From positions 65,590 through 129,589 of the forward strand of contig DAOUJP010000020.1 of assembly GCA_034422515.1 (NCBI GenBank): a DNA stretch of 64,000 bases. Reading direction: 5' to 3'. The stretch comes from Chloroflexota bacterium (GTDB lineage Bacteria > Chloroflexota > UBA11872 > UBA12225 > JAJDUF01). Every line of letters begins with the position of its first letter. Position 1 is the stretch's first letter. Of the stretch, positions 1 to 64,000 are shown in pieces. The position numbers and the translations under genes are program-made. The notes under the pieces were generated by a model, which was given only the letters and a program-made list of their open reading frames with translations, ran no database searches and had not been told where the DNA came from.

Positions 1-1059
1 CTGCTCGATTTCGGAGTTGGTGATCCCCAGGACCCTACACCTGCCTTTATCCGCCAAGCACTGACTGCCGCGCTGACACCGGAGTCGCGCTATCCCACCT
101 CCGCCGGGCTCCCGGAGCTACGACAAGCCATCGCCGGCTGGTTCGGTCGCCGCTTCGGCGTGACGCTCGATCCCGATGTACACGTCTTGCCGGCGAACGG
201 CTCCAAGGAGGCCCTGTTCAACCTGAGCCTGGCGCTGCTCGATGATCCGCGCCGCGGTCCGCAGGCCGTCGGCGTGCCGGAGTTGGCCTATCAAGTCTAC
301 GCCGACAGCGCCCGGCTCCACCATACCGAGGTCATCTCCCTGCCCCTCGACGCCGACTGGCTGCCCGATCTGAACGCGCTGACGCCCGACGTACTCGGTC
401 GTCTGCGCCTGCTCTGGCTGAACTACCCCAATAATCCCACGGGGGCCGTGGCACCGCCGTCCTACTACCGTGAGGTACTGGCGCTGGCCGAGCGTTGGGA
501 CTTCTACGTGGTCTCCGACGAGGCCTACAGCGAGCTATGGTACGACAGCCCACCGCCGAGCCTGCTGCAAACCGGGCTGGAGCGGGCTATCGTCATCAAC
601 ACGCTCTCCAAACGCAGCAACATGACCGCCTATCGCAGCGGCGTGATCGCTGGTGACGCGCAGGTGCTCGCCACCCTCCGCAACGTGCGCCCGCGGATGG
701 GGGTAGCCACCCCGGAGTTCATCCAGCAGGCGGCGCGCGCTGCCTGGGACGATGAAGCACACGTGACGTCCCAGCGCCTACGCTACGCCGAGCGGCGTCA
801 ACTGTTCATCGAGGTCCTGGCCCGAAAGGGGCTGGTCGTAGAGGCGAGCGCGGCGACGTTCTACCTGTGGGTCCGCGTGCCGGAATGGGTGGCCGGGCGC
901 TCGTCGCGGCAGTTCGCCGAGTGGCTGCTGGAGCGCGGGATTGTCGTGCTCCCCGGCGAGTTCTTGGGCGCGCGTGGCGCCGGGCACGTCCGGCTGGCGC
1001 TGGTACCGCCGCTGGAGACCTGCCAACGCGCGGCCGACATTCTCGATAGCGTGCTCTGA
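1..1059 (+). CDS. Class I/II aminotransferase, succinyldiaminopimelate/LL-DAP aminotransferase-like (5' partial, runs off the window start)
   Basis: Frame 1 is open from nt 1 (LLDFGVGDPQDPTPAFIRQALT...); the track ORF 160..1059 is the same frame. NYPNNPTGAV motif of fold-type I PLP aminotransferases. Sits immediately upstream of a DapD-like gene. Confidence 0.75.
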   Translation: MLDFGVGDPQDPTPAFIRQALTAALTPESRYPTSAGLPELRQAIAGWFGRRFGVTLDPDVHVLPANGSKEALFNLSLALLDDPRRGPQAVGVPELAYQVYADSARLHHTEVISLPLDADWLPDLNALTPDVLGRLRLLWLNYPNNPTGAVAPPSYYREVLALAERWDFYVVSDEAYSELWYDSPPPSLLQTGLERAIVINTLSKRSNMTAYRSGVIAGDAQVLATLRNVRPRMGVATPEFIQQAARAAWDDEAHVTSQRLRYAERRQLFIEVLARKGLVVEASAATFYLWVRVPEWVAGRSSRQFAEWLLERGIVVLPGEFLGARGAGHVRLALVPPLETCQRAADILDSVL

Positions 1060-1083
1060 GCGCGGCAGTGATGAGGCGCGGAT

Positions 1084-1935
1084 GTGTTCGACGAAAGGAG
1101 CGGATTGATGGATCGAGAGAGGATGCAGGCGCTGATCGAGGCTGCGGCCAGCGGCGCGCGCGCGACGGATGATGCTGCGGTCGGCGCGGCGGTCGCAGCG
1201 ACGATTGCGGCGCTCGACGACGGTAGCCTGCGGGTGGCGGAGCAAAGCGGGCCGGGCGAGTGGCGAGTCAACGCCTGGGCCAAGCAAGCCATCCTGCTCT
1301 ACTTCGGTATGCAGGACATGGTGATCCACGAGGTCGGACCGTTCCAATTCCACGACAAGGTGCCGCTCAAGCGCAACCTGGACGCCGCCGGCGTGCGGGT
1401 GGTCCCACCCGGCACGGCTCGGTACGGCTCGTTCTTGGAGCCGGGGGTCATTCTGATGCCCGGTTATGTCAACATCGGCGGTTGGGTTGGTGCCGGGACG
1501 ATGGTGGATACCTGGGCGACGGTCGGATCATGCGCCCAGATCGGCCGCAACGTGCATCTCGCGGGCGGCGTGGGTATCGGCGGCGTGCTGGAGCCACCGC
1601 AAGCGCAGCCGGTCATCGTCGAGGACGATGCCTTCATCGGCAGCCGGTGCATCGTTGTCGAGGGCGCAGTGATCGAAGCCGAGGCCGTGTTGGGCGCGGG
1701 CGTGATGATTACAGCGAGCAGCAGGATCGTTGACGTGCGGGAAGGCGCCAACGGCCGAGTGTACCGCGGCCGAGTGCCGGCGCGGGCAGTCGTCGTGGAC
1801 GGCGTGTATCCTCGGCAGTTCCCCGGCGGCGACGCCTACATCCGCTGCGCCTATATCATCGGCACGCGCAGCGAGCGGCACGACAAGAACCTCTCGCTCG
1901 AACAGGCGCTGCGCGACTACGACATCACGGTCTAA
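1084..1935 (+). CDS. dapD: 2,3,4,5-tetrahydropyridine-2,6-dicarboxylate N-succinyltransferase (DapD-like hexapeptide-repeat acyltransferase)
   Basis: Left-handed beta-helix hexapeptide repeats (GGWVGAGTMVDTWATVGSCAQIGRNVHLAGGVGIGGVLEP...VIVEDDAFIGSRC). The true start may be the second Met at 1108. Confidence 0.7.
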   Translation: MFDERSGLMDRERMQALIEAAASGARATDDAAVGAAVAATIAALDDGSLRVAEQSGPGEWRVNAWAKQAILLYFGMQDMVIHEVGPFQFHDKVPLKRNLDAAGVRVVPPGTARYGSFLEPGVILMPGYVNIGGWVGAGTMVDTWATVGSCAQIGRNVHLAGGVGIGGVLEPPQAQPVIVEDDAFIGSRCIVVEGAVIEAEAVLGAGVMITASSRIVDVREGANGRVYRGRVPARAVVVDGVYPRQFPGGDAYIRCAYIIGTRSERHDKNLSLEQALRDYDITV

Positions 1936-2005
1936 ACGATTATAGGCAGATCGGAGGTGTGGCGCGGGAGCATCCTAGAACGGCTGCTCCAGGCATACGT
2001 AACCC

Positions 2006-2033
2006 TTGACAAGCCCCTGCGATACGGTAGAGT
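2006..2033 (+). promoter_or_regulatory. Candidate sigma-70-type promoter (TTGACA-16 nt-TAGAGT) giving a leaderless transcript for the ZIP transporter gene
   Basis: TTGACA at ~2006-2011, a 16-nt spacer, TAGAGT at ~2028-2033, then ATG at 2041 with no room for an SD sequence. Confidence 0.3.
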
Positions 2034-2040
2034 TACTGCT

Positions 2041-2907
2041 ATGGAACTACTCACCTTCAAGATCATCGCTGCCGCTGCGATGATCGCCATGGCCGTATTC
2101 GGCGGCGTGATCCCCCTCTTTGCGGCCCGCATGGCGGGCAGCCAGCGCTTCTTTTCGCTGGGTAATGCCTTTACCGGCGGCATTTTCCTCGGTCTTGGCT
2201 TCATCCACTTCCTGCCCGACGGAATCCATCAGCTTGAGGAGCTTGTGGACTATCCTCTAGCAGTGCTGATGGCGACAGTGGGGCTGGGCGTGCTCCTGTT
2301 GATTGACCGCGTCATCCTCGGCGACCGCTATGGTGAGGATGACCTGATTAACCAGAATCCCCGGGCGTTCTACCCGTACTTGCTGCTGGCGCTCCTGTCG
2401 GTCCATTCCTTTATCGTCGGGGTCTCGCTCGGCCTTGAGCATCACGTGTTGGCCGCAATCGTCATTGTCGTGGGCGTGCTGGCGCACAAGGCATCGGAAA
2501 CCTTTGCCCTGATGGTGAGCACGCATACGGCCGGGCTGGCAGCAAGAGCACAGAAAATCATCCTGACCATCTTTGCCGCGATGACCCCGGTCGGAGTAGC
2601 GGTAGGCTTGCTGGCTACCAACACCTTAGGAGAAAATGAAACCGCCACGGCCTGGGCTATCGGGATTTTCAACTCGTTCGCGGCCGGAACCTTTATCTAC
2701 ATGGCAATCGTCGAAATGATTGACGCTGAGTTGGCGCGTCGCGACGTGCGTGTGGCGAAGTTCGTGATGAGTGTCATCACCGGCGCCGATGACGTGCCGA
2801 TGCCCACGAAGGACACGGACCGGTGGGTGAAGTTCCTGCTGATTATCGCGGGTGTCGCGCTGATCGCGGTGCTGGCCCAGTGGACCCACGTGCCACATGC
2901 CCATTAG
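2041..2907 (+). CDS. ZIP family (ZupT-like) divalent metal transporter
   Basis: Multi-pass membrane protein with the HSFIVGVSLGLEHH and HK...E motifs typical of ZIP transporters. The track ORF starts at 1957, but the Met at 2041 (MELLTFKIIAAA) precedes the first TM helix. Confidence 0.65.
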   Translation: MELLTFKIIAAAAMIAMAVFGGVIPLFAARMAGSQRFFSLGNAFTGGIFLGLGFIHFLPDGIHQLEELVDYPLAVLMATVGLGVLLLIDRVILGDRYGEDDLINQNPRAFYPYLLLALLSVHSFIVGVSLGLEHHVLAAIVIVVGVLAHKASETFALMVSTHTAGLAARAQKIILTIFAAMTPVGVAVGLLATNTLGENETATAWAIGIFNSFAAGTFIYMAIVEMIDAELARRDVRVAKFVMSVITGADDVPMPTKDTDRWVKFLLIIAGVALIAVLAQWTHVPHAH

Positions 2908-2954
2908 CACCGAGCGGCAACGCACCACCCTGAAAGCCCCACAGCCTCCACGAG

Positions 2955-4466
2955 CTACCCCGACGCGCTGATGGCGAGCACCGTGCCGCGGCCGAACTCG
3001 GTCACGATCAGCGTGCCGTCGGGGGCCACGGTTACGTCGGCGGGCAAGCGTAGTCCCGCGGCGAACTCCCGCACCTCGGCCCATTGGAACGCGCCGGCCG
3101 CATCGCGGTGGAGCACCACGCGATGGAGTTCGCCCGGCAGGAAAAGCACCACAAAGGCGTTGTCGCGGTAGTCCGCCGGGAACTGCGCGGCGGCAGAGAT
3201 CGTGATACCGGACGGCGCGCGGTGTGGTGGCCAGATGGCGATAGGTGGACGGGTGGCCGAGGACGGCGGCGGAAAGCCGAACGCTTCCGGGTAGCCATAG
3301 TGCTCGCCCGGCGAGACGAGGTTCAGCTCATCCACCGGCGCGCCAAGTTGCGTCCATGTGGCATCGCCGGCAAAGGCGTCGGGACCGTTGTCCGTGACCA
3401 GTAGCTCGCCGCGTCCAGTGAACGCCAGGCCGGTCGGATTGCGGAAGCCGCGGGCGAATACTTGCATATTACTGCCGTCGGGGTCGGCTACCAGGATGGT
3501 GCCACCCAGCGGCTCGCGCTCCGGGCCGTGATCCGAGGTGCCGCCCTGGCCCAGATACAGCCGTCCGTCGGGACCGAACGCCAACTGTTGGTTGTGGTGC
3601 CAGAGATAGTGGCCGGCGAGCAGGTCGCGCAGGATCGGCCGCGACTGGTCGGCAGTACCGTCGCCGGTCGTATCGCGCAAGGCGATGACCGCACCGCGTT
3701 GAGCAGCGATAAAAGCGTGCGAGACGTACAACTCATCGCCGCGAAACGCCAGGCCGGTCACGAGACCGAGGCCGGAGGCGAACACGCGGCGATCTGTGGC
3801 TTGTCCCGCCGTGACGGCAAAGCTGAGGATTTCGCCGGCAAAGTCGTCACCGGCAGCCCCGGCCGAGCCGACAACGGTGTGGACGCCGACGTAGAGCCGG
3901 CCAGCCGGGCCGAAACGCACCACCGTCGGGCGCTGCAAGTCCGTGACCAGGCGCTGCACCCGGAAGCCCGCTGGCACCGTCACCCGCGACCGATCAACCC
4001 CTGGCGCTGCCGTGTCGGGCGCCGCCAGCAGCGCCGCGAATGCGCCGGCTACACCGAGCACCACGAACACCGTGAGCGTGAGGAGTAGCAGGGCCAGCCC
4101 TACCACCCGGTCTCGTTGGGCAACGCGAAAGAGTAGCCCGGTTAGGGCGAGGCCCAGCACTACCCCCAGCAGCGTCGCGGCGGCACTCCCGGCCGTTGCC
4201 GGCAGATCGAGCGGCACAACCTGGCCTTCCGGCAGCGCGGCGTCCGGGACGAGTACTTGGAGCACGGTATTGACGAGCAGCGCCGGATAGGTGGTGGTCA
4301 GGAGCAGAAAGGCGCCGGTGCTACCGACGGCCACGACGGCGAGGGTGCCCGCCCGCCCAGGCGTTGTTTCCCCGCGGCGGAGGACCCGGAGCACGCCCAC
4401 GAGCACACCGACGCCGAAGGTACACAGCGCGATGGCGAGAGCCGGTGCTACGGGCATGAGCAGCAT
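2955..4466 (-). CDS. Membrane-anchored PQQ-dependent sugar (glucose/sorbosone) dehydrogenase family beta-propeller protein
   Basis: N-terminal TM helices, then a soluble-glucose-dehydrogenase-like propeller (GFRNPTGLAF, VTDNGPD, LYVSHAF motifs). Confidence 0.6.
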   Translation of the reverse strand: MLLMPVAPALAIALCTFGVGVLVGVLRVLRRGETTPGRAGTLAVVAVGSTGAFLLLTTTYPALLVNTVLQVLVPDAALPEGQVVPLDLPATAGSAAATLLGVVLGLALTGLLFRVAQRDRVVGLALLLLTLTVFVVLGVAGAFAALLAAPDTAAPGVDRSRVTVPAGFRVQRLVTDLQRPTVVRFGPAGRLYVGVHTVVGSAGAAGDDFAGEILSFAVTAGQATDRRVFASGLGLVTGLAFRGDELYVSHAFIAAQRGAVIALRDTTGDGTADQSRPILRDLLAGHYLWHHNQQLAFGPDGRLYLGQGGTSDHGPEREPLGGTILVADPDGSNMQVFARGFRNPTGLAFTGRGELLVTDNGPDAFAGDATWTQLGAPVDELNLVSPGEHYGYPEAFGFPPPSSATRPPIAIWPPHRAPSGITISAAAQFPADYRDNAFVVLFLPGELHRVVLHRDAAGAFQWAEVREFAAGLRLPADVTVAPDGTLIVTEFGRGTVLAISASG

Positions 4467-4485
4467 CGTACCATGTTGCTCATGC

Positions 4486-4650
4486 CCCCCTATGGTCCCC
4501 CGTTCCGACGGGGGGACGGCCGTGGCGCACCTCTCTACGGCACAGCTGCCGCCGTATTCCCGACCCCGTCAGGACAGCACATTCCCTCCCCCGTCGGGAC
4601 GGGGGAGGGCTAGGGAGGGGGCCAGCCCTCCCCACCGGCCCCCTATAGGT
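4486..4650. repeat. Composite GC-rich palindromic REP/MITE-like element, copy A (unit 1 CCCCCTATGGTCCCCCGTTCCGACGGGGGGACGG; unit 2 CCCTCCCCCGTCGGGACGGGGGAGGGCTAGGG)
   Basis: Near-identical units recur at 6373-6545. Unit 2 is a perfect 12-bp inverted repeat (CCCTCCCCCGTC/GACGGGGGAGGG). Strictly intergenic. Confidence 0.8.
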
Positions 4651-4658
4651 CCCGCCGC

Positions 4659-5106
4659 CTAGGCGGCGGCCCGGTGGTCACGGCGGGAGGCGGTGCGGTC
4701 GGGAACCGGGTATTGGACGATCACCGCGTATTGGGCGGGAGCCGCCGGTGTGGCGTGCTCGACGTTGCGGAGGGCAGCCAGCGCCACCAAACTCCAGCCG
4801 AGAACAGCGCCAATGGCGACAATCGCCAGGGCAATGCCTTCCAGCGCAAAGCTCCCCAGCGGCGAGAACGGCATGTCGGCGCTGCCCCACGTCATGGCCT
4901 GCCGGGCCAGGTAGGACACGCTCCACACACCGAGCGCTAACCCCAAGCGGCGCGGCCAGCTCACCACTCGCGCCTTGGTAGTAGTAGCGGGTGCCACTAC
5001 CGACACCGCAGGTAGCGCCGCCGGCAGTGCAGTGCTCTCGTCGCTATAGCGCACCGGAGGCAGCCCCGCCCCGCGTCGCCCGTCCGCTGCTGCTGTCCAC
5101 TCTCGC
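4659..5106 (-). CDS. Hypothetical membrane protein
   Basis: Track ORF 4659..5300; one C-terminal hydrophobic TM segment. The start is uncertain; the Met at ~5106 (MREWTAAADG) is chosen arbitrarily. Confidence 0.3.
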
Positions 5107-5321
5107 ATCGTTGCCGCTCCTAGAACTTGTGGTCTATCGAACTCTCGAACTATAGAACGCGCGTTCTCACGGTAGGTTGCGGCCGCGATGTGGGGAAGTC
5201 CCCACATATCAGCCCGGCACCGAGAGGGACGGCGTGCTATGCTGGCCTTGCCGCGTAACGAGCTACAATCGGCGAGCAACCTCGCAGTGAACCGCAGCAC
5301 ACGAGATGGGGAGAGCAGAGC

Positions 5322-6362
5322 ATGAGCGATGACGGTGATTCCAGAAAGGTGGATCCGAGCGGCCTGGAGCAGCTAGTAACCAAGCTGTTCAGCGCCGCTG
5401 GCGTCGGCGATGAGGACGCGCAGTTCATGGGACACGTGCTCACGGACGCCGACCTGCGCGGAGTTCACACGCACGGGACCCGGTTTGCGCCGCGCTACGT
5501 CGAGGGCCTGCGCGCCGGCGGCATGAAGGCGCAGCCCAATCGCCGGCTCGTGGTGGATGCCGGCGCGGTCGGCGTGTACGACGGCGACGGCGGCTTGGGC
5601 CACGTCGCGGCCGCTGAAGCCATGGAAATTGCCATTCGCAAGGCCAAGGAGCACGGGATGGGCAGTGTGGGCGTCCGGCACAACGGACACTGCGGCGCCA
5701 TCGCCTACTACGCCCAAATGGCCGTGGATGCCGGCTGTCTGGCGTTCGCTGCCACGACGGGAGGCACCGCTATCGCCCCGGTCGGCGGTATCGAGGCGCG
5801 CTGCGGTCTCAACCCGATCTCGTGGGCCGCACCGACGCGCCGCGGCTGGGCGTTCAACTTGGACATGGCGCCGTCGGTCGTCGCCGGCTCCAAGGTGGAT
5901 ATGGTCCGGCAACGCGGCGAGCGTCTGCCCTGGGGCTGGGCCATTGACGCCAAGGGCGAGCCGACGGATGATCCCATCGCTGCGCGGGAGGGGGGTACCT
6001 TGCTGCCCATCGGCGGTTACAAGGGTGTCGGGCTGTCAATGGCGACCGAAATCCTGTGCGGTGTCTTCTCCGGTGGCCAACTCGGAGCAACCGGCCGCGG
6101 CTCAGGACACCTATTCCAGGCGATTGACATCGAGCGTGTCATGCCGCTCGACGAGTTCACCGAGCGGATGGAGCGGATGATCGAGGACGTGAAAAGCTCG
6201 GCGCTGGCGCCAGGATCATCCGGCATCACGCTCCCCGGCGAGCTGGAGTGGCAGAAGCGGCAGGAGCACCTAGCCAACGGCATCCCCCTCGACCGGCCCA
6301 CCCGGCACGGCCTGCGCGAGGCAGCCGATGAGGCCGGTGCTCCCTACGACATCGAGCTATAG
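5322..6362 (+). CDS. Ldh_2 family (malate/L-lactate/L-sulfolactate dehydrogenase-like) NAD(P)-dependent oxidoreductase
   Basis: HTHGTRFAPRYVEGLRAGG...GHVAAAEAMEIAIRKAKEHGMGSVGVRHNGHCGAIAYYAQMA is characteristic of the Ldh_2 fold. Confidence 0.7.
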   Translation: MSDDGDSRKVDPSGLEQLVTKLFSAAGVGDEDAQFMGHVLTDADLRGVHTHGTRFAPRYVEGLRAGGMKAQPNRRLVVDAGAVGVYDGDGGLGHVAAAEAMEIAIRKAKEHGMGSVGVRHNGHCGAIAYYAQMAVDAGCLAFAATTGGTAIAPVGGIEARCGLNPISWAAPTRRGWAFNLDMAPSVVAGSKVDMVRQRGERLPWGWAIDAKGEPTDDPIAAREGGTLLPIGGYKGVGLSMATEILCGVFSGGQLGATGRGSGHLFQAIDIERVMPLDEFTERMERMIEDVKSSALAPGSSGITLPGELEWQKRQEHLANGIPLDRPTRHGLREAADEAGAPYDIEL

Positions 6363-6372
6363 TCGCACCGGC

Positions 6373-6545
6373 CCCCCTATGGTCCCCCCGTCCCGACGGG
6401 GGGACGGGGAGGGCGGCGCACGGCCATGGCTGGCGCGGACCATATCCCCTCCCCCGTCGCCAGGGCTGAGGGCCAAGCAGGCGGCGCAGTCTATCCCCTC
6501 CCCCGTCGGGACGGGGGAGGGCTAGGGTGGGGGCCGGCCCCTCAC
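6373..6545. repeat. Composite GC-rich palindromic REP/MITE-like element, copy B
   Basis: CCCCCCTATGGTCCCCCCGTCCCGACGGGGGGACGG at 6373-6408 and CCCCTCCCCCGTCGGGACGGGGGAGGGCTAGGGTGGGGGCCGGCCC at 6494-6540, matching copy A. Confidence 0.8.
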
Positions 6546-6581
6546 ACCCCTGCGCCGCACCACCCGGTACAATGGCCGGTC

Positions 6582-7529
6582 GTGACTCCTTCCTCTCGGC
6601 GGCCTCTGGTCAAGGCTCAGGCCGCTCCGACGCAGCATCGTCCGCTCACCGCCCCGGCAGCCCTCTTTGCGCTCTTGCTCGCCATCCTGTGGAGTGGCCT
6701 GCCCATCGCCACCAAGGTCGGTCTCGACTACGCCCCGCCCTTGCGCTTGAGCGCGATGCGGTTCATCGTCGGCGGGGTCGTGGTCTTCTGCTGGGCACTG
6801 CTCACCAAGACGGACTTGCGCCTCCGTCCCGGCGAGTGGAAGGCCCTCGCCATCCTCGGCGTCCTGTTCTCCGTACAGATCGCCTTTCTCAATATCGGCC
6901 TCGATCTGACTACCGCCGGGCACAATGTCGTCTTGACCGTTACCTTTCCGATCTGGGTCGCCGTCCTGGCCCACTTCTTTGTACCTGGTGATCGACTCAC
7001 CGTGCCGAAGCTCCTCGGTGTGTTCATCGCCTACGGCGGGATGGTGCTGCTGTTCGCCGACAGCCTCGGGATGCATGCGACGGCGCTCCTCGGCGATGTC
7101 TTCTCGGCGATCTCCGGTTTCTTGCTCGGCGTGCGCCACGTCTACAACGCGCGTATGGTACAGAACCTGCATCCGGCCAAATTGCTGCTGGCGCAGGCTG
7201 TCTGCGGTACTGTGTCGCTCTTGACGGCAAGCCTGCTCTTCGAACCTGTGTCCGTCCGGTGGACGGCCCAGTTGGCGACCTCGGTGTTCTATCAAGGGGT
7301 GGTAGTCGCCGGCTTCTGCTTCATTGGTAGCCTGTGGCTGCTCAAGCGCTACTTTCCTTCGCAGGTGAGCGTCATCTCGCTGGCCCAGCCGCTCTTCAGC
7401 ATCATCGCGGCCTGGATCATCCTGGGCGAGCCGTTAAGCTCGACGCTCTGGCTGAGTGCCGCGCTGGTGATAGCGGGCGCCTGGCTAGTCCGGCAGCGCC
7501 CCCGGCGGGCCAGCACCCCCCCCGCTTGA
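6582..7529 (+). CDS. EamA/DMT-superfamily transporter (10 TM)
   Basis: Two EamA-like hydrophobic repeats. The track ORF starts at 6426, but the N-terminal ~50 aa there translate the REP element. The in-frame GTG at 6582 sits just after a TACAAT -10-like hexamer, suggesting a leaderless mRNA. Confidence 0.55.
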   Translation: MTPSSRRPLVKAQAAPTQHRPLTAPAALFALLLAILWSGLPIATKVGLDYAPPLRLSAMRFIVGGVVVFCWALLTKTDLRLRPGEWKALAILGVLFSVQIAFLNIGLDLTTAGHNVVLTVTFPIWVAVLAHFFVPGDRLTVPKLLGVFIAYGGMVLLFADSLGMHATALLGDVFSAISGFLLGVRHVYNARMVQNLHPAKLLLAQAVCGTVSLLTASLLFEPVSVRWTAQLATSVFYQGVVVAGFCFIGSLWLLKRYFPSQVSVISLAQPLFSIIAAWIILGEPLSSTLWLSAALVIAGAWLVRQRPRRASTPPA

Positions 7530-7636
7530 CAACTTCTGCATTTCTGCGGCGTCTCGGATACGAATTGGTATAACGTAACCGCCTGGTCCATATCGTCGAA
7601 GCATAGCTACACCGCCCCGTCCGATGGAGAACCGTC

Positions 7637-8017
7637 ATGCGCTGCACCGTAGACGATACGTTACTCGCCGAGGCTCAGAAAATCCTGCACACCGACAGCG
7701 CCGAAGAGACGGTTGCGGCCAGCCTGCGAGAAACCATCCGCAGCCGCGCCGAGCCGATGGAGCTACCGCTGTACCTGAGCAGCGATGAGAATTTCGAGCG
7801 ATTTCGCCGCGCGCTCCACCACCCACGCACACCGGCAGAGCTAGAGCGCCGCCGTGAGGCCATAGAGGCAGCGGACCGACTGCGGGCGGAGTTAGGTCCG
7901 GACCCGGATTTTAACACGGTGGATACCATCCGTGACATCCGTGGAGGCTGGGCTGACGATGAACCCGACGGGCAGACGAAGCCATCGGCCGGCAGCCGGT
8001 CTTCCCCGGCCGCTTGA
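7637..8017 (+). CDS. Type II antitoxin-like protein with an N-terminal VapB/DUF2191-type domain (MRCTVDDTLLAEAQKIL...) and a C-terminal extension
   Basis: The N-terminal ~40 aa match the 'MRTTLDIDDDLLAEA' antitoxin signature. No intact toxin gene follows. This is the last core-like gene before the low-GC noncoding stretch. Confidence 0.45.
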   Translation: MRCTVDDTLLAEAQKILHTDSAEETVAASLRETIRSRAEPMELPLYLSSDENFERFRRALHHPRTPAELERRREAIEAADRLRAELGPDPDFNTVDTIRDIRGGWADDEPDGQTKPSAGSRSSPAA

Positions 8018-8089
8018 CATTCGCACTGAGTCCCCGCATACTAGCCGGGAGGCGCTGTCATGGCTTCGCGTCGTGAGGTGGTTCAGCAA

Positions 8090-8118
8090 GGGTTGGAAAA
8101 CCAACCCTTTTCTTTTTT
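8090..8118 (+). terminator. Rho-independent terminator (GGGTTGG-AAAA-CCAACCC followed by TTTTCTTTTTT)
   Basis: Perfect stem with a tetraloop followed by a T-rich tract. This is unusual in such a GC-rich genome and lies in the lower-GC junction region. Confidence 0.6.
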
Positions 8119-8718
8119 GGATCCACCACCGCACGATCTACCAAACTGGACAAAATCCAGAACCTTTATGCTGCGTTTCAAGCTGACGGGACAGAATCGG
8201 TAGTCTGGCCGTCTCAATCTCTCCTGCTCTTGCCGCTCCATTCCTGCCAGGCTGACGCCTTCACGCTGGACCTCAAGGGAAATCTCACAGGACCTCATGT
8301 GAGTTAGTCATAGCACTGCGGCCGTAAGTCTGCTCGTGACACTACCACTCCACGGTCGTCGGCAGGCCGCGTTCTTGCGACTCCCGGCCCCGTCGACATC
8401 GCTAGGTAGAACGAACGGGCCGCAAACTCGCCTGTAGCAGCCCTGGCTGGCTCGGAGTATCATAATGGTGGAGTGGGAAGCGACACCAGCGTGTCCCCTT
8501 CGTCCCTTGGTCTGGGTTCGTCACGTGTGTGGCTGGATACAGCAACCGGATTCGAGCCGCTTTCGGCCCAGTTGTCCCAAGTGCATCGGTTCGGGAAACT
8601 CTCATAGGGGCCTCACGGCCAAAGGCCGCCGCCGCGAAATCGGGGGCAGTTCAGTTGGCATGGCAGACCGTATGCCACTGCCGATGAGGTAGGGACTGTC
8701 ATGGCGGCGTGCGGCTGT

Positions 8719-8733
8719 GATTTCCGGTCTGTC
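8719..8733 (+). promoter_or_regulatory. Conserved 15-nt motif GATTTCCGGTCTGTC (copy 1), ~70 nt upstream of the sigma-factor operon, followed at +30 by GAGAGTTGG
   Basis: Exact 15-mer repeated at 13692-13706 with the same downstream G(A/G)GTTGG box at +30/+31. Both copies are intergenic and precede an operon start. Confidence 0.5.
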
Positions 8734-8804
8734 TTTCTACGCGCGGTTAAAATTGAGAGTTGGTTGCATCTAGTCACCGAGCAGAACACGCTATGAGTTA
8801 GCAG

Positions 8805-9632
8805 ATGGGCCATGTGACCACAGAGCAAGATACATCGTGCTTGCCGGAGCCATTGACGCGCAAGAACGCGGATGGTGAGGTCTATTGCCGCCAGGCGGCT
8901 GTGGACAGGCAGATCCAGACGGCTCTTGGGCTTGACAGTGGGGAACTCCGAACCCGCTCCGAGGTGACGGACAAAGCGTCGCCCGACTTCCTCAAGGAAG
9001 AGGCGCTGGTCTATCTGATTCGACACTACCACCGGGCAGCGGATCAGGGCTGTGTGAACTTCCTGTCGGAGGCCCTACTTCGCCGCTGTGCCACCTGGAT
9101 CAGTCATCAACTGCACAGCTTGGATAATGAAGCGGCAGAGGAAGGGTATTCGGACGTCGTGACGCGACTGTTCGAACGGATCCTCGACTTAGACAGTGAC
9201 CGCGGCGACTTCCTCCAAGTCCGATTCTGGATGGTACTCAAGAAACTTGCCGTGGATGTCTTTGACAGACAGCTACGGCAGCTCACCCGTGGACGAGACA
9301 GCATCCCTCTGACAACTATTGCCGGACATGACGGCGAAGACGACAAGGCGGCAACACGTGGAGCTCGGTTGCGCACGCCGGGCGCGCTCGCGACACGGGC
9401 CGCCGAATCGGAGGCGATCGAGCGCACCGAAATCCGCGAGGCCCTGAGCCAGTTGGACGAGCCTCTTAGGTCAGCGTTCCTGCTACGGCATTTCGTGGGG
9501 TTGCCGATCGAAGATCAGGACCCAGCCGTGCATACGATTAGCCGGCGCTTCGGCAAGACGCCGCGCACCATCCGGAACTGGCTCGCTAGAGCGGGTAAGT
9601 GCTTGGCAATGTGGCGGGGAGGGCAGGGATGA
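8805..9632 (+). CDS. Sigma-70 family (ECF-like) RNA polymerase sigma factor
   Basis: The C-terminal region-4 HTH (LSQLDEPLRSAFLLRHFVGLPIEDQD...ISRRFGKTPRTIRNWLARAG) matches the sigma-70_r4_2 pattern, and the region-2-like segment is upstream. Its stop overlaps the next gene by 4 nt. Confidence 0.6.
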   Translation: MGHVTTEQDTSCLPEPLTRKNADGEVYCRQAAVDRQIQTALGLDSGELRTRSEVTDKASPDFLKEEALVYLIRHYHRAADQGCVNFLSEALLRRCATWISHQLHSLDNEAAEEGYSDVVTRLFERILDLDSDRGDFLQVRFWMVLKKLAVDVFDRQLRQLTRGRDSIPLTTIAGHDGEDDKAATRGARLRTPGALATRAAESEAIERTEIREALSQLDEPLRSAFLLRHFVGLPIEDQDPAVHTISRRFGKTPRTIRNWLARAGKCLAMWRGGQG

Positions 9633-10273
9633 ACAGACCAACCGAGCCTGAGCGGTTGGAGGGTGTACTCGACGCCTATGTGGCGTCTGGTGCCGGCCCG
9701 AATGCCGCGCTTGACGAGTGGATTCGGCGCTATCCGGAGTTTGAGCGAGAACTAATCGAGTTCGCGGCCAGTTGGAGCCTGATGAAATGGTTGCCTCACG
9801 CTCCTGACGCCGAGGAAGTTGACGAGACAACGCTGGTGCTGCGAGGAATGAGTGTCGTTCAGGACTTGCTCCACAGGCAGTCATCAGAGTCAGCCTCAGA
9901 CCCTGTCACGCCCATCGGGAGTCTGATAACGGAAGGGCGAGCACAAGGTTTGGATCCCCGCCGGTTGGCGCAGGCCGTTGGAGTGGGGGACAGCTTGCTG
10001 AGTAAGCTCGACCGCCGCTTAATCACCCCCGCCTCAATCCCGCAAGAGCTGATCGAGCGCCTTGCACAGGTTACGCAACGCAAGGTTACGACCATCACCG
10101 CCTATCTTCAGCAGGGCCCGACATTGACGGCTGCGGCTGAACATCGCTCCGAGCAAGCACCGAAGCTCATGGAGCCGGAGGATTTCTTTGATGCCGTTGG
10201 CGCCGATCCAACAATCAGTCGTGAGCAGGCTGACTACTGGTTCGCACTTGGGCGATCCATGGGTGCATTATGA
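9629..10273 (+). CDS. XRE-type HTH domain protein (ImmR-like repressor / anti-sigma-like adaptor candidate)
   Basis: Central HTH (LDPRRLAQAVGVGDSLLSKLDRRLI). Its 4-nt ATGA overlaps with the genes on both sides suggest translational coupling in a 3-gene operon. The Met at 9629 is preferred over the track start at 9599. Confidence 0.5.
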   Translation: MNRPTEPERLEGVLDAYVASGAGPNAALDEWIRRYPEFERELIEFAASWSLMKWLPHAPDAEEVDETTLVLRGMSVVQDLLHRQSSESASDPVTPIGSLITEGRAQGLDPRRLAQAVGVGDSLLSKLDRRLITPASIPQELIERLAQVTQRKVTTITAYLQQGPTLTAAAEHRSEQAPKLMEPEDFFDAVGADPTISREQADYWFALGRSMGAL

Positions 10274-13200
10274 GCCACTGGGGCGAAATAAGAAGGCGGG
10301 CGAGGGCGCAACGCGCCGAAGTGCTTCGAGAGACTAGGGGAGACTTGTCAGCTGAATCGTTGCTTACCGCGGCCGAAAGGTTGACCGGCTTCGAACGAAT
10401 CGGCCTGCCAGTTGGCGACTCGTTGCTGGACGGCGCTGATGCAAAACTCCAACACAACATGGAGCGGGTTTGGTTCAACCGCGAAGTCGAACCTAGGCTG
10501 GCTCGCTTCAATCAAGCCCACGAGTATGCACATCTCTGGTTACACCCCGAACGGGGCAACCAGCTAGAGTGTGGCCTTGATCCTGAGGCTGTTGAGGAAC
10601 CCCTACCCATTGGCGTGAATCGAGTAGAGGGGTATGGCCCTGAGGAGTTGCGAGAGCGTGAGGCGAACGTCTTTGCGCGGGAGTTCCTGCTCCCGACCGA
10701 TGTCCTACGCGAGTGGTACGAGACCGATAATGCAAGCGCGAATGAAGTTGCAGATAGACTGGGACTTCCAGAGGGGTTGGTCTTGCAGCAGATGGCGCGG
10801 GCGCTTCTTACGCCAGAAATCCCCTCTACGCACGTATCACCTGGCGATACAGACCAACGACCGTTAGACCCCAGCCAGGAGGAAGCTGCTCACGCCCCAC
10901 GCGGCCCCCTACTCTTGGAGGCCGGTCCAGGTACCGGCAAGACCCGTACCCTCATCGGACGGATCGTCTTTCTTCTTAAGCAAGAGGTGCCACCAACCGC
11001 GATACTTGCACTGACGTTCTCGAACCGCGCAGCTGAGGAGATGCGATCACGTGTGGCGGAGGCCGAACCAGCCGCCGCCCTCCGTATCTGGATTGGGACC
11101 TTTCATGCGTTCGGACTTGAGCTATTGCGCAAGTACGGTACACGACTAGGACTGCCGCCCCATATCAGCGTACTCGACCCATCTGAATCGATAGTCCTTG
11201 TGGAGCGCATGCTGCCCGAGTTGGACTTGGATTACTACCAAAACCTATATGACCCCACCTTCTATCTCCGGGACATCATGGCCGCGATCTCGCGCGCCAA
11301 GGACGAGTTGGTGGGGCCAGAGGAATACGCCGCACTCGCCGAGAGCATGCGCAATGAAGCGGCCACCCCCGAGGAGATCGAGAGGGCAGAGCGGACGATC
11401 GAGGTAGCACGGGTTTACACCGCCTACCAAGCAGCGCTTGACTGCGCCCATCTGCTTGATTTTGGCGACCTCATCTTCAAGGCTGTGTCGCTGCTCAGGG
11501 CACACGCCGATGTGCGAAACGCCCTCCGCAGCAGCTATCGTCACGTCTTGGTCGATGAGTACCAAGATGTCAACCGGGCCAGTGCCCTCCTCCTAAGAGA
11601 GATCGCGGGTGCCGGCGCTGGTCTCTGGGTGGTTGGAGATACGCGGCAGGCGATCTACCGGTTCCGGGGTGCTGCTCCGGCGAACATGCGGCACTTTAGC
11701 GAAGATTTCTCTGGCGCGATAGTGAAGACCCTCCGACGCAACTACCGGTCGCAGCCGGTGATCGTCGACGTGTTCGCCGGGCTGGCGCCTGAGATGCGCG
11801 CGGCACGAGGCGGACCGATCTTCATGCCCTGGGAGCCAAACCGATCGCTCTCCGGTGGGCACGTCTTGATGGAGGTTGCCGACGACCTGACTGCGGAGGC
11901 CGAGGGGTTGGCGAGGGAGATTGAGCGCCGGCACGCCGCCGGCATTCCTTACAGCGAGCAAGCGGTCCTGTGCCGCTCGCACACCAACCTTGGTAGGTTC
12001 GGAGCCGAACTCGAGCGTGTCGGTGTGCCTGTTCTGTACCTAGGCAATCTCTTTGAGCGGCCTGAGGTGCGTGACATGCTTGCCCTTTTGTCCCTCGCGT
12101 GCGAACCAGACGGGAACGGCTTGGTCCGCGTTGCGCGCTTTTCCGAATACAGAATCCCGCTCAACGACGTGCTCGCTCTAATTGAGCTGGCTCGCGACCG
12201 AGAGGTTCCCTTTCCGGAGGCTTTGGGCCTAGCGGGAGAAGCCGCGACGGTCTCGGCGCACGGACAAGCGCGGCTCGCCCTTTTGGCTCATCACCTTGAT
12301 GGTTTGCACCACGTTGGGCCCTGGAGACTGCTCGCGCACTACTTGTTCGACCGAAGCGGCTATCTACATCACCTCTTAGCCGACCAGTCCGTAGGGGGAC
12401 AGCAGCGCCTGCTCGCACTCTATCAACTCCTCCAGTTCGCCCACGAGCAGCGACCAGGGGTTCCCGGTGAGCCAGCCGACTCGAAGCTCCGCCTACTTCG
12501 TTACATTCGCCGGCTCGAGATCTATGGCGAGGAAAAGCCACTCCGGCAGGTACCAGTCTGGGCGGACGATATCGAGGCGGTCCGGCTGCTCACTGTCCAC
12601 GCGAGCAAGGGGCTTGAGTTTCGAGCGGTTTACCTACCGGCACTAGGCCGCGGCATCTTCCCGGCGAGCCGCCAAGCACAGACATGTCCGCCACCCACGG
12701 GTATGCTTGCTCCCGACCACGACGACCTGAGCAACCACGACGAAGAAGAGGAGTGCCTCTTCTTCGTCGCGCTATCCCGCGCTAGAGACATACTGTGCCT
12801 CTCCCGCGCCCGCCGGTACGGTGCCCGGAATAGCAATCCGTCAGCTCTGCTCGTCGAGATCGCTGATCTGTTACCTGCCGATCCGGGTGGCCAAGTTACT
12901 TGGCCATCCAGCGCACCGAGTCCGGCTGCTGCACCTGAGCCGATGCCGGCAAACGAGACTTACTTGGCGGCTGACCTGGACGTATACCTCCGCTGTCCCC
13001 GGCAGTACTTCTACGAGTCTGTTCTGGGGCTGAGTCGCCAGCGTGAGGACTCTGGATACGTCGAGTTTCACCGCTGTGTCTATCGCGTACTGCGCTGGAT
13101 GGCGGAGCAGCGTGCCTCCGGACAACCCGCTGATGAAGCCACGGCACTTGCATACCTAGCCCGGGTCTGGGAGGAGCAAGGGCCGCACGGGCATGTCTAT

Positions 13201-13671
13201 GAGGAGTTGTATCGTAATTCAGCTATTGCTCTGGTGCAGCGGGCGGCAAGACGGCCATTCACGTCACGTGGCGCCAAGACCCAGCCCCAGTGGGAGGTGC
13301 GAGTCCCGCTGGGTCGTGTTCGTTTCGTCCCGGACCACGTCGAGGTACTCAATGATGGCACTGAGATCGTTGAACGTATCCGTACTGGGCGTCCGACGAA
13401 GAGCGAAGCAGGAAAGGACATCTACGCCCTGTACGTGATGGCAGCCCGGGATGCCGAGCCACTCGTTCAACGGAGAGTGCAAGTACGATACTTGTCCACC
13501 GATGACGTGGAGCCAATCAACCTCAAGCCGCGAACCATCAAGACTCGGCTAAACCACTACAACGATGCTATCGCTGGGATCCTGCGCGATGATTTCTCGC
13601 CGCGTCCCAATGACCGTGTCTGTCCGCGCTGTCCTCACTATTTCATCTGTCCGCTAGGCGAGGACGCCTAA
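10270..13671 (+). CDS. Fusion protein: ImmA/IrrE-family Zn metallopeptidase (HEXXH) + UvrD/Rep-family SF1 helicase + C-terminal RecB/Cas4-like PD-(D/E)XK nuclease with an Fe-S cysteine cluster
   Basis: HEYAHLWLH (HExxH, DUF955-like) near the N-terminus. Walker A GPGTGKTRT, motif II VLVDEYQDVN and motif VI VHASKGLEFRAVYL of UvrD-like helicases. The C-terminal domain has an early Cys (YLRCPRQYFYE), a DIYALYV (QhxxY-like) motif and a terminal CPRCPHYFIC triad, as in Cas4/AddB nucleases. Confidence 0.7.
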   Translation: MSHWGEIRRRARAQRAEVLRETRGDLSAESLLTAAERLTGFERIGLPVGDSLLDGADAKLQHNMERVWFNREVEPRLARFNQAHEYAHLWLHPERGNQLECGLDPEAVEEPLPIGVNRVEGYGPEELREREANVFAREFLLPTDVLREWYETDNASANEVADRLGLPEGLVLQQMARALLTPEIPSTHVSPGDTDQRPLDPSQEEAAHAPRGPLLLEAGPGTGKTRTLIGRIVFLLKQEVPPTAILALTFSNRAAEEMRSRVAEAEPAAALRIWIGTFHAFGLELLRKYGTRLGLPPHISVLDPSESIVLVERMLPELDLDYYQNLYDPTFYLRDIMAAISRAKDELVGPEEYAALAESMRNEAATPEEIERAERTIEVARVYTAYQAALDCAHLLDFGDLIFKAVSLLRAHADVRNALRSSYRHVLVDEYQDVNRASALLLREIAGAGAGLWVVGDTRQAIYRFRGAAPANMRHFSEDFSGAIVKTLRRNYRSQPVIVDVFAGLAPEMRAARGGPIFMPWEPNRSLSGGHVLMEVADDLTAEAEGLAREIERRHAAGIPYSEQAVLCRSHTNLGRFGAELERVGVPVLYLGNLFERPEVRDMLALLSLACEPDGNGLVRVARFSEYRIPLNDVLALIELARDREVPFPEALGLAGEAATVSAHGQARLALLAHHLDGLHHVGPWRLLAHYLFDRSGYLHHLLADQSVGGQQRLLALYQLLQFAHEQRPGVPGEPADSKLRLLRYIRRLEIYGEEKPLRQVPVWADDIEAVRLLTVHASKGLEFRAVYLPALGRGIFPASRQAQTCPPPTGMLAPDHDDLSNHDEEEECLFFVALSRARDILCLSRARRYGARNSNPSALLVEIADLLPADPGGQVTWPSSAPSPAAAPEPMPANETYLAADLDVYLRCPRQYFYESVLGLSRQREDSGYVEFHRCVYRVLRWMAEQRASGQPADEATALAYLARVWEEQGPHGHVYEELYRNSAIALVQRAARRPFTSRGAKTQPQWEVRVPLGRVRFVPDHVEVLNDGTEIVERIRTGRPTKSEAGKDIYALYVMAARDAEPLVQRRVQVRYLSTDDVEPINLKPRTIKTRLNHYNDAIAGILRDDFSPRPNDRVCPRCPHYFICPLGEDA

Positions 13672-13691
13672 ACCTCACGGTGCCGGGCAGA

Positions 13692-13706
13692 GATTTCCGG
13701 TCTGTC
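13692..13706 (+). promoter_or_regulatory. Conserved 15-nt motif GATTTCCGGTCTGTC (copy 2), ~105 nt upstream of the Ubl-E2-JAB-E1 operon
   Basis: Identical to the motif at 8719-8733 and followed by TTAGGGTTGG at +31. It lies in the intergenic region between the helicase-nuclease gene and the Ubl gene. Confidence 0.5.
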
Positions 13707-13812
13707 CCTGCCCCAGCGATTGTCCTATTAGGGTTGGCAAGTGACACCCTGGCAGTCGCGGAGCGTCACTCACTTCAGCAACCCCACATTCCGTGTGAGA
13801 AAGGACAGACAG

Positions 13813-14334
13813 ATGAGTCAACCTGATGCTACAGACCACATCGAGCTCTTTATCCAGGGCGAGGGGATCCCCAAGATCGCGCTGGTGAAGGTACATCCCG
13901 AGTATACGGTCGCGGACCTCATCAAGGTGGCCCGCGAGCATAGCCTGAGCGTACCCGAGGGATCGGAGGTGTTTGTCCTCCTAGAGAACACCGACGCCCC
14001 CCTGCTGTTGGATGCGAAGATTGATGAGGTCGGCCTAGCCCCACGTAGCCGCGTGCATATCCATCGCTGTCGGCGAGTGGAGGTAACGGTCAATTTCAAC
14101 GCAGATCAACTCAAAGGATTCTTCCCACCATCGGCGACACTCGCGTGGGTCAAGAAGTGGGCAGTCGGCAAGGACGGCTTCGGCATGGCGGATGTGGATG
14201 CCACCGAGCACCTGCTTCAGATGTGCGGCTCGACTGACCGGCCTGACGAGGACGTGCATATCGGCACGCTAGTGAAGCTTTCGAACGGGACCCTTTGTTT
14301 CGATCTGGCCCCCAAACAGCGCGTAGAGGGATAA
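13813..14334 (+). CDS. Ubiquitin-like (tandem beta-grasp, ISG15-like) protein ending in Gly (BilA-like / polyUbl)
   Basis: 173 aa, large enough for two beta-grasp units. The first (HIELFIQGEGIPKIALVKVHPEYTVADLIKVAREHSL...VFVLLEN) resembles ThiS/MoaD/Ub folds. The C-terminal residue is Gly (…RVEG*). It is immediately followed by E2-, JAB- and E1-like genes. Good RBS (AAAGGA) before the ATG at 13813. Confidence 0.55.
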   Translation: MSQPDATDHIELFIQGEGIPKIALVKVHPEYTVADLIKVAREHSLSVPEGSEVFVLLENTDAPLLLDAKIDEVGLAPRSRVHIHRCRRVEVTVNFNADQLKGFFPPSATLAWVKKWAVGKDGFGMADVDATEHLLQMCGSTDRPDEDVHIGTLVKLSNGTLCFDLAPKQRVEG

Positions 14335-14337
14335 GGC

Positions 14338-14826
14338 ATGTCTAAGGGCGTAATGGGGGTAGACGAGCAGGTGTTTCGCGCGCACCTCGCAGCCGGCGCG
14401 TTCCAGAGTGGCGTCGACCGGGGCCGCTGGCGCTTGCTCGCGCTCGACTGGCCACATGCCCTGATCGCCATTCAGGCTGCCGAGAGGGCCGGCGGCCCAG
14501 CCGAATATGCGCTGCGCTTCGAGTGCATGAACTACCCTCAAACACCGCCGACAGCTCAGCCATGGGACGCTGAGAGAAACACGCCGCTTGCACCAGCCCG
14601 CTGGCCAACCGGAACAAGGCGAGTATCGCTTGCCTTCAATCCCGGATGGAAGCACGGGGGCTGCCTATATCTGCCTTGTGACCGGCTTTCGATTGAGGGC
14701 CACGATGCTTGGCGGACCCAGCATCCTTCGATGATCTGGTCGCCAGCGAGCGACATCACACATTACCTGAGGATTGTCCATGATCTTCTCACTTCGAGCG
14801 ATTATTCGGGCCCTCGCGGCGCCTGA
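14338..14826 (+). CDS. E2-like (UBC-fold) ubiquitin-conjugating enzyme homolog (BilB-like)
   Basis: 162 aa with a candidate catalytic Cys in the AFNPGWKHGGCLYLPCD segment (analogous to HPN...C of E2s). Assigned mainly from its conserved position between the Ubl and the JAB/E1 genes. Confidence 0.45.
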   Translation: MSKGVMGVDEQVFRAHLAAGAFQSGVDRGRWRLLALDWPHALIAIQAAERAGGPAEYALRFECMNYPQTPPTAQPWDAERNTPLAPARWPTGTRRVSLAFNPGWKHGGCLYLPCDRLSIEGHDAWRTQHPSMIWSPASDITHYLRIVHDLLTSSDYSGPRGA

Positions 14827-15304
14827 GCACCGGCTGAGTTGTCCCAGAGGAGTCTGGCGACGAGGGATCGCTGAAGTTGCACGCCGGGGAGAGGGACGGC
14901 ACGAGAGTGGCGCCTTCCTGCTTGGTCGCCGGCATGGTCTGCGCGGACACGTCGTGCGATTTGCCTACTACGATGACTTCGACCCATCCTGCCTTAAATC
15001 CGGCATTGTCGTGTTCGATGGAGCGGGGTTCGGACCGCTGTGGCAACTCTGCCGGCAGACCGGGCTGAGTGTCCTTGCCGATCTGCACACGCATGGCGGC
15101 TCTGGCCGGGCACGTCAGAGCGAACTTGACAGGGACAACCCCATGATCGCCCAGCCCGGTCACGTAGCGCTCATCGTCCCGAAATTTGCTCGCGACTTCA
15201 GGATGGAGGATGTGAGTATCTACGAGTACCTCGGTGGTCATAGTTGGCGCGATCACGGCAGTGCCCGTGGTGGGCGCTTCTTCTACACAGGGATATGGGC
15301 ATGA
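14774..15304 (+). CDS. JAB/MPN (JAMM) metalloprotease, deubiquitinase-like (BilD-like)
   Basis: Complete JAMM motif: upstream Glu (HESGAFLLG), then HTHGGSGRARQSELD (HxHx8Sx2D). The ORF overlaps the E2 gene and the true start may be downstream. Its stop overlaps the E1 start (ATGA). Confidence 0.65.
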   Translation: MSMIFSLRAIIRALAAPEHRLSCPRGVWRRGIAEVARRGEGRHESGAFLLGRRHGLRGHVVRFAYYDDFDPSCLKSGIVVFDGAGFGPLWQLCRQTGLSVLADLHTHGGSGRARQSELDRDNPMIAQPGHVALIVPKFARDFRMEDVSIYEYLGGHSWRDHGSARGGRFFYTGIWA

Positions 15305-16701
15305 CAGTTACCTCAAACGTTGGACCGGATCAGTTGCACCGGCTCGTGAAGTTGGCGCTCGACACCGGCGAGGCAGCGAGCCTCGATGAGGCCCAGCGGC
15401 TCTTTGGTAGCTATCGCCTCGGCATCGTGGTCGGAAGCGATATCGCGCATTCCCCGACGCTGCAGGCAGCCGTGTTGACCGCCGTCAACGCGGGCCGTCG
15501 CAGTTTTCTTGGTGGTGTGTCCGTCGACGGCGCAGTTGATGTGCCGCTCCTCATCCCGTGGGGTCGCTGTCGCACGCTAGAGGAAGCCATCGTGGACCTA
15601 CGGGGGACCAGCATGGCTGTTGTCCCCGGGATTCCGCGCATCGTGATCGGCGACACATCCGCACCGTCAGGCGAGGCGGAGTTCGCCGTGCGCGCGACTT
15701 TCGATGGGTGGTGTGGGGGCATCATACCTCTTGACCAAGGTCACCGTCTGCCAGAGCGCCAAGAGTGTGTTCCGGCCGGTGTGCTCGCCGGGGCGCTCGG
15801 AGTTGCCGAGGCATTTCAGTTCGTGCGGGGCGACAGCGCTATTGCGGGCCGGCGGGATGTTGGGCTGTCATTGTGGCAACCTGAAGCCGACACCAATTGG
15901 CTCGCTGCTGGCGAGCGGGGGCCGACTTTGGAGAGGCTGCCAGCGAGAGCTTGGCTGATCGGCCTCGGTCATCTTGGGCAGGCGTTTCTGTGGACACTCG
16001 GACTCCTGCCATATGCGGCGCCTGGAGACGTGAGTCTCGTCCTCCAAGACTTCGATGCACTCGTCGAGGCAAACGACAGTACCTCACTACTCACGACACG
16101 GGCTAGCTTCGGTGTGAAGAAGACACGGGCCATGGCCCGCTGGTGCGAAGCGCGCGGGTTCCGCACTTCGATTGTGGAACGCCGATTCGCTGCCGACTTT
16201 CGGGTTGCGGCAGACGAACCAAGCGTTGCCCTGTGTGGAGTTGACAACGCGCTGGCCCGAGCCGACCTCGAGGATGTTGGCTTCGGCCGCGTCATTGAGG
16301 CCGGGCTCGGCGCTGGCACGCGGGAGTACCTTGCGTTTCAGATACACACTTTCCCGGCACGCCGAGCCGCGAGATGCCGCTGGGGAGCGGACGTAGATCA
16401 CTTGAACGACGGGAATGACAATGCCGATAATCCGGCGTACCGCGCATTAGCCCACGAGGGGCTCGATGATTGTGGAATCACGACGCTGGCCGGACGCACT
16501 GTCGGCGCGTCATTTGTGGGAGCGGTCACGGCCGCAGTGGTCGTCGCCGAACTCATGAGGATGGCAATGGGTGGACCCCGATACGAGGTCGTGGATGGGA
16601 GCCTGCACTCACTTGAACTGCGCCAGGCGGTGGTGTGTGCCGAAGGGGCACCGTTCAATCCAGGAACGGCGGCTGCAACTCTCAAGACCGACGGTCAGTG
16701 A
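15301..16701 (+). CDS. E1-like ubiquitin-activating enzyme (ThiF/MoeB/HesA superfamily; BilC-like)
   Basis: Rossmann GxGxxG (AWLIGLGHLGQAFLWTLGLL) and ThiF-like downstream segments (GVDNALARADLEDVGFGRVIEAGLGAG). Co-operonic with the Ubl, E2 and JAB genes. Confidence 0.6.
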   Translation: MTVTSNVGPDQLHRLVKLALDTGEAASLDEAQRLFGSYRLGIVVGSDIAHSPTLQAAVLTAVNAGRRSFLGGVSVDGAVDVPLLIPWGRCRTLEEAIVDLRGTSMAVVPGIPRIVIGDTSAPSGEAEFAVRATFDGWCGGIIPLDQGHRLPERQECVPAGVLAGALGVAEAFQFVRGDSAIAGRRDVGLSLWQPEADTNWLAAGERGPTLERLPARAWLIGLGHLGQAFLWTLGLLPYAAPGDVSLVLQDFDALVEANDSTSLLTTRASFGVKKTRAMARWCEARGFRTSIVERRFAADFRVAADEPSVALCGVDNALARADLEDVGFGRVIEAGLGAGTREYLAFQIHTFPARRAARCRWGADVDHLNDGNDNADNPAYRALAHEGLDDCGITTLAGRTVGASFVGAVTAAVVVAELMRMAMGGPRYEVVDGSLHSLELRQAVVCAEGAPFNPGTAAATLKTDGQ

Positions 16702-17096
16702 CCCATCCTGCGCTACCGTCACGTGGCAGACTCCAGAGTCTAGGAAGTTCTCAACCTGCGAGTCAACTCAAGGCCGAGCTAGCATCATCACGTGTGATCC
16801 TCAATATGGAGACCGGGGCCGCGACACTCCTACAAGCATGCCACACCCAGGAGCACTCAAGTGCTGACCACCGAAGGGGCCATGGGATCGAAGGAGCATT
16901 TCGCGAAGCGGCATTCCACGCTCCCCGCTTCACTAACTGTGCAAGGGTACTCGTGGGGAGTGGCACTGGACAGTGCATGGCATCCAAACGGTCTCGATCC
17001 ATTATGATGAGGGACTGTAGACAAGGAACTGGTGCCATCCCCATGGGGTTGTGACCGCGCCGGGGTGCTTGCACCGATAGAGAGGACTGATGGCCG

Positions 17097-20000
17097 TTGG
17101 ATACTGCTACCGTGATCTGTGAAGGACAGGTGCTGACCGGGCCGCTGTTCAGCGAGCCGATGCGGGTGGAGACGGTGCGCCCCAACGGCCCCGATTCCGT
17201 GGAGGCCGGCTTGGTCGGGCAGCAGACGGAGCGGTTCCGGCGGGTGACGCTGACGGCAGCCGACATCGCAAGCCTCTCCGTCGCCAGTGCTGCGCTTACC
17301 TACGACGGAGACGGACAACTCCTGCGGCTCGGCCTCCAGGCGTATACCCTCGGCATCGCCCACGAGTTCGACCCCTACTTCGGCCTCTCCATCTCGCGGG
17401 TGGACCCGCTGCCCCATCAACTCGAAGCGGTCTACGACTACTTCATGAAGCTCCCCAGCGTGCGGTTCCTGCTGGCCGATGATGCCGGTGCCGGCAAGAC
17501 GATTATGGCTGGCCTGTTGATCCGCGAGCTCAAGCTGCGTGGGTTGGCCGAGCGGACTCTGGTCGTGTGCCCAGCCAACCTGACCTTTCAGTGGCAGCGC
17601 GAGTTGAAAGAGAAGTTCGATCAGCAGTTCCTGGTACTGAAGGGGAGCGATGTCCGCGACCAGTTTGGCGTCAACCAATGGCTCAGCCAAAAGCAGGTGA
17701 TTACTTCCCTCGATCTGGCCAAGCGCGAGGATATCTTGCCGGGCTTGCGACAGGTGCGCTGGGACCTGGTCATCGTAGATGAGGCCCATCGCATGTCAGC
17801 GCGAGACGAGACGCACAAGAGCCAACGCTACCGGCTGGGCGAGCTCCTCCGGGACAGCGCCGACAACTTGCTGCTTCTGACCGCCACGCCGCACAAGGGC
17901 GATCCGCACAACTTCACCCTCTTCCTGCAATTGCTCGACCAGGACGCCTATGCCGACGTGCAGTCCATCCGCGCGGCGATGGATAAGCAGCAGGCGCCCT
18001 TCTACCTGCGACGGACGAAGGAGGCGATGGTCTACTTCCCAGAACGTCAGCCGGACGGGGAGTGGGCCGCCCGGCCCGTGTTCACGAAGCGGATCACCCA
18101 CACGGCTGGCTTTGCTATCGCCGGGGATGAGTTCGAGCTGTACCAGGAGGTGACGCGGTTCGTGAAGCGGCAGAGTGCCCGCGCGGCGGCGCAGGGTGAC
18201 GACCGGCGAGCACGCGCCGTCGGCTTCCTCATGTCCCTCTACCAGCGGCGGCTCGCTTCCAGCACCTACGCCATGCGCCGCTCCCTGGAAAATCGGGCGA
18301 AGCGCCTGGCGGAGAACCTCAAGCAGGCCGAGGTCCTGGCACGGACAGTACCGCCCGACTTCTCCAACTGGGAAGCGGAGGAGTTCGAGGAGCTAGAGGA
18401 CCACGAACGCGAGCGCTTGGAGCGACTGCTGGACGCCGTCACGCTGGCCCGCAACGCCGAGGAGGTGCGCCGGGAGATCACGGCGTTGCAGGGCCTCGCC
18501 AGCACAGCCAAGTCCCTCGAAGGGTCCGGGAGCGAAGCGAAGTTGAGCCGGCTCAAGGAAATACTGCGCGAGCAAGGATTCTTCGACCACCCGGACCAGC
18601 AGTTGCTCATCTTCACCGAGTTCAAGGACACCCTCGACTACCTCCTGGAACGGTTGCAGGCCTGGGGGTTCCGCGTGGGAAGCATCCATGGCGGCATGAA
18701 GCCGGGGTCACGCGACGAACCAGGCACCCGGCTCTACACCGAGCAACAGTTCCGGGAGGGCGCCATCCAGGTGCTGGTGGCCACCGAGGCCGCCGGCGAG
18801 GGCATCAACCTCCAGTGCTGCCACATCCTCTTCAACTACGATATTCCCTGGAACCCCAATCGGCTGGAACAGCGTATGGGACGTATCCACCGCTACGGCC
18901 AGCGCTTCGATTGTCTCATCTTCAACTTTGTGGCCACCAACACCATCGAGGGCCGCGTGCTCCAGCGGCTGCTCGATAAGCTCCAAGAGATCAGGGACGC
19001 CCTCGAAGATGATGCCGTCTTCAATGTCGTCGGGGAGGTGTTGCCCGCCGCTCACGTGGATCGCGTGTTTCGGGACTACTACGCTGGCCACCTGGGCGAC
19101 GCTGACCTGGAAGACCGGCTCCTGCGGGACGTGGACGAGCGCCACTTCCGGGCCATTTGCCAGAATGCGCTGGAGGGGTTGGCGGCCAAGGGGCTCAACC
19201 TGGAGCTGCTCGTCGAGCGCCGCGCCCGCGCCCAAGCGCGCCGGATGGTGCCCGAGACCATCGCCCGCTTCCTGGCCGAGAGTGCTGGCAGCGCGTCCCT
19301 CCCCCTTCCCCCCGTGCGCCGCTGGCCACACACGTTTCAGCCGGGCCGGACGCCAACCGCCTTGCGGCGCTACGAGGGCGAGCCGGACTGGCAGCTCCCG
19401 GCGCTGGCGGTGCGCTACCCGCGAATTTCGACGGACCGGCACACGGCGGAAGCGCACAATCTGGAATGGGTTACGCCCGGCCATCCACTGTTCGAAGCCC
19501 TGCGCCGCCACGACCTGGAGCTGGCCCGGGAGGCCTTCGCCAGGGGGGCCTGCTTCCACTCCCTCCAACACGAGACCCCGGCGCGCCTCGACTGCTACAA
19601 GGCGCAGATCGTGGACGGCCTCGGCCACATCATCCATGAGCGGCTGTTCACCGTGGAGTTGGCGGAAGGCCGAGAACCCCGCCTCCGGGAGCCGGACATC
19701 CTCGGCAACCTGACGCCTGCCGCCGCCCCGGACGGCTTGCCTGCCGTGGCTACCCTGCCGGAAGCGACCGAGTGGCTGCACTCGGAGACGCTCGGACCGT
19801 TCATTGACGAGGTGCGTGCGGAGCGCCTGCCGGAGGTCGAGCGTATCGCCGATCATGTCGAAGTGGCCTTGGGCGAGGTGCTGTCCCGAGTTGACCAGGA
19901 GGTCGGCCGCGCCGGCGACGAGGTGCGGAATCAGATCACCGGTGCCGAGGGCCGCTTCGCCCAGGCCGAGGCCCGGCAGGATGAGGCACTGGCACGCCGC

Positions 20001-20540
20001 GAGCGGCGACGGCGCGAACTGACCCAGCAACGGGCGCTGACGCTCCAGGGCGTGGAGCGGCTGGCCAGCGTGCTGATCCTCCCACATCCTGAACGGGGCA
20101 GTGACGAGGTCCAACGGCTGCGGCCCAACCCGGAGACCGAGCAGGTCGCCATGCGCGTGGTCATGGCGCACGAGCAGGCCCAGGGACATCTCGTCACCGA
20201 CGTTCACGAGCAGAACCTGGGCTACGACGTGACCAGCTTGAATAAGGAGACCGGCGAGTCGCGCCTGATCGAGGTGAAGGGCTTGGCCGCTGCCGCTGGC
20301 ACTATCCTGCTGACGCCCAACGAGCGCCGCGTGGCGGAAGACCGCCGCGATTGCTACTGGCTGTACGTCGTCACGAATTGCGCCAGAGAGCCGCGGCTCC
20401 AGGACCCGATCCGGGACCCGGCCCGGTTCCCCTGGCACGAGGTCAGCAAGGTGCAGCATTATTGGCTGGAGCTGAACGCCATGACCCAACCCATGCAGAT
20501 CCGAGAGCAACGGGCGCCATACGGAGGACGGGACTCTTGA
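17097..20540 (+). CDS. SNF2-family helicase with a C-terminal DUF3883-like restriction-endonuclease-fold domain ('anti-phage-associated helicase')
   Basis: TTG start with a GAGAGGA RBS. SNF2 motifs: ADDAGAGKT (I), LVIVDEAHRMS (II), LLLTATPHKG (III), helicase-C (QRMGRIHRYGQ). The C-terminal TPNERRVAEDRRDCYWLYVVTNC...DPARFPWHEV matches DUF3883. Confidence 0.7.
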   Translation: MDTATVICEGQVLTGPLFSEPMRVETVRPNGPDSVEAGLVGQQTERFRRVTLTAADIASLSVASAALTYDGDGQLLRLGLQAYTLGIAHEFDPYFGLSISRVDPLPHQLEAVYDYFMKLPSVRFLLADDAGAGKTIMAGLLIRELKLRGLAERTLVVCPANLTFQWQRELKEKFDQQFLVLKGSDVRDQFGVNQWLSQKQVITSLDLAKREDILPGLRQVRWDLVIVDEAHRMSARDETHKSQRYRLGELLRDSADNLLLLTATPHKGDPHNFTLFLQLLDQDAYADVQSIRAAMDKQQAPFYLRRTKEAMVYFPERQPDGEWAARPVFTKRITHTAGFAIAGDEFELYQEVTRFVKRQSARAAAQGDDRRARAVGFLMSLYQRRLASSTYAMRRSLENRAKRLAENLKQAEVLARTVPPDFSNWEAEEFEELEDHERERLERLLDAVTLARNAEEVRREITALQGLASTAKSLEGSGSEAKLSRLKEILREQGFFDHPDQQLLIFTEFKDTLDYLLERLQAWGFRVGSIHGGMKPGSRDEPGTRLYTEQQFREGAIQVLVATEAAGEGINLQCCHILFNYDIPWNPNRLEQRMGRIHRYGQRFDCLIFNFVATNTIEGRVLQRLLDKLQEIRDALEDDAVFNVVGEVLPAAHVDRVFRDYYAGHLGDADLEDRLLRDVDERHFRAICQNALEGLAAKGLNLELLVERRARAQARRMVPETIARFLAESAGSASLPLPPVRRWPHTFQPGRTPTALRRYEGEPDWQLPALAVRYPRISTDRHTAEAHNLEWVTPGHPLFEALRRHDLELAREAFARGACFHSLQHETPARLDCYKAQIVDGLGHIIHERLFTVELAEGREPRLREPDILGNLTPAAAPDGLPAVATLPEATEWLHSETLGPFIDEVRAERLPEVERIADHVEVALGEVLSRVDQEVGRAGDEVRNQITGAEGRFAQAEARQDEALARRERRRRELTQQRALTLQGVERLASVLILPHPERGSDEVQRLRPNPETEQVAMRVVMAHEQAQGHLVTDVHEQNLGYDVTSLNKETGESRLIEVKGLAAAAGTILLTPNERRVAEDRRDCYWLYVVTNCAREPRLQDPIRDPARFPWHEVSKVQHYWLELNAMTQPMQIREQRAPYGGRDS

Positions 20541-22255
20541 CCCCAGAACGCCTCCAGGCACTCATCGCCGGCGGCGAAACCCTCGCCGTAGAGTTCAAAG
20601 GCGAGGCGGCCGCGCCCTTGGGGGATCGGGAGCTTGTCGAAACGGTCGTCTGTCTGGCTAACCGGAGCGACGACGGCCCCGGCTGGCTGCTGGTCGGAGT
20701 TGAGGATGACGGCCACGTGAGCGGCGCCCGTGCCCGCCACGAGACCGGGGGGATCGACCCCGTGCGTATCCAGGCGCTCGTGGCGAACCGCACGCGCCCC
20801 CCGCTTACCACGCGCGTCGCAGTGGATTCGAGCGGCGGACGGGATATCCTCATCATCGAGGTCCCCGCCGTTCACCGGCCCGTCGGTACGGCGGACGGAC
20901 GCTACCTGCGGCGCGCCATCGGCGGAGATGGCAAGCCATCCTGTGTGCCGTTCCACTTCCACGAGATGCAGTCGCAGCAGGCTGATCGCGGGATGCTCGA
21001 TCATGCTGCACTCCGGCTGGACGGCATCGGGATGGACGCGCTCGATCCGCTGGAGTTCGAACGCTACCGGCGCACAATCCGAGAGCACCGGCACCGTGGG
21101 GACAACGCGTTGCTCGATCTCAGCGACGTGGAACTGGCCAAGGCCCTGGGCGCGGTGGAGCACACCAATGGTGCCGTGACCGTCCGGGTGCTGGGCCTGC
21201 TGCTCTTCGGACGGGAGGACGCGCTGGCTGCCGCCCTGCCGGCGCACGAGGTGGCGTTCCAGGTGCTCGCCGGCAACGACGTGCAGGTCAACGACTTCTT
21301 GCGCTGGCCGCTGCTCCGGGTCATGGAAGAGCTGGCGGCCCGCTTTGAGGCGCGCAACCGCGAGCAAGAGGTCCACGTGGGCATGATCCGCGTCGGAGTG
21401 CCCGATTATCCCGCCCGCGCTTTTCGCGAGGGGGTCGCCAATGCCTTGATCCACCGGGATTACACCCGTCTTGGGGCCGTGCATGTGCAGTGGCGGGAAG
21501 ACCGGCTGGAAATCTCGAACCCCGGCGGCTTCCCGCTGGGAGTGCGCCTGGACAACCTGCTGGTCACTGCGCCGCGCCCCCGCAATCCGCTGCTGGCCGA
21601 TGCGTTCAAGCGCGCCGGCATCGTCGAACGCACCGCGCGGGGCATTGATACCATCTTCTACGAACAGCTTCGCAATGGCCGCCCCGCCCCCTCCTACGAC
21701 CGCAGCACCGAGGCCGGCGTGACCCTGGTGCTCCCCGGCGGCGTAGCCCACCTCGGATTCGTGCGGCTCGTGGTGGAGGCGGGCCGGGAGAGCAGCCCGC
21801 TTTCCCCGGACGAGCTGCTGCTCCTGACCGGGTTACAGCGGGAGCAGCACATAACGGCCGGCGAGGCAGCCGCAATGATACAAAGGGGGGCAGCGGATGC
21901 GGAGCATCTCCTGATGCAGTTGGGGCAGCGCGGTCTCGTCACCGTGCGGGGTTCGCACCGGCGGCAGGGGTTCCGGCTATCGGAAGCTGCGGCCCGGCAG
22001 CTTGGTGACCGCGTGGATGCCCAGCGCGGGCGCGCTGCACCAATCCGGCATGACGAGCTGGTGCGCCGGTACGTTGCGAGTCATGGCTCGATTTCACGCA
22101 AGGAAGCCGCGCGGCTCTGCGCCATCTCCGACTCGCGGGCCTATAGACTGTTGAAGCGGCTGGAGTCGGCCGGGGTCCTCCGGCGCATTGGCACACGCGG
22201 CCGGAACGTCCGCTATGAGCAAAACGCCGAGAAACGCACGGCGCGCGTTTCCTAA
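20537..22255 (+). CDS. AlbA_2 (Schlafen-like 'divergent AAA') + HATPase_c_4 domain protein (putative nucleic-acid-binding regulator)
   Basis: The N-terminal ETLAVEFKGE signature is typical of AlbA_2 (PF04326). The C-terminal part is winged-helix-like. The TTG start at 20537 overlaps the helicase stop (TTGA). Confidence 0.55.
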   Translation: MTPERLQALIAGGETLAVEFKGEAAAPLGDRELVETVVCLANRSDDGPGWLLVGVEDDGHVSGARARHETGGIDPVRIQALVANRTRPPLTTRVAVDSSGGRDILIIEVPAVHRPVGTADGRYLRRAIGGDGKPSCVPFHFHEMQSQQADRGMLDHAALRLDGIGMDALDPLEFERYRRTIREHRHRGDNALLDLSDVELAKALGAVEHTNGAVTVRVLGLLLFGREDALAAALPAHEVAFQVLAGNDVQVNDFLRWPLLRVMEELAARFEARNREQEVHVGMIRVGVPDYPARAFREGVANALIHRDYTRLGAVHVQWREDRLEISNPGGFPLGVRLDNLLVTAPRPRNPLLADAFKRAGIVERTARGIDTIFYEQLRNGRPAPSYDRSTEAGVTLVLPGGVAHLGFVRLVVEAGRESSPLSPDELLLLTGLQREQHITAGEAAAMIQRGAADAEHLLMQLGQRGLVTVRGSHRRQGFRLSEAAARQLGDRVDAQRGRAAPIRHDELVRRYVASHGSISRKEAARLCAISDSRAYRLLKRLESAGVLRRIGTRGRNVRYEQNAEKRTARVS

Positions 22256-22343
22256 ACGCACTCGTGCTATTAAACGCACGCGAACGGCTCATTAGCAGCG
22301 GCCGCTCAACTGGAGAGGGCATCCGATTCTCAGGAAGGTTTGA

Positions 22344-23210
22344 ATGAAAAGGATCGACGACAGTACGTTAGAAACGGTCGCTGAGTTGGTGTGTGGCTCA
22401 GGCGAGGGTGCTGGTGGAGGCTATTCGTCTCCGGGTCCTTATCGAACAATGGGCGAAATCAACGCATTCTTCCGCCGTGCGGGAGTGAGGCCTAGGGGTC
22501 AATCGTCAACCAGAAAGTGGTTCGTGTTGGAGTCTTTGCAATCAGTCAATGGGACAAATGGTCTGGAGAAGATACTGCTGAGAATATCATCTCCAAAAGA
22601 GTGTCGTGGCGATTCAGATTTGACGCAAAAAGTGGTTGACCACCTGAACGACGCTCTGCAGGTAGAGGGGCTGGAGGTCTACCTAGTTGGTGTTGATCCT
22701 CGAATTCGGGAGCGCAAGGCCTCTGCAAGTGTTCCCAGGGTGCAAGCGGCACCGTCAGAAGTTGCTCCCGATTTCCATCGCCTAGTAGAGGATAGCTCAT
22801 TGGCGGCAATATTATTACTGCGGTGGGAGGAAGCTCAGAAATGCGTCAATGCAGAAGCTTATCTCTCTGCTGTAGTAATGATGGGTAGCATCTTAGAGGG
22901 TGTGTTATTGCACAAAGTCGAAACAAATCCTGCAGATGCAAACCGAGCCAAGGAATCGCCGAAGAATCCGACAACTGGAAAACCTAAACAGTTCCACGAG
23001 TGGGGTCTCTCTGCCTTGATTGATGTTGCTCACGAATTAGGCTGGCTTCAGGGGGACGTTAGGCGCTTCAGTCATGCGTTGCGGGATTCTCGCAACATCG
23101 TCCATCCTTACATGGAAAGGTTGCTATCCGATAGACCGGATCGTGATACCTGTTCAATTTGCTGGCAGGTTGTTCGTGCGGCTGTTGCCGACTTGTTGGA
23201 AATAGACTGA
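22344..23210 (+). CDS. Hypothetical protein with a C-terminal HEPN-like Rx4-6H motif (RDSRNIVH); noticeably lower-GC gene
   Basis: The ORF sits in the AT-richest stretch of the window and is embedded between defence genes. The motif match alone is weak evidence. Confidence 0.35.
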   Translation: MKRIDDSTLETVAELVCGSGEGAGGGYSSPGPYRTMGEINAFFRRAGVRPRGQSSTRKWFVLESLQSVNGTNGLEKILLRISSPKECRGDSDLTQKVVDHLNDALQVEGLEVYLVGVDPRIRERKASASVPRVQAAPSEVAPDFHRLVEDSSLAAILLLRWEEAQKCVNAEAYLSAVVMMGSILEGVLLHKVETNPADANRAKESPKNPTTGKPKQFHEWGLSALIDVAHELGWLQGDVRRFSHALRDSRNIVHPYMERLLSDRPDRDTCSICWQVVRAAVADLLEID

Positions 23211-23215
23211 ATGAC

Positions 23216-26191
23216 ATGATCCCGAAAGAGTGCAAGCGACTGGCGGAGGTGGACTTCCCCATTTCCGAGGTGTCCAAGCACGCGGCGCGGGAGAAGTCCA
23301 TCCGACACGGTCATCCCTCGACGCTGCACCTGTGGTGGGCGCGGCGGCCTCTGGCCTCGTCGCGTGCCGTATTGCTGGCGCTGCTGCTGCCCGATCCATG
23401 CGAGTCGCTCTGCCCGCAATCATTCCGGGAACGCGCCAGGGAAGCCCTGCTGGCGCTGCGGACGCGGCCCTCCGCGTGGGAGAAACAGGTCCAGACAGAT
23501 GAAGGGCTGCGGGCGGCGCTCCTGCGCTTCATTGCCGACTTTGCCAACTGGGACAACGCCGCGAACGACGACTACCTGACGACGGGACGGGCGCTGGTGC
23601 GGGCCGCGCACCCGGAGCAGTCGCCGCTGGTCGTGGACCCCTTTGCCGGCGGCGGCTCCATCCCGCTGGAGGCGCTGCGGCTCGGCTGCGAGGCCTTTGC
23701 CAGCGACCTCAACCCGGTGGCCTGCCTGATCCTCAAGGTGCTGCTGGAGGACATCCCGCGCCATGGGCCGGGCCTGGCGGATGAGCTGCGGCGGGTCGGC
23801 GCGGAGATCAAGGAACAGGCAGCTAAGGAACTGGCCGACCTCTACCCCCAGGACCCGGACGGGGCAACACCTATCGCCTACCTCTGGGCACGGACGGTGC
23901 GCTGTGAAGCGCCCAACTGCGGTGCAGAGATTCCACTCATGCGCTCGCTGTGGCTGTGCCGGAAGGACAAGCGCAAGCGGGCGCTGCGGACCAGGATCGT
24001 GCGGGCGGACAGCGGGCCACCGCGCGTCGAGTTCGAGATATTCGCGCCGCAGTCCAATAGCGAGGTGGCCGACGGCACCGTGGCTCGCGCCAAGGCGACC
24101 TGTGTCTGCTGCGGTGCTGTGCTGCCGCCGGAGCGAGTACGCGCCCAGTTGTCTGCACAGAAAGGTGGCGCGGACGCAGTGTTCAATGCGGCCGGCCGCC
24201 GCACCGGCGGCGCGCGCCTGACGGCGGTCGTTACGCTCCGTCCTAGTGAAAGGGGCCGCCACTACCGCCTACCGACGGCTGACGACTATTCGGCTGTGCA
24301 TCTGGCACGGGAGCAGGTGAGCCGTATCCTGGATGAATGGGAGCGTGGTGGGAAGCAGGGCCTCTGCCCGGTGCCGGACGAGGTGATTTCGCTGAACGAA
24401 ATCCGGCGAATCAGTGTCCCGATCTACGGTATGCGTCGGTGGGGTGACCTGTTCACAGCGCGGCAGAAGGCAGCACTGGTGCAGTTGGGAAGGTTGGTCC
24501 CAACCTACGGGGAATCACTGAGAAGTTTGCTCGCCATAGCCGTGAGTCGAGTCGCTGGTGGTGGTGCATCCAGTTCCGCATGGCTGGCTTCTGGGGAGGA
24601 GGTCAAGCATGCGATCCCTCGGAATGCTCTGCCAATGGTCTGGGACTTTGGCGAATCGAACTGTCTAGCAACCACGTCGAGAAGCTGGGATAGTGCTCTT
24701 AACTCGATAGTTAATGTACTTGAAGGTGGCTCACTGGGATTAGTCTCCAGCCGAGTTGAACAGGCGGACGCTACCGATCACTCTCTGCACGATCAAGCCG
24801 CCGGAGTGTGGTTCACGGATCCACCTTACTACGACTCCGTACCCTATGCACATCTTTCGGATTTCTTCTTCGTATGGCTCCGACGTTCACTCGAACATAC
24901 GTTACCGGCAAGCCCCTTGAGTGAACACAACAGTACGACACCCAAAGACCGTGAAATTGTAGTGGATCGTCCGCACCACTTGAGCACATCCAAGAAGGAT
25001 GCCCTATTCTACGAGACCGAAATGGTGAATGCTTTCATCGAAGGTCGCAGAGTATTGCGGGAAGACGGGATTGGTTCTGTGGTGTTTGCCCACAAGACCA
25101 CCGAAGGCTGGGAAGCACTACTCTCCGGCCTGATCCGTGGCAGTTGGACTATCACCGGCTCCTGGCCCATTGCGACTGAAATGGGCGCAAGACTCAATGC
25201 GCGCGAGACCGCAGCTCTCGCCACCAGCATTCACCTCATTTGCCGTCCGCGACCCAAGGACGCGCCGGTTGGCGATTGGGCCGACGTACTGCGGGAGTTG
25301 CCTGGGCGCGTCGGGGACTGGATGCAGCGGTTGCAGGGCGAGGGCGTCCGGGGCGCGGACCTGGTGTTCGCCTGCGTCGGACCGGCGCTGGAGATCTACA
25401 GCCGCTACCGCCGCGTGGAGACACCGGCGGGCGACCAGATCGAGCTGCCGGCGTACCTGGAGAAAGTGTGGGAGGTCGTCGGCCGCGAGGCGTTGGAGCA
25501 GGTGCTGGGCACGGCGGAGGCGCAGGCCCGCAACGGCGCAGCCGCCGCACTGGAAGAGGATTCCCGCCTGACCGCGCTATTCCTGTGGACGCGGCAAAGC
25601 ACCGACGAACGGCCTGCTGCTGGGAACGACGCCGGTGATGATGCAGAGGACGGCGAGGCGGCAGCGTCGCGGCGCCGGCCCGCCGGCTACAGCCTGCCGT
25701 TCGACGTGGTGCGCCGCTTTGCCCAGCCGCTCGGCATCCACCTCGAGGCCTGGGAAGCGCGCCTCGTCGAGACCAAGAAGGGTGTGGTGCGCCTGCTGCC
25801 GGTCAGGGAACGCAGCGAACAGCTTTTCGGTGAGGCTGGGGCCGGCACGCTGGCCGACGAGATCGAATGGAACGCGGCGGCCGCGCAGCAGTTGAGCCTT
25901 TTCTCCACCGCACCGCCGCCCGTGCGCGGCCGGCAGCGAGGCCGGGGGCGGATGGCGGCCGTCGCGGACGATCTCGATGCTCCCTCGGCCGCGACGACGC
26001 TAGACCGGGTTCACGCCGCAATGCTCTTGCAGGCGTCGGGCCGCAGTCAGGCATTGCGGAACCTGCTGCGGGCCGAGCAGGAACGCGGCCCTGATTTCCT
26101 GCGCCTCGCCAACGCGCTGACCGCCCTCTACCCGCGCGGCAGCGATGAGAAGCGGCTGCTGGACGCCATGCTGTTGGCGGCGCCACGGTGA
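23216..26191 (+). CDS. DUF1156-domain N6-adenine DNA methyltransferase ('anti-phage-associated DUF1156 protein')
   Basis: N-terminal KRLAEVDFPISEVSKHAAREKSIRHGHPSTLHLWWARRPLASSRAV is the DUF1156 signature. SAM motif I VVDPFAGGGSIPLEA. Motif IV FTDPPYYDSVPY (DPPY) places it in the N6-adenine class. Confidence 0.75.
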   Translation: MIPKECKRLAEVDFPISEVSKHAAREKSIRHGHPSTLHLWWARRPLASSRAVLLALLLPDPCESLCPQSFRERAREALLALRTRPSAWEKQVQTDEGLRAALLRFIADFANWDNAANDDYLTTGRALVRAAHPEQSPLVVDPFAGGGSIPLEALRLGCEAFASDLNPVACLILKVLLEDIPRHGPGLADELRRVGAEIKEQAAKELADLYPQDPDGATPIAYLWARTVRCEAPNCGAEIPLMRSLWLCRKDKRKRALRTRIVRADSGPPRVEFEIFAPQSNSEVADGTVARAKATCVCCGAVLPPERVRAQLSAQKGGADAVFNAAGRRTGGARLTAVVTLRPSERGRHYRLPTADDYSAVHLAREQVSRILDEWERGGKQGLCPVPDEVISLNEIRRISVPIYGMRRWGDLFTARQKAALVQLGRLVPTYGESLRSLLAIAVSRVAGGGASSSAWLASGEEVKHAIPRNALPMVWDFGESNCLATTSRSWDSALNSIVNVLEGGSLGLVSSRVEQADATDHSLHDQAAGVWFTDPPYYDSVPYAHLSDFFFVWLRRSLEHTLPASPLSEHNSTTPKDREIVVDRPHHLSTSKKDALFYETEMVNAFIEGRRVLREDGIGSVVFAHKTTEGWEALLSGLIRGSWTITGSWPIATEMGARLNARETAALATSIHLICRPRPKDAPVGDWADVLRELPGRVGDWMQRLQGEGVRGADLVFACVGPALEIYSRYRRVETPAGDQIELPAYLEKVWEVVGREALEQVLGTAEAQARNGAAAALEEDSRLTALFLWTRQSTDERPAAGNDAGDDAEDGEAAASRRRPAGYSLPFDVVRRFAQPLGIHLEAWEARLVETKKGVVRLLPVRERSEQLFGEAGAGTLADEIEWNAAAAQQLSLFSTAPPPVRGRQRGRGRMAAVADDLDAPSAATTLDRVHAAMLLQASGRSQALRNLLRAEQERGPDFLRLANALTALYPRGSDEKRLLDAMLLAAPR

Positions 26192-26225
26192 TTACTGGAC
26201 GCACTTTGGAACACGGAGGGATGAC

Positions 26226-26483
26226 ATGACGACCAATCCCGAGCTCCTCCAGCGCATCACCGCTCGGCCGGGCGTCTTTGGTGGCAAGCCGATCATCCGC
26301 GACATGCGTATTGCCGTGGAGCATGTGCTGGGGATGCTTGCAGCCGGTGATTCTGCGGAGACGATTCTCCGGGAATATCCGGTCCTGGAACCTGAAGACA
26401 TCCAGGCGTGCCTGCTTTTTGCTCACCGCTCAATGGCCGGCGAGCATGTGTATGAACGTGTACCCGTGAGGGAAGCGTCTTGA
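26226..26483 (+). CDS. DUF433 family protein (antitoxin-like partner of DUF5615)
   Basis: 86 aa, RITARPGVFGGKPIIRDMRIAVEHVLGMLAAGDSAETILREYP, the typical DUF433 fold. Its stop overlaps the next gene's TTG start. Confidence 0.6.
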   Translation: MTTNPELLQRITARPGVFGGKPIIRDMRIAVEHVLGMLAAGDSAETILREYPVLEPEDIQACLLFAHRSMAGEHVYERVPVREAS

Positions 26484-26839
26484 AGTTCCTGCTCGACGTA
26501 TGCGCGGCGTCCCACAGCATGCATACGACGCTAACGGACTTGGGCCACGATGTCCTATCAGCTTTGGAAAGTGCCCCACTAGCCACCGATGAAGAATTGC
26601 TCGCCCTCGCAACTGAGCAGCAGCGGGTGCTTATTACCGAGGACAAGGACTTTGGCGAGTTGGTATTTGTACGTCGCTTGCCGCACCCATGCATCATTCG
26701 CTTTGTCGGCATGTCGGTCGCGGAGAAAGTGGCCGCAATGGGTGATCTGATCGAGTACCATGCGGATGCAATGTATGAGCGGAGTATGATCGTGGTGACA
26801 CAGAGTCGGGTTCGGATACGTCGCGGAGCACGCGGTTAG
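26480..26839 (+). CDS. DUF5615 (PIN-like / Mut7-C RNase fold) toxin-like protein
   Basis: MKFLLDVCAA...VLITEDKDFGEL is characteristic of DUF5615, which pairs with DUF433 in type II TA-like cassettes. Confidence 0.55.
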   Translation: MKFLLDVCAASHSMHTTLTDLGHDVLSALESAPLATDEELLALATEQQRVLITEDKDFGELVFVRRLPHPCIIRFVGMSVAEKVAAMGDLIEYHADAMYERSMIVVTQSRVRIRRGARG

Positions 26840-26954
26840 GGAAGCGGCGGCTAGTGAACCCTTGGTAAGGCGGTCGTAGCGTCCGCGCGTTGGTGTACCG
26901 GCCGCCGTCAGGCTGAAGGACAACCAGAGGCTTCAGGCCGCTGAGGTAGGAGGC

Positions 26955-29753
26955 TTGCTCATGCAACCCTGGTACAGAGTGGTCACGCCCCGTCAGGAAG
27001 TCCGGGAGGGCCGGTCGTTCAGTCCGGACGAGTTTGCGATTGCCCTGGAGCAGGTGGTGGCCGGGACCGCGCCACCGGACTACCGCGACCCGGCGCAGTT
27101 CTTCTCGCGCACGTGCTTTACCCGCGCCTTGACGGAACATGCCGGCATGGTGCTCCGGCGCCTATCCGGCCGGACGGAGAACACGGCGCCGGTGCTGACG
27201 CTGATTACGCAGTTCGGCGGCGGGAAGACGCACACGCTCACGTCGCTCTACCACCTCGCCAAGGCGGGGCCGGCCGCCGCCAAGCTACCCGGTGTCGCGG
27301 CGCTGCTACGCGCGGCGGGTATTGCGGAGGCTCCCGCCGCCCGCGTTGGCGTCTTCGTCGGCAATGCCTGGGACCCCGCGCCAGGACGGGAGACACCCTG
27401 GATTGACCTGGCCCGGCAACTGGCCGGCGATGCCGGCGTCGCCGCGCTCGGCGCAACCGCCCGGACCACGCCGCCGGGAACCGAGGCGCTGGCGCGGGTA
27501 TTCGCCGCCGCGGAGGCGCCGGTGCTGCTGCTCTTCGATGAGGTCCTGAACTTCGTCAATCGCCATCGCCGCCTGGCAGATAGCTTCCATGCCTTTCTCC
27601 AGAACCTGACCGTCGCCGTCACCGGCGCGACCCGCGCGGCAGCGGTCATCAGCCTGCCGCGCAGCCAGGTCGAGATGACCGCGCGGGACCAGGAGTGGCA
27701 GGAGCGGATTACCAAGGTCGTGCGCCGCGTTGCCCGCGATCTCATCGCCAACGACGAGTCCGAGATCAGCGAGGTGGTGCGCCGGCGCCTGTTCGAGGAC
27801 CTCGGGAGCAAGCGCGTGCGCCGGAACGTGGCTCGGACCTATGCCGACTGGTGCTTCGAGCGCAGCGCTAGGCTGCCCGCCGAGTGGACGGCCGTGGACA
27901 CCGCGACCACGGACAAGCGGGCCAGAGACTTCCTCCGCAACCGATTCGAAGCCTGCTATCCCTTCCACCCGGCGACGCTGTCCGTCTTCCAGCGCAAGTG
28001 GCGCGCGCTCACCCAATTCCAACAGACTCGCGGGGCGCTGGCGATGCTGGCGCAATGGATTTCCTGGGCCTCGCGCGAGCAGTTCCAGCAGGCGCGGACG
28101 GAGCCGCTGATTACCCTGGGATCGGCGCCGCTGCATGTGCCCGAGTTCCGCGCCGTGGTGCTCGGCCAGCTGGGGGAGCAACGGCTTGACGTGGCCATTG
28201 ACGCCGATATCGCCGGGGAGCTGGCGCACGCCAAGGCCTTGGACGCGGACACCACGGGTGCGCTGCGCGACATCCACTGCCGCGTGGGCACGGCCATCCT
28301 GTTCGAGTCTTCCGGGGGGCAGGTGGACAGAGTGGCCAGCCTGCCGGAACTGCGGTTTGCGCTGGGGGAGGAGCCTGCTGTCGATACCACAACCGTTGAC
28401 AGCACCGCATTAGCGCTGGAGCGATCCGGGTTCTTTATCCGGAAGATTGGTACGGACGGCTATCGCATCCACCATCAAGCGACGCTACGCAAAGTCGTCA
28501 GCGACCGGCGCGCCTCGCTCGACGAGGAGACAGAGATCAAGCCGGCGGTCCGCAAGCTGGTTCAGGGTGAGTTCGCCCGCGACCCGACGATTCCGGTCGC
28601 CTATTTTCCGGAGGATGGGAGCGCGGTGCCGGATTCGCCGCGCCTGACGCTGGTCGTCGTGGACCCCGCTGAGGATTGGGACGGTGGGGGGCTCCTCCGC
28701 GCACGCATCGGCGAGTGGACCAAGGAGCGGGGCCGGTCGCCGCGGCTCTATCCTGGCTCGCTGGTCTGGTGTGCAAAGAAGCCGGGACGGGAGCTGCGGG
28801 AGCGGGTTGCGCTATGGCTCGCCTGGCAGCGCGTGTCGCGCGAGGTTGCAAGCGGCTCGCTCGGTACCGAGTTCGACCGCGGGGAGCGCACCGAAGTGCA
28901 GACCAGGGTCAGGGAGGCGGAGGCGGAGGCCAAAGAGGAGGTGTGGGCCAGTTATCGCTTCGTTGCGCTGCGGGAGGCCCAAGCGGCGGACGAACTGAAG
29001 GTCATAGACCTCGGCGCGGGCCACTCCAGCGCCAGCGGCACCCTCTGCGATCGGATTGTCACCGCCTTGAAGTCCGAGGCGCTGCTGAACGAGTCCGTCG
29101 GAGCCGGGTACATCGAGCGGCATTGGCCGCCGGCCTTTGAGGAGACGGGTGCCTGGCCACTCAGCGGCCTGCGGCGGAGCTTTCTCGACGGCTCGTTGAC
29201 CCGGCTGCTGGATGCGGATGCGGTGCTGCGCCGGAAGATCGTCGAATTCGTGGGTAGTGGGGACTTTGGGCTGGCCTCCGGGGACCGCGGCGACGGCCAA
29301 TATGCGCGGCTGGAGTACGCAGAACAGATTGGGGAGGAAGCGGTCACGTTTGACGACGACATCTTCCTGCTCACCAAGGCCAGGGCTCAACAGGTCCAGG
29401 CCCCTTCCGGCGGCCGGACGCCGCTGCAACCGGTACTCTCGATGGCCCCGTCCACCACCACTGAGCCGGACCCCGATTCTGGTTTGAGCGGCCTCTCGCC
29501 CACTCCCCATCCGCCATCAGGGGGAAAAACGGCAACGCTGCGGCTCACGGGTACTGTGCCGCTGGAACTCTGGAACGGGATCGGGAGCAGAGTGCTAGCT
29601 AGGCTCCGACCCGCAGGAAGCCGGAGCGTGGATGTAGATGTCGCGCTTGCCGTGACGGTTGACGCAGCGCAGGCCCATCACCAAACGATGGAACTGCGGC
29701 AGGCCCTCGCCGACCTGAGACTGGACGATCAGGTGCAGGTGGAAGCATCGTGA
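26955..29753 (+). CDS. DUF499-domain P-loop ATPase ('anti-phage-associated DUF499 protein')
   Basis: 932 aa. Walker A TQFGGGKTHTLTSL and Walker B LLLFDEV. The size and the N-terminal MxxWYRVVTPRQEVREG segment are typical of DUF499 proteins that co-occur with DUF1156 methyltransferases and DUF3883 helicases. Confidence 0.65.
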   Translation: MLMQPWYRVVTPRQEVREGRSFSPDEFAIALEQVVAGTAPPDYRDPAQFFSRTCFTRALTEHAGMVLRRLSGRTENTAPVLTLITQFGGGKTHTLTSLYHLAKAGPAAAKLPGVAALLRAAGIAEAPAARVGVFVGNAWDPAPGRETPWIDLARQLAGDAGVAALGATARTTPPGTEALARVFAAAEAPVLLLFDEVLNFVNRHRRLADSFHAFLQNLTVAVTGATRAAAVISLPRSQVEMTARDQEWQERITKVVRRVARDLIANDESEISEVVRRRLFEDLGSKRVRRNVARTYADWCFERSARLPAEWTAVDTATTDKRARDFLRNRFEACYPFHPATLSVFQRKWRALTQFQQTRGALAMLAQWISWASREQFQQARTEPLITLGSAPLHVPEFRAVVLGQLGEQRLDVAIDADIAGELAHAKALDADTTGALRDIHCRVGTAILFESSGGQVDRVASLPELRFALGEEPAVDTTTVDSTALALERSGFFIRKIGTDGYRIHHQATLRKVVSDRRASLDEETEIKPAVRKLVQGEFARDPTIPVAYFPEDGSAVPDSPRLTLVVVDPAEDWDGGGLLRARIGEWTKERGRSPRLYPGSLVWCAKKPGRELRERVALWLAWQRVSREVASGSLGTEFDRGERTEVQTRVREAEAEAKEEVWASYRFVALREAQAADELKVIDLGAGHSSASGTLCDRIVTALKSEALLNESVGAGYIERHWPPAFEETGAWPLSGLRRSFLDGSLTRLLDADAVLRRKIVEFVGSGDFGLASGDRGDGQYARLEYAEQIGEEAVTFDDDIFLLTKARAQQVQAPSGGRTPLQPVLSMAPSTTTEPDPDSGLSGLSPTPHPPSGGKTATLRLTGTVPLELWNGIGSRVLARLRPAGSRSVDVDVALAVTVDAAQAHHQTMELRQALADLRLDDQVQVEAS

Positions 29754-30081
29754 TCGCCAGCCCGAACCGCCACAACACGGCGATGCCTGGAGGGAATAGC
29801 CACGTGGTGGGTGTGGGCGGCGGTGGCTTGGCAAGATGCTGGAATCTGTCCGAGCACCAACCGTCCTTGACACCGAGGCTGTGCAGAAACTGAGGCTGGG
29901 CTGCCCCTGGTAGGTCGGGAGGGGCATTCTTCTGGGACGTCAGCGGGGTGGCTACGCTCGTAGTCGTTATCGCCGTGGGCATATAGTTCCAGGAAGAGTG
30001 GGGGATAGTGAACCGTTTCGGTGGAGTTGTCCCCACCGGGACGGGCTTAAACGCAAGAAGCCCGCATATAGGGGGAGGCAG

Positions 30082-30116
30082 GGGAAGCCATCGCTGGCAA
30101 TGCGATGGCTTCCCCT
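30082..30116. terminator. Bidirectional hairpin terminator (GGGGAAGCCATCGC-TGGCAA-TGCGATGGCTTCCCC) between the convergent DUF499 and helicase genes
   Basis: Perfect 14-bp inverted repeat immediately 3' of the minus-strand helicase stop (30127) and ~330 nt after the DUF499 stop. Confidence 0.5.
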
Positions 30117-30126
30117 ACTGGAGCGA

Positions 30127-32427
30127 TCAGCGTCCCGCGCTGACCAACTTGGCCTCCTGCTCTTGAGCCACCAGCCACTCGAAGAGCGGCAGGGTCGCGG
30201 GCGACTGTTTGCGCCGGCCCTTTGGCTTCGCGGGTTCCTGGGCCAGGAACTCTGCCCAGGAGAACAGTTCCTCTTGCTGCGGTGCCGGGTCGTCGTCGTG
30301 CCGACGTTTGCCGTTGACCGCTACCGCTGCTTCACCCTTGCCGTTCGCCCCGCTGGCGGGGGCCGCGACCACCATCGGCTCGCTTGCGACGGCCTGCCAG
30401 CCCTCGTCCACCAGCAACGTCTCGGCGTCGGCTGCGGCTGCCTGCGCTTGGGCGAACACCGCTGCCACCGCCTCGGTTGCCGCCGGCTCATCCCCACTGA
30501 CGATCTGGCGGGCCAGCGCCAGCAGCAGGTCGTCGCCATCGTCCCCGTAGGCGGCCAGCCCCTCCTCCGGCAGCTCCCCCTCCACCGCCAGCGAGCTTTG
30601 CAGCTTCTTCGCCACCAGTGTCAGGGCATCGGCCTGCAAGGTCTGCCGGTAGGCCAGGTAGACTACCTGCACCGGCCGGGTCTGCCCGATCCGCCAGGAC
30701 CGGCGCGAGGCCTGCCGCAGCGTGTAGACCGAGTAGTCCGTCTCGTACCAGCAGACGGTCGCAAAGTCGATCAGGTCCAAGCCCGTCTGCACCAGCCGGG
30801 GATGACACACCAGCACGTCCAGGCCTTCCTCGACCCGCTCCGCCACCCACGCTTCGCGGCGGTCAGGCTTCACCGCGTCCGCCTTCAACACGGCCACCCG
30901 GGCGCCCTGCCGGGTGAGCAGCGCGTGCAGCCGCCCGGTGATGTCCCGCGTGCCGGTATGGGTGACGTAGACCAGCACCCGGCGCCCGGCACGGCGCTCC
31001 GTTGCCACCAGGTCCAGCAAGGCCTGCTCCTTCGGATACACGCGCTCCGCGGACAAGGGCGGTACCTGGACCAGGGGGTGCTGCGTCTGCGGATCGAAGA
31101 CCGTCTCGCCGCGGGTGCAGCCGTCGGGGTAGGCCAGCAGGGTTTGCAGGTAGGCGCCCAGCAGCCGCTTGGACCCCTGGGACAGCGCAGCGGCCAGGGC
31201 CTTGCGCAGCGTGGTGAAGACGGCCTGGTAGGCGCTGCGCTGGGAATACCCCGTCTCATCCGGCGTGTCGTCGAGGTCCACCAGGCGTACCTGCTCGGTG
31301 TAGGGCGGTAAGCCACTGGCCACGTCGGCGAGGCGCAGGAAGACGGTGTGCCCGATGAGGTGGAACAGGGCGGCCGGGGCCAGGCCGGGCCGCTCCCGGA
31401 TCACCGTGCGGTAGCGCCGGCGCCGGCTGTGGCGGCCGTCCTCCAGCGGCTCATCGGCCGGCCGGCGGACGGTGTGCTCGACAAACCCGTAGCGGGCGAT
31501 CCAGCGGGACTCTTCGTGGTGCGCGAACTCCGCCCGCAGGGCCGGGGAGAACCGGTAGAGCAGGTGGAAGAGGGTGCTGGCGTAGCCACCGGCCAGGGTG
31601 CCGGTGAGCGCCAGGGAGGTCCCGCAGACGTCGGCCAGAATGCCGGCGGCGATGCCCTGGGCGGACCCGCGCCCCTTGTATTCATGCACCTCGTCGGCGA
31701 TCAGCAGGTCGAACCAACCCGGCAGCCGCTGCTTGATGTAGTCGGCGAGGGGATAGCGGCGGGGACCGCGGCGGTCGGCCTGCCAGAGGGCGGCGCCGCA
31801 CGCACTACAGCGGCGCTTGCGGCGGGCCAGCTCCGCGTCCGTCAGGGGCACGCCGTCGGAGGTGACTACCTGGGTGGCACAGACGGGGCACGTCGGGACG
31901 CGGAACGGTTCCCCCGTGGCCTCGTCCCGCAGCAGCCGCCCGTCGGCGGTGGCCCAGCGTTGAGTGACAGCGGGCTGCCAGCGGTAGGAGAGCTTGGCGC
32001 GCTCGCGGGACATGATGGCGAAGAGCGGGCCGGGGCCGCTGGCGTGGCGCAGCCGCTCCAGGTCCGTGATGGAGGTGACGATGGCGGCGCGGGCACCGGG
32101 GATGGTGGCTTCCACCTCCCGCTGCCACTTCCGGGTCAGGTGGGGTGGGACCAGCACCAGGATGCGCTGGCAGCCGGCCAGGTGGGCGGCGGCGGTGGCG
32201 ATGAAGGTCTTGCCGGTACCCATCTCGCCGACGACGGTGGTGCCGCGCTGGGTGGTGAGGGAGTGGGCGGTGCCCCGAATGGCGGTTTCCTGGGCCCCCA
32301 GCGGGGTGCGCAGCAACGGGGGCAGCGGCCGGTCGTCCCGGGCGGGCCGGTACTGGGGTGGGTAGGAGTCCACCACCCGCTGGGCGATGGCGTCCTTGTA
32401 GGTGTCGAGGAACGTGCTCAGGTTCAT
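30127..32427 (-). CDS. DEAD/DEAH (SF2, SNF2-like) helicase with an internal zinc-ribbon (phage/ICE replication module)
   Basis: Walker A GEMGTGKTF, DEVH box (LLIADEVHEYKG), a CPVC...CSAC zinc ribbon, and a helicase C-terminal domain (VCHPRLVQTGLDL). Confidence 0.6.
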   Translation of the reverse strand: MNLSTFLDTYKDAIAQRVVDSYPPQYRPARDDRPLPPLLRTPLGAQETAIRGTAHSLTTQRGTTVVGEMGTGKTFIATAAAHLAGCQRILVLVPPHLTRKWQREVEATIPGARAAIVTSITDLERLRHASGPGPLFAIMSRERAKLSYRWQPAVTQRWATADGRLLRDEATGEPFRVPTCPVCATQVVTSDGVPLTDAELARRKRRCSACGAALWQADRRGPRRYPLADYIKQRLPGWFDLLIADEVHEYKGRGSAQGIAAGILADVCGTSLALTGTLAGGYASTLFHLLYRFSPALRAEFAHHEESRWIARYGFVEHTVRRPADEPLEDGRHSRRRRYRTVIRERPGLAPAALFHLIGHTVFLRLADVASGLPPYTEQVRLVDLDDTPDETGYSQRSAYQAVFTTLRKALAAALSQGSKRLLGAYLQTLLAYPDGCTRGETVFDPQTQHPLVQVPPLSAERVYPKEQALLDLVATERRAGRRVLVYVTHTGTRDITGRLHALLTRQGARVAVLKADAVKPDRREAWVAERVEEGLDVLVCHPRLVQTGLDLIDFATVCWYETDYSVYTLRQASRRSWRIGQTRPVQVVYLAYRQTLQADALTLVAKKLQSSLAVEGELPEEGLAAYGDDGDDLLLALARQIVSGDEPAATEAVAAVFAQAQAAAADAETLLVDEGWQAVASEPMVVAAPASGANGKGEAAVAVNGKRRHDDDPAPQQEELFSWAEFLAQEPAKPKGRRKQSPATLPLFEWLVAQEQEAKLVSAGR

Positions 32428-32608
32428 GCTGCTCTCCTTTCTTCCCTTCGGTTGCGGTGAGTCGGTCGGGGGTCGGTCGTGTGCAGTGGGTGGGGGTAAC
32501 TTGGGGGAGGCGCCGGGGTAGGAAAAACGGACGCGGCCCCGCCGTTCCGAGGCCGGAACAACGAGGCCGCGTGGGATCGTAGGACGGTGCCGACTATGGG
32601 GGAACGCG

Positions 32609-33646
32609 CTAGGCGGCGATGTCGGTGATGGCGCCGGTGTGCAGGTCGAGGGCGACCACCGTGGTGTGCAGCCGCTCGCGGCGCACTTCCTGCTCGCGGG
32701 TGCGCTCCACCAGCACCAGCTCCTTGGCCGTGCGCCCCTTCACCAGCAGGCGCTGGCCGTTGGCCTCCAGGCAGAGGTTGTCCAAGAAGCCGGCGGCCAC
32801 CAGCATGGCCAGATGCCCGCGGCGCAGCGGCAGCAGCGGCCGGGGGCGCGGCGTCTCTGGCGGCCAGAGCGCGTCGGTGACGGTGGCGTGGGTCCACAGG
32901 CCGCTGCGCCGGGCCTCGGCCGCCGCGGCCAGCGGATCGACCGTGCGGGTGCTGAACAGCAGGTCGCCGGCCGGGGTGGCCGGCACGGTGTAGCGCGGCG
33001 TGGGCGCCGGCGTCAGTTCCCGTAGCGCCTCTGCCGCCCAGCGGTGGATCTGCCGCTCGGCGGCCGGGTCGGGCTGGGGCCGGGCGCGCCGGCAGCCGGT
33101 GAGCACGACCTGGTCGAAGGCCGCCCGCTCCGGACGGGGGAAGGCCCAGCAGGCCAGGCGCCGGTAGTGGGCGGCAAGGAAGCGAGCCGAGACCGGCAGG
33201 CGGCGCCGGGGGACGATGAAGACGAGCACGCCATGCTCGGCCAGGTAGCGGGTGCAGTGCCGCAGGAAGCGGTGCTCGGACCGCTGCTGTTCGCCGTCGT
33301 GGTCATAGGGGGGATTCAAGAGTAGCAGGCCGAAGGCGCGGTTGGCGATGGCGGCGGCGAAGAGGTCGGTGGCCAGGGTGTGATCCAGGCGGGTGGTGGC
33401 CTGGGCGGACCGCTCCTGGTGCAACTCGACGCCGTAGGTCTCCAGGGACAGGGCGCTGTACGGATGCAGGCGGCTGGCGAGGTGGGCCAGAGCGGCCCCG
33501 GCGCCGCAACAGGGGTCGAGCAGGCGGACGGTGCCGTGAGACCCGGCGGGGCGGCGGGCCGGTGGACGCAGCAGGGTGGCCAGCCGGTCGAGGACGCGCG
33601 GCGGGGTGGGATAGAACCCCCCTTTGGCTTGAGCGGCTAGACGCAT
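32609..33646 (-). CDS. N6-adenine DNA methyltransferase (NPPY class)
   Basis: SAM motif LDPCCGAGAAL and catalytic LLNPPYDHDG. Adjacent to the helicase in a phage-like arrangement. Confidence 0.6.
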   Translation of the reverse strand: MRLAAQAKGGFYPTPPRVLDRLATLLRPPARRPAGSHGTVRLLDPCCGAGAALAHLASRLHPYSALSLETYGVELHQERSAQATTRLDHTLATDLFAAAIANRAFGLLLLNPPYDHDGEQQRSEHRFLRHCTRYLAEHGVLVFIVPRRRLPVSARFLAAHYRRLACWAFPRPERAAFDQVVLTGCRRARPQPDPAAERQIHRWAAEALRELTPAPTPRYTVPATPAGDLLFSTRTVDPLAAAAEARRSGLWTHATVTDALWPPETPRPRPLLPLRRGHLAMLVAAGFLDNLCLEANGQRLLVKGRTAKELVLVERTREQEVRRERLHTTVVALDLHTGAITDIAA

Positions 33647-34332
33647 GGTGGGTCTCCTTTCTCCTCATTGGTGGTGTGACTGGCTGCCGGTGCCGCTGCC
33701 GGCTCGTCCAGGGTGAGCGTGCCGGCGGCGACGGCGTGGGCGAGGTCGGCCTGGAGGGCGGTGGCGTGGGGCCGGCAGTCGTAGGCGACGAGGCCGGCGG
33801 TTTGCAGCGGGGTGATCTCCTCCTGGGCCAGGCCGCGCTGCCAGAGCCAGGCGGCCCAGGAGTGGTGCAGCGGCAGGGGACTGCGCCGGTCCAGGAAGCG
33901 ATGGTGCAACTGGGGTGCGTCCGCTTCGTGTGGGGCCAGCAGCAGGAACTGCTCGCGCTCGGTGGCGTACTCGGCCAGCGTGGTGTAGACCAGCGCGTGC
34001 CAGCCGCCACAGACCGGCAGCCGCGTGAGCTTGGTAGTCCAGGTACCGACGGTGTGGGCGGGAATAACACAACGCTGGAAGCTGCCGGCGAGCGCGGTGC
34101 CCTCGGCGCCGGGGATGAGGTGGGCGACGGCGGGCGGCTGCTTGAGCAGGGCGGCCCAGATGGCCTTGAGGGCGGTTTGGGCGCCGACCAGGGAGAGGAA
34201 CCAGAGGCCGTCGGTGGCCGGGTCGCGGGCGAAGGCGTCGGCGGTGGCGGTGAAGCCGCCGGCCGTGACCGTGTACAGCGTGGCGGGGTCCAGGGTGGTC
34301 GGCGGGGTGGGGTGGGTGCTGGTCATGTCCAT
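33637..34332 (-). CDS. Hypothetical protein (231 aa)
   Basis: C-terminal part of the track ORF 33637..35013. MDMTSTHPT is the first Met after the upstream RadC gene ends. Not low-complexity, unlike the upstream read-through. Confidence 0.35.
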   Translation of the reverse strand: MDMTSTHPTPPTTLDPATLYTVTAGGFTATADAFARDPATDGLWFLSLVGAQTALKAIWAALLKQPPAVAHLIPGAEGTALAGSFQRCVIPAHTVGTWTTKLTRLPVCGGWHALVYTTLAEYATEREQFLLLAPHEADAPQLHHRFLDRRSPLPLHHSWAAWLWQRGLAQEEITPLQTAGLVAYDCRPHATALQADLAHAVAAGTLTLDEPAAAPAASHTTNEEKGDPPCV

Positions 34333-34376
34333 GCTCCTTTCGTTGTTGGGTGGGGTGCCGGACGGGCCCTCGGGTC

Positions 34377-34889
34377 CTAGCTGGGCAGCAGCCCCTGCTC
34401 CCGCAGGCTCACGGCGCGGTCGCCACCGATCACGATGTGGTCGAGCAGCGCGATGTCCAGGAGCTGCGCGGCGGCCATCAACTCCTTGGTGACGGCGACG
34501 TCCGCCGGGCTGGGCGTGGGATCCCCCGAGGGATGGTTGTGGACGACGATGAGGCCCGGGGCGGCCGCGACGATGGCCGGGCGGAACACCTCGGCGGCGC
34601 GGATGCGCGCCGCGTCGACGGTGCCCTGGTAGATCACCCGTTGACCCACCACGCGGTGCTTGGTGTTGAGCAGCAGCACGCGCAGCTGCTCCTGCACCAG
34701 TGGCGCCAACTCCGGCCCCACCAGTTGCTGCACGTCGGCGGGGCCGGAGATCGTGGGCCAGTCGGCGGGCGCACCAGGGGGCTGGGTGTCGACCTCGTAG
34801 CGCAGGGCCAGTTCGCCCAGCACCTGCAGGTTTTGGCGCAGGGCCGCCAGCAGGGAGGCGGTGGGTGGTTCGTAGGTGGTCGTGGTCAT
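34377..34889 (-). CDS. RadC-like JAB-domain protein
   Basis: The HNHPSGDPTPSPAD (JAMM-like HNHPSG) motif defines the RadC/DUF2466 family, common in phage and ICE modules. Confidence 0.6.
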   Translation of the reverse strand: MTTTTYEPPTASLLAALRQNLQVLGELALRYEVDTQPPGAPADWPTISGPADVQQLVGPELAPLVQEQLRVLLLNTKHRVVGQRVIYQGTVDAARIRAAEVFRPAIVAAAPGLIVVHNHPSGDPTPSPADVAVTKELMAAAQLLDIALLDHIVIGGDRAVSLREQGLLPS

Positions 34890-34996
34890 CGCACGCTCCT
34901 TTCAGACGGTGTGGGGGAAAACGAAAGCGGGGCCGCCCCCCGGCAGTGGGAGGCGGCCCCGCGTGGTGGGCAGCTACGACGATCCCGGGGCTGCGG

Positions 34997-35755
34997 TTAC
35001 GGTCCTGGCTCACTCCTTTCAGCCGGACTGACCGGCGCTAGTTTCTGAGCGGCGCCTTCGACCAAGGGCAGCAACTTGGCGGCGGGCACGGCGTCCAGGT
35101 CCTGGCCCAGCCGTTGGCGCACGGCCGTGCGGACCTGCGCGGCGGCGAAGCCCTGTTGGGCGCCCAGGGCCAGCAGCGTCTGGCGCAGTGGCGCGGCCCA
35201 GGTGTCGGTGCCGCCGTTCCCGCCATCACCGGCGAGGTCGTTGCCGAACTGCGCCCCCAGCGTGCGCAGCGCCCGCTTCAATGCGTCGGTCACGGCGCCC
35301 TTGTAGGCCGTCTCGTGGCCCTGGGCGCTCTCCTCGGCCACCACCCGGAAGCCCACGTCGGTGCGCGGGGGCATGCCCGGCACGTGCAGCCGGACGGTGG
35401 CGGTGTAGGCCGTGGTGTGCGCGACGGCGCCGGTCTGGGCGTCGCGGGTGGTGATGTCCCGCGGGGTGACCGCGCCGACGAGGTCATAGCCCCAGCCGCC
35501 GTAGCCGAGCAGGCGGTTGGCCTGCTGGATGGCGACCCGTCCGGGGAGATAGGGGAAGGTGTGCCCGGCGCGACCCTTCCGTTGCGCGACGAGGCTGGGG
35601 TCCAAGGGCGCGTCCAGTTGCTGGGCGACGGCGGGAGCCAGACCGGTCCACTGGCGGTCGGGCGCCAGATCACCGACGGGTTCCGTCCTCGCCAGGGGCG
35701 CGGATGCGGCGGGGATACCATTGCTGCGTTCGTTGCTGCGGGTGACGTTGGACAT
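34997..35755 (-). CDS. Rad52/Rad22-family single-strand annealing protein (phage recombinase)
   Basis: FPYLPGRVAIQQANRLLGYGGWGYDL...RDITTRD...AYKGAVTDALKRALRTLGAQFGNDL matches the Rad52_Rad22 N-terminal annealing domain. Confidence 0.6.
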   Translation of the reverse strand: MSNVTRSNERSNGIPAASAPLARTEPVGDLAPDRQWTGLAPAVAQQLDAPLDPSLVAQRKGRAGHTFPYLPGRVAIQQANRLLGYGGWGYDLVGAVTPRDITTRDAQTGAVAHTTAYTATVRLHVPGMPPRTDVGFRVVAEESAQGHETAYKGAVTDALKRALRTLGAQFGNDLAGDGGNGGTDTWAAPLRQTLLALGAQQGFAAAQVRTAVRQRLGQDLDAVPAAKLLPLVEGAAQKLAPVSPAERSEPGP

Positions 35756-35993
35756 CGGATACTCCTTCCTTCCTTGCTGCGTTGTCGGTTCTCGGTGGAC
35801 AGCGGCGTGCTGGGGCGCGCGGCAGTACGGAGGGACAGCGGGCCGTCAACCGGGGGGGCCGGGCGACGGAGGGTAGGAACCGGCTGGGGATAGCCGGTGC
35901 GCGCGGCGCTGGGACGCGGGAGCGTCAGTCGTGCGCAGCGGTGCCACTGAGGGAAGCGGCCCGGTGGCAGCGTGGCCAGCGGGGGATCGCCGG

Positions 35994-37052
35994 CTACCGC
36001 GGCCGTTGTGCGGTGGCCAGCCGGCGCCGGAACACCGCGCGACCATCCGGCCGGGTGGCCAGGTCGGCCACATCGCTGACCCCTGGCGGGAGGGTGATGG
36101 TGGTAGCCCGCTGCCCCAGCAGTTCGGTGAGCCGCGCCGCGGCTGCCCGACCCGCGGCGTCGGCGTCGAAGGCCAGCACCACGCGGGGGCAGGTGCGCAG
36201 GGCGGCGGCGACCCGGTCCAGGCCCTGGGTGCCCAGCACCGCAGCCGCCGGCAGGCCCCATTCCACCAGCGTGAGCCAGTCGAACAGCCCCTCGGTCAGC
36301 ACCACCCGCGGCGGCGCCGCACCCAGGCGTCCCAGGCCCAGCAGTGGCTTCGGGCCGGGCAGCGTCTGGAAGCGGGGGATGCGTTCCGGCGCGATGGCCC
36401 GCCCCGCCAGCCACCGCACCTGGCGGTCACGCACTGCCGGCACCACCACCATGCCGGCGAACCGCTCGGCACCCCGCCCGACGAACAGTCCCGATGCCCG
36501 CTGCTGCGCCGCGTCGAAGCCGGCAGCAGTCAGGGCGCCACGCAGCCCGCGCCCTGGGGCATAGCCCAGCCCCAGGCGCCTAGCCGTTGCGGGGCTGATG
36601 CCGCGGCTCGCCAGGTATGCCCGCCCTTGGGGGTACCGCCACAGCGCCCGGTGATAGCAGCGGGCCGCCGCCGTCAGCAGCGCCGGGTCGCGCGGGGGCC
36701 GGGCGGTGGCGTGGGGCCGACTGCGGGTGGCTAGGGCCGGGGGCCGCGCGTGTGCTGGTGTGGCCAGGCCCGCCCCGCCGTCGAGGCGCCGGATGGCTTG
36801 GGGCAGGGTCAGGCCTTCCACGCGCTGTACGAAGTCCAGCACGTCGCCGCTGGCGCCACAGCCGAAGCAGTGGAAGCGGGCGGTGTCGCCGTACACCGTG
36901 AAGCTGCCCTCGGTCTCGTCGTGGAAGGGACACCGGCCCTGGCGGACGCGGCCTTGGCCCCGCAGTTGCACGCCGGCCGCCAGGACCACGTCGGCCAGCG
37001 GGTGCCGCTGCTTGAGCGCGGCGAGGTCTACGAACTGCTGGGCTACCACCAT
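35994..37052 (-). CDS. DnaG-like DNA primase (CHC2 zinc finger + Toprim)
   Basis: CPFHDETEGSFTVY...FHCFGCGASGD zinc finger, and Toprim (VVLTEGLFDWL...VVLAFDADAAG). Confidence 0.6.
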   Translation of the reverse strand: MVVAQQFVDLAALKQRHPLADVVLAAGVQLRGQGRVRQGRCPFHDETEGSFTVYGDTARFHCFGCGASGDVLDFVQRVEGLTLPQAIRRLDGGAGLATPAHARPPALATRSRPHATARPPRDPALLTAAARCYHRALWRYPQGRAYLASRGISPATARRLGLGYAPGRGLRGALTAAGFDAAQQRASGLFVGRGAERFAGMVVVPAVRDRQVRWLAGRAIAPERIPRFQTLPGPKPLLGLGRLGAAPPRVVLTEGLFDWLTLVEWGLPAAAVLGTQGLDRVAAALRTCPRVVLAFDADAAGRAAAARLTELLGQRATTITLPPGVSDVADLATRPDGRAVFRRRLATAQRPR

Positions 37053-37816
37053 GCTGCACCTCCTATGTATTGCTCTGCCGTAGGCATCGAAACCTCCTCA
37101 TCGCTGTGGTCAGGGCAGTGCGTCGCGACCGACGGCACTGGGGCCAGGCTGTCCGGGCATGACCTCCTTTCGGGTGGTCCGTGTGGGCAGCGGGCGCACG
37201 GGGACTGCTGACGGGAGCGGCTGGTGCGGGACGCGCGCTACCCCCGGTCGGATGCCTTGCCGTGGGACGCGGTGCGAGGGGGAACCCCGGCCAACGCACG
37301 AGCGGGGTGGCTGCCGTGCGACCAAGGTCTGTGGTGGGGGAATGGAGACGGCGTGCCACGATGCGGGACCGCGCTGGGAGCACGCTGGGAGAGCGACACC
37401 GAGCGGCGCAGTGCGCGCAACGACCAGCAGGTGCTGGTGTCGCTGCCGCGTTGACGAGCGGGCGGCGGGCGGCGGCGGCAACGGGTGGTCAGCGCGCGGG
37501 ACGCCCGCCAACCGTGGTGTCCCAGGAGCGCCGTGCCGGTTGCACGTCACCCGCTGGACTGGGCTGCTGGCGATGGGATTCCTCCCTGCGTCACAGCAGC
37601 GGTGCCCTCATGGGGACCGTCGGGAGAGCAAGGCTCGATCCCGTGCGGTCTCGCCCGGGTCTAGGGCTGGACCCCCAGGTTTCTAAGGCGGGAAATCCTG
37701 GCAAAGCCTGACAATACGCTCAGTATTCCGGCTCCGGCCCACCGGTGACAAGGGGTTGTGGCCTCCCCGCGCCAAGTGCTTGCCCGCCTGGTGCTCCCAG
37801 GCGGCTGTCATGCGGC

Positions 37817-38629
37817 TCACCCCAAGCCCAGCGTGAGCACCCGGCGCAGGCGGCGTCGCCACGCCGCCCGGCGGCGCTCGCCGCGCACCCGCGCCAAAGT
37901 CCGCTGGCGCCAGGCCACCTCGTGCCGCCGGGTGAGGGCATCCCAGGGATACGTCGCCGGCGGCAGCGTCAGGCGGTGGGTTTCGATCAGGGCCAACTCC
38001 AACTCCCGCAGCCGCGCCTCCGCGCGCACGGCGCTCAGGTGGTCGGCCGCCCCGGCCCGCGCCTCCCGTGCCTGCCGCCACGCGATGATGAGTGGGGCCG
38101 CTGCGCCAAATGCCGCCGCTTCCCCCGGCACGGCGTCGGCAGTGACGACTGGGGGAGCGACCTGCTGGGCATCCCTCGTTGTCCGCCCCAGCGGTGTCGC
38201 CCCGCCCCCGGCGCCCTGGCAGGACTCCAGCGCCGCTAACCGTTGCTCCAGGGCCTGGGTGCGCTGCGCGGCTGCGTCCCGCAGTTGTTGGCCCTGCGCG
38301 CTGATGGCCGCCAGCAGCTCCTCCCGTTGGCGCCGCAGCGCCGCCTCTAGGTGCTGCTCCCACTGGCGACGGGCCTCCGCCACGCTTTCGGTCGGAGCGT
38401 CGGTGACCTTCCCCGCCAGCAGGTGCCGCTCCAGGGCGTCCTGCATCCGCCGCGACAACCGGCCGCTGTTCACCGCTGCGGCCACCGTCTTGCGGTGGAC
38501 CCCCAACACGGCGGCGGCTCCCGTCCGCCCCTCTTGCCGCACCAGGTCGTGCAGCAGCACCAGCAGCCGCAGTTCCTGCACGCTCTCCAGACTGGGGGTC
38601 TGCGTCTCCATGCTGCGCTCCTCGCTCAT
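37817..38629 (-). CDS. HTH-domain regulatory protein with a C-terminal coiled coil
   Basis: HTH (GRTGAAAVLGVHRKTVAAAVN) followed by heptad-rich QxxLxALE repeats. Preferred over the overlapping Gly/Ala/Arg-rich 375-aa ORF. Confidence 0.4.
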   Translation of the reverse strand: MSEERSMETQTPSLESVQELRLLVLLHDLVRQEGRTGAAAVLGVHRKTVAAAVNSGRLSRRMQDALERHLLAGKVTDAPTESVAEARRQWEQHLEAALRRQREELLAAISAQGQQLRDAAAQRTQALEQRLAALESCQGAGGGATPLGRTTRDAQQVAPPVVTADAVPGEAAAFGAAAPLIIAWRQAREARAGAADHLSAVRAEARLRELELALIETHRLTLPPATYPWDALTRRHEVAWRQRTLARVRGERRRAAWRRRLRRVLTLGLG

Positions 38630-39025
38630 CTACGCACCGGCCGCGATCCTGTAGGGCCGCGCTTCCCTGGGGCACTTGGCCACCATACTCCGGCTGCGAC
38701 ATGGCCACCGTTGGCCGGTCCCAGGGAAGCACGTGGCGCCTGCCTTGGAACCAGCCCTCGCACCCAGGTGCTTGCTGGAATGGAGCCATCCCACCTGCCG
38801 GTGCGCCCATTTTCTATCTGGTAGCGGGGGGCTCTGACCCACCACGCGGCCAAGCGGTCCCCAGTACGGATTCCTGTACACGTCCATTACAGCGGTAATA
38901 CCCCCGCGCTGACCAGGCCTTTTAAGGGGGGCCGCGCGTGCCCTCCCTCACAAGGCATTCCGCCGGGCACGCTCGGTCGGCATCCTAGTGAGCGGGCACC
39001 GGGCAGCCGGCCGGCCGGTGCTGCC

Positions 39026-39054
39026 TTGACTATACGGCGGAGATGAGGCATAGT
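39026..39054 (+). promoter_or_regulatory. Candidate promoter for the RHH-integrase operon (TTGACT-17 nt-CATAGT, alternative -10 TAGTTA)
   Basis: Within a 455-bp divergent intergenic region. AGGAG RBS at ~39075 before the ATG at 39086. Confidence 0.3.
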
Positions 39055-39085
39055 TATGTAAGACTAAGTCGCATTAGGAGCGGCC

Positions 39086-39310
39086 ATGAAACGGACGACA
39101 AAGACCATCACCTTCTCGCTACCCCCGGCGATGGCGGCCCAGGTGCGGGCCGTGATGCGGGCGGAAGGCCGCACCATGAGCGACCTGGTGCGCGAAGCCC
39201 TGCGTCTCTACATGGAGGAGCGGGAATGGCGCCAGACCGTCCGCTACGAGCGGCTCCAAGCCCGTCGCGCCGCCGAGCAAGCTGACCCAGGAGGCAACCC
39301 CGATGCGTAA
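39086..39310 (+). CDS. Ribbon-helix-helix (CopG/ParD-like) DNA-binding protein
   Basis: 74 aa; KTITFSLPPAMAAQVRAVMRAEGRTMSDLVREALRLYMEE is a canonical RHH. Its stop overlaps the integrase start. Confidence 0.6.
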   Translation: MKRTTKTITFSLPPAMAAQVRAVMRAEGRTMSDLVREALRLYMEEREWRQTVRYERLQARRAAEQADPGGNPDA

Positions 39311-40889
39311 CCAACCGGACCCCACCCCGGCGGCCCTGTATGCCCGCGTGTCCAGCGACCGCCAGGACGTGGACCTCTCCGTGGCGGCCCAACTGCGGGC
39401 CCTGCGGAACTACGCTGCCCAGCATGGCTATGTCGTGGTCCGCGAATACGTGGACGAAGCGGAGAGCGGGCGCGTCGCCGACCGGCCGGAGTTCCGCAAG
39501 CTGCTCGAGGCTGGTGGCCGTCCCCAAGCGCCCTTCCAGGTCATTCTCGTCTGGAAGTTCTCCCGTTTCACCCGCAAGCGTGAGCATGCGGTCGCTTTCA
39601 AGGCCATGCTGCGGCACCGGGGCATCAAGGTGGTCTCCATCACGGAGCACGCCGACGACTCGCCCACCGGGCGGCTGATGGAAGCCATCATCGAGAGCGT
39701 GGACGAGTTCTACTCCGAGAACCTGGCCCAGGAGGTCACGCGCGGGATGCGCGAGGCCGCGGCCCGGGGGTATTTCCTGGGGCCGCGGCCGCCGTTCGGC
39801 TATCGGCGGGTCAAGGTCCGCGACGGGGCGAAGGAACGGCCGACCTTGGTGGTGGACCCGGCCACTGCGCCAGTGGTGCGGGAGCTGTATGCGCAGTCGT
39901 TGCGCGGCCACGGCTTGAAGGAGCTGTGCCGGGACTTGAACGACCGCGGCATCACTAATCGCGGGAAGCGCTGGCGGCGGAATGCGCTGCACTACCTGCT
40001 GACCAACGAAGCCTATACCGGCACCGCCGTCTGGGGGCGGACCACCAAGGGCACCCAGGCGCCGGACCCGGTGCGGGTCCCGGACGCCTGGCCGGCGCTG
40101 GTGACGCGGCAGCTGTTCGAGCAGGTGCAGCAGGCGTTGAAGGAGCGCGCGCCGGCGATGCAGCGGCCCGGCCGGGTGGGCAGCACGTTCCTGTTGAGCG
40201 GGCTGCTGCGCTGCGGGGTGTGTGGCAAGGCTTACGTCGGCCAGGGGGCGAAGAGCGGCCGGTTCGCCTACTATGTCTGTGGCACGTTGCAGCGGGAGGG
40301 TGCCGGCACTTGCACCGCCCGCTACCTGAACGCGCCGAAGGTCGAGGCCTTCGTGGTAGACACGATCAAGGGGCGCATCCTGAACGACGCGACGATCACC
40401 GAGTTGGTGCTGCTGGTGGCGGAGGAGATTGACGCGGTGGCCGGCGAGGTGGCCGGCCGGCTGGAGACGATTGCAGCGGAACTAGCAGACGTCAGCAGCC
40501 GGCTGGAGCGGCTCTACGAGGCCTTGGAGACCAGTGCGTTGACCCTGGAAGCGCTGTCGCCGCGCATCCTGGCGCTGCGGCACCGGCAGGATCAGTTGGG
40601 CGCGGCGCGGGAGGCGGCCGAGCACCAGTTGGCCCAGCGGAAGGTGGAGCTGCCCGGCACGACGGAGATCAAGGGATACGTGGCGGACTTCCGGGCGTTG
40701 TTGCAGCGGGGCACGTTCCCGGAGCGGAAGGCGCTGCTGCGCAACTTCGTGCAGGGGATCGAGGTGGTGGACGACGCGGCGACGCTGACGTACACGGTGC
40801 CCATGCCGGCGGACGGCATGACCAGGGAGGGGGTGCCGGTTCTTGATTTTGTCCAGTCCGGCCTATCGCTACGGGACCGGAGCACATGA
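39303..40889 (+). CDS. Large serine recombinase (integrase)
   Basis: N-terminal resolvase catalytic domain (ALYARVSSDRQDVDLSVAAQ... with the nucleophilic Ser), a recombinase domain, a Cys-rich zinc ribbon (CGVCGK...YVCG) and a C-terminal coiled coil, 528 aa. Confidence 0.8.
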   Translation: MRNQPDPTPAALYARVSSDRQDVDLSVAAQLRALRNYAAQHGYVVVREYVDEAESGRVADRPEFRKLLEAGGRPQAPFQVILVWKFSRFTRKREHAVAFKAMLRHRGIKVVSITEHADDSPTGRLMEAIIESVDEFYSENLAQEVTRGMREAAARGYFLGPRPPFGYRRVKVRDGAKERPTLVVDPATAPVVRELYAQSLRGHGLKELCRDLNDRGITNRGKRWRRNALHYLLTNEAYTGTAVWGRTTKGTQAPDPVRVPDAWPALVTRQLFEQVQQALKERAPAMQRPGRVGSTFLLSGLLRCGVCGKAYVGQGAKSGRFAYYVCGTLQREGAGTCTARYLNAPKVEAFVVDTIKGRILNDATITELVLLVAEEIDAVAGEVAGRLETIAAELADVSSRLERLYEALETSALTLEALSPRILALRHRQDQLGAAREAAEHQLAQRKVELPGTTEIKGYVADFRALLQRGTFPERKALLRNFVQGIEVVDDAATLTYTVPMPADGMTREGVPVLDFVQSGLSLRDRST

Positions 40890-40951
40890 GTAGAAAAAGT
40901 GCTCCGGCATGTTATATGTGCCATCAAGCGGCCTGCCCTGAACATCCGTGA

Positions 40952-41080
40952 GGTTCTGAGACCTCAGCTCAATATCTGTCCGGAGCCGAGCAAGTAGGCG
41001 CGACGTTCATCACTGCCGATAGACGCCTTTACCAGCGCATTGAGCAACTGACCTATGTGCGCTGGCTGGGCGAAGTGTGA
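40952..41080 (+). pseudogene. 3'-terminal remnant (43 codons) of a PIN-domain (VapC-like) gene at the element junction
   Basis: In-frame GSETSAQYLSGAEQVGATFITADRRLYQRIEQLTYVRWLGEV* resembles a PIN C-terminus (xTLITADrrL). It has no start codon and an upstream in-frame stop at 40949, and begins 62 nt after the integrase stop. Confidence 0.4.
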
Positions 41081-41107
41081 CTTGCCGGCGGCGCCCGGCA
41101 AGCTGAC

Positions 41108-43930
41108 ATGAAGCGGCTTATCACGTATGCTATCGGCCAGAAAGTGCAGACAAGGCGTGCGATGAACGTGAATGTCACTGTTGATGGTCGGCAGGTCGCG
41201 GTGGCAGAGACGGCCACCGTCCTCGACGCGGTGTGCGCGGCCGGCATCGAAATACCGCATCTCTGCAAAGATGCCGACCAGCCGCCTATCGGCGCGTGCC
41301 GGACCTGCTTAGTCGAGGTGGAGGGCGGACGCGGCTTTCCGGCCTCGTGCCATACACCAGTGCTTGACGAGATGATTGTCCGCACACGCGGCGCGGCGCT
41401 CGAACGCATCCGCAACGGTGTCCTGGCGCTTACGCGGGCGATGCAGCCGGCAGATGTGGCTGCGCCGGCCGGCGGAGTGGGGAAGGAATTCGGCGATACA
41501 CTTGATCTCTTCCGGCTGGCCGAGCCGCTCGACGGCCTGACGCCCAAGCCCCGGCCGGACGTGGACGACAGCAACCCCATCTTCCAGTTGAACCACGAAG
41601 CCTGCATCATGTGCGGGCGCTGCACCACGGCCTGCGAGGATATTCAGCACATCGGCGCTATCTCCATCGCCGGCACGGCCGAGCAGACTCACATTGCCCC
41701 TTTCATGGATCAAGAACTGATTGAATCGATCTGCACGACGTGCGGTCAGTGCGTCTCGGTCTGTCCCACCGGGGCGCTCCACCCCAAGCCTGTGCTGGGC
41801 CACGATCCGGTAGTGGCCCGCGAGGTCAAGAGCGTGTGCGCCTACTGCGGCGTCGGGTGCGGTATCACGATGCAGGTGGACGAGCATGACCGCCTCATCA
41901 ATGTGCTCGACGATCCCGCCAACCGGTCCAGCCAGGGGATGCTGTGTGTGAAAGGGCGTTTCGGTCTCACCTTCATCCAACACGAGGACCGCCTGACCAC
42001 GCCGCTGATCCGCAAGAACGGTGTACTCACCGAGGCGTCCTGGGATGAGGCACTGGACTTGGTAGCGGAGAAATTTGCCGAGTACCGCGGCTCGTTCGGA
42101 TCGCTGGCCTCGGCCAAGGCCACCAACGAAGACGGCTACGTGCAGCAGAAGCTCGTTCGCCTCCTGATGGGCACCAATAACATTGACCACTGCACGCGGC
42201 TCTGCCACTCCCCCTCGGTCGAGGCGATGATCGCGCAGCTCGGCAGCGGGGCAACGAGCAATTCTTATGCCGACTACCGCAACGCCGGCTGCCTGATGGT
42301 CGTCGGCAGTGATACCGGTTCCAACCATCCGGTGATTGCCTCGCAGCTCCGCCAGGCCATTGACGAGCGCGGCGCCAAGTTGATTGTGATCAATCCGAAG
42401 CGCATTGAACTCTGTAACTACACCGACCTCTGGCTGCGGCCCAACCCCGGCACCGACGTGGCGCTATTCAACGGCCTCGCGCGCGCGGTGCTCGACGCGG
42501 GACTGGCCGACGAGGAGTTCATCCGCGAGCGGACGGAGGGTTTCGCGGCGCTGGAAGCGACCTTAGCGGACTACAGTCCCGCGGTGGTCGAGCAGATTAC
42601 CGGTGTTCCCGCCGCGGACATCCGCCGCGCGGCGGCATTGTTCGCGCAACCGCCGTTTGGCGGCTCCTGCCTGATCTGGGGCATGGGCATCACCCAGCAT
42701 ACGAATGGCACCGACAATGCCTCGGCGTTGCTCAACCTGGCCCTCGTCACCGGCCAGATCGGGAAGCCGGCCACCGGCGTCTCGCCGCTCCGCGGTCAGA
42801 ACAACGTCCAGGGCTGCGGCGACGCGGGCTGCATTCCCGATAAGCTGCCCGGCTATCAGAACCTGACCGCCGACACGCGGGAGCCATTCGAGCGGCGCTG
42901 GGCAGGGCCGCTGCCCAGCGAGGAAGGTCTCGTCGTCACCGACATGATGGCGGCCGCAGCGCAGGGTGCCCTCGCCTGTATGTACATCACCGGCGAGAAC
43001 CCGTTACTCAGCGAGCCGTACCTGGCACACGCGCAGCAGGCACTGTCGAACCTGAAATTTCTCGTGGTGCAGGACATCTTTCCCCACGAGACCTCCGAGT
43101 TGGCCGACGTGGTGCTCCCGGCCACTTCCTTTGCCGAGAAAGAAGGCACGTTTACCAACAGCGAACGACGGGTACAGCGGGTACGGCCAGCCATTTCGCC
43201 CGTCGGCGAGAGCCGGTCCGACTGGTGGATCGTCTGCGAGATCGGCAAACGACTGGCGCGGCGGCTGGGCAGGGATCCGGGGCAGTTCGAGTACACCGGT
43301 CCGGCAGCCATCTTCGACGAACTGGCTGCGCTCACCCCGTTCATGGGCGGTTTGTCACATGAGCGGTTGGACCGCGAGGGCGGTATCCAATGGCCCTGCC
43401 CAACACCGGATCATCCCGGCACGCCGCAGCTTTACACGGACTCCTTCCCGGTAGGCAAAGCCAAGTTCGTGCCCGTGATCCAAGGCCCGCCGGCGGCCGA
43501 GCTACCCTCGCGGCGGTTTCCGCTCATCCTCAACACCGGGCGCGTTCTTTACCACTGGCACGGTGGGACCATCACTCGCCGGGCCGAGGGACTACTAGCG
43601 CGGGCGCCCTACCTGGAGGTCGCCATCAATCCCGATGATGCCCAAGCCGCCGGCCTGAGCGACGGCGATGACGTGCGCGTCGTCTCGCGGCGCGGCGAGC
43701 TAGACGGCAAGGCGCTGGTCAGCGAGACCGTGCAGCGCGGTGAGGTCTTTGTTCCATTTGTCAAGCTGCAAGAATCGGCGGCCAACTTCCTCACCAACGC
43801 CGTTTTCGATCCGAAGTCGAAGATTCCCGAATACAAGGTCTGCGCCGTGCGGCTCGAAAACCCCGCGGCCCCCGCGCGCTGGCGTCGCGGCCGCCGGCGC
43901 ATGGGCCTGCCGGTCGGCACGCGCCGATAA
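41108..43930 (+). CDS. Formate dehydrogenase alpha subunit / molybdopterin oxidoreductase with N-terminal 2Fe-2S and 4Fe-4S domains (FdhA/FdsA-like)
   Basis: 2Fe-2S ferredoxin (CRTCLVEV), 4Fe-4S (CIMCGRCTTAC; CTTCGQCVSVCP) and MopB (CAYCGVGCG) domains. The start may be at 41162 (MNVNV). Confidence 0.75.
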   Translation: MKRLITYAIGQKVQTRRAMNVNVTVDGRQVAVAETATVLDAVCAAGIEIPHLCKDADQPPIGACRTCLVEVEGGRGFPASCHTPVLDEMIVRTRGAALERIRNGVLALTRAMQPADVAAPAGGVGKEFGDTLDLFRLAEPLDGLTPKPRPDVDDSNPIFQLNHEACIMCGRCTTACEDIQHIGAISIAGTAEQTHIAPFMDQELIESICTTCGQCVSVCPTGALHPKPVLGHDPVVAREVKSVCAYCGVGCGITMQVDEHDRLINVLDDPANRSSQGMLCVKGRFGLTFIQHEDRLTTPLIRKNGVLTEASWDEALDLVAEKFAEYRGSFGSLASAKATNEDGYVQQKLVRLLMGTNNIDHCTRLCHSPSVEAMIAQLGSGATSNSYADYRNAGCLMVVGSDTGSNHPVIASQLRQAIDERGAKLIVINPKRIELCNYTDLWLRPNPGTDVALFNGLARAVLDAGLADEEFIRERTEGFAALEATLADYSPAVVEQITGVPAADIRRAAALFAQPPFGGSCLIWGMGITQHTNGTDNASALLNLALVTGQIGKPATGVSPLRGQNNVQGCGDAGCIPDKLPGYQNLTADTREPFERRWAGPLPSEEGLVVTDMMAAAAQGALACMYITGENPLLSEPYLAHAQQALSNLKFLVVQDIFPHETSELADVVLPATSFAEKEGTFTNSERRVQRVRPAISPVGESRSDWWIVCEIGKRLARRLGRDPGQFEYTGPAAIFDELAALTPFMGGLSHERLDREGGIQWPCPTPDHPGTPQLYTDSFPVGKAKFVPVIQGPPAAELPSRRFPLILNTGRVLYHWHGGTITRRAEGLLARAPYLEVAINPDDAQAAGLSDGDDVRVVSRRGELDGKALVSETVQRGEVFVPFVKLQESAANFLTNAVFDPKSKIPEYKVCAVRLENPAAPARWRRGRRRMGLPVGTRR

Positions 43931-43942
43931 GCGCCCGCACAC

Positions 43943-45580
43943 CTATACGGCGCCGGGTTCCTGCGGGAGACGGAGCGTGAACCGGGCGCCGCGGTGAGTA
44001 TTCTCGGCGCCGACGGTGCCCCCGTGGGCCGCGGCGATGGCCTGCACAATCGCCAGCCCCAAGCCGTTGCCCGGCTGTGCAGTGGCGTTACGGCCGCGGT
44101 AGAAGCGGCCGAACAGGTGGGATAGGTCAGTCTCCAGAATGCCACTGCCGTCGTCGGTGACGACGCACGTTACCCATGCCGCATCCTGTTGCAGCGCGAC
44201 CTGCACTGACCCGCCGGCCGGGGTGAACTTGATCGCGTTATCCAGCAGGTTGCCCACCGCTTGCCGGAGCTGCCCGGCCTCGCCGCGCAGCACTACCGGC
44301 TGCGGTGGCACCGCCAGCGCAAAGTCGAGGCCGGCTTGCTCCGCTTGCGAGGCGTACAACTCGGCCACCTCGCGGAGCAGGGCGACCGCGTCAACCGATT
44401 CATGTGCCCCGTTGGTAGCGCCAGCCTCGATACTGGAGAGGTCCAGGAGGCCGCTTGTCAAGGTCTCCAGGCGGCTGACCTGCGACTGCGCGCGTGCCGT
44501 CAGCGTCGCTCGACGTTGCCGGGTTGCTTCCTGCCCCAACAGTTCAAGGTTGGTCTGGAGCGCGGTCAACGGCGTGTGTAGCTCATGGGCAGCATCGGCA
44601 ACAAAGCGACGCAGGGTCAGGACCGTGCTTTCGACGCGCTGGGCCATCTCGTTGAACGCGGCGGCCAACTGCCCGACCTCATCCCGACGGCGCACGTCGG
44701 CGCGCGTGCCGAGATCACCGCGCGCCATCCGCTGTGTGACCCGTGTGAGATCGAGCAGTGGTCCTGTGAGGCGGCGACTAATGAGCCAGCCGACGACCGC
44801 GGCCAGCATCACCGCTATGGCGCTGGCTACCGCCCAGACCCAGGCAACACCGGTGAGGACTTCACGGCCAATATCCGGCCCCTCCGATAGCTCAAGAAAG
44901 CCGCGTAGCTCCCCTTGGGCATCGTAGATGGGCTGCCGGAGCACCACATTGGAACGTGTGGCCCCCAACGGCGTGTCCGGCATGAAGCCGAAGCCGAGGC
45001 GGGTCGCAAGACTGGCGCCGGCATCCAACAGGCCCGGCTCCAGCACTTGGGCGCCGCCGCGCACCACTGCCGCGCGAGATTCGGCATCTACGCCGATCAC
45101 GATGACCTGCCGCGCGATCCGTACCTCTTCTCGCACGGTGGCTACTCCGGCGCCGGCAATGGCAATCTCCGTGCGGAACGTGCCCTGCTGATCGGTAGCT
45201 GCCGCCGCCTGAGTAAAGACCTCCGACAGCCCACCGGACACAAACGTCAGGGAGACGTTCGCCAACGCCCGTACCGCGTCCGGCGCCCCGGAGTCGCCCA
45301 GCACCTCGCTTTCACGGTTCAGCAGCCGCACCCTGGTCTGCGACAAGAAGGACAAGCTCTTGAGCCGACTGTCCAGCGCCGCGGCCGATGGCGCTGATGC
45401 CAGTAGGAGGGGTACGTAGTCGTGCATCGCCTGGGCGTTGGCAACGAGATAGCTCACCTCCTGGCGGCGGTACGTGTCCCGCAGGATGGCCAGGAGCACA
45501 CCGCCAAGCGCCAACGCGGTGAGCAGGGCGATGGCGGCATAGGTGAGCGGCAAGCGCCAGCGGATGGAACTGGGTATCAT
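43943..45580 (-). CDS. Sensor histidine kinase (TM-HAMP-HisKA-HATPase)
   Basis: H-box RFVADAAHELHTPLTAL and N/G boxes (LDNAIKF, DDGSGI, GNGLGLAIV). The Met at 45580 (MIPSSIRW) is chosen because the upstream part of the track ORF translates a REP element. Confidence 0.7.
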   Translation of the reverse strand: MIPSSIRWRLPLTYAAIALLTALALGGVLLAILRDTYRRQEVSYLVANAQAMHDYVPLLLASAPSAAALDSRLKSLSFLSQTRVRLLNRESEVLGDSGAPDAVRALANVSLTFVSGGLSEVFTQAAAATDQQGTFRTEIAIAGAGVATVREEVRIARQVIVIGVDAESRAAVVRGGAQVLEPGLLDAGASLATRLGFGFMPDTPLGATRSNVVLRQPIYDAQGELRGFLELSEGPDIGREVLTGVAWVWAVASAIAVMLAAVVGWLISRRLTGPLLDLTRVTQRMARGDLGTRADVRRRDEVGQLAAAFNEMAQRVESTVLTLRRFVADAAHELHTPLTALQTNLELLGQEATRQRRATLTARAQSQVSRLETLTSGLLDLSSIEAGATNGAHESVDAVALLREVAELYASQAEQAGLDFALAVPPQPVVLRGEAGQLRQAVGNLLDNAIKFTPAGGSVQVALQQDAAWVTCVVTDDGSGILETDLSHLFGRFYRGRNATAQPGNGLGLAIVQAIAAAHGGTVGAENTHRGARFTLRLPQEPGAV

Positions 45581-45653
45581 GGCGTTTTCCTTTAGCTTCC
45601 TCCGGGCACGAGTAGGTCTGCGTGATGCGGGCCTCGCCTGGCCCCCCACCCTG

Positions 45654-45700
45654 ACCCTCCCCCGCAGTGGCGGGAGGGGCCATAGGGGGGGCGGCCCTCG
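45654..45700. repeat. REP-like palindromic element, inverted copy (CCCTCCCCCGCAGTGGCGGGAGGGGCCATAGGGGGGGCGGCCC)
   Basis: Same CCCTCCCCCG/CGGGGGAGGG hairpin and CCATAGGGGG unit as the copies at 4.5 and 6.4 kb. Lies between the RR stop and the HK start. Confidence 0.7.
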
Positions 45701-45721
45701 TCCCACTGCGCTGCCAATGGA

Positions 45722-46420
45722 CTAGCCAACCAGCCGGTAGCCGGTGCCGGGAACGGTGCGGATGAGTGCCGGGTGGCTGGGATCATGCTCGACCTTCTCC
45801 CGCAACCGGCGCACGTGGACGTTGACGGTGCGCTGGCTCTCGACCTCGGCACCGTACCCCCAGACCGCATCCAAGATTTGAGCGCGACTGAGTGCCTGGC
45901 CGGGGTGCTGCGCCAGATAGACCAACAGCCGGAACTCGGTGGGCGTCAGGTTGACCAAGTGCTGCCCACGCCACACCTGCGCTCGACTGCGATCAATCAC
46001 GAGATCACCGGCGTAGAGCACCTCGGCACCGGCGACGGATAGCTCGCCATAGGCACGGCGCAGCAGTGCCCGGACCCGCGAAAGCAACTCGCTCAGGCTG
46101 TACGGTTTCGTGACATAGTCATCGGCGCCCATCTCCAGGCCGAGCACCTTTGCCGTCTCGTCCCGCCGGACGGTTAGCATCAGAATCGGCTGGCGCAGCT
46201 TCAGCTCGCGGAGCTGCCGGCAGAAGTCGAACCCCGAACCGTCGGGCAAACGCACGTCGAGGATGATGAGCTGCACCCGGCCGCTTTGCGCGTAGGCGAC
46301 ACCCTCGGTCCCGGAGGAGCGCCAGACGACCTCGTAGCCTTCCTGCTCCAGTCCGTCTTGCAAGCTCGTCGCTACCGCCGGGTCGTCTTCGATCACGAGA
46401 ATGCGCGTGGATTGATTCAT
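45722..46420 (-). CDS. OmpR-family response regulator
   Basis: REC domain (ILVIEDDPAV...ILDVRLPDGSG...TKPY) and a winged-helix output domain (NLTPTEFRLLVYL...VHVRRLREKV). The track ORF 45722..46900 over-extends upstream. Confidence 0.75.
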   Translation of the reverse strand: MNQSTRILVIEDDPAVATSLQDGLEQEGYEVVWRSSGTEGVAYAQSGRVQLIILDVRLPDGSGFDFCRQLRELKLRQPILMLTVRRDETAKVLGLEMGADDYVTKPYSLSELLSRVRALLRRAYGELSVAGAEVLYAGDLVIDRSRAQVWRGQHLVNLTPTEFRLLVYLAQHPGQALSRAQILDAVWGYGAEVESQRTVNVHVRRLREKVEHDPSHPALIRTVPGTGYRLVG

Positions 46421-46457
46421 GGCTGCACATGTGCGGGCTGCCCGCACCGACTGTGAC

Positions 46458-47123
46458 CTACAGCAGCGCGAGCGCCCGGAGTGCCGCCAGCGTATCGGCA
46501 GTCTGGCCGTCACCGGGCCATAGCCAGCCACGCTCGACAAAGAAGCCGGGTAGCATCTGGGAGTGGTAGCGGCCGTCCGCGTCCGGGGCCAGCGGTTGAT
46601 ATTTTCCGGCCGCATCCAGTACGTACACGTTGATCTGCTCCACGACCGGATTGAGCAGCCAATACTCCGAAACCCCGTAGTGTTCGTAGTCGCGCATCTT
46701 GCTCCCCCAGTCGCGGCCCGCCGTGCTCTTCGATAGCACTTCCACGACCAGATCGGCGGCCCCGGCAATGTGTGTCTCCTGCATCCGCTCGGCGTGCGCG
46801 CTGGCCACGAACGCGACGTCGGGAACATACCGCTGCTCGCCGAGGTGCATTCCGGCATCAATGAACACTCTGCCCAGAGCATGTGACTGAACGAATACAT
46901 CCAGTAACTGCGAGATGGTCAGTTGTGTTCGCCCGTACAGGAGGGTGGCTGGGGGCATAGTGATGATCTCCCCATCAATTAATTCGGCCCTGATCTCCTC
47001 GTCCAGCGCCTCGTACAGCTCCTCCGGTGTCTGAGGCTGTGGCGGAGCGACCACCTCCGCTGGAACAGAGGGCGCCGGTATGGGAGGCGCTGGTGCAGTT
47101 GCGATTGTCTCTACCATGTCCAC
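46458..47123 (-). CDS. Uma2-family (DUF820) PD-(D/E)XK endonuclease-like protein
   Basis: AELIDGEII...PDVAFV...ADLVVEVLSKST...YEHYGVSEYWLLNP matches Uma2/DUF820. Confidence 0.55.
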   Translation of the reverse strand: MDMVETIATAPAPPIPAPSVPAEVVAPPQPQTPEELYEALDEEIRAELIDGEIITMPPATLLYGRTQLTISQLLDVFVQSHALGRVFIDAGMHLGEQRYVPDVAFVASAHAERMQETHIAGAADLVVEVLSKSTAGRDWGSKMRDYEHYGVSEYWLLNPVVEQINVYVLDAAGKYQPLAPDADGRYHSQMLPGFFVERGWLWPGDGQTADTLAALRALALL

Positions 47124-47253
47124 TCCTCAGCGCGGATCGTTCGGCAGCAGCATCTTACCGATCATGAGTATAGACTGTCCTCGCGGGGCCGGGGCGCGGC
47201 CAACCGATAGGCGACGCTGCGGGGGCGGAACGAGTCCCTGAAACCGGTGCTTG

Positions 47254-48228
47254 TCAAGCCTCGCCCCGGGATGGGGCGGCCGTTGCGGTGGTTGCATGGT
47301 GCCCTTCCAACGGTTCCACATGCACCACCAACTCCGTCGCCGGCAGCGCGGCGCGGACGGCCTGCTCGATCTTGGTGGCCCGCCGATGCGCCTCGCGGAC
47401 GCTGTGCTCGCCAGGGACCAAGACGTGGACATCCGCGAACTGGCGGGCGCCGCTACGCCGCGTGCGTAGCTCGTGGAAGGTCATCCCCGGCTCCAGGCAG
47501 TCCTCAATCGCCTGAGCGATCACCGCCGTATCCGACGGGGACAAGGCCGTGTCCATCAGCCCCTGGAAGGAGCGCCAGAGCAAGCGTCCCCCGGTACGTA
47601 AGATATGGAGGCCGACTGCTAGGGCCAAGAGTGGGTCCAGCCAGGTGAGGCCGGTCAGGAGCACCAGCCCCAGCCCGGCAACCACCCCCATGGTCGTCCA
47701 GACATCCGTCATTAGATGTTGAGACTCCGCCTCCAGCGTGATTGAGCGGCTCCGGCGGCCAACGCGCCGGAGTACTTGTGACACGGCGAGGTTGATCGCC
47801 GCTGCGCCGAGCGAGAGCGCCAGGCCGGTGCCAAGCGCCGTCAGTGGGGCCGGGTTGAAGAGGCGAGCGCCAGCCACAAAGAGGATGCCACCGCCCGCGA
47901 GCAGGATCAGCACTCCTTCAACGCCGCTGGCAAAGTATTCGATCTTGCTGTGGCCATAGGTGTGGTCGCGGTCGGGTGGGTGCGCCGCGTACCACAACGC
48001 GAACAGCGCCAGCAGCGCCGTGGCGAGGTTGACGAGCGATTCGCCGGCATCGGAGAGCAGCCCCACCGACCCCGTAAGCTGGACGGCCGCGAGCTTCAGG
48101 GCTATCGTAGCTAGGGCCGCGGCCACGGAGAGCAGGGCATACCGCGGCAGCGGCGTGCTACGACTACTCTCTGCCGCCGCACTATGACCCTGCATTGGAC
48201 TAATAGCTCTCTTCCTGCACCATAGCAT
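47254..48228 (-). CDS. Cation diffusion facilitator (CzcD-like) transporter
   Basis: Six TM helices plus a C-terminal cytoplasmic domain; HxxxD-type motifs (LSDAGESLVNL). Confidence 0.65.
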   Translation of the reverse strand: MLWCRKRAISPMQGHSAAAESSRSTPLPRYALLSVAAALATIALKLAAVQLTGSVGLLSDAGESLVNLATALLALFALWYAAHPPDRDHTYGHSKIEYFASGVEGVLILLAGGGILFVAGARLFNPAPLTALGTGLALSLGAAAINLAVSQVLRRVGRRSRSITLEAESQHLMTDVWTTMGVVAGLGLVLLTGLTWLDPLLALAVGLHILRTGGRLLWRSFQGLMDTALSPSDTAVIAQAIEDCLEPGMTFHELRTRRSGARQFADVHVLVPGEHSVREAHRRATKIEQAVRAALPATELVVHVEPLEGHHATTATAAPSRGEA

Positions 48229-48333
48229 ACCAAATGCGGCGATTAGATGCCTATACAGGCACAGAAAGCGTTAATGCAAAGTGATAGCAACTGCGTTACG
48301 ATGCTGCTGCGTGCGGCGCGGCAACGCGGTGGG

Positions 48334-49452
48334 CTAGGGGAAGGTGATGCCGAGCTTGATGGACTGCTCCGGGTGCCGGTCAATGGCGGCGTAGGCGGCG
48401 GCGCTCTCTGCAAACGGCACAATCGGCGAGACAATCCCTTCCGTCCGCACGCGACCGTTAAGGAGCCAGCGTAGTCCCAGGTCGGCGAGGCGGTGCAGGT
48501 CCCAGGCCGGATAGTCGCGCGATGGCAGGCTCTCGGCACGCACCGACACCAGCGTGAGCTGATTGAGATGGAACTCGTGTCCCAGGTGGACACCGCTGGC
48601 GTCGCGGCCATAGAACGAGATCAGGCAGATCGTGCCGCCGAAGCGGGTAGCGCGGATCGCCTCGTGCAGCGCGGCGGGATTGCCGCTGACCTCAACCGCA
48701 ACATCCACCCCGCGCTGACCCCATTGCGTGGGCCGCTCGGTGTAGCCACCCACAACGTGCGGAAACGGCGCGGCCGGCTCGTGCTGCCGGCCCGCCGGGG
48801 CGGTCAATTCGCGGATGGCGTGTCCCACGTCGCCGGTGAGCGGGTCAAGGGCAGCATCGGCGCCGAGCGCCAGCGCAAGGTCGCGCCGCGCCTTGATCGG
48901 GTCCACTGCGATTACTTGATCGGCGCCGGCCAGGCGGGCCAACTGCACGGCCATTTGACCGATAGCGCCCAATCCGAACACCGCCACCCGGTCGCCCAAC
49001 CGGACGTTGCCCTCGCGCAGCGGCAGGGCCATGACCAGCGGATCGAGGCAGACGGCCGCCTCCGGGGTCAGGCCGGTTGGCAGCCGGTCTACGCGGCCGG
49101 CCTCGACCGTGTGCGTCTCGCGGATGGGTAGGTGGCCGAAGACCCGCTCACCGACGCGGAAATCGGTCACGGCGGCGCCCACCTCCGTCACGACGCCGAT
49201 AGCCATATTGCCCAGGGGGGCCGGGCGAAAGGTCTGCTCCGCGTCCGCTGACGGTGGCACGGGCAGAAAGCAGCCCCACGCCGCGTCATAGCGCCGGTCG
49301 GTGTGCCCGGCCCGGTAGCTGACCATCTCGGTACCGTGTTTGGGTGCGGCAAACTCGCTGCGGATGCGAATCTGCGTATCCCCCAGCGGCGGCTCGGCGT
49401 ACTCGCGGAAGTCCGGCGTGCGCGGGGCGACGGTGACTAACTCGCGCGGCAT
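48334..49452 (-). CDS. Zinc-binding medium-chain alcohol/polyol dehydrogenase family protein
   Basis: GHLP...GxGxxG (VFGLGAIGQMAV) Rossmann fold, MDR architecture. Confidence 0.55.
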   Translation of the reverse strand: MPRELVTVAPRTPDFREYAEPPLGDTQIRIRSEFAAPKHGTEMVSYRAGHTDRRYDAAWGCFLPVPPSADAEQTFRPAPLGNMAIGVVTEVGAAVTDFRVGERVFGHLPIRETHTVEAGRVDRLPTGLTPEAAVCLDPLVMALPLREGNVRLGDRVAVFGLGAIGQMAVQLARLAGADQVIAVDPIKARRDLALALGADAALDPLTGDVGHAIRELTAPAGRQHEPAAPFPHVVGGYTERPTQWGQRGVDVAVEVSGNPAALHEAIRATRFGGTICLISFYGRDASGVHLGHEFHLNQLTLVSVRAESLPSRDYPAWDLHRLADLGLRWLLNGRVRTEGIVSPIVPFAESAAAYAAIDRHPEQSIKLGITFP

Positions 49453-49638
49453 CGGTTCCTACTCCCCGGCTGCATAGCTGCTGACGATGGTGCCACAGGC
49501 GCGATCTCCAGTGTCCCAGCCGCAAGGAGATTGCGCTCGTCGCCACCTGATTCACAGTAGCCGGCGCGTGCTGACGTCCGGCTGGCCGCCGATGCAGCCT
49601 ATACTGAAAGTAGGGACACGCACGGAAGCGGAGGAACG

Positions 49639-51048
49639 ATGCTCCCGATTGGTGATGAGAACTTTGGCCGCCGACGCCGGCCGATTGTCAACTATGCGCT
49701 GATCGGGACGTGCATTGCAGTCTTTGTACTGCAAGGGCTGGCGTCGGTCGATTCGGAGGCCCTCGTCCGTACTTGGGGACTGGTACCAGCACGCTTGCTG
49801 CACGACGGTCCGTTCGCCGCCCACACGCTCATCACCCACATGTTCCTCCACGGCAACCTCCTCCACATCGGCGGCAACATGCTCTTTCTGTGGGTTTTCG
49901 GTGCCAACATTGAGGATGAGTTCGGGCACGTACCCTATCTGCTTTTCTATCTGGGTACCGGCGTCCTCGCCGGCCTGGCGTCGGTGGCGCTGCGCTCCAC
50001 GTCCGACGTGCCGGGGATCGGGGCGTCGGGGGCGATCTCCGGGGTGCTCGGTGCGTACCTGGTGTTATTCCCGCTCCACGAGATTCGCGTGATCATTCTG
50101 CATCCCTTCACCGTGCTACTCTGGCTCGGCTCGATCTTTCTGCAAAACCGTCCGGAGCTACCCAAGATCGGTATCTCGGCGCTCTACGTGCTGTTGTTCT
50201 ACGTCATCTACAACTTTGTCGGCGCGCTCGCGGGTATTGTCAGCCCTTCGAGGGTAGACTCGGTGGCCCACTTGGGCGGTTTTCTCGGCGGGTATCTCAT
50301 CGTGCTGATCTTGCGGAGGCGGTTCGGTCTATGGCCGGATACGGCGGCGGACGCCGAGGGGCCAGCCGCGGCCGCGCGCACTGGGATGGCCGACCGACGG
50401 ACCGAGGCGGAGCGGTTGCAGGCAGTGGGCAACTGGGCGGAAGCACGCGAGACGCTGGAAGCGGCGCTGGCGCAGGATGAGCCGGGTGACGATGTACGCG
50501 GCCGGGTCTCCGTATACCTCCACCTGGCCGAGGTCTTGACACATCAAGGGGAGCTAGACGTTGCCGCAGAGCGCGTCGCTGCCGGGCGAGCGTTAGCCCA
50601 GGCCCACGAATACGCTGATTTGGTGGCGCACGCCGACCTCACTGCCGGGCACGTGGCGCAGCAGGCCAACGATGCCGCCGGTGCGGAGCGGCTCTTGCAG
50701 CGGGCGCTAGAGTGGGCACGCGCCGAGACTATTCAGGCCCTCCCGGCGGCGCAAGTCGTGCTGGCGGCCGCCGACCTTGCCGACCGACTGGGGCCGGTCG
50801 AACAAGGGCTGGCGCTGCGCCGCGAGGCGGTGCGGATGCTCATTCAGGCCCGCGACCGGCGGAGCGCGGTTGACGCTTTGATAGAGATCGGTGAACGGCT
50901 GGTGGCAGCGGGGGATACGGCCGGCGCCTATGCCGCTCGGCGGGAAGGGTTGCGCCACGCGCGAGCAATCTACTATCTTGATGCCGTCGAGCGCCTGACC
51001 GCGGAGCTAACGGCACGCCGGGCGAGCACCAACCGCGAGTCGCCGTGA
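49639..51048 (+). CDS. Rhomboid-family intramembrane serine protease with a C-terminal TPR-like domain
   Basis: GASGAISGVLGAY (GxSG) and AHLGGFLGGY (catalytic His) in TM helices, then Ala/Leu-rich TPR-like repeats. Confidence 0.65.
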   Translation: MLPIGDENFGRRRRPIVNYALIGTCIAVFVLQGLASVDSEALVRTWGLVPARLLHDGPFAAHTLITHMFLHGNLLHIGGNMLFLWVFGANIEDEFGHVPYLLFYLGTGVLAGLASVALRSTSDVPGIGASGAISGVLGAYLVLFPLHEIRVIILHPFTVLLWLGSIFLQNRPELPKIGISALYVLLFYVIYNFVGALAGIVSPSRVDSVAHLGGFLGGYLIVLILRRRFGLWPDTAADAEGPAAAARTGMADRRTEAERLQAVGNWAEARETLEAALAQDEPGDDVRGRVSVYLHLAEVLTHQGELDVAAERVAAGRALAQAHEYADLVAHADLTAGHVAQQANDAAGAERLLQRALEWARAETIQALPAAQVVLAAADLADRLGPVEQGLALRREAVRMLIQARDRRSAVDALIEIGERLVAAGDTAGAYAARREGLRHARAIYYLDAVERLTAELTARRASTNRESP

Positions 51049-51094
51049 GTTGGGCGAGGGGAGTGGTCATCTCGGAGGAGCGAGGTATAGCGCG

Positions 51095-51793
51095 ATGGAA
51101 CAGTTATCTCAGCGGTACTCTGCCCCGTTTTTGGTCATCGCTGCCGTGTTTGCGACGACGCTCGTCGTCTCCAACATTATCGCCGTGAAGATAGCGGGGT
51201 TCGCCGGGCTAACCATCTCCGTGTCTTTCGTCCTCTTTCCGATCAGTTACATCTTCGGCGACATTCTGACCGAGGTGTATGGCTATGCCGCCGCGCGCCG
51301 GGTCATCTGGCTCGGCTTCGCCTGCAACGTGCTGGCGGTCATTGCCATTTGGTTGGGCCAAATCCTCCCATCGGCCTCCTTCTGGGAGAATCAGGCGGCT
51401 TACGAAACCATCCTCGGAGCCACGCCGCGGCTCCTGATCTCTTCATTTATCGCGTACCTGTTCGGCGAATTCTTGAACTCCTTTGTCCTGGCAAAGCTGA
51501 AGATCGCTACCGCCGGCCGCTGGCTCTGGCTGCGGACAATTACCTCCACGGTGGTCGGTCAGGGCGTGGATAGCCTCATCTTCTACACGTTGGCCTTTGC
51601 CGTACTGCCAGTTATTGGTGGAGTGATGTCCGGAGGGGACCTCGCCGTGACTATTATCACCGCATGGCTCGTCAAGTCGGCGTATGAGGCGCTGGCCACA
51701 CCGCTGACCTATGCGGCCGTGAGTTACTTCAAGCGGCTGGAGGGGGTTGACACCTACGACCGCGACACCAACTTCAACCCGCTCTCCGTGTAG
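51095..51793 (+). CDS. Queuosine-precursor transporter (YhhQ/DUF165, VUT family)
   Basis: FLVIAAVFATTLVVSNIIAVKI...LFPISYIFGDILTEVYGY is characteristic of YhhQ. Confidence 0.6.
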   Translation: MEQLSQRYSAPFLVIAAVFATTLVVSNIIAVKIAGFAGLTISVSFVLFPISYIFGDILTEVYGYAAARRVIWLGFACNVLAVIAIWLGQILPSASFWENQAAYETILGATPRLLISSFIAYLFGEFLNSFVLAKLKIATAGRWLWLRTITSTVVGQGVDSLIFYTLAFAVLPVIGGVMSGGDLAVTIITAWLVKSAYEALATPLTYAAVSYFKRLEGVDTYDRDTNFNPLSV

Positions 51794-51833
51794 CCGGCCA
51801 GCGAGGCGCCAAGACGAGGAGGCGAGAACCGAG

Positions 51834-52661
51834 GTGGTTGGGAAACTGGCGCTCATCGGCGGCGGCTTCATGGGTGAGGCGATTCTCTCTCGTCTCATCA
51901 CCGCTGTCGTGGTGGCGCCCAGCGCCGTGTCCGTGGGTGAGCCGGTCACCGAGCGTCGAGAGACGCTGACCCGGCAGTATCAGGTCCAGGCCGTCGCGGA
52001 CAACCGCGCAGCGGTCACGGACGCGGCCGTGGTGCTGCTGGCCATCAAGCCCCAGCAGACCGAGGCGGTGCTGGCCGCGCTGCGCGGCACCCTCGGCCCC
52101 GACACGCTGGTCGTCTCGATTATCGCCGGGACGGCGCTCTCCGTCCTGACGGCTGGTCTCGATCATCAGCCGGTGGTGCGTGCGATGCCGAACACGCCGG
52201 CGACGGTCGGGGAGGCCATGACCGTCTGGACCGCGACACCCGCCGTCTCCGCGGCGCAACTGGCCACGGTGCGGGAAATCTTCCGGGCCATCGGGCGCGA
52301 AATTCAGGTGGACGGGGATCGGTACGTAGATATGGCTACGGCCGTCAACGGGAGCGGGCCGGGCTACGTCTTCCTTGTGATCGAGGCATTGATAGATGCG
52401 GCGGTGCAACTCGGCTTGGCACGACCGGCCGCGCACGAACTGGTGGTCCAGACGGTGTTGGGCGCGGCCGCGTTGGCGCGAGACACCGGGGAGCATCCGG
52501 CCGAGTTGCGTAATCGGGTGACAACCCCCGGGGGGACAACGGCGGCTGGCCTGTTGGCCATGGAAGCCGGCGGCCTCCGCGCGGCGCTGGCGCACGGGGT
52601 CATCGCCGCCTACGAGCGCAGCGTGGCGTTGGGCGCTGGTACCCAACCCGGCTCCCGGTGA
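51834..52661 (+). CDS. proC: Pyrroline-5-carboxylate reductase
   Basis: LALIGGGFMGEAI (NADP-binding) and RAMPNTPATVGEAMTVW, the P5CR signature. GTG start at 51834 with an upstream AGGAGG. Confidence 0.65.
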   Translation: MVGKLALIGGGFMGEAILSRLITAVVVAPSAVSVGEPVTERRETLTRQYQVQAVADNRAAVTDAAVVLLAIKPQQTEAVLAALRGTLGPDTLVVSIIAGTALSVLTAGLDHQPVVRAMPNTPATVGEAMTVWTATPAVSAAQLATVREIFRAIGREIQVDGDRYVDMATAVNGSGPGYVFLVIEALIDAAVQLGLARPAAHELVVQTVLGAAALARDTGEHPAELRNRVTTPGGTTAAGLLAMEAGGLRAALAHGVIAAYERSVALGAGTQPGSR

Positions 52662-52812
52662 GGCCAGCGGTGTCCCACACCTCCCCGGCGGACAGCGCTG
52701 ACTGCTGAAGACCGGCCGCCGCTGGTATACTGCCGAAAGAGGCGCCACCGGCAACGTCCGGTATTCGCTCGGTCCAAGCCTACCCGACAGTGCAGTTCAC
52801 CGGTGCAAGCCC

Positions 52813-53490
<678 letters not shown>

Positions 53491-53552
53491 CCGCCGCGCG
53501 GCGCTTCTCCAGGCTCTCCGGTCGGACCGAGGCACGTGAACGGAATCAGCGC

Positions 53553-54473
53553 ATGAACTGGATCGGCCGGGCGTGGGAGGTGTTCGACTACGCAGTGGTG
53601 GCCGCGCTCGTGGGCCTCTGGCGCCATCGCTTTATGACGGGCGCCACGGTGCTGACGACTGCGCTGATGCTCTTGATGCTCAACGTCTTTGTCGTGCTGG
53701 TCACGCACCTGAACGTGGCGCTGGAAGCGTTGGAGCAGCGCGTCAACGTCATCGCGTACATCCGTGAAGATGCCCCCCCCGGTGAGGTACTCGCCTTGCG
53801 ACGCACACTCCAGAACCGCTCGGACGTGCTCGAAGTGATCTACGTGACGAAAGATGAGGCGCTGGCCCGGCTGCGTGAGCACTTCGCCGACCGGTCGGAG
53901 CTACTGGACATGGTATCGGACAATCCCTTGCCGGCATCCCTGGAAATCCGTGCCCACGATCCCGAAAACCTCGGGGCCATCGTCTCGCTACTACGGGCAA
54001 ACTCCGTAGCGGAACGGGAAGACGCGGTGTTGGAAGAGGTGACTTTACAAGAGGACATCGTGGAGCATTTGCTGCGGCTCACTACGGCCACGCGCGTCGC
54101 CGGTATGGCGATGACCGGGGGACTGGCGGTCGCCAGTCTGTTTATCGTCATCAACACCATTCGCATCGCTGTATACTCTCGCCGGCAAGAGATCGAAGTG
54201 ATGAAGCTGGTGGGTGCAACGGACTGGTTTGTACGCTGGCCCTTCGTCTTCGAGGGGATACTCTACGGGCTGCTGGCTGCGCTGCTGACGCTGTTGATCG
54301 TCGTCCCGGCCTACGATCCGGTCGTGGAGAACTTCTGGGCGCTCCTGTCGTTCTTACCGGTAGAGCGCGATCCACAGTTCGCTACCAAGCTGGCGCTGAT
54401 GACGATAGTGGTGGGGACCGCTCTCGGCGCTGCGGGGAGCTACATCTCGGTGCGCCGGTTCCTGGAAGTATAG
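53553..54473 (+). CDS. ftsX: FtsX-like permease
   Basis: Four TM helices with a large periplasmic loop; follows ftsE. Confidence 0.6.
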   Translation: MNWIGRAWEVFDYAVVAALVGLWRHRFMTGATVLTTALMLLMLNVFVVLVTHLNVALEALEQRVNVIAYIREDAPPGEVLALRRTLQNRSDVLEVIYVTKDEALARLREHFADRSELLDMVSDNPLPASLEIRAHDPENLGAIVSLLRANSVAEREDAVLEEVTLQEDIVEHLLRLTTATRVAGMAMTGGLAVASLFIVINTIRIAVYSRRQEIEVMKLVGATDWFVRWPFVFEGILYGLLAALLTLLIVVPAYDPVVENFWALLSFLPVERDPQFATKLALMTIVVGTALGAAGSYISVRRFLEV

Positions 54474-54476
54474 ACC

Positions 54477-55154
54477 ATGATCGTACTGCGTAACGTGTGG
54501 AAATGGTACGACGACGACACGGTGGCCTTGCGCGGCATCACCCTCACGGTGCCGCGCGATGACTTCGTGTTTCTCGTGGGTCCGAATGGCGCCGGCAAAA
54601 CGACTTTGCTGCGCCTCCTGAATTGCGCCGAGACGCCGAGCGACGGTTGCATTCTGGTCAATGGTCAGGACGTGGAGGACCTCGACGAGCAGGAAGTCTC
54701 CAAGTTCCGCCAACGCATCGGGGTCGTGTTCCAAGATACGCGCCTCTTCGCGGACAAAACCGTGTACGAGAACGTCGCCGTCAGTCTGCAAGTGTCGGGA
54801 GATGGGCGTGCCAGCGAGCTTGTATGGGAGGCGCTGGAAGTCGTGCAGCTGGCCGATCATGCCAAGCGTCTGCCGAGGGAGCTTTCGGGTGGCGAGGCCC
54901 AGCGGGCCGCCATTGCACGGGCGATTGTGCGGCAGCCACAGCTCCTGCTGGCCGACGAGCCGACCGCCAACCTCCCGCCGGCGATGGCGTGGCAGGTGCT
55001 CCAGGTGCTCACCGACATCCATCGCTACCATGGCGTGACCACCCTCATCGCGACGCACGACCGGGAGGTCGTTGATCGGATGCGCCAGCGGGTCGTGGAG
55101 TTGGCGCACGGATCCATTGTGCGCGATCAGCGCGGAGGCCGCTTTGCCGCCTAA
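54477..55154 (+). CDS. Second FtsE-like ABC ATPase
   Basis: Walker A GPNGAGKTT, signature LSGGEAQRAAIARAI, Walker B LLLADEPTANL. Confidence 0.6.
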   Translation: MIVLRNVWKWYDDDTVALRGITLTVPRDDFVFLVGPNGAGKTTLLRLLNCAETPSDGCILVNGQDVEDLDEQEVSKFRQRIGVVFQDTRLFADKTVYENVAVSLQVSGDGRASELVWEALEVVQLADHAKRLPRELSGGEAQRAAIARAIVRQPQLLLADEPTANLPPAMAWQVLQVLTDIHRYHGVTTLIATHDREVVDRMRQRVVELAHGSIVRDQRGGRFAA

Positions 55155-55212
55155 CGTGTGCCGGCCATACTCCACGCGCCGACGGCTGTCGGGGCTGCTG
55201 CGTGCCGTCACC

Positions 55213-56472
55213 ATGCTCCTGCTGCTCATCACCTTGGGCGGCCCGGCCGCCACGCCCGTGGCCGCCAACCCTTTCGATGACGCCGTTGAGGCGGCCAAAG
55301 AGGCGGTTGACGCCGCCAGGAGCCGGATACAGCAACTGACCCAGCAAAAGGAGCAGACTCAGCAGCAGCGCGAGCAGAAGGAAGCAGAGCTGCGGCAGCT
55401 CCAACGAGAAGGGGAGACGGCGCGGGCGGCCCTTGAACGGGTCCGGGGCGAACTGAACGTGGCCGAGCTGCGTCTGGCAGCGATCAAGACGGAGTTGGAC
55501 AAGATCGAGGTGCATATCCGCGATCTCGAAGCACAACAAGAAGAGTTGCGCGCGGAGCTATTCCGGCGTTCTGCTGCCTATGGGTCGCGTCTGCGCGTGA
55601 TCTATAAATGGACGCAGCAACCGCCGTTGGTTCTGATCCTCGGGTCTACCGACCTCCACGATTTCTTGAAGCGGCTTAATGGTTTCACCGCCTTCGCCCG
55701 TGAAGACAGCCGGCAGGTCGCCGCCTTGCGGCGGGATCACGAACAGGCGGAGCGGGTTCGGCAGGAGCTTGACGCGGAAAAGGCCCGGGCCACGGAGCTG
55801 CGCGACGAGGCAACGGAGGTCAAGCAGACTCTGGACATCAAACGCGACCAGCGACAGCAGTTGCTCGCACAGATCGAGGCCGATGAAGCGCGCACGCGAG
55901 AAGAAATCACCGAAATGGATCGGCAGGCCGAGCGCTTGACCGAGCAGATCCGGCACCAAGTCGAAGTCGAGCTACCCAGACGGCAAGAAGAAATCCGGCG
56001 TCGAGAAGAGGCGCGCCGCCGCGCGGCCGCGGGCCAAGCTGGGATCCAGGTAGTACCGGCGCCGAGCGGCTCCTTCATCTGGCCGGTTAGCGGGCCGATT
56101 ACCGCCGTCTATGGACAACGCACGTTTGCCCAGCGCTTCCACACGGGCCTCGACATTGCCGCCAACCTACGGGTGCCGATCCGGGCGGTCGCGACCGGCA
56201 GCGTCCTGTACGTGGGGTATGCCGTGCCAGGGAATCGCCGGGCGTCGTATGGGATGTATGTGACCCTGTTGCACGGTGACGGGAAAGTGACCTTGTACGC
56301 ACACCTGGATGACCGCGTCAGCCCGCCACCGGTCGAGAAGGGCCAGATTATAGATCAGGGCACGGTGTTGGGCGCAATCGGCATGACCGGTATTACCAGC
56401 GGGCCACACCTCCACTTCGAGGTGCGCGAGCCGGACGGGAGAACCCGCAATCCGCAGGAGTTCCTGCCCTAG
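55213..56472 (+). CDS. M23-family peptidoglycan endopeptidase with an N-terminal coiled coil (EnvC-like)
   Basis: Signal peptide, long Q/E/R-rich coiled coil, then a C-terminal M23 domain (HTGLDIA...GMTGITSGPHLHFEV). Confidence 0.7.
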   Translation: MLLLLITLGGPAATPVAANPFDDAVEAAKEAVDAARSRIQQLTQQKEQTQQQREQKEAELRQLQREGETARAALERVRGELNVAELRLAAIKTELDKIEVHIRDLEAQQEELRAELFRRSAAYGSRLRVIYKWTQQPPLVLILGSTDLHDFLKRLNGFTAFAREDSRQVAALRRDHEQAERVRQELDAEKARATELRDEATEVKQTLDIKRDQRQQLLAQIEADEARTREEITEMDRQAERLTEQIRHQVEVELPRRQEEIRRREEARRRAAAGQAGIQVVPAPSGSFIWPVSGPITAVYGQRTFAQRFHTGLDIAANLRVPIRAVATGSVLYVGYAVPGNRRASYGMYVTLLHGDGKVTLYAHLDDRVSPPPVEKGQIIDQGTVLGAIGMTGITSGPHLHFEVREPDGRTRNPQEFLP

Positions 56473-56583
56473 CGACGCGGCGACATCGTGTTTCGCCGGG
56501 CAGTGCTCGGCGCCTACCCGGCAGGCTCCCGCTTCCTCTGCCGGATCACGCCTGGGTACGGAGGAGAAAGCGCCGAACTGCGG

Positions 56584-57945
56584 TCAGGACACCGTGACGC
56601 TGCCGTGGGGCAGGGGCACCGTTTCCACCCAGATTTTACCCGGCTGCAAGTACACTTCCTGGCCGGAGCGGTCATAGAACACGGTGCGCGACCGGCGCGT
56701 TGCCTTCTGCCAGGTACCCTCAATGACCTGTCCCTGCTGGATGATCTGCGCTCGCCCGGTGCCGAGCGTGCCGTACAGCAAGCGCACATTGCCGGGGTAG
56801 CCGTCGTCGGCCGGCGACTCCTCCTGGAATTGCACCAAAATCGTGGCGGCCCTGATCTGCTGGCCGGTGCCTGGGTCCACGTGCGGCACCCCGCCCATGA
56901 TCCGGCGATATAAACCCGTCGACGCTTCATAGCGCCACTGTACCGCGTAGCCTGAGGCACTCGGCCAGAAGGCGATATGCACTGCCGTATGTGTCGCGCT
57001 CGCCGGAGGTGGTTGCTCCGCATCCGCGAACTGCCAGGCCCGGAAATCCCGGTTCCAGCTTTCCCCTGCTGCGTCAACGGCGGTGAGGCCGCGCCGCGCC
57101 GCGACGCCCCAGAGCCGTTGGGTATCGGTATACATCGTATGCTCCAGCGAGACGTTGCGGCTCCTGTCGCGCCAATACACCGGCGCGCCAATCCGGAACT
57201 CATCGAGGTCGCTGTAATCTGCCCAGCCGTAGCGCTTGATCTGTCCCAGCGCGTCTGCACGGGCACCGTTTTGGCACCCGATACCCGTCCGCTGGTCGCA
57301 ATAGGCGGCTCCTACGTGGGCGTAGAGCGGGAAACGGCCATACTCGGATATCCAATCGAGGAAGTACGTCCGGGCGCTGCGTACCGGTCCGGCGCGGACC
57401 GCCTCCATGCCACGGTCGCAATAGAACACGGCCAGAAAGCGCGTGATTCCACCTTCAGCGACCGCCTCGTAGACCACGTCGGCCGAGGCCAGTCCGTATT
57501 GCGGTCGCGCATCAGGATGGTTCTCGATCATCACGCCGAGCGGACGTCGTGTCTCCCAAGCCGTGCGGTAGGCTTCGGGGTAGCGGATGCCGTTCAACGG
57601 ACATTCATCACTGTCTCGCACTTCATGGACCACCATGGTCGGTATGGCGTACGGCCGGGTTTCTTCCGCCGGGATGAGGCGCACCGAGTCGAACGGGAAC
57701 CCGAGACTCGTGGTCTCCGGTAGCTCCGCGGACAAGGAGCTATCGTTAGCGACTGCTGGCGGCGCGTGGTCGTGAGCACAGAGCGGATCGAGCAGGTCCG
57801 CTTGCAACGGGAAGCGTCCCAGTCCGACCGCCGGCTCCAGATAGGCACACGTCACTGCAACGGCCGGCGGTGCGGCCACCGTGAGCACCAGCCCGAGCGC
57901 CACCAGGGCCAGCGCCAGCCGCGACCATCGAGATTGCGTAGTCAA
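56584..57945 (-). CDS. Secreted hypothetical protein (possibly DUF3048/YerB-like)
   Basis: N-terminal signal peptide (ALALVALGLVLTVAAPPAVA). The family assignment is tentative. Confidence 0.3.
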   Translation of the reverse strand: MTTQSRWSRLALALVALGLVLTVAAPPAVAVTCAYLEPAVGLGRFPLQADLLDPLCAHDHAPPAVANDSSLSAELPETTSLGFPFDSVRLIPAEETRPYAIPTMVVHEVRDSDECPLNGIRYPEAYRTAWETRRPLGVMIENHPDARPQYGLASADVVYEAVAEGGITRFLAVFYCDRGMEAVRAGPVRSARTYFLDWISEYGRFPLYAHVGAAYCDQRTGIGCQNGARADALGQIKRYGWADYSDLDEFRIGAPVYWRDRSRNVSLEHTMYTDTQRLWGVAARRGLTAVDAAGESWNRDFRAWQFADAEQPPPASATHTAVHIAFWPSASGYAVQWRYEASTGLYRRIMGGVPHVDPGTGQQIRAATILVQFQEESPADDGYPGNVRLLYGTLGTGRAQIIQQGQVIEGTWQKATRRSRTVFYDRSGQEVYLQPGKIWVETVPLPHGSVTVS

Positions 57946-58282
57946 CCTTCCTCCTTTGCAGCACCGCTATGTACGCGATAGTTAACGCAGCGGCCGGCGC
58001 CCCGGATACAGAAACCCGGCGTGCTGGAACAGAAGCCGGCCTAGCGACCATCGGGACCATCGCTGCCGCGGCCGGCCGGGCGCGACGGTATACTCCCGGT
58101 GCTCGGAGGCGCGGCGGCATCCCTTCCGAAAGCGGAGTTGCACGACTGCGCCCGCTCGCCTCCTGACACTGCAAGATTACCTCGCACTCCCTGAGGGCAA
58201 TGGCCTGGAGCGCGAGATTATCCGGGGGAGATTATTCGAGTCCCCACGACCACGCATCCTGCACCAACACCTGCTTGGCGAG

Positions 58283-58756
58283 TTGTTTGCACTGCTGAGT
58301 CACTACACACGCCAGCGTGGTGGGCATCCCATTCAGGTCATTCTGGATGCTGACTTGCTGATGGATGCCCTGCATACGTACCTCTCGCCCGATCTAATGT
58401 ACTTCCCACCCGAGGCCGTCCCAACACTGCTGGACCTAATGATGCGCGGCCACCGCATCCATCTCCGGGACGCTCGACCAGAGTTGGTCGTCGAGGTGCT
58501 CTCACCCCGGAGCGAGGGGCGTGACCTCGTGGAGAAGCGGGCAGTCTACACCGCGGCCGGCATTCCCCACTACTGGGTTCTCGACCCGCAAGAGCAGACG
58601 TTCCGGGAGTGTGTGCTCGACCCGGGGCGCGGCGAATATGTCGAGTACCGGCACGAGCAAGCAACGGTGAGGCCATGGCTCTTTGCCCACGCGCAGCCGC
58701 CGCTCACTCTGGACCTGCCGCGCCTCTGGCCAGTGGACCGGTACCCATCGGCCTGA
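58283..58756 (+). CDS. Uma2-family (DUF820) endonuclease-like protein
   Basis: PELVVEVLSPRSEGRDLVEKRAVYTAAGIPHYWVLDP matches the Uma2 core. Confidence 0.5.
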   Translation: MFALLSHYTRQRGGHPIQVILDADLLMDALHTYLSPDLMYFPPEAVPTLLDLMMRGHRIHLRDARPELVVEVLSPRSEGRDLVEKRAVYTAAGIPHYWVLDPQEQTFRECVLDPGRGEYVEYRHEQATVRPWLFAHAQPPLTLDLPRLWPVDRYPSA

Positions 58757-58838
58757 CCTGACGCGGGCAGCGTGGTAGTGGTACAATAGAAAAGTGCCGG
58801 TCGTAACCGGAGCCGCAAGGTTCGCGGGTACGGCCAGA

Positions 58839-58921
58839 GGAGGGATGGCTGAGCGGCCGAAAGCGGCGGTCTTGAAAACCGTTGGTCGAAAGACCCGGGG
58901 GTTCGAATCCCTCTCCCTCCG
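58839..58921 (+). tRNA. tRNA-Ser (anticodon TGA), long variable arm
   Basis: Acceptor GGAGGGA/TCCCTCC, anticodon loop CTTGAAA, extra arm GGTCGAAAGACC, T-loop GGTTCGAATCC. The ends are approximate. Confidence 0.7.
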
Positions 58922-58959
58922 CCGGAAGCCTAAGCCGGACTTGCCAGGCAGCAGTCTAT

Positions 58960-59050
58960 GGAAGGGTCGCATAGTTGGCCTAGTGCGGCGGTTTGCTAAA
59001 CCGCTACAGGGGAAACCCTGTCGTGGGTTCGAATCCCACCCCTTCCGCCA
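58960..59050 (+). tRNA. tRNA-Ser (anticodon GCT) with encoded CCA
   Basis: Acceptor GGAAGGG/CCCTTCC, anticodon stem GCGGT/ACCGC with loop TTGCTAA, long variable arm, T-loop GGTTCGAATCC, 3' GCCA. Confidence 0.75.
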
Positions 59051-59288
59051 CTACACCGCTCAAGCGTGTTCCCAGCAAGGGCACGCTTCCTCTTTGGCCT
59101 AGTCCCCCAGCCACACCGCCTCGCACGCGCGAGACTACGCCGCCGTGGCACTTTGTCGCTCGCGCAGGATACATATGCTACTATAATCCTAGCTCATGCG
59201 GCAGCGGCAGTGCGCTCGCAGCCCCGCTGCCGCCGCACACGCGGTCCGCCCCCTACCACCGGCACATTGTTGACTCGCCGATGACAGA

Positions 59289-60410
59289 TTGCTGCCTATG
59301 AACCACCCTCCGGCACCCGACGACGAGCGGCGCTTTTGGCTGGCCCTCCATCGCCTGCCCGGTGTGGGGCCAAAGCGGTTTCGACAACTGCTCGACCACT
59401 TCGGCGCTATCGAGGCTGCCTGGAAAGCCACTCCGACTCAGCTCGGTCAAGCCGGGATTGATCGTCGGACGGCGGCGGCTATCGTTGAGGGACGCGGACA
59501 GGTAGACCCGGAGCGAGAAGTCGAACGGCTGGCAGCGGCGGGGATCACGGTGCTGACCTGGCTGGACGAGGACTGCTACCCGCCGCTGCTCCGCACCATT
59601 GCCGCGCCGCCGCCGGTGCTGTACGTCCGTGGCGAGCTTACTGCCCAGGATCGCAGCGCCATCGCCATCGTCGGCACGCGGCGCCGCACGACCTACGGTC
59701 GCACCGTCGCCACGAAACTGGCCGGGGACCTGGCCAGCGCCGGGCTGACCATCGTGAGCGGCCTGGCGCGGGGGATTGACGGCCACGCGCACCGGGCAGC
59801 TCTCCAGCACGGCGGGCGCACATTGGCGGTGCTCGGTCACGGCCTCGACACCATCTATCCAGCCGAGCACCGCTCCCTCGCCGCAGAGGTGGCCGCGCAG
59901 GGAGCGCTCCTGAGCGAGTATCCGCCCGGCGTTGGACCGGCGGCCGAGCATTTCCCGGTCCGCAATCGGATCATCAGTGGCTTGGCGCTGGCGACGGTGG
60001 TCGTCGAGGCCGGTGAAGCCTCGGGCGCACTCATCACGGCACGCGCCGCAGCGGACGAGGGGCGCGACGTGTTTGCGGTGCCGGGGCCGATCACCTCACC
60101 CGCGAGCCAGGGCTGTCACCAGCTCATTCAGGAAGGGGCCGGGCTGGTCAGCGCGGCGCAAGACATTCTGGACGCGCTCAACCTCCACCTGGCGCCGGCG
60201 GCCCATCAGCTGGCGATGGCGATGCCGGCCAACGACGAGGAAGCGCAGGTCCTGGCAGCCCTCCAGCGCACGCCAGGAGCACCCTGCCACATTGACGACA
60301 TCATCCGCGACTCCCAGCTTCCGGCACACACGGTCGGGAGCACGTTGACGGTGCTGATACTGAAAGGCTTGGCGCAGGAGCTGGGCAACCAGCACTACGC
60401 CAGCCTATGA
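59289..60410 (+). CDS. dprA: DNA-processing protein DprA (Smf)
   Basis: ALHRLPGVGPKRFRQLL (SAM-like) and a Rossmann-like DprA domain (IAIVGTRRRTTYGRTVA...IVSGLARGIDGHAHRAAL). Confidence 0.7.
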   Translation: MLPMNHPPAPDDERRFWLALHRLPGVGPKRFRQLLDHFGAIEAAWKATPTQLGQAGIDRRTAAAIVEGRGQVDPEREVERLAAAGITVLTWLDEDCYPPLLRTIAAPPPVLYVRGELTAQDRSAIAIVGTRRRTTYGRTVATKLAGDLASAGLTIVSGLARGIDGHAHRAALQHGGRTLAVLGHGLDTIYPAEHRSLAAEVAAQGALLSEYPPGVGPAAEHFPVRNRIISGLALATVVVEAGEASGALITARAAADEGRDVFAVPGPITSPASQGCHQLIQEGAGLVSAAQDILDALNLHLAPAAHQLAMAMPANDEEAQVLAALQRTPGAPCHIDDIIRDSQLPAHTVGSTLTVLILKGLAQELGNQHYASL

Positions 60411-60561
60411 ATGTGAGCGAGTCGGTTGCAGTGAGTATCAGTGAGCAGGTAATAAGCCGGTCCGCTACCGATGCACCGATTGCCCGTTACGGAACTGAGC
60501 AGCGCCGTTGCCCCGGCGGGCAGCGCGTCGCTGCCGCGATGCACCGAGGGGATAACGGGAG

Positions 60562-61512
60562 ATGGCAGCACGCGAGCAGGTCCAGATCGGCGCACACCTC
60601 AATGGTGGCGTGAACAAGGCCACCGCCCACGCCGACCGGATCGGTTTACGCGCCGGACCAATTCAGCTCTTTGCCCGTAGCCCTTCCGGCTGGCGCACAC
60701 CCAACCACAAAGACACGGCGGTCAGCAAGTTCCGCGCCGCGTGTGCGGAGCGCGAGCTTGGTCCCGCCTTCATCCACGGCATCTACTTGATGAACTTTGC
60801 GTCCCTCGATGAGCGCATCTACGGGAACAGTCTCGAAGCGTTGACCGCCGAGTTCCGCGTCGCGGCGCGTCTGGGCGTTGCGGGAATCGTGATCCACCCC
60901 GGCGCGGCCAAGGGCCAATCGGTGCCGGAGGCGCTGGATCGCGCGGCGGGCGCCCTCCGGCACTGTCTCGATGCGACCGCTGACGACGCCGGCGAGGTCG
61001 AGTTGCTGCTGGAGACGTGCGCCGGTCAAGGCACCACGCTCGGTCGCACGTTCGAGGAGTTGGCCGGGCTGCTGGAGCGCCTCGATCACGATCCCCGGGT
61101 CGCCATTTGCCTCGACACGTGCCACATGCACGCCGCCGGTTACAGCCTGACGCCGCAGGCCCAGCAATCGGACGCGGCGCCGGAAGCGGCCGATGCACCG
61201 GCTGCCGGGAAGTCGCGCAGCGCCGTCGTGCGACAGACCGCCTCGCTCGAAGAGACGGTGGCAGTCTGCGACCGGACGGTGGGGCTATCACGGCTGCGCT
61301 TGGTTCATGCCAACGATTCCAAGGTGCCGTTCGGCACCAATCGTGACCGCCACGAGAACATCGGCCACGGCTCAATTGGCGAGGCGGATTTTGCAGCGGT
61401 GCTCGCCCACCCGGCGTTGCGGCGCCTGCCGTTCGTCTTGGAGGTGCCGGGCTTCGACAAGAAGGGGCCGGACGCGCCCAACCTAGAGGCGCTGCGGCGC
61501 CTCGCGGGCTAG
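60562..61512 (+). CDS. nfo: Deoxyribonuclease IV (endonuclease IV, AP endonuclease family 2)
   Basis: IGAHLN..., IVIHPGA, LLETCAGQGTTLG, CLDTCHMHAAGY and HANDSK..G...DRHENIGHGSIG match the Nfo signatures. Confidence 0.7.
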   Translation: MAAREQVQIGAHLNGGVNKATAHADRIGLRAGPIQLFARSPSGWRTPNHKDTAVSKFRAACAERELGPAFIHGIYLMNFASLDERIYGNSLEALTAEFRVAARLGVAGIVIHPGAAKGQSVPEALDRAAGALRHCLDATADDAGEVELLLETCAGQGTTLGRTFEELAGLLERLDHDPRVAICLDTCHMHAAGYSLTPQAQQSDAAPEAADAPAAGKSRSAVVRQTASLEETVAVCDRTVGLSRLRLVHANDSKVPFGTNRDRHENIGHGSIGEADFAAVLAHPALRRLPFVLEVPGFDKKGPDAPNLEALRRLAG

Positions 61513-61570
61513 GCGACCTCACCTCAACCTTGTTTCACGGAGAGAGCACGCCCACATCCAGGTGCCGGTG

Positions 61571-62428
61571 CTAACTCGCCATGCTGCGTGGGCTGTGTCG
61601 CTCCGCGAACGTCACAGGCAAGGCGGCCAGTCGCGCACGCATGACCCGCACGGCCTCGGCGTTGTTGTCAATGAGGATGAAGGAGCGGCCGAGTTGGGCT
61701 GCGGCGATGCCGGTTGTGCCGCTGCCGGCGAAGAAGTCCAGCACCACGTCGCCAGGGTGCGAGGAGGCGCGGATAATCCGTTCCAGGATGCCGAGCGGCT
61801 TCTGTGTTGGGTAGCCGGTCTTCTCCTTGCCGTTCGGGCTGACAATCGTGTGCCACCACGTATCGGTGGGCAGTTTGCCGCGCGCCGCCTTCTCCGGCCC
61901 GACCAGCCCCGGTGCCATGTAGGGGATGCGGTCAATGTCGTCTACGTTGAAGGTGTAGCAGCCGGGGTCCTTGACGTAGAACAGGATGTTGTCGTGCTTG
62001 GCCGGCCATTTCTTGCGCGTGCGGGCGCCGTAGTCGTAGGCCCAGATGATCTCGTTCAGGAAGCACGCGCGCCCGAAGATGTCATCGAGCAGTACTTTGC
62101 AGTAGTGGACTTCGCGGTAGTCAATGTGGAAGTAGAGCGAGCCGGTCGGTGTGAGCACACGATAGGCCTCGACCAAGCGCGGGTGTAGAAAGGCGAGGTA
62201 GTCGTCGAACCGGTCGGCAAAGGACTTGGTGCCGAGTGTGGTCGTCTCGTAGCGCCGGCCCTGAAAACCCGTGCGGTCGCCGGTCTCGCTACGCACGGTC
62301 TTGAGTTGGGTACGGGTCTGCGTGGTGCCGGTGTTGAAGGGCGGGTCAATATAGATCAGGTCTACGGACTCGCTCGGCAGCGTTTCGAGAATCGGCAGGT
62401 TGTCGCCGTAGTAGATCGTGTTGGGCAT
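61571..62428 (-). CDS. Beta-class N4/N6 DNA methyltransferase, orphan (no adjacent restriction enzyme)
   Basis: DPPF motif near the N-terminus (LIYIDPPFNTG) and a C-terminal SAM-binding FFAGSGTTGIAA, the permuted motif order of beta-class MTases. Confidence 0.65.
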   Translation of the reverse strand: MPNTIYYGDNLPILETLPSESVDLIYIDPPFNTGTTQTRTQLKTVRSETGDRTGFQGRRYETTTLGTKSFADRFDDYLAFLHPRLVEAYRVLTPTGSLYFHIDYREVHYCKVLLDDIFGRACFLNEIIWAYDYGARTRKKWPAKHDNILFYVKDPGCYTFNVDDIDRIPYMAPGLVGPEKAARGKLPTDTWWHTIVSPNGKEKTGYPTQKPLGILERIIRASSHPGDVVLDFFAGSGTTGIAAAQLGRSFILIDNNAEAVRVMRARLAALPVTFAERHSPRSMAS

Positions 62429-62637
62429 GGAACGTCCCTCATTGATGGAGGCCAGGATAGTCAGGATAGTCAGGGCAGCCCGGTCGCCACGCTGGCGGTA
62501 GTGTACCGCGCCCGGCAGCCGCAGCGCCGGACACCGCGGTTGCCGGCGCTAAATTGCGCTGACTCCTTGACCGACTGCGCCGACCGCGCTACAGTCTGGC
62601 AGGCACGGAGCGACAAACAGCAGAGGAGCGGTACACA

Positions 62638-63597
62638 ATGAGCGATTCCGGTCGTCCGGCGTATCTCTGGCTTGACGGTGAGCTAATGCCCTGGGAGCAG
62701 GCGACGGTGCATGTCAGTATCCTGGGCTGGTCCACGATGGGCGGTGTGTTCGAGGGCATCAAGGCGTACTGGAATGCCGACCACGAGCAACTCTACGGCT
62801 GGCAGTTTTTGGAGCATTTCGAGCGGCTCGACGACTCCATGAAGATGCAGCGCATGTCGGTGCCGTACAGTCCGCAGGACTTGGCGGCGGCGGCCGTGGA
62901 CGTGTTGCAGGCCAACAACCATCGTGGTGATGCCTACGTGCGTCCGCTGGCCTACCATGCCGACGCCGATTGGTTCGGCACGCTGGAGGATAGTAGCACC
63001 AGCGTGCTGATTTGGACCAAGCCGTTCGATACCGTCTTGGGCACTGGGACCGTGGTCAAGGCCGGGGTTAGCTCGTGGACGCGCGTCTCGGATAACTCGC
63101 TCTCGCCGCGGATCAAGTGCATCTCCAACTACCAGAACAGCCGCATCGCGCTGATCGAGGCCAACCGGCACGGCTACGACCAGCCGATCTTGCTCAATGC
63201 CGACGGGAAGGTCACGGAGGGACCGGCCTCCTGCCTATTTATTGTCCGCGACGGCGTGGCGATTACGCCGAGCACGACGAGCGGTATTCTGGAGAGCATC
63301 ACCCGCCGCACGCTCTTGCACCTCTGCGAGGAAGAGTTGGGCATCCCGGTGGCCGAGCGCGAGGTGGACCGCACCGAGCTGTATATCGCAGATGAGGTGT
63401 TCTACTGCGGAACGGGCGCGGAGATAACACCCGTCGGCTCGGTTGACGGCTACCGGATCGGTGACGGCGGGATTGGCTCCATCACCACCCGGATCGAGCA
63501 CCTGTTCCACGACCTCGTGCGCGGTCGCCATGCGCGCTCGGCGGAGTGGTGTACCCCGATCTATAGCACGGCGCCGGTCAGCGCAGCCGCCGGCTGA
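62638..63597 (+). CDS. Class IV (branched-chain/D-amino-acid) aminotransferase
   Basis: LWLDGELMPWEQATVHV...GVFEGIKAY and the fold-type IV PLP pattern. Confidence 0.6.
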   Translation: MSDSGRPAYLWLDGELMPWEQATVHVSILGWSTMGGVFEGIKAYWNADHEQLYGWQFLEHFERLDDSMKMQRMSVPYSPQDLAAAAVDVLQANNHRGDAYVRPLAYHADADWFGTLEDSSTSVLIWTKPFDTVLGTGTVVKAGVSSWTRVSDNSLSPRIKCISNYQNSRIALIEANRHGYDQPILLNADGKVTEGPASCLFIVRDGVAITPSTTSGILESITRRTLLHLCEEELGIPVAEREVDRTELYIADEVFYCGTGAEITPVGSVDGYRIGDGGIGSITTRIEHLFHDLVRGRHARSAEWCTPIYSTAPVSAAAG

Positions 63598-63640
63598 CGG
63601 TGCTGCCGAACGTTCGGCCCCGGCTTGGCCCCCACCCGCA

Positions 63641-63668
63641 CCCTCCCCCGTTGCGACAGGGGAGGGAG
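63641..63668. repeat. REP-like hairpin (CCCTCCCCCGTTGCGACAGGGGAGGGAG)
   Basis: Same CCCTCCCC/GGGGAGGG arms as the other copies, immediately 3' of the aminotransferase gene. Confidence 0.6.
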
Positions 63669-63732
63669 TTGCCGTCCGACCGTGTGGCGTGCTGGGGGGT
63701 GCCCACCACCCACCACCGCCCGGAGGGACGCC

Positions 63733-64000
63733 ATGTCGGCACCGCCCAGTGTAACCCAATGGACGCAGCTCGTCGCCACGCAGTTGCCGCCCTTGAGCCG
63801 GCCCCAGGCCCGCGTGCTCGCCCTGTGGAGCCTGAGGCTGGTGCTGGCCCGCTCGTGTGGCCTCACGGCCGTCAGTGTGTTCGTGGCCAGCCTGCAGGAT
63901 CGCCAGGAAAACACCGTGCGCCAGCAACTCCGCGAGTGGTGCTACGAGGCGCCCGCCAAACGGGGGCACCAGCGCCTGGCGCTGGCGCTGGAAGCCTGGT
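63733..64000 (+). CDS. Partial ORF running off the window end (possibly a transposase N-terminus)
   Basis: ATG at 63733, open to the end (MSAPPSVTQWTQLVATQLPP...RQENTVRQQLREWCYEA). The function call is a vague recollection of IS701-like N-termini. Confidence 0.2.
   Translation, partial: MSAPPSVTQWTQLVATQLPPLSRPQARVLALWSLRLVLARSCGLTAVSVFVASLQDRQENTVRQQLREWCYEAPAKRGHQRLALALEAW

Follow-up and report, generated by a model that had tools for sequence, protein, structure and literature searches.

The window, a 64 kb stretch of DNA, carried at 13813–16701 four tightly packed genes on the + strand, in the order bilA-bilB-bilC-bilD. The gene bilA (13813–14334, 173 aa) was preceded by an AAAGGA ribosome-binding site 8 nt upstream of its start and encoded a product ending in ...KQRVEG. 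It was followed, after a 3-nt gap, by bilB (14338–14826, 162 aa), which encoded an E2-like conjugating enzyme, by bilC (14780–15304, 174 aa), which overlapped bilB by 47 nt, and by bilD (15301–16701, 466 aa), whose start lay in a 4-nt ATGA overlap with the bilC stop. For the latter two genes the preferred starts were ATG 14780, located after a GAGGA, and ATG 15301, within frames that were open from TTG 14774 and TTG 15244, respectively. All four products gave full-length matches to PADLOC profiles that were far beyond chance (BilA 7.8e-47, BilB 1.5e-66, BilC 6.8e-61, and BilD 6.5e-170). The original prediction had described a complete Ubl-E2-JAB-E1 operon of the Bil antiphage kind; its four open reading frames were all present at these coordinates and on the + strand, and the profile matches, folds and conserved residues agreed with that reading.

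The AF2 model of BilA (pLDDT 89.4) predicted tandem beta-grasp domains at residues ~10–84 and ~89–167, followed by a flexible tail running to Gly173, in line with the beta-grasp fold that had been proposed for it. Its best PDB matches in Foldseek were ISG15, linear di-ubiquitin, the OASL tandem Ubl, and FAT10, and its precomputed Pfam assignment was PF27055 (BilA_UBL_2). Gly173, the C-terminal glycine claimed earlier, was invariant, and in 48 of 49 homologues it formed the C-terminus. The model of BilB (pLDDT 90.5) had the expected UBC/E2 fold, with the crystallised Ensifer E2 BilB (8tyz_C/8tz0_C) ranked first by Foldseek, ahead of PEX4, Ube2W, UbcH7, and Ubc12, and the sequence matched Pfam DUF7665/BilB-like (1.5e-61). 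The candidate catalytic cysteine of the original prediction was Cys114 (context LYLPCDR), and alignment of 42 homologues showed it to be invariant, together with His122 and His129.

BilC was assigned as a JAB/JAMM deubiquitinase. The HxHx8Sx2D motif noted in it earlier was found as H103-T-H105-x8-S114-x2-D117, with Glu42 upstream, and Glu42, His103, His105, Ser114, and Asp117 were each at least 97% conserved among 57 homologues. The Pfam match was to Prok-JAB (1e-3), and the solved Ensifer DUB (BilC, 8tyx_B) gave a weak direct match (E 1.4e-3). BilD was assigned as an E1 activating enzyme, with an N-terminal half corresponding to the inactive-adenylation-like BilD_N (precomputed PF27312) and a C-terminal half forming the active adenylation domain. 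The latter contained the predicted GxGxxG as G221-L-G223-H-L-G226, as well as Asp250, Lys274/Arg276, Asp315, and the candidate catalytic Cys391. These residues, with the Mg-binding Asp among them, and Arg14 were invariant in 31 homologues, proteobacterial ones included. Over residues 208–324 the BilD family profile matched the adenylation domains of ThiF, UBA3, and Uba1.

The stretch 13813–16701 was almost certainly an intact type I BilABCD system, a kind already known. It had the same Ubl-E2-JAB-E1 order as the type I system of Collimonas sp. OK412 (Millman et al. 2022; Hor, Wolf & Sorek 2024), a two-beta-grasp BilA ending in Gly, conserved E2 and E1 cysteines, an intact JAMM motif and nucleotide-binding loop, and four full-length PADLOC matches; unlike the tested type I systems, it was a copy on a high-GC metagenome scaffold from an uncultured source, and its nearest relatives were Chloroflexota-like. 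Assignment to type II BilABCD (CEHH/6C; Chambers et al. 2024, Ensifer aridi; PDB 8TYX, 8TYZ, 8TZ0) or to 6E/Bub instead was exceedingly unlikely. Type II has the same Ubl-E2-DUB-E1 gene order and chemistry, its E2 was the structurally closest protein and best superposition for the BilB model, and BilC shares the JAMM core and matched the type II DUB directly, if weakly. However, the solved Ensifer Ubl has one beta-grasp domain vs. two in this BilA, and type II Ubls carry residues past the Gly that the DUB must remove, whereas BilA ended exactly at Gly; in addition, Ensifer BilA, BilB, and BilD gave no sequence match, the family profiles for BilB and BilD included. Bub (6E/DUF6527) is likewise a bacterial Ubl conjugation pathway, with Ser/Tyr oxyesters, fused Ubl-E2 / JAB-E1 or E2-E1 proteins, and a DUF6527 serine protease (Ye et al., preprint 2024). 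None of these features was present in the window, which had no DUF6527 gene and no fused genes, and the catalytic positions were Cys rather than Ser/Tyr; of the earlier "Bil/6E-like" label, the Bil part was retained and the 6E part was dropped. It was scarcely credible that the genes formed a sulfur-carrier or cofactor pathway, comprising a ThiF/MoeB-type adenylase, a ThiS/MoaD-like protein, and a JAB peptidase, with no part in conjugation or defence. Such a reading could draw on E. coli ThiF, the solved structure to which the adenylation domain was most closely related by detectable sequence similarity (E 3e-3), and on "ThiF family adenylyltransferase" being a frequent RefSeq label of the homologues. 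It was contradicted by the dedicated E2 with an invariant Cys, the tandem ISG15-like Ubl, the extra N-terminal domain of BilD, and its invariant Cys ~75 residues past the Mg-binding Asp. Moreover, no thiamine, molybdopterin or cysteine biosynthesis genes lay nearby, where the neighbours were Hma and helicase-protease genes, and homologous operons give phage protection.

An antiphage function of this operon is suggested by experiments on proteobacterial homologues; the BilD sequences of the compared proteobacterial plasmids, from genera related to the tested hosts, were only 36–48% identical to the one described here. In Collimonas, mutations at G163, C113, D115, G219, and C385 abolish defence; these positions corresponded to G173, C114, D117, the G221–G223 loop, and C391, matched by motif context and near-identical position only. 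By analogy with the Collimonas and Ensifer systems, BilD would adenylate the C-terminal Gly173 of BilA, which would then be held as a thioester on Cys391 and handed to Cys114 of BilB. BilB would, without an E3, conjugate BilA to lysine residues on a structural protein of the phage, which in the studied case was the central tail fibre, where progeny virions were tail-less or blocked. BilC would strip BilA off conjugates; since Gly is already the last residue of BilA, it would not have to be matured by cleavage.

Directly upstream of bilA, three further genes were located on the + strand. The gene at 8805–9632 encoded a putative ECF-like sigma factor of 275 aa that combined sigma2-like and sigma4 regions with an N-terminal extension of ~85 aa specific to its family. 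It matched Pfam Sigma70_r4_2 (2.9e-8) and, over residues 103–265, TIGR02937 sigma70-ECF (1.8e-7; 30.9 bits, below the cutoff of 42.9), and its family profile matched E. coli sigmaE, an ECF sigma (8z6g), and a sigma-H factor in the PDB (E 4e-4 to 8e-4); the class assignment is putative since it was built on sub-threshold sequence matches. The next gene (9629–10273), whose start overlapped the sigma stop (ATGA), encoded a 214-aa partner, a putative cytoplasmic anti-sigma with a conserved N-terminal domain of ~85 aa, a weakly XRE-HTH-like middle part, and a conserved C-terminal tail. HTH_31 or HTH_3 matches were obtained for 7 of 26 members of its family (best E 4.8e-4), and by alignment its N-terminal domain was shared with a second architecture of 334–343 aa, in loci L043, L049, L051, and L056. 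No credible relative of the partner was found in the PDB, and no similarity to known anti-sigma domains was detectable. The third gene (10270–13671), again with an ATGA overlap with the preceding stop, encoded a 1133-aa protein in which an M78 (ImmA/IrrE) metallopeptidase was fused to a UvrD/PcrA-type SF1 helicase and a Cas4/AddB-like domain (Pfam Peptidase_M78 5.5e-12, UvrD-helicase 1.6e-69, UvrD_C 1.8e-28, and PDDEXK_1 3.3e-13). The HEXXH residues H84, E85, and H88 were kept in 29–30 of 30 homologues, Walker A and B were conserved, and the four cysteines of the Cas4/AddB-like PD-(D/E)XK domain (Cys909, Cys1118, Cys1121, and Cys1127) were kept in 28–29 of 30, while the (D/E)xK triad was not evident in the family alignment.

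The association of these genes with Bil extended well beyond the window. Flanks of 5.4 kb or more were available for 33 metagenomic or genomic loci, all nearest relatives of this BilB and not independent samples; in 23 of them the full trio lay directly upstream of bilA, and in 5 more the UvrD gene was present. The distance from trio to bilA ranged from 112 to 275 nt. The same layout occurred on Rhizobium, Xanthomonas, and Variovorax plasmids, where BilD was only 42–46% identical. In other type I Bil loci the slot upstream of bilA was occupied by an HTH gene and a stand-alone ImmA/IrrE peptidase, or by the sigma gene with a different partner sharing the N-terminal domain. The trio also preceded a multiubiquitin-ThiF-DUF6527 operon on Agrobacterium and Acinetobacter plasmids, and a multiubiquitin-ThiF operon without an annotated DUF6527 on a Mesorhizobium plasmid. 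The neighbourhood had been described earlier as a mobile defence island. This was only partly shown: a complete Hma system adjoined Bil downstream, and genes for a primase, a Rad52-like protein, and a large serine recombinase lay at 30–41 kb in the window.

Putative sigma-dependent promoters, proposed from conservation and position of the sequence motif, were located on the + strand upstream of both transcription units. The promoter of the regulator operon (8722–8749) lay 83 nt upstream of the sigma start codon and consisted of the -35-like element TTCCGGTCT (8722–8730), 13 nt, and the -10-like element CGGTTA (8744–8749). That of bilABCD (13695–13722), 118 nt upstream of the bilA start codon, had the same -35-like TTCCGGTCT (13695–13703), 13 nt, and the -10-like CGATTG (13717–13722); 15 nt (GATTTCCGGTCTGTC) were identical between the two. 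TTCCGGTYT, the -35-like part of the bipartite motif TTCCGGTYT-N13-CGATTG, had exactly two occurrences in the 64 kb, one preceding the sigma gene and the other preceding bilA. The motif was present upstream of bilA, at 52–140 nt (mostly 83–140 nt), in 50 of 63 loci, which were likewise nearest relatives of this BilB rather than independent samples, and TTCCG[GCA]T preceded the sigma gene in 28 of 29 loci. The background was 341 sites in 1.57 Mb, or ~0.06 expected per 260 nt. The -10-like half varied by clade (CGATTG vs. GGTACTTA), yet it agreed between both promoters of one locus, and this agreement held on plasmids too. None of the loci identified as lacking a sigma gene had the bipartite motif, and neither the sigma gene nor bilA had a detectable sigma-70-type promoter upstream. 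The 5' leader of bilA contained a small hairpin (CACAT-TCC-GTGTG, 13785–13797, + strand) directly before the ribosome-binding site. A stem of at least 4 bp ending 7–20 nt before the bilA start was present in 34 of 44 distinct loci, compared to a mean of 18.7 and a maximum of 26 in shuffles, and the stems differed in sequence from locus to locus.

The original suggestion that the operon was wired to a sigma/HTH/peptidase module gained support from the synteny and the common promoter motif. It is likely that in this lineage the Bil operon is the output of a seven-gene cassette in which the ECF-like sigma drives its own operon and bilA via the look-alike promoters. From this we infer a dedicated, autoregulated sigma switch, with the sigma probably released by proteolysis. 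How release would come about can be outlined only tentatively, by a joint reading that is possible but somewhat short of probable: the 214-aa protein would keep the sigma inactive; the 1133-aa protein would use its helicase/nuclease-like part to sense phage DNA ends, ssDNA or DNA damage, and would then cut the 214-aa partner with its M78 peptidase. The released sigma would give rise to positive feedback and a burst of Bil expression. The protease-release step was proposed by analogy with ImmA/ImmR, IrrE/DdrO, CapP/CapH, and CalpL/CalpT/CalpS. Tested type I Bil systems were run from an arabinose promoter (Millman et al. 2022; Hor, Wolf & Sorek 2024), under which the four Bil genes alone protect E. 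coli, and this fits a regulatory rather than a catalytic role for the upstream trio.

A rather improbable alternative is that the trio is a separate Gabija-like or AddAB-like helicase-nuclease defence system that is only a neighbour of an independently expressed bilABCD. The helicase core matched PADLOC GajB profiles strongly (1.4e-77), a 141-nt gap separates the trio from the bil genes, and clustering of defence genes has causes other than co-function. Nevertheless, the pairing was kept both in Chloroflexota-like metagenomes and on plasmids of alpha-, beta-, and gamma-proteobacteria, where the helicase protein was 34–39% identical, whereas the downstream Hma was not conserved beside Bil. The motif shared by the sigma gene and bilA, covarying within loci, the occurrence of the trio before Bub-type Ubl operons, and the filling of its slot by HTH and ImmA genes in other Bil loci also argue for a functional link. 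Repression is a more serious contender, though still unlikely: the 214-aa protein would be a CapH/ImmR-like, M78-cleaved repressor of both promoters, and the sigma-like protein a LuxR/sigma4-type activator or accessory factor. XRE repressors are the classic substrates of M78 peptidases, the 214-aa family gave weak XRE-type HTH matches in its central part, both type II Bil and Bub occur in association with CapP/CapH, and on some plasmids the sigma-like gene bears the RefSeq label of a "LuxR family" regulator or "response regulator". Against this, the family profile of the sigma-like protein aligned to sigma2 and sigma4 of sigmaE-type proteins, beyond the HTH; its gene and that of the partner are translationally coupled, as in sigma/anti-sigma pairs; and the conserved DNA element was bipartite, with promoter-like spacing and no palindrome. 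Furthermore, the N-terminal domain of the partner is constant while its C-terminal half is swapped, in keeping with a fixed module for sigma binding that receives variable inputs.

The proposed sigma switch has partial counterparts in known systems. CapH/CapP, ImmR/ImmA, and DdrO/IrrE each combine an XRE repressor with an ssDNA- or damage-activated M78 peptidase, and CapH/CapP, divergently transcribed, are the known regulators of type II Bil. Like the CapH/CapP group, the present locus has an M78 protein with a conserved HEXXH upstream of an immune operon, beside a small, weakly XRE-HTH-like protein, and the stand-alone HTH and ImmA pair in the same slot of another type I Bil locus resembles ImmR/ImmA. 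Unlike in that group, the peptidase shares one polypeptide with a UvrD helicase and a Cas4-like domain, cassette and operon run in the same direction, the cassette includes an ECF-like sigma that has two promoters of its own, and the constant part of the partner is a non-HTH N-terminal domain. In CalpL/CalpT/CalpS the sigma is released by a signal-activated protease. CalpL/CalpT/CalpS (type III CRISPR) and DdvS/DdvA (CBASS-CRISPR island) follow the same logic of immunity under a dedicated ECF sigma restrained by an anti-sigma. They differ in their unrelated partner proteins and in using a cOA-activated Lon-SAVED protease or a transmembrane anti-sigma as sensor, in contrast to the helicase/nuclease-linked M78 protein and the ubiquitin-like conjugation output described here. 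The sigma, partner, and M78-UvrD genes with their common promoters set this copy apart from published type I descriptions; the accessible Bil literature contained no mention of such a cassette, and no description of a sigma switch for Bil was found in the searchable literature. Taken whole, the explanation of a Bil operon under dedicated regulation is likely to hold, and the apparent sigma control, here and in most relatives, is the less ordinary part of an otherwise known Bil system.

All four open reading frames of the conjugation operon named in the original prediction were present on the plus strand between 13813 and 16701, in the order Ubl (bilA, 13813–14334), E2 (bilB, 14338–14826), JAB (bilC, 14780–15304) and E1 (bilD, 15301–16701). 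They were co-directional and tightly packed, as in type I BilABCD operons, with a 3-nt gap between bilA and bilB, a 47-nt overlap between bilB and bilC and a 4-nt overlap between bilC and bilD, indicating that bilABCD forms one translationally coupled unit. Behind an AAAGGA site, the bilA gene opens with ATG 13813, and its last codons read GAG GGA TAA. For bilC, ATG 14780 behind a GAGGA site was considered likelier than TTG 14774, and for bilD, ATG 15301, which shares an ATGA overlap with the bilC stop codon, likelier than TTG 15244. An independent gene call on a Logan contig made both choices, and the ENA gene call agreed on the bilD start. The public ENA annotation of the source scaffold lacks bilC and has a 150-aa antisense ORF in its place (10977–11429 in L001, the retrieved copy of this locus; approximately 14789–15241 of the window, minus strand), so that after automated annotation the operon appears as three genes. 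In the Logan assembly of the same sample, bilC was called correctly.

Profile searches assigned each product to its Bil family over nearly the full length of the model: PADLOC BilA (E 7.8e-47, positions 3–162 of 162), BilB (1.5e-66, 2–157 of 159), BilC (6.8e-61, 4–167 of 168) and BilD (6.5e-170, 5–451 of 453). Pfam placed BilB in DUF7665/BilB-like (1.5e-61) and found Prok-JAB in BilC (1e-3). The precomputed Pfam annotation of the source contig listed BilA_UBL_2, BilB-like and BilD_N; the first and last of these come from that annotation, as the Pfam version searched directly contained no BilA or BilD model. An NCBIfam search gave no match for any of the four proteins. Against PDB sequences, phmmer gave no useful match for BilA, BilB or BilD and found a solved Ensifer protein only with BilC (8tyx_B, E 1.4e-3); a BilB profile found nothing there, and the Ensifer BilA, BilB and BilD were not matched by sequence from the proteins of the window. 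Since the type II system is too distant by sequence, structure prediction and Foldseek were used.

The predicted folds bore out the Ubl and E2 assignments. An AlphaFold2 model of BilA (49-sequence alignment, pLDDT 89.4) consists of two beta-grasp units, at approximately residues 10–84 and 89–167, followed by a loose tail, and its top PDB matches were ISG15, linear di-ubiquitin, the tandem Ubl of OASL, and FAT10. BilB (42 sequences, pLDDT 90.5) was modelled with an E2/UBC fold; its three best structure matches were E2 chains of the Ensifer Bil E1–E2–Ubl crystals 8TYZ and 8TZ0 (8tyz_C/8tz0_C), followed by PEX4, Ube2W, UbcH7, Ubc12 and other eukaryotic E2s. Residues 208–324 of BilD aligned, as a family profile, to the adenylation domains of ThiF, UBA3 and Uba1, and the sequence annotation assigned the N-terminal half of the protein to the BilD_N family.

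The catalytic residues were conserved throughout. BilA ends in ...RVEG*. All 49 sequences have this glycine (Gly173), and 48 of them end with it; the other one is extended. The candidate catalytic cysteine of BilB, Cys114 (LYLPCDR), is invariant in 42 sequences, as are His122 and His129, and Glu42, His103, His105, Ser114 and Asp117 of BilC are at least 97% conserved among 57 sequences from related loci. In BilD, Arg14, G221xG223xxG226, Asp250, Lys274, Arg276, Asp315 and Cys391 are invariant in 31 sequences, proteobacterial plasmid copies included. At the level of sequence, these features agree with the predicted E1 layout of an inactive and an active adenylation domain, an ATP loop and a catalytic Cys on an insertion (IAD/AAD/CYS). 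Mutation of BilA G163, BilB C113, BilC D115, BilD G219 or BilD C385 abolished defence in the Collimonas system, and motif context and near-identical numbering, rather than a sequence alignment, suggest that the catalytic positions of the window are the counterparts of these essential residues.

By analogy with its homologues, the operon would work as a complete conjugation pathway. BilD would adenylate Gly173 of BilA and then carry it as a thioester on Cys391, BilA would be handed to Cys114 of BilB, and BilB would join it to a target lysine with no E3. BilC would undo the conjugation; a role in maturation would be unnecessary, because BilA already ends in Gly. In Collimonas, BilA targets the central tail fibre of the phage, and phage progeny lack tails or are blocked. 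Collimonas and four further proteobacterial operons are the only cases in which protection from phage by conjugation of BilA to a phage structural protein is known.

Two types of Bil were distinguished by Chambers et al.: type I, the Millman/Hor family, whose Ubl has two domains and ends in Gly, and type II (CEHH/6C), in which residues follow the Gly of the Ubl and the DUB is needed for maturation. The core of the original prediction, a Bil-type conjugation operon, was correct, and the operon matched type I on every testable feature; it is a type I BilABCD, a distant instance of an already known system. Type II was ruled out, as BilA ends at Gly and the position matching the CEHH glutamate (E120) varies in the BilB alignment. 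The additional label "6E" was wrong in detail. Systems of that kind, now named Bub, work through Ser/Tyr oxyesters and encode a DUF6527 serine protease; their genes are fused, and the Ubl–E2 and JAB–E1 or E2–E1 products lack a catalytic Cys in E1 and E2, whereas Cys114 and Cys391 are invariant here. No DUF6527 match was found within or adjoining the operon, and with four separate genes and both cysteines in place, Bub was rejected. A sulfur-carrier pathway was likewise discarded in view of the E2, the ISG15-like Ubl and the lack of cofactor genes nearby, and pseudogene decay in view of the absence of frameshifts and the intactness of every catalytic residue. Among 2.9 million viral contigs only two matches were found, indicating that Bil of this clade is not typically phage-borne.

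Three translationally coupled genes lie upstream of bilA. The first encodes a sigma-like protein of 275 aa (8805–9632), matched by Sigma70_r4_2 (2.9e-8) and by TIGR02937 across sigma2 and sigma4 (1.8e-7). The PDB matches of its family profile were sigmaE (1or7/6jbq), an ECF sigma (8z6g) and a sigma-H factor (6in7), a weak but consistent sigma2–sigma4 alignment to sigmaE-type proteins. The second gene, whose start codon overlaps the sigma stop codon (ATGA), encodes a 214-aa partner protein (9629–10273). Members of this family share an N-terminal domain of approximately 85 aa, followed in the standard form by a conserved tail, and the family profile yielded only noise against the PDB (designed repeat proteins and coronavirus spike heptad repeats). 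No similarity of the partner to known anti-sigma domains was detected. A second architecture was observed in four retrieved loci (L043, L049, L051 at 7875–8906 and L056 at 8274–9278): the sigma gene is followed by a gene for a 334–343-aa protein that has only the N-terminal approximately 85 aa in common with the 214-aa protein, carries an unrelated C-terminal domain of approximately 230 aa instead, and is not accompanied by the third gene.

That third gene (10270–13671) encodes an 1133-aa fusion of an M78/ImmA-IrrE peptidase, a UvrD/PcrA helicase and a Cas4-like PD-(D/E)XK domain. Its HEXXH motif, Walker A and B motifs and four Fe-S-type cysteines are conserved among 30 homologues, and a (D/E)xK triad was not evident in their alignment. 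The Cas4/AddB-like domain (residues ~900–1133; listed at 11000–13671 of the window) retains the four cysteines and an aspartate (D1022), and the family consensus reads R-R-L-R-T-G-R where (D/E)xK is expected. As judged from these residues, the domain may bind DNA ends without cutting.

The association of this trio with Bil was assessed by mapping all seven proteins on 3 loci retrieved from genomes with a single BilD sequence as query and 80 retrieved from metagenomes with the BilB alignment. Among the 33 loci with at least 5.4 kb before bilA, 23 carried the whole trio, 4 the partner and the helicase protein, 1 the helicase protein only and 2 the sigma gene with a different partner, and 3 carried none of these. 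Where at least 500 bp of flank was available (61 loci), the helicase gene ended 112–516 nt before bilA in 42, in all but one of these within 275 nt. HmaA, which lies downstream of the operon in the window, was not conserved beside Bil in the retrieved loci, indicating that the trio–Bil pairing is not general island clustering. The seven-gene layout was also annotated on Rhizobium leguminosarum pRL11, Xanthomonas euvesicatoria pLMG930.2 and a Variovorax plasmid, whose BilD proteins are 42–46% identical, and the BilD and helicase matches had adjacent coordinates in eleven further plasmid records. On Paraburkholderia caffeinilytica plasmid p1 (locus L093, 5267–9383), a small HTH gene and a gene for a stand-alone ImmA/IrrE peptidase fill the slot upstream of a type I Bil operon, both co-directional with it. 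This operon adjoins an imuA-imuB-dnaE2 SOS mutagenesis cassette.

The two gene groups share a sequence element. The 141-nt gap before bilA holds GATTTCCGGTCTGTC, and the same 15 nt stand 83 nt ahead of the sigma start codon; these two sites are the only ones in the whole 64 kb with TTCCGGTYT. Across the retrieved loci, TTCCG[GCA]T preceded bilA by 52–140 nt (mostly 83–140 nt) in 50 of 63 loci and the sigma gene, mostly by 57–88 nt, in 28 of 29, against 341 sites elsewhere in 1.57 Mb on both strands, or approximately 0.06 expected per 260-nt region. Anchored alignments gave the consensus atTTCCGGTTT-N13/14-cGATTga. The clade with the alternative partner has the second, −10-like element as GGTACTTA at both promoters of each locus. 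Both promoters read CTTTCCGGGTT...GCGATCAA on the Rhizobium plasmid and TTCCGATT...CTGCGACTT on the Xanthomonas plasmid, and the Variovorax plasmid has a TTCCGATTCC element at both, followed by near-identical −10-like halves. The bipartite motif was present in none of the loci identified as having no sigma gene, and no sigma-70-like promoter was found at the bilA or sigma site. A duplicated bipartite element with promoter-like spacing that covaries within loci looks like the picture of an autoregulated alternative-sigma regulon, and the comparison of loci thus offers strong evidence for a putative promoter dedicated to bilABCD and controlled by the sigma factor.

Directly before the bilA ribosome-binding site, a short GC-rich hairpin was observed (13785–13797), with an equivalent at the same position in the retrieved loci L003–L085. 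It was found in 34 of 44 distinct loci (shuffled sequences: mean 18.7, maximum 26), also in loci without the sigma cassette, and its stems vary by locus (CACAT/GTGTG, CCCAC/GTGGG, CGCCC/GGGCG, TGCC/GGCA). It may act on mRNA stability or on translation.

The trio also occurs apart from Bil. Among plasmids, the best matches to the 1133-aa protein without a BilD neighbour had sigma-sized and partner-sized genes upstream. On plasmids of Agrobacterium tumefaciens (locus L089, 5522–13007) and Acinetobacter lwoffii (L090, 5420–12627), genes annotated as multiubiquitin domain, ThiF family and DUF6527, a Bub-type arrangement, come after the trio. On a Mesorhizobium huakuii plasmid (L091, 5475–12862), multiubiquitin, hypothetical and ThiF genes followed, with no annotated DUF6527. 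Its position before multiubiquitin–ThiF operons indicates that the cassette appears to be linked to Ubl conjugation systems in general. The regulators named in the Bil and Bub literature searched are CapH/CapP, CapW/BrxR and CapK/CapS. Neither this literature nor the 2006 survey of prokaryotic Ubl operons mentions a sigma factor or helicase as a Bil or Bub regulator, and no description of a sigma/UvrD/M78 cassette with Bil or Bub was found in the open-access papers and preprints searched.

In IrrE/DdrO and CapP/CapH, the M78 peptidase cuts its XRE-type partner once DNA is damaged or ssDNA is bound; ImmA/ImmR is a further example of such a pair. Together with the architecture of the partner and the HTH/ImmA genes in the same slot on the Paraburkholderia plasmid, these precedents suggested, as the simplest model, a three-step switch. 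The constant N-terminal domain of the 214-aa family would bind the sigma factor, and the variable remainder would serve as input. The helicase/nuclease-like module would contact phage or damaged DNA, the fused M78 domain would then cut the partner, and the freed sigma factor would amplify its own expression and that of Bil. The protease step is the weakest link of this model. Such a switch agrees with the observation that the four Bil genes suffice for defence when an arabinose promoter drives them. In logic it is like CalpL/CalpT/CalpS and DdvS/DdvA, but the proteins are different.

CapH/CapP, found with 15% of type II Bil operons and 31% of Bub operons, pair an XRE-HTH repressor with a stand-alone M78 peptidase and are usually transcribed divergently from the immune operon. 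The window has an M78 domain with HEXXH, but this domain is part of a fusion with a helicase and a nuclease-like domain, co-directional with the operon and accompanied by a sigma gene, and the HTH signal of the partner is weak (XRE-type in 7 of 26 members of the standard form, best E 4.8e-4), so that the trio differs from regulators of the CapH/CapP type. A repressor model, instead of release of a sigma factor, is a live alternative for the trio. It is possible, if somewhat short of probable, that the trio is an undescribed and widespread sensing and transcription switch dedicated to bacterial Ubl conjugation systems, in which a DNA-engaging helicase activates a fused metalloprotease that destroys a cytoplasmic anti-sigma factor and frees a private ECF-like sigma factor. 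The Ubl machinery would thus be made only in infected or DNA-damaged cells, as interferon induces ISG15 and its enzymes.

The cassette lies in a stretch that the original prediction had called a mobile defence island. The defence island part held, with the Bil cassette beside a complete Hma system; mobility is plausible, and no attachment sites were found. Housekeeping genes (ZIP transporter, dehydrogenase, Ldh_2, EamA) extend to 7529, and the next one begins at 41108. Between them, a region at 7637–8109 holds an orphan VapB-like antitoxin ORF of 126 aa (PF09957, 2.6e-5; no toxin gene adjoining) and, after it, a strong intrinsic-terminator-like hairpin (8088–8109), which is followed by approximately 600 nt without an obvious gene up to the sigma promoter. 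Directly downstream of bilD, the Hma system (17097–29753) comprises HmaA (17097–20540; SNF2 helicase and NOV_C, 4e-175), HmaB (23159–26191; DUF1156 adenine methylase, 6.6e-115) and HmaC (26955–29753; AAA+/DUF499, 6.3e-96), with an AlbA_2/HATPase_c_4/HTH gene (~20537–22255) and an unannotated 288-aa ORF (22344–23210) inserted between HmaA and HmaB. Further downstream, genes for an SF2 helicase (30127–32427), a DUF6094 methyltransferase (32609–33646), a Rad52/22-like annealing protein (34997–35755) and a DnaG-like primase with a CHC2 zinc finger and Toprim (35994–37052) lie on the minus strand, followed by a large serine recombinase on the plus strand (39303–40889). In its gene content, this segment (30127–40889) resembles the part of an integrative element that serves replication and integration, and the island may be an insertion of approximately 33 kb between 7.6 and 41 kb. 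The G+C content was 0.58–0.65 over the defence genes (8–27 kb), 0.71–0.77 over 30127–40889 and approximately 0.67–0.73 in most flanks.

As a textbook case of a defence system described in 2022–2024, bilABCD itself adds only a distant, non-proteobacterial member to the family; the control circuit around it was moderately surprising. The trio precedes type I Bil across several phyla, and all functional studies of type I Bil have used an artificial promoter. For the native timing of the Ubl machinery, the comparative evidence supplies testable parts: two putative, motif-defined promoters, a private sigma factor, a candidate anti-sigma factor and a protease–helicase fusion. A switch that acts in the proposed way would be a bacterial counterpart of infection-induced ISG15 expression and a new coupling of DNA sensing to immune-gene transcription.

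Follow-up and report, generated by a model that had tools for sequence, protein, structure and literature searches.

A predicted Hma (type-1 BREX-related) defence locus with three embedded RNase-type modules in an uncultured Chloroflexota lineage

The genes at 17097-29753 of the window, a 64,000-nucleotide stretch of Chloroflexota DNA, are assigned by profile and domain matches to the Hma system, which since a renaming in 2026 is the type-1 BREX-related (BR) system. The name Hma is that of PADLOC (Payne 2021), and the system was tested in Halomonas (PMC11232893); type-1 BR, with its definition and an RM-like model, is described in PMC12839542. The locus is a clear example of a known anti-phage system and not a new kind of system. 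Taken as a whole, it is very probably an RM-like Hma/type-1 BR operon with three embedded RNase-type modules that act as a second, abortive-infection layer. Its novelty is low, since the 2026 survey (PMC12839542) already records Schlafen, HEPN and PIN proteins as "backup effectors" of BR loci.

Results

The locus consists of seven co-directional plus-strand genes, in which three large proteins are interleaved with four smaller ones (Table 1). All seven had been listed by the first-pass annotation and were found again on the same strand. Gene starts were corrected from conserved N-termini, Shine-Dalgarno sites and ENA gene calls. Of the earlier sizes of the large proteins, 1147 aa stands; 1010 and 932 aa, both counted from an upstream TTG, become 991 and 930 aa. 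The catalytic motifs of all Hma core proteins are intact. Promoter and terminator scans of the locus gave nothing above shuffled expectation and were uninformative, so it is spacing and strand that suggest transcription as a single operon. The locus lies in a defence island, where a BilABCD system adjoins it and a recombinase-bearing mobile element lies beside it; no tRNA gene was found at the island edges. The host belongs to an uncultured lineage of the Chloroflexota, a poorly studied phylum.

Table 1. Features of the hma locus, in window positions
Feature	Positions	Strand	Protein length	Remark
hmaA	17097-20540	+	1147 aa	
Schlafen/AlbA_2-HATPase_c_4-HTH	20537-22255	+	572 aa	
orf288	22344-23210	+	288 aa	directly 5' of hmaB
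hmaB	23216-26191	+	991 aa	
hmaB hypervariable low-GC core	24503-25039	+		presumed target-recognition region
DUF433 gene	26226-26483	+		putative antitoxin/regulator
DUF5615 gene	26480-26839	+		PIN-like, putative RNase toxin
hmaC	26961-29753	+	930 aa	

Pfam and PADLOC profile searches assigned DUF3883, DUF1156 and DUF499 each to its own large protein, as had been proposed from the sequence. The PADLOC profiles matched with E values of 4e-175 (HmaA), 6.3e-115 (HmaB) and 6.3e-96 (HmaC). In the PADLOC scan of the seven proteins, the Hma models outscored those of DrmD, BrxH, MTase_II and mad2 by a wide margin; for the helicase, the HmaA model scored 582 bits versus 386 and 366 bits for the DrmD and BrxHI/II models. 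The further claim that the three genes form a methyltransferase-containing defence system and co-occur in other genomes was also supported: an HmaB-based search retrieved 59 related loci, from Chloroflexota to archaea, and all 46 that carry the three core genes have them in the order A-B-C on one strand.

The first-pass annotation had tentatively suggested the methylation-associated defence system (MADS), and this label is wrong. MADS resembles the locus in being a multi-gene, methyltransferase-associated defence operon, here inside a defence island, but the gene set is otherwise entirely different. MADS is an eight-gene operon (mad1-8) that includes a kinase and a specificity subunit; its detection model demands MAD6, MAD7 and MAD8, which are absent here. 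The sole mad match among the seven proteins is a weak one of the generic mad2 model to HmaB (E 1.7e-3), whereas the Hma models are far stronger and fit the three large proteins end to end. The scan and the gene requirements together refute membership, the chance of which is practically nil. The locus could also be read as a degenerate type-3 BREX or DISARM system, as HmaA matches DrmD (6.7e-116) and BrxHI/II (1.4e-109), and the ATPase, N6-methyltransferase and Snf2 helicase of the Hma core are homologous to BrxC, BrxX and BrxHII of type-3 BREX, a homology reported for the BR core in PMC12839542. However, the Hma-specific models score much higher, and the active C-terminal NOV_C nuclease of the helicase and the DUF1156 N-terminal domain of the methyltransferase, in which the locus differs from type-3 BREX, are given in PMC12839542 as type-1 BR features. 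Neither Pfam nor PADLOC found PglZ, BrxA, BrxB, BrxL, DrmB (DUF1998) or DrmC in the seven genes or their flanks, and the DISARM pair of DrmB (DUF1998) and DrmA is absent from the same region. Both memberships were rejected by these scans and are extremely improbable. Within the BR systems, the type-2 markers (DUF3780 and N-terminal HKD) and the type-3 marker PglZ gave no Pfam or PADLOC match in the seven proteins and their neighbours; a lack of DUF3780, HKD and PglZ is what PMC12839542 describes for type-1 BR.

HmaA joins a Swi2/Snf2 helicase to a NOV_C (DUF3883) PD-(D/E)XK nuclease at the C-terminus (Pfam SNF2-rel_dom 1.3e-18, Helicase_C 3.7e-25, NOV_C 3.5e-23), and the PADLOC match spans residues 10-1093. 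The motifs GAGKT131, DEAH228, QRMGRIHR592 and E1059-V-K1061 are intact, and the protein is 95% identical to the orthologue in the related locus L001. HmaA is predicted to be the primary effector.

The gene that follows encodes a prokaryotic Schlafen (AlbA_2) RNase domain, HATPase_c_4 (a minimal histidine-kinase-like ATPase) and a C-terminal wHTH (Pfam SLFN_AlbA_2 1.4e-11, HATPase_c_4 6.2e-17, HTH_28/HTH_24). The Ex4ExK catalytic motif lies at residues 14-21 (ETLAVEFK). The coupling of this gene to the helicase gene, noticed at first pass, is seen in the overlap of its TTG start with the hmaA TGA as TTGA and in a GGAGGA Shine-Dalgarno sequence 8 nt upstream. Its GC3 of 0.81 is host-like and close to that of hmaA. 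PMC12839542 counts at least 1017 taxa in which the Schlafen-HisK-wHTH architecture is an accessory of BREX/BR. HisKinase-HTH is the second most common architecture of prokaryotic Schlafens (19.2%), which are phage-activated tRNases (bioRxiv 10.1101/2025.07.24.666596); the protein here shares with those Schlafens the Ex4(E/D)xK nuclease domain fused to HisKinase-like and HTH parts and the defence-island setting. The characterised RorSlfn5 senses by an Ig-like domain, whereas the present protein has the HisKinase-HTH architecture and is a putative phage-triggered tRNase.

In the orf288 protein, a helical/beta domain (weakly AbiJ_NTD3-like) at the N-terminus is followed by a DUF4145-type HEPN domain at the C-terminus. 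The HEPN assignment is marginal by Pfam (DUF4145, 16.4 bits, E 0.0096, gathering cutoff 23.1) and is confirmed by structure and motif. The four-helix HEPN fold is present, and the catalytic motif R247-x6-H254 (RDSRNIVH) is of the Rx4-6H type. Across 50 homologues R247, R250, N251 and H254 are invariant, and 33 of these homologues match DUF4145 at E<=0.05 (best 3.9e-5). Apart from this marginal Pfam score, the earlier domain assignments of all four interleaved genes hold. The ORF had also been described as distinctly low in GC, and its GC is 0.51 and its GC3 0.495, against a GC3 of 0.81-0.84 in hmaA, the Schlafen gene and hmaC. Its GC3 is systematically below that of the core genes in 40 of 44 loci.

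Low GC, absence from all 59 HmaB-retrieved loci and replacement in L001 had pointed to a random recent insertion of orf288. This reading was overturned and dropped because a search seeded with orf288 alone gave mostly Hma loci and the low GC3 is family-wide. The search retrieved 80 loci, with a long enough flank downstream in 57 and upstream in 56. The downstream gene is hmaB in 39 of the 57 and the upstream gene hmaA in 37 of the 56, so that Hma genes adjoin in about two thirds of loci; in 30 of the 57, orf288 lies <=40 nt upstream of hmaB. Homologues are also found outside Hma, for example IS-flanked or beside an MNT-HEPN pair among housekeeping genes. By this distribution orf288 is a recurrent Hma accessory directly upstream of hmaB, and its low GC3 would fit a mobile stand-alone defence gene that prefers the pre-hmaB slot. 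An N-terminal adaptor shared with other pre-hmaB proteins was sought by BLASTP and with an orf288-family HMM, and no similarity was found to those of L001/L018 (340 aa), L002 and L015 (304 aa), L005 (TIR) and L008.

HmaB is a DUF1156 amino-methyltransferase (Pfam 2.5e-23), predicted to act on N6-adenine; it has a zinc ribbon, and its central segment is hypervariable. Both motif I (FAGGG143) and motif IV (DPPY535) are present, and the start MIPKECKRL is common to L001. Throughout the family, residues about 350-600 vary. The exact places where the window departs from L001 are orf288 and the hmaB core: DNA colinearity ends precisely at the core, protein identity to L001 falls to 20-53% across it, and its GC3 is 0.53. 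For residues about 400-550 the best match is in another locus, L065 (69-73%). Distances between HmaB proteins do not track the HmaA and HmaC distances (rho 0.13-0.18); HmaA and HmaC co-evolve with each other (rho 0.81, Mantel p 0.001). The hypervariable core is presumed to be the target-recognition region.

The interval between hmaB and hmaC holds the DUF433/DUF5615 pair, as had been noted before (Pfam 1.4e-22 and 3.2e-16; DUF5615 with weaker PIN_10 and Mut7-C matches). The DUF433 gene comes first, with a GGAGGG Shine-Dalgarno sequence and an ATG at 26226, and overlaps the DUF5615 gene by 4 nt (26480-26483). The acidic residues D6, E53, D54 and D56 of the DUF5615 protein were read from its sequence. 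By layout the pair is type II toxin-antitoxin-like, with putative toxicity, neutralisation and RNase activity. DUF433, together with DUF5615, is found in the same interval in 12 of the 17 closest loci. DUF5615 co-evolves with DUF433 (rho 0.80) and weakly with HmaC (rho 0.14). Co-phylogeny of the pair with the core was tested, and its distances follow those of HmaA and HmaC weakly and not significantly (rho 0.14-0.25 with HmaC, Mantel p 0.07-0.18), so that vertical co-inheritance, and hence functional integration, cannot be claimed.

HmaC is a DUF499 AAA+ (ORC/Cdc6-like) ATPase (Pfam 6.9e-15) with Walker A (GGGKT88) and Walker B (LLLFDE), and the PADLOC match spans residues 1-817. No N-terminal extension or Swt1-type HEPN domain is seen in this HmaC. 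About 160-250 extra N-terminal residues are carried by HmaC in 15 of 29 distant loci, and in six of six tested these are HEPN_Swt1 (E 1e-13 to 1e-40). The Swt1-HEPN fusion occurs only in lineages that lack these separate RNase modules, and the pre-hmaC slot holds DUF433/DUF5615 or MNT-HEPN pairs in lineages without the fusion; there are also HEPN-less Hma loci that carry no RNase module.

The contents of the slots in related loci were taken from tblastn and Pfam, the DNA being high in GC. In sister loci the same places are taken by OLD-family nucleases, a PARIS-like AAA_21+DUF4276 pair, a TIR protein and a DUF262-Schlafen fusion, and cassettes differ among loci with 91-95% identity in hmaA and hmaC. 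In L011 versus L016, HmaC is 95% alike and DUF5615 48%. We propose that the cassettes have two fixed places, hmaA-hmaB and hmaB-hmaC, and that recombination exchanges them among loci.

Discussion

Among the closest known systems is the Hma system of Halomonas meridiana (PMC11232893). The two loci are alike in the three proteins, with full-length PADLOC matches, in the order hmaA-hmaB-hmaC, and in an HmaA with a Snf2 core and a NOV_C PD-(D/E)XK domain with conserved D/ExK residues. Genes are inserted amid the core genes here too, as in 66.5% of hma loci. In Halomonas the hmaA-hmaB interval holds Septu and the hmaB-hmaC interval an AAA_21 pair, whereas here they hold the Schlafen-HisK-wHTH and HEPN proteins and the DUF433/DUF5615 pair, respectively; the host, too, is a different one, an uncultured Chloroflexota lineage. 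With type-1 BR as defined in PMC12839542 (NAR 2026), the locus shares the tripartite core (DUF499 ATPase, DUF1156 N6-methyltransferase, and Swi2/Snf2 helicase whose C-terminal REase is active) and also the embedding in core loci of Schlafen-HisK-wHTH, HEPN and PIN RNases, called "backup effectors" there. Its HmaC is of the minority form in that survey, without the N-terminal HEPN fusion reported in 1370 of 2446 taxa; a further difference is that a single operon here unites all three RNase superfamilies. The main text of PMC12839542 does not state explicitly that the 288-aa HEPN pairs tightly with hmaB or that a pre-hmaC slot houses toxin pairs.

The first-pass annotation had left two readings of the interleaved genes, system-specific accessories or nested acquisitions, and a mix of the two is favoured; the inserts are not randomly placed. 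Module types recur with Hma, notably orf288 and the pre-hmaC RNase toxin pair, which is the accessory part; cassettes are swapped among close loci, which is the acquisition part. It is possible, though we think it rather unlikely, that the interleaved genes are wholly independent defence or selfish modules (a Schlafen, a HEPN gene for abortive infection and a toxin-antitoxin pair that causes addiction) that settled in permissive hma hotspots and are functionally untied to HmaABC. The hma region is an insertion hotspot in which complete Septu, PARIS and Ppl systems have been found (PMC11232893), prokaryotic Schlafens act as single-gene systems (bioRxiv 10.1101/2025.07.24.666596), and orf288 is foreign in composition and occurs outside Hma; the OLD, PARIS-like, TIR and DUF262-Schlafen contents of the sister slots and the variation of cassettes among loci with nearly the same hmaA and hmaC are what such hotspots would show. 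However, the placement of orf288 close before hmaB and its adjacency to Hma genes are far above what a generic hotspot would give, the pre-hmaC slot holds specifically RNase toxin pairs (PIN-like or MNT-HEPN) where the HmaC-fused HEPN is missing, and the Schlafen gene overlaps the hmaA stop and has the codon composition of hmaA.

For the favoured Hma/type-1 BR operon with an RNase layer, the steps of the core mechanism are inferred from protein families, except for protection by HmaA: the Halomonas protein by itself is enough to protect E. coli from T4, by way of the nickase activity of NOV_C (PMC11232893). HmaB would provide the self mark by methylating, in host DNA, a motif that its hypervariable central region reads. 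HmaC, an ORC/Cdc6-like AAA+ protein related to BrxC, would assemble or license the complex on unmodified invader DNA, along which HmaA would move by its Swi2/Snf2 motor and nick or cut with the C-terminal PD-(D/E)XK (NOV_C) nuclease. The Schlafen-HisKinase-wHTH, DUF4145-type HEPN and DUF433/DUF5615 modules are most likely a second, abortive-infection layer, which would cleave tRNA or mRNA once the layer that targets DNA has been overwhelmed or inhibited. In Halomonas, the sole Hma tested, over-expression of HmaB left T4 sensitivity unchanged (PMC11232893); since HmaA also works alone, the methylation-based step of self/non-self recognition is unproven for the family.

The distribution of RNase domains suggests that separate genes supply the RNase function in the Chloroflexota-centred lineage with HEPN-less HmaC. 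A more specific idea, which we offer tentatively and regard as rather doubtful, is that in this lineage the RNase arm has been split off HmaC to fixed slots, with the highly conserved 288-aa HEPN as a quasi-core fourth component tightly coupled to hmaB and an exchangeable DUF433/PIN-like or MNT-HEPN pair before hmaC. The comparative result leaves the classification of the system unchanged.

In conclusion, the mechanism of Hma/type-1 BR is still largely inferred, and HmaA is the sole component with tested protection. Because the locus is intact, with every catalytic motif and three classes of RNase "backup" in one operon, it would be a convenient construct with which two ideas may be tested: layered defence, with DNA restriction first and RNA-targeted abortive infection second, and control of the RNases by HmaC. 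The comparison adds a specific hypothesis, in which orf288 is mostly beside hmaB and the RNase toxin pairs fill the place of a HEPN domain that is fused elsewhere. If the HmaC ATPase directly licenses the RNases, Hma would be an RM-like system that controls toxin-antitoxin-type effectors as its abortive-infection layer, and the Swt1-HEPN fusion, the MNT-HEPN pairs and the DUF433/PIN-like pairs would be interchangeable solutions.

Results

Seven genes, all on the plus strand, occupy 17097-29753 of the window (Table). Three lines of evidence set their starts: N-termini that the nearest relative shares, Shine-Dalgarno sites and the gene calls in ENA for this scaffold (NGUY21-1_SAMN17524325_METAG-scaffold_4). 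The spacing is operon-like: the TTG start of the Schlafen gene and the TGA stop of hmaA overlap as TTGA, with GGAGGA 8 nt 5' of the start; gaps of 88, 5 and 34 nt follow the Schlafen gene, orf288 and hmaB, respectively; the 3' end of DUF433 overlaps the start of DUF5615 by 4 nt, and 121 nt precede hmaC. Since a scan for consensus promoters and terminators gave no signal exceeding shuffled expectation, transcription of the seven genes as a single operon is only presumed.

Features of the operon and its neighbourhood (window positions)
Feature	Position	Strand	Remarks
UvrD-type helicase, 1133 aa	within 8805-13671	+	N-terminal IrrE/Peptidase_M78, C-terminal PD-(D/E)XK
BilABCD, complete (bacterial ISG15-like ubiquitination)	13741-16701	+	immediately 5' of hmaA
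hmaA	17097-20540	+	1147 aa
Schlafen/AlbA_2-HATPase_c_4-HTH	20537-22255	+	572 aa
orf288 (HEPN gene)	22344-23210	+	288 aa
hmaB	23216-26191	+	991 aa
DUF433	26226-26483	+	85 aa
DUF5615	26480-26839	+	119 aa
hmaC	26961-29753	+	930 aa
Very high-GC block (0.72-0.77)	30127-40889	- then +	3' of hmaC
SF2 helicase, 766 aa	in 30127-40889	-	
DUF6094 methyltransferase	in 30127-40889	-	mad2-like, 2e-14
458-aa protein, no assigned family; Rad52; DnaG-like primase	in 30127-40889	-	
Large serine recombinase	39303-40889	+	after minus-strand genes
Two adjacent tRNA-Ser genes, anticodons TGA and GCT	58839-59050	+	

Pfam found every family that the first-pass annotation had named for the triad, the 572-aa protein and the small pair: SNF2-rel_dom, Helicase_C and NOV_C (the present name of DUF3883) in HmaA, DUF1156 in the methyltransferase HmaB, DUF499 in the ATPase HmaC, SLFN_AlbA_2, HATPase_c_4 and HTH in the 572-aa protein, and DUF433 and DUF5615 in the pair. 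Motifs are intact in HmaA (GAGKT131, DEAH228, QRMGRIHR592 and nuclease E1059-V-K1061), in HmaB (FAGGG143, motif I; DPPY535, motif IV, typical of amino-methyltransferases), in HmaC (GGGKT88, LLLFDE) and in the Schlafen protein, whose ETLAVEFK fits the Ex4(E/D)xK of Schlafen tRNases (bioRxiv 10.1101/2025.07.24.666596). PADLOC models matched HmaA at 4e-175 (nearly full length), HmaB at 6.3e-115 and HmaC at 6.3e-96, with the DrmD, BrxHI/II, generic MTase_II and DUF499 models far below. Among the seven proteins, the sole MADS-related match was a weak one to mad2 (E 1.7e-3) on the methyltransferase. MADS is an eight-gene operon, mad1-8, that requires MAD6, MAD7 and MAD8, so MADS is ruled out and the tentative label given before gives way to Hma/type-1 BR.

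Searching GTDB representative genomes with HmaB gave 59 loci, the nearest (59-79% identical) in Chloroflexota/Dehalococcoidia, Acidimicrobiales and Ca. Aldehydirespirator MAGs. Co-occurrence of the three families elsewhere, on which the triad had been staked, was borne out by 46 loci carrying all three genes, all 46 in A-B-C order on one strand.

The nearest relative is L001, in the Chloroflexota MAG OZ242293.1. Its DNA is colinear with the window over 17080-36852, reaching into the high-GC block at 76-87% identity, with two precise breaks; 5' of 17080 the two are wholly different. Homology thus begins just 17 nt 5' of the hmaA start codon, and therefore the operon promoter region differs between loci otherwise 94% identical. 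One break, 22294-23214, is orf288, in place of which L001 has an unrelated 340-aa ORF. The other, 24503-25039, falls within hmaB, where about 250 central residues are hypervariable and mosaic in all loci; the best match to residues 400-550 of the window's HmaB is in another locus, L065, and the GC3 of the segment is 0.53. HmaA distances follow those of HmaC tightly (rho 0.81, Mantel p 0.001), and those of HmaB are decoupled from both (rho 0.13-0.18). The hypervariable segment is presumably the target-recognition region. In L066 (8873-11871) hmaB is broken into two ORFs of 335 and 661 aa, and in L016 (10001-14454) its span is about 1.45 kb longer than elsewhere; in each case a frameshift or an insertion may have inactivated or remodelled the methyltransferase.

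The orf288 family is uniform in length and has more than 414 homologues; the best 120 of these are 63-91% identical, with Planctomycetes, Pseudomonadota and Chthonomonadales among the named sources. The window protein has only a marginal Pfam match, to DUF4145. The earlier description of it as HEPN-like is supported because 33/50 homologues match DUF4145 (3/50 match AbiJ_NTD3) and R247, R250, N251 and H254 (RxxRNxxH, an Rx6H motif) are invariant.

Housekeeping genes flank the defence island that contains the operon: on the left they run up to about 7.5 kb (EamA transporter), and on the right they start again at 41.1 kb (molybdopterin oxidoreductase). The UvrD-type helicase, whose top PADLOC matches are GajB and RTasHel, is preceded on the plus strand by a sigma-70 region 4 protein and a 224-aa protein without family match, and 8805-13671 may be another defence module. 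BilA, BilB, BilC and BilD matched PADLOC models at 1e-46, 1.5e-66, 6.8e-61 and 6.5e-170. BilABCD is missing from L001, where a nucleotidyltransferase and its 519-aa neighbour 5' of hmaA, judged from their translations, read as CBASS-like (SMODS plus an E1/E2 fusion). The block 30127-40889 looks like an integrated mobile element. Because they are far from the island edges, the tRNA-Ser genes are not its integration site.

Discussion

The Hma triad was first proposed in the PADLOC paper (Payne et al. 2021). A 2026 comparative study renames Hma loci DUF499-centred BREX-related (BR) systems; by its definition, type 1 has a DUF499 ATPase and a DUF1156 N6-methyltransferase, together with a Swi2/Snf2 helicase whose C-terminal REase is active (PMC12839542). 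The window locus agrees with type 1 BR at every sequence-level criterion. Among its genes and neighbours, Pfam and PADLOC detected neither the type-2 markers DUF3780 and HKD nor PglZ (type 3 and BREX) or DISARM markers. The first-pass annotation, which proposed a defence triad containing a methyltransferase and accompanied by accessory effectors, was right in substance.

Is orf288 part of this system? It was present in none of the 59 HmaB-seeded loci, is replaced in L001 and has a GC3 of 0.495, as a stray insertion would; searches seeded with orf288 itself overturned that reading. Among the contexts of close homologues, L065 and L066 are complete hmaA-orf288-hmaB-DUF433-DUF5615-hmaC loci, and two contexts are non-Hma. 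A metagenome scan with orf288 as sole query gave 80 loci. Where at least 600 bp of flank was available, hmaB lay 3' on the same strand in 39/57 (within 40 nt in 30) and hmaA 5' in 37/56. Homologues under about 50% identity are without Hma linkage. The low GC is largely a property of the family, because GC3 is below that of adjacent core genes in 40/44 loci (mean difference -0.11), the window's sub-lineage showing the most extreme drop. It fits a cassette that is more mobile between Hma loci than the core genes are. L064 (6864-9052) holds a decayed Hma remnant, a 341-aa fragment of only the NOV_C end of HmaA and 59 aa of the HmaB N-terminus, beside a type III-like RM pair (N6_N4_Mtase + ResIII); its orf288 homologue is intact and 89% identical.

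The Schlafen protein (Slfn, minimal histidine-kinase-like ATPase, wHTH) is 94% identical between the window and L001, and its gene has the codon composition of hmaA (GC3 0.81 and 0.84). The Slfn-HisKinase-HTH architecture is the second commonest among prokaryotic Schlafens (19.2%; bioRxiv 10.1101/2025.07.24.666596) and the 2026 study counted 1017 taxa or more in which it is closely linked to BREX/BR core loci (PMC12839542). Schlafen homologues or fusions also occupy the hmaA-hmaB slot in L006, L012, L009 (DUF262-Slfn) and many metagenome loci. Further occupants of this slot in sister loci include a CAP12-type TIR protein, an OLD-family AAA_15-TOPRIM protein with a KTSC protein, an SMC/PHP ATPase with a Schlafen protein, DUF262-Schlafen, and a 304-aa protein that has zinc ribbons and an RNRLTH motif. 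A 337-340-aa family without Pfam match (L001, 8982-10004; L018, 8991-10004; 70% mutual identity) lies directly 5' of hmaB, and is a candidate effector since its position is that of the HEPN gene in the window. No N-terminal domain common to orf288 and the other proteins of this slot was detectable.

Between hmaB and hmaC, DUF433/DUF5615 is found in 12/17 closest loci (L007 keeping DUF433 alone) and also in L065, L066, L109, L110 and L112. The distances of the two proteins co-vary (rho 0.80) and correlate weakly with those of HmaA/HmaC (rho 0.14-0.33, Mantel p 0.07-0.18); HmaC is 95% identical between L011 and L016, DUF5615 48%. The position is conserved and the cassette is replaced. Elsewhere in this HEPN-less lineage, whose HmaC lacks a fused HEPN, the slot is occupied by MNT-HEPN pairs (L099, L100 and L109, the last with DUF433/DUF5615 as well; a gene pair of identical sizes makes L122 a candidate) or by a lone HEPN protein (L088, with an ORF of the same size in L089). 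In L005 and L008 it holds a PARIS-like module, AAA_21 either alone or with DUF4276. In 15/29 distant loci HmaC instead begins with about 160-250 extra residues, which are HEPN_Swt1 in all six cases tested (E 1e-13 to 1e-40); orf288 and toxin pairs are absent from all 15. This complementary pattern, in a small, non-random sample, suggests that a separate RNase gene stands in for the fused HEPN; some HEPN-less Hma loci have no RNase module whatever.

HmaA of Halomonas meridiana alone protects E. coli against T4 and needs its NOV_C nickase activity, and HmaB over-expression, in the only test, left T4 sensitivity unaltered (PMC11232893), which counts against the RM-like step. Some prokaryotic Schlafens are phage-activated tRNases. 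In a putative mechanism, HmaB would mark self DNA, the BrxC/ORC-like HmaC would recognize or license action on unmodified DNA, and HmaA would translocate and then nick. The Schlafen, HEPN and PIN-like RNases may form a backup layer of abortive infection, following the proposal made for BR systems (PMC12839542).

In conclusion, the literature already describes the Hma/type-1 BR system and all three accessory classes. The modest additions here are that the 288-aa HEPN family is strongly linked in position to hmaB, that HEPN-less lineages have a slot for RNase toxin pairs before hmaC, and that cassettes turn over among near-identical loci.

Follow-up and report, generated by a model that had tools for sequence, protein, structure and literature searches.

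Between the helicase and DNA methylase genes of a GC-rich, restriction-modification-like operon, a 64,000-nt stretch of Chloroflexota DNA (the whole of which we call the window) carries an AT-rich gene without a functional name. What kind of protein does this gene encode, how long has it been part of the operon, and what may it do there? The preliminary description of the locus had pictured a recently acquired abortive-infection RNase of the HEPN type. In the present study, we found that the HEPN assignment and the accessory place in the operon hold up in sequence and model comparisons, and that the gene appears to be a long-standing member of the locus.

The operon and the place of the gene in it

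The operon belongs to the Hma systems, since HmaA, HmaB and HmaC are all present and co-oriented on the + strand from position 17097 to 29753 (Table 1). In PMC12839542 (NAR 2026), Hma has been renamed the Type-1 DUF499-centred BREX-related system. These systems are widespread and their mechanism is poorly understood. HmaA is the core primary effector. The gene under study matches no PADLOC model and is missing from many Hma loci, and Hma is in turn missing around about half of the close homologs; thus, it is an accessory and not a core component. The 5-nt junction to HmaB, with no terminator, makes it most likely that the gene is co-expressed with the methylase. The AlbA_2 gene upstream had been described as a regulator; however, its architecture is that of an RNase-type effector in PMC12839542.

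Table 1. Positions in the window of the Hma genes, of the gene under study and of its parts
Feature	Position	Strand	Remarks
HmaA: SNF2 helicase with C-terminal NOV_C (PD-(D/E)XK-type) nuclease	17097..20540	+	Pfam (SNF2-rel_dom and NOV_C); PADLOC E=4e-175
Schlafen/AlbA_2 + HATPase_c_4 + HTH protein	20537..22255	+	572 aa; Pfam; start overlaps HmaA stop by 4 nt
Shine-Dalgarno-like AGGAAGG	22332..22338	+	5 nt before the ATG of the gene under study; read from the sequence; inside the 88 nt that separate this ATG from the AlbA_2 stop (22255)
Gene under study	22344..23210	+	Single ATG open reading frame, 288 aa, two-domain protein; within the interval first described (22260-23215)
N-terminal domain, residues 1-125	22344..22718	+	Six helices and a beta-hairpin (model)
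Linker, residues 126-143	22719..22772	+	Poorly conserved; low pLDDT (block mean 59)
Predicted C-terminal HEPN domain, residues 144-288	22773..23207	+	H1 151-169, H2 173-194, insert 195-243, H3 244-252, H4 267-285
E185 codon	22896..22898	+	Acidic residue in predicted HEPN helix 2; 100% conserved in 135 representatives
Predicted catalytic motif R247-D-S-R250-N251-I-V-H254	23082..23105	+	Residues 247-254; Rx6H with nested RNxxH
HmaB: DUF1156 N6-adenine DNA methyltransferase	23216..26191	+	991 aa; Pfam; PADLOC E=7e-115; ATG 5 nt after the stop of the gene under study
DUF433/DUF5615 pair, toxin-antitoxin-like	26226..26839	+	Between HmaB and HmaC; also of lower GC; same pair in locus L001
HmaC: DUF499 ATPase	26961..29753	+	Pfam; PADLOC E=6e-96; Walker A GGGKT at about residue 88; without N-terminal HEPN fusion

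Neither an Rfam family nor a sigma-70-like promoter nor an intrinsic terminator was detected in or around the gene on either strand, and antisense open reading frames at the locus gained no support. No conserved operator or promoter was seen upstream beyond the Shine-Dalgarno region; the closest relatives have only about 25 nt of leader in common. Around the gene, no flanking repeats or recombination sites were noted.

A predicted HEPN domain behind a separate N-terminal module

The protein has 414 close full-length homologs (63-91% identity), all unnamed and from many phyla; because of these, we regard the gene as real and under strong purifying selection. Searching 1.84 billion representatives with a profile extended the relatives to 2,681 clusters at E<=1e-3. 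When the best 150 representatives were compared, 82 had both halves in common with the protein; in another 66 the similarity was confined to the ~145 C-terminal residues, which followed N-termini of unrelated sequence. The same C-terminal domain follows the Pfam AbiTii N-terminal domain in 16 of 115 distant relatives, and a Cys4 zinc ribbon stands at the N-terminus of one distant relative (P0172).

Pfam DUF4145 (PF13643) was the sole family reached. Residues 162-252 matched it at 16.4 bits (E=0.0096), below the gathering cutoff of 23.1 bits. Sub-threshold matches were also obtained for 21 of 26 close members (best E 6.4e-5), and two homologs (P0098 and P0099) carry a precomputed PF13643 assignment. 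As the score is under the Pfam threshold, the protein is best called DUF4145-like and not a curated member. The preliminary description had placed it instead near Abi_2/AbiD-like or Swt1-like proteins. That placement fell away, as Abi_2/AbiD-AbiF and HEPN_Swt1 gave no match to the protein even at E<=10, and none at E<=0.1 in 26 relatives or at 0.01 in 115 relatives. Membership of the AbiJ-like group was also rejected; AbiJ_NTD3 was marginal (3 of 26 members at E~0.05, 1 of 115 at 1e-3) and Abi_C gave no match. No PADLOC, NCBIfam or PHROG assignment was found for the protein, and PDB sequence-profile searches with the full-length, N-terminal and C-terminal alignments returned chance-level matches only (SEC10, a PKS, FAM118B and KCC transporters).

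DUF4145 is an established HEPN family, and the hallmarks of HEPN domains are a conserved acidic residue in the second helix, an insert that separates this helix from the third, and an R...H motif where the third helix ends and the loop begins (PMC3710099). The protein contains no R-x(4-6)-H match other than RDSRNIVH, which had been singled out as a HEPN Rx4-6H signature and which proved to be the most conserved feature of the family. Among 135 representatives that are mutually <50% identical, H254 is conserved in 100%, R250 in 99%, N251 in 97% and R247 in 95%; R247 is followed by D/E and R250 by N. The spacing of the motif is ambiguous, as it can be read as Rx6H from R247 or as Rx3H from R250. 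E185, also 100% conserved in these representatives and the sole fully invariant column of the A2 alignment, lies in the helix of residues 173-194, with a spacing that departs from the typical Ex3[KR].

An AF2 model of the full protein (pLDDT 84.7) consists of the N-terminal domain, the linker and an all-helical C-terminal domain; the last fits the published hallmarks, in line with the HEPN-like character that had been suggested. In the model, the motif begins in helix 244-252, near whose end it lies, and its last residues extend into the next loop, which matches its placement in HEPN domains (PMC3710099). The conservation of the motif, the modelled fold with this placement, and the weak DUF4145 matches argue that the HEPN call is correct. 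From sequence and model, we conclude that the C-terminal half belongs to the DUF4145-like clade of HEPN domains and has a complete set of predicted active-site residues. As endoRNases, HEPN domains need no metal; they act as dimers, with a composite active site, or as higher oligomers, and their products have 2',3'-cyclic phosphate ends (PMC3710099). For a DUF4145 domain, oligomeric RNase action of this kind has been demonstrated in RAZR (PMC13017515).

The N-terminal domain, modelled alone, again gave six helices and a hairpin (pLDDT 86.3, pTM 0.81). Its conserved motifs are a Gly-rich loop (C17-GSGxGxGGG-Y27), STRKW (54-59) and SPKE (83-86). A homolog search with this domain only yielded mostly truncated fragments, together with two copies of a stand-alone ~135-aa protein and one fusion to PF07929. 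Because of the stand-alone copies and the one different C-terminal partner, we regard the N-terminal domain as an independent module.

The model leaves room for a tentative and rather doubtful reading of this module as a bacterial death-fold (CARD-like) domain fused to the HEPN RNase. On this reading, one polypeptide would form a prokaryotic death domain-RNase that fires by homotypic, filament-like higher-order assembly. If this doubtful reading were true, such assembly would resemble that of inflammasome or Myddosome adaptors. The nearest known systems would then include the bacterial death-like and CARD-like adaptors, namely bDLD1-3 (PMC8195603) and the CARD of gasdermin systems (PMC10312443; PDB 9frr and 8ss1). 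A Pfam scan and a PDB sequence-profile search gave no sequence-level support for a death fold. Death-like/EAD adaptors typically have the property of a paired copy (PMC8195603). An HMM search with --max on all open reading frames of the window and of related loci returned the protein itself and no second copy of the domain, although a very divergent copy could escape such a search. By this search, the protein does not follow the 'EAD principle' of paired adaptors (PMC8195603). Were the death fold real, its pairing with HEPN would be one that is absent from the surveys consulted, and the protein would offer a simple system for assembly-driven activation of HEPN RNases inside a restriction-modification-like operon.

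Base composition and the history of the slot

The preliminary description reported an AT-rich dip over ~950 bp, and a windowed GC analysis confirmed it as far from chance. The GC content is 0.50-0.53 over positions 22200-23200, against 0.68-0.70 in both flanks, and 0.51 in the gene against 0.66 in the window. Compared with all 867-bp windows of the 64 kb, the gene is essentially the GC minimum (z = -3.45, with 0.05% of windows equally low); the lowest such window begins at position 22308. The GC content at third codon positions (GC3) is 0.495 in the gene, against 0.846 in HmaA, 0.775 in the AlbA_2 gene, 0.755 in HmaB and 0.817 in HmaC.

A recent acquisition of the gene had been proposed. However, in L001, the closest Hma locus, which we used as the reference for divergence, the GC3 of the homolog is also ~0.5 and that of the core genes in the two loci ~0.76-0.86. 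Between the window and L001, the gene is as diverged as the core genes: amino-acid identity is 0.76 for its product, 0.82 for HmaA, 0.82 for HmaB and 0.76 for HmaC, and identity at 4-fold sites is 0.54, 0.57, 0.59 and 0.55, respectively. Furthermore, the GC content of the gene is below that of its surroundings in 22 of 26 loci. Judged from these sequences, the low GC content is a maintained trait of the family and no scar of recent transfer. One possible explanation is selection for poor codons together with low expression of a toxic RNase; another possibility is recurrent exchange with solo copies.

The genomic context was examined for 29 close homologs with usable flanks. Thirteen of them adjoin HmaA and/or HmaB in the same slot, in Planctomycetota, Elusimicrobia, Pseudomonadota, Chthonomonadales, Desulfobacterota, Binatia, Nitrospirota and others, so that at least seven phyla are represented; the slot is filled in this way in L001, L006, L008, L011, L014, L017, L018, L026 and L028. 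In one further locus (L009), the homolog has another SNF2 helicase upstream of it, and only 7 nt separate it from the gene downstream, which is for a different DNA methylase (N6_N4) and precedes that of a Res subunit. Taken together with the divergence and GC3 values, this distribution speaks against a recent acquisition. By sequence comparison, the gene is a long-standing accessory of the Hma operon, and its divergence has kept pace with that of HmaA, HmaB and HmaC.

The other 15 homologs are solo genes, mostly in Dehalococcoidia and other Chloroflexota, 63-77% identical to the protein, with upstream gaps of their own of ~220-300 bp and no Hma genes within 10 kb. Some of them belong to islands of transposons or defence genes, or have MNT/HEPN or DUF433/DUF5615 genes as neighbours; others lie in plain metabolic neighbourhoods without defence genes. 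In a neighbor-joining tree without support values, solo and embedded copies were intermixed. The existence of so many solo copies makes it probable that the protein is self-contained. Since several solo copies lie in metabolic neighbourhoods without defence genes, a defence role is not established by context alone. The occurrence of homologs broadly outside defence contexts had been named beforehand as a finding that would speak against the proposed effector. It was borne out in part, as about half of the homologs are solo and some have metabolic settings; this counts against a strict dependence on Hma, not against the HEPN assignment.

A possible back-up effector, and the alternatives

Taking the evidence together, we propose that the protein is probably a self-contained two-domain RNase, which serves the Hma operon as an accessory, back-up effector of the abortive-infection type. 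We infer its RNase activity, toxicity, trigger, oligomerisation and outcome; for activity, trigger and outcome, RAZR, SadR/AbiJ and the HEPN-DUF499 fusions serve as the analogy. The locus shows no evident partner that could act as antitoxin or inhibitor. The N-terminal domain would most likely keep the RNase off, and would sense a trigger or assemble on it. The trigger may be the failure or inhibition of the DNA-targeting core, or the appearance of a phage product. Once triggered, the protein would oligomerise and the HEPN domain would cut cellular and/or phage RNA, which may stop translation and phage production and lead to abortive arrest. Such arrest at the RNA level could back up an insufficient DNA restriction by HmaA. 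This gives a testable model with two layers, DNA restriction by HmaA and abortive arrest at the RNA level.

Could the protein instead be an obligate subunit of Hma, supplying in trans the HEPN domain that is otherwise fused to DUF499, and working only when docked on HmaC or HmaB? According to PMC12839542, HEPN is fused N-terminally to DUF499 in 1370 of 2446 Type-1 BR taxa, whereas HmaC is free of this fusion in the window and in the five complete co-occurring loci (L001, L006, L008, L011 and L018), where it has 929-967 aa and aligns over its full length. The tight coupling to HmaB with its 5-nt spacer and the co-divergence with the core genes would also suit a subunit. However, the co-occurring loci are mutually related, so that this count of six out of six is not independent evidence, and no fusion of the family to any Hma protein was seen among the 150 representatives. 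The HEPN domain fused to DUF499 is assigned to the Swt1/Abi2 clade, whereas that of the protein is DUF4145-like. With about half of the close homologs solo and intermixed in the tree with embedded copies, we consider an obligate subunit unlikely.

Another reading is that of a selfish or addiction-type toxin cassette, which would hitch-hike in a permissive slot or stabilise the defence island without sensing infection, and whose odd composition, below that of the surroundings in most loci, would come from repeated horizontal exchange. The space between HmaA and HmaB does accept other cargo (SIR2 and HerA in L013, AlbA_2 in the window), the gap between HmaB and HmaC holds the DUF433/DUF5615 pair, and solo copies often adjoin MNT/HEPN or DUF433/DUF5615 toxin-antitoxin genes, or transposases. 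We nevertheless regard this as very unlikely, for a cognate antitoxin gene is not consistently adjacent, and the gene has co-diverged with the Hma core instead of being replaced. Its place directly upstream of the methylase is kept across phyla, even in the different restriction-modification-like operon of L009, and the absence of noted flanking repeats or recombination sites, with only about 25 nt of leader common to the closest relatives, also counts against such a cassette. Likewise very unlikely is a HEPN domain without catalysis that regulates the operon by binding a ligand or nucleic acid, as is the case for MtlR and the HEPN domains of KNTase_C type. When a HEPN family is non-catalytic, its R...H motif is typically lost (PMC3710099), whereas R247, R250, N251, H254 and E185 are 95-100% conserved in very divergent relatives. 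Profiles detected no DNA-binding domain in the protein or its relatives, although the conserved Gly-rich loop of the N-terminal domain could bind a ligand.

The accessory back-up RNase that we prefer has precedents. A HEPN gene embedded in a BREX-related operon is a known kind of arrangement, and this family itself is uncharacterised and unannotated. In PMC12839542, standalone HEPN and Schlafen-HK-wHTH proteins are 'back-up' RNase effectors inside BREX-related loci, with which the earlier suggestion of an accessory effector or toxin module inside a methylase/helicase system agrees. The loci described there have the same SNF2-REase helicase, DUF1156 methylase and DUF499 ATPase, with the HEPN gene flanked by core genes, and a Schlafen/AlbA_2-HATPase_c_4-wHTH gene accompanies it as in the window. 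That text, as far as available, treats HEPN generically and does not single out the present family, with its own N-terminal domain and DUF4145-like HEPN domain. Unlike those back-up HEPNs, the family often occurs as solo genes, and its HEPN domain is of another clade than the Swt1/Abi2-type one that is fused to DUF499. Fusions of HEPN with DUF499 were first noted in PMC3710099.

RAZR (PD-T7-4; PMC13017515) consists of a zinc finger and a DUF4145 HEPN domain and is an abortive-infection effector in a single protein; it is activated by assembly and cleaves ssRNA, and its R and H are essential. RAZR and the present protein, as predicted from its sequence and model, are alike in having a small N-terminal sensor or assembly domain before a C-terminal DUF4145-like HEPN domain. 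The N-terminal Cys4 ribbon of the distant relative P0172 is a further parallel to RAZR. They differ at the N-terminus (zinc ribbon against six helices and a hairpin), in the spacing of the motif (R146...H154 against R247/R250...H254) and in setting, RAZR being stand-alone and the present protein embedded in an operon. The PDB sequence-profile search with the family reached neither the RAZR chain nor any solved HEPN. The AbiJ/SadR proteins (AbiJ-NTD and Abi_C HEPN) and the AbiTii-HEPN proteins (c2405-like) are also similar (PMC3710099, PMC13590631), having ~270-290 aa, a variable N-terminal domain, a C-terminal HEPN domain and an R-polar-x(n)-H motif; unlike them, the present protein has no Abi_C or AbiTii match. 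SadR is a demonstrated RNase, whose R/N/H mutants lose defence (PMC13590631).

Our results identify the recurrent, strongly conserved gene of the helicase-to-methylase slot as that of a predicted HEPN RNase. They fill an annotation gap of ~2,700 representative clusters, all labelled 'hypothetical' and without a Pfam, NCBIfam or PADLOC model, and the family could join the profile sets of defence finders. Neither the low GC3 nor the possible death fold alters the picture, in which the protein is an expected kind of component. The low GC3, which persists despite co-divergence with a GC-rich operon, and the possible death-fold domain offer entry points for experiments.

As for mobile elements, homologs encoded by phages are essentially absent and plasmid copies are rare, which is neutral with respect to a defence role; an origin in anti-defence or superinfection exclusion was rejected on account of the near absence of phage-encoded homologs. 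A distant relative from Streptomyces (32% identity) overlaps the stop codon of a 1,453-aa AAA protein and lies beside a Wadjet-type cluster.

Homologs of the HEPN gene in other operons and the slot it occupies

The HEPN gene homolog in a WOR-1 bacterium (locus L009) lies within an operon other than Hma, in which the order is DUF4062-HATPase_c_4, an SNF2 helicase, a 197-aa unknown protein, the HEPN homolog, an N6_N4 methylase, and a Res subunit carrying a TnsA-like nuclease. The homolog keeps the position of the window gene, directly upstream of the methylase, with a gap of 7 nt between them. A full-length relative with 32% identity was found on the Streptomyces chartreusis plasmid NZ_CP108842.1 (L045), where it shares a 4-nt overlap with the stop of a 1,453-aa 'AAA domain-containing protein' and adjoins a TIGR02678/02679/02680 and DUF2397 cluster of the Wadjet/JetABCD type.

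In the Chloroflexota locus L013, the slot from HmaA to HmaB contains genes for a SIR2_2 protein and a HerA-type ATPase in place of AlbA_2 and the HEPN gene, and the HEPN homolog is found upstream of HmaA, at a distance of about 3 kb. The slot acts as a site where embedded defence modules are carried as cargo. In three other loci (L010, L015, and L021), all that follows the HEPN homolog is a short fragment of the HmaB N-terminus, with 30-44 aa aligned at 59-80% identity. These fragments could represent decayed or truncated Hma operons, frameshifts in the metagenome-assembled genomes, or co-mobilisation of the junction.

Coordinates of the features described in this section
Feature	Locus	Position	Remark
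Peptidase_M78 (IrrE-like), UvrD helicase and PD-(D/E)XK nuclease fusion	window	10270-13671	1133 aa; strong PADLOC matches: GajB-like, DRT-helicase
Bil genes	window	13813-16701	directly upstream of Hma
BilA_UBL_2	window	13813-14334	
BilB-like	window	14338-14826	
BilD	window	15301-16701	PADLOC BilD, E=6.5e-170
Gly-rich loop	window	22392-22424	residues 17-27
HmaB interior	window	24221-25288	GC about 0.52-0.56
DUF433/DUF5615 pair	window	26226-26839	GC 0.56-0.60
Plus-strand ORFs	window	29998-32460	
Helicase (ResIII/Helicase_C) and DUF6094/MTS methyltransferase	window	30127-33646	minus strand; helicase 766 aa
HmaB N-terminal fragment	L010	2202-2423	
HmaB N-terminal fragment	L015	10865-11080	
HmaB N-terminal fragment	L021	10851-11093	
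SIR2_2 and HerA-type ATPase	L013	17249-20102	
Non-Hma operon	L009	3081-14305	
Plasmid-borne relative and the AAA gene it overlaps	L045	7625-12825	

Composition of HmaB and the gene pair behind it

Midway along the gene for the DUF1156 methylase, the window has its second trough in GC content. Compared with its counterpart in L001, the closest Hma locus, HmaB is 81% identical over the N-terminal 352 aa and only 64% over the remainder; the trough may be a variable target-recognition region swapped through recombination. GC is likewise lowered in the DUF433/DUF5615 pair (toxin-antitoxin-like, PIN-related), which occupies the gap between HmaB and HmaC. The same pair is present in this gap in L001, and in L048 it adjoins a copy of the HEPN gene that stands solo, with no Hma genes nearby.

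N-terminal features of the HEPN protein and a distant relative

The N-terminal domain contains a conserved Gly-rich loop, C-G-S-G-x-G-x-G-G-G-Y, in which close homologs show no variation at G18, G22, and Y27; the loop is not conserved in distant relatives. The loop resembles a phosphate- or ligand-binding loop, and its residues are predicted with pLDDT below 50. In one distant relative (P0172, 345 aa), a Cys4 zinc-ribbon-like motif (CxxC...CPxC) precedes the same HEPN domain, an architecture reminiscent of RAZR, which combines a zinc finger with DUF4145.

Other defence and possible defence genes around the Hma operon

Bil (ubiquitin-like conjugation) defence genes precede the Hma operon, with a 150-aa minus-strand gene call between BilB and BilD; no BilC/E2 was recognised among them. 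The 1133-aa fusion protein is probably a further defence gene of the island. Downstream of HmaC, the plus-strand ORFs, for which the family scan gave no match, are probably spurious, and the helicase and methyltransferase genes on the opposite strand may form an additional R-M-like module.
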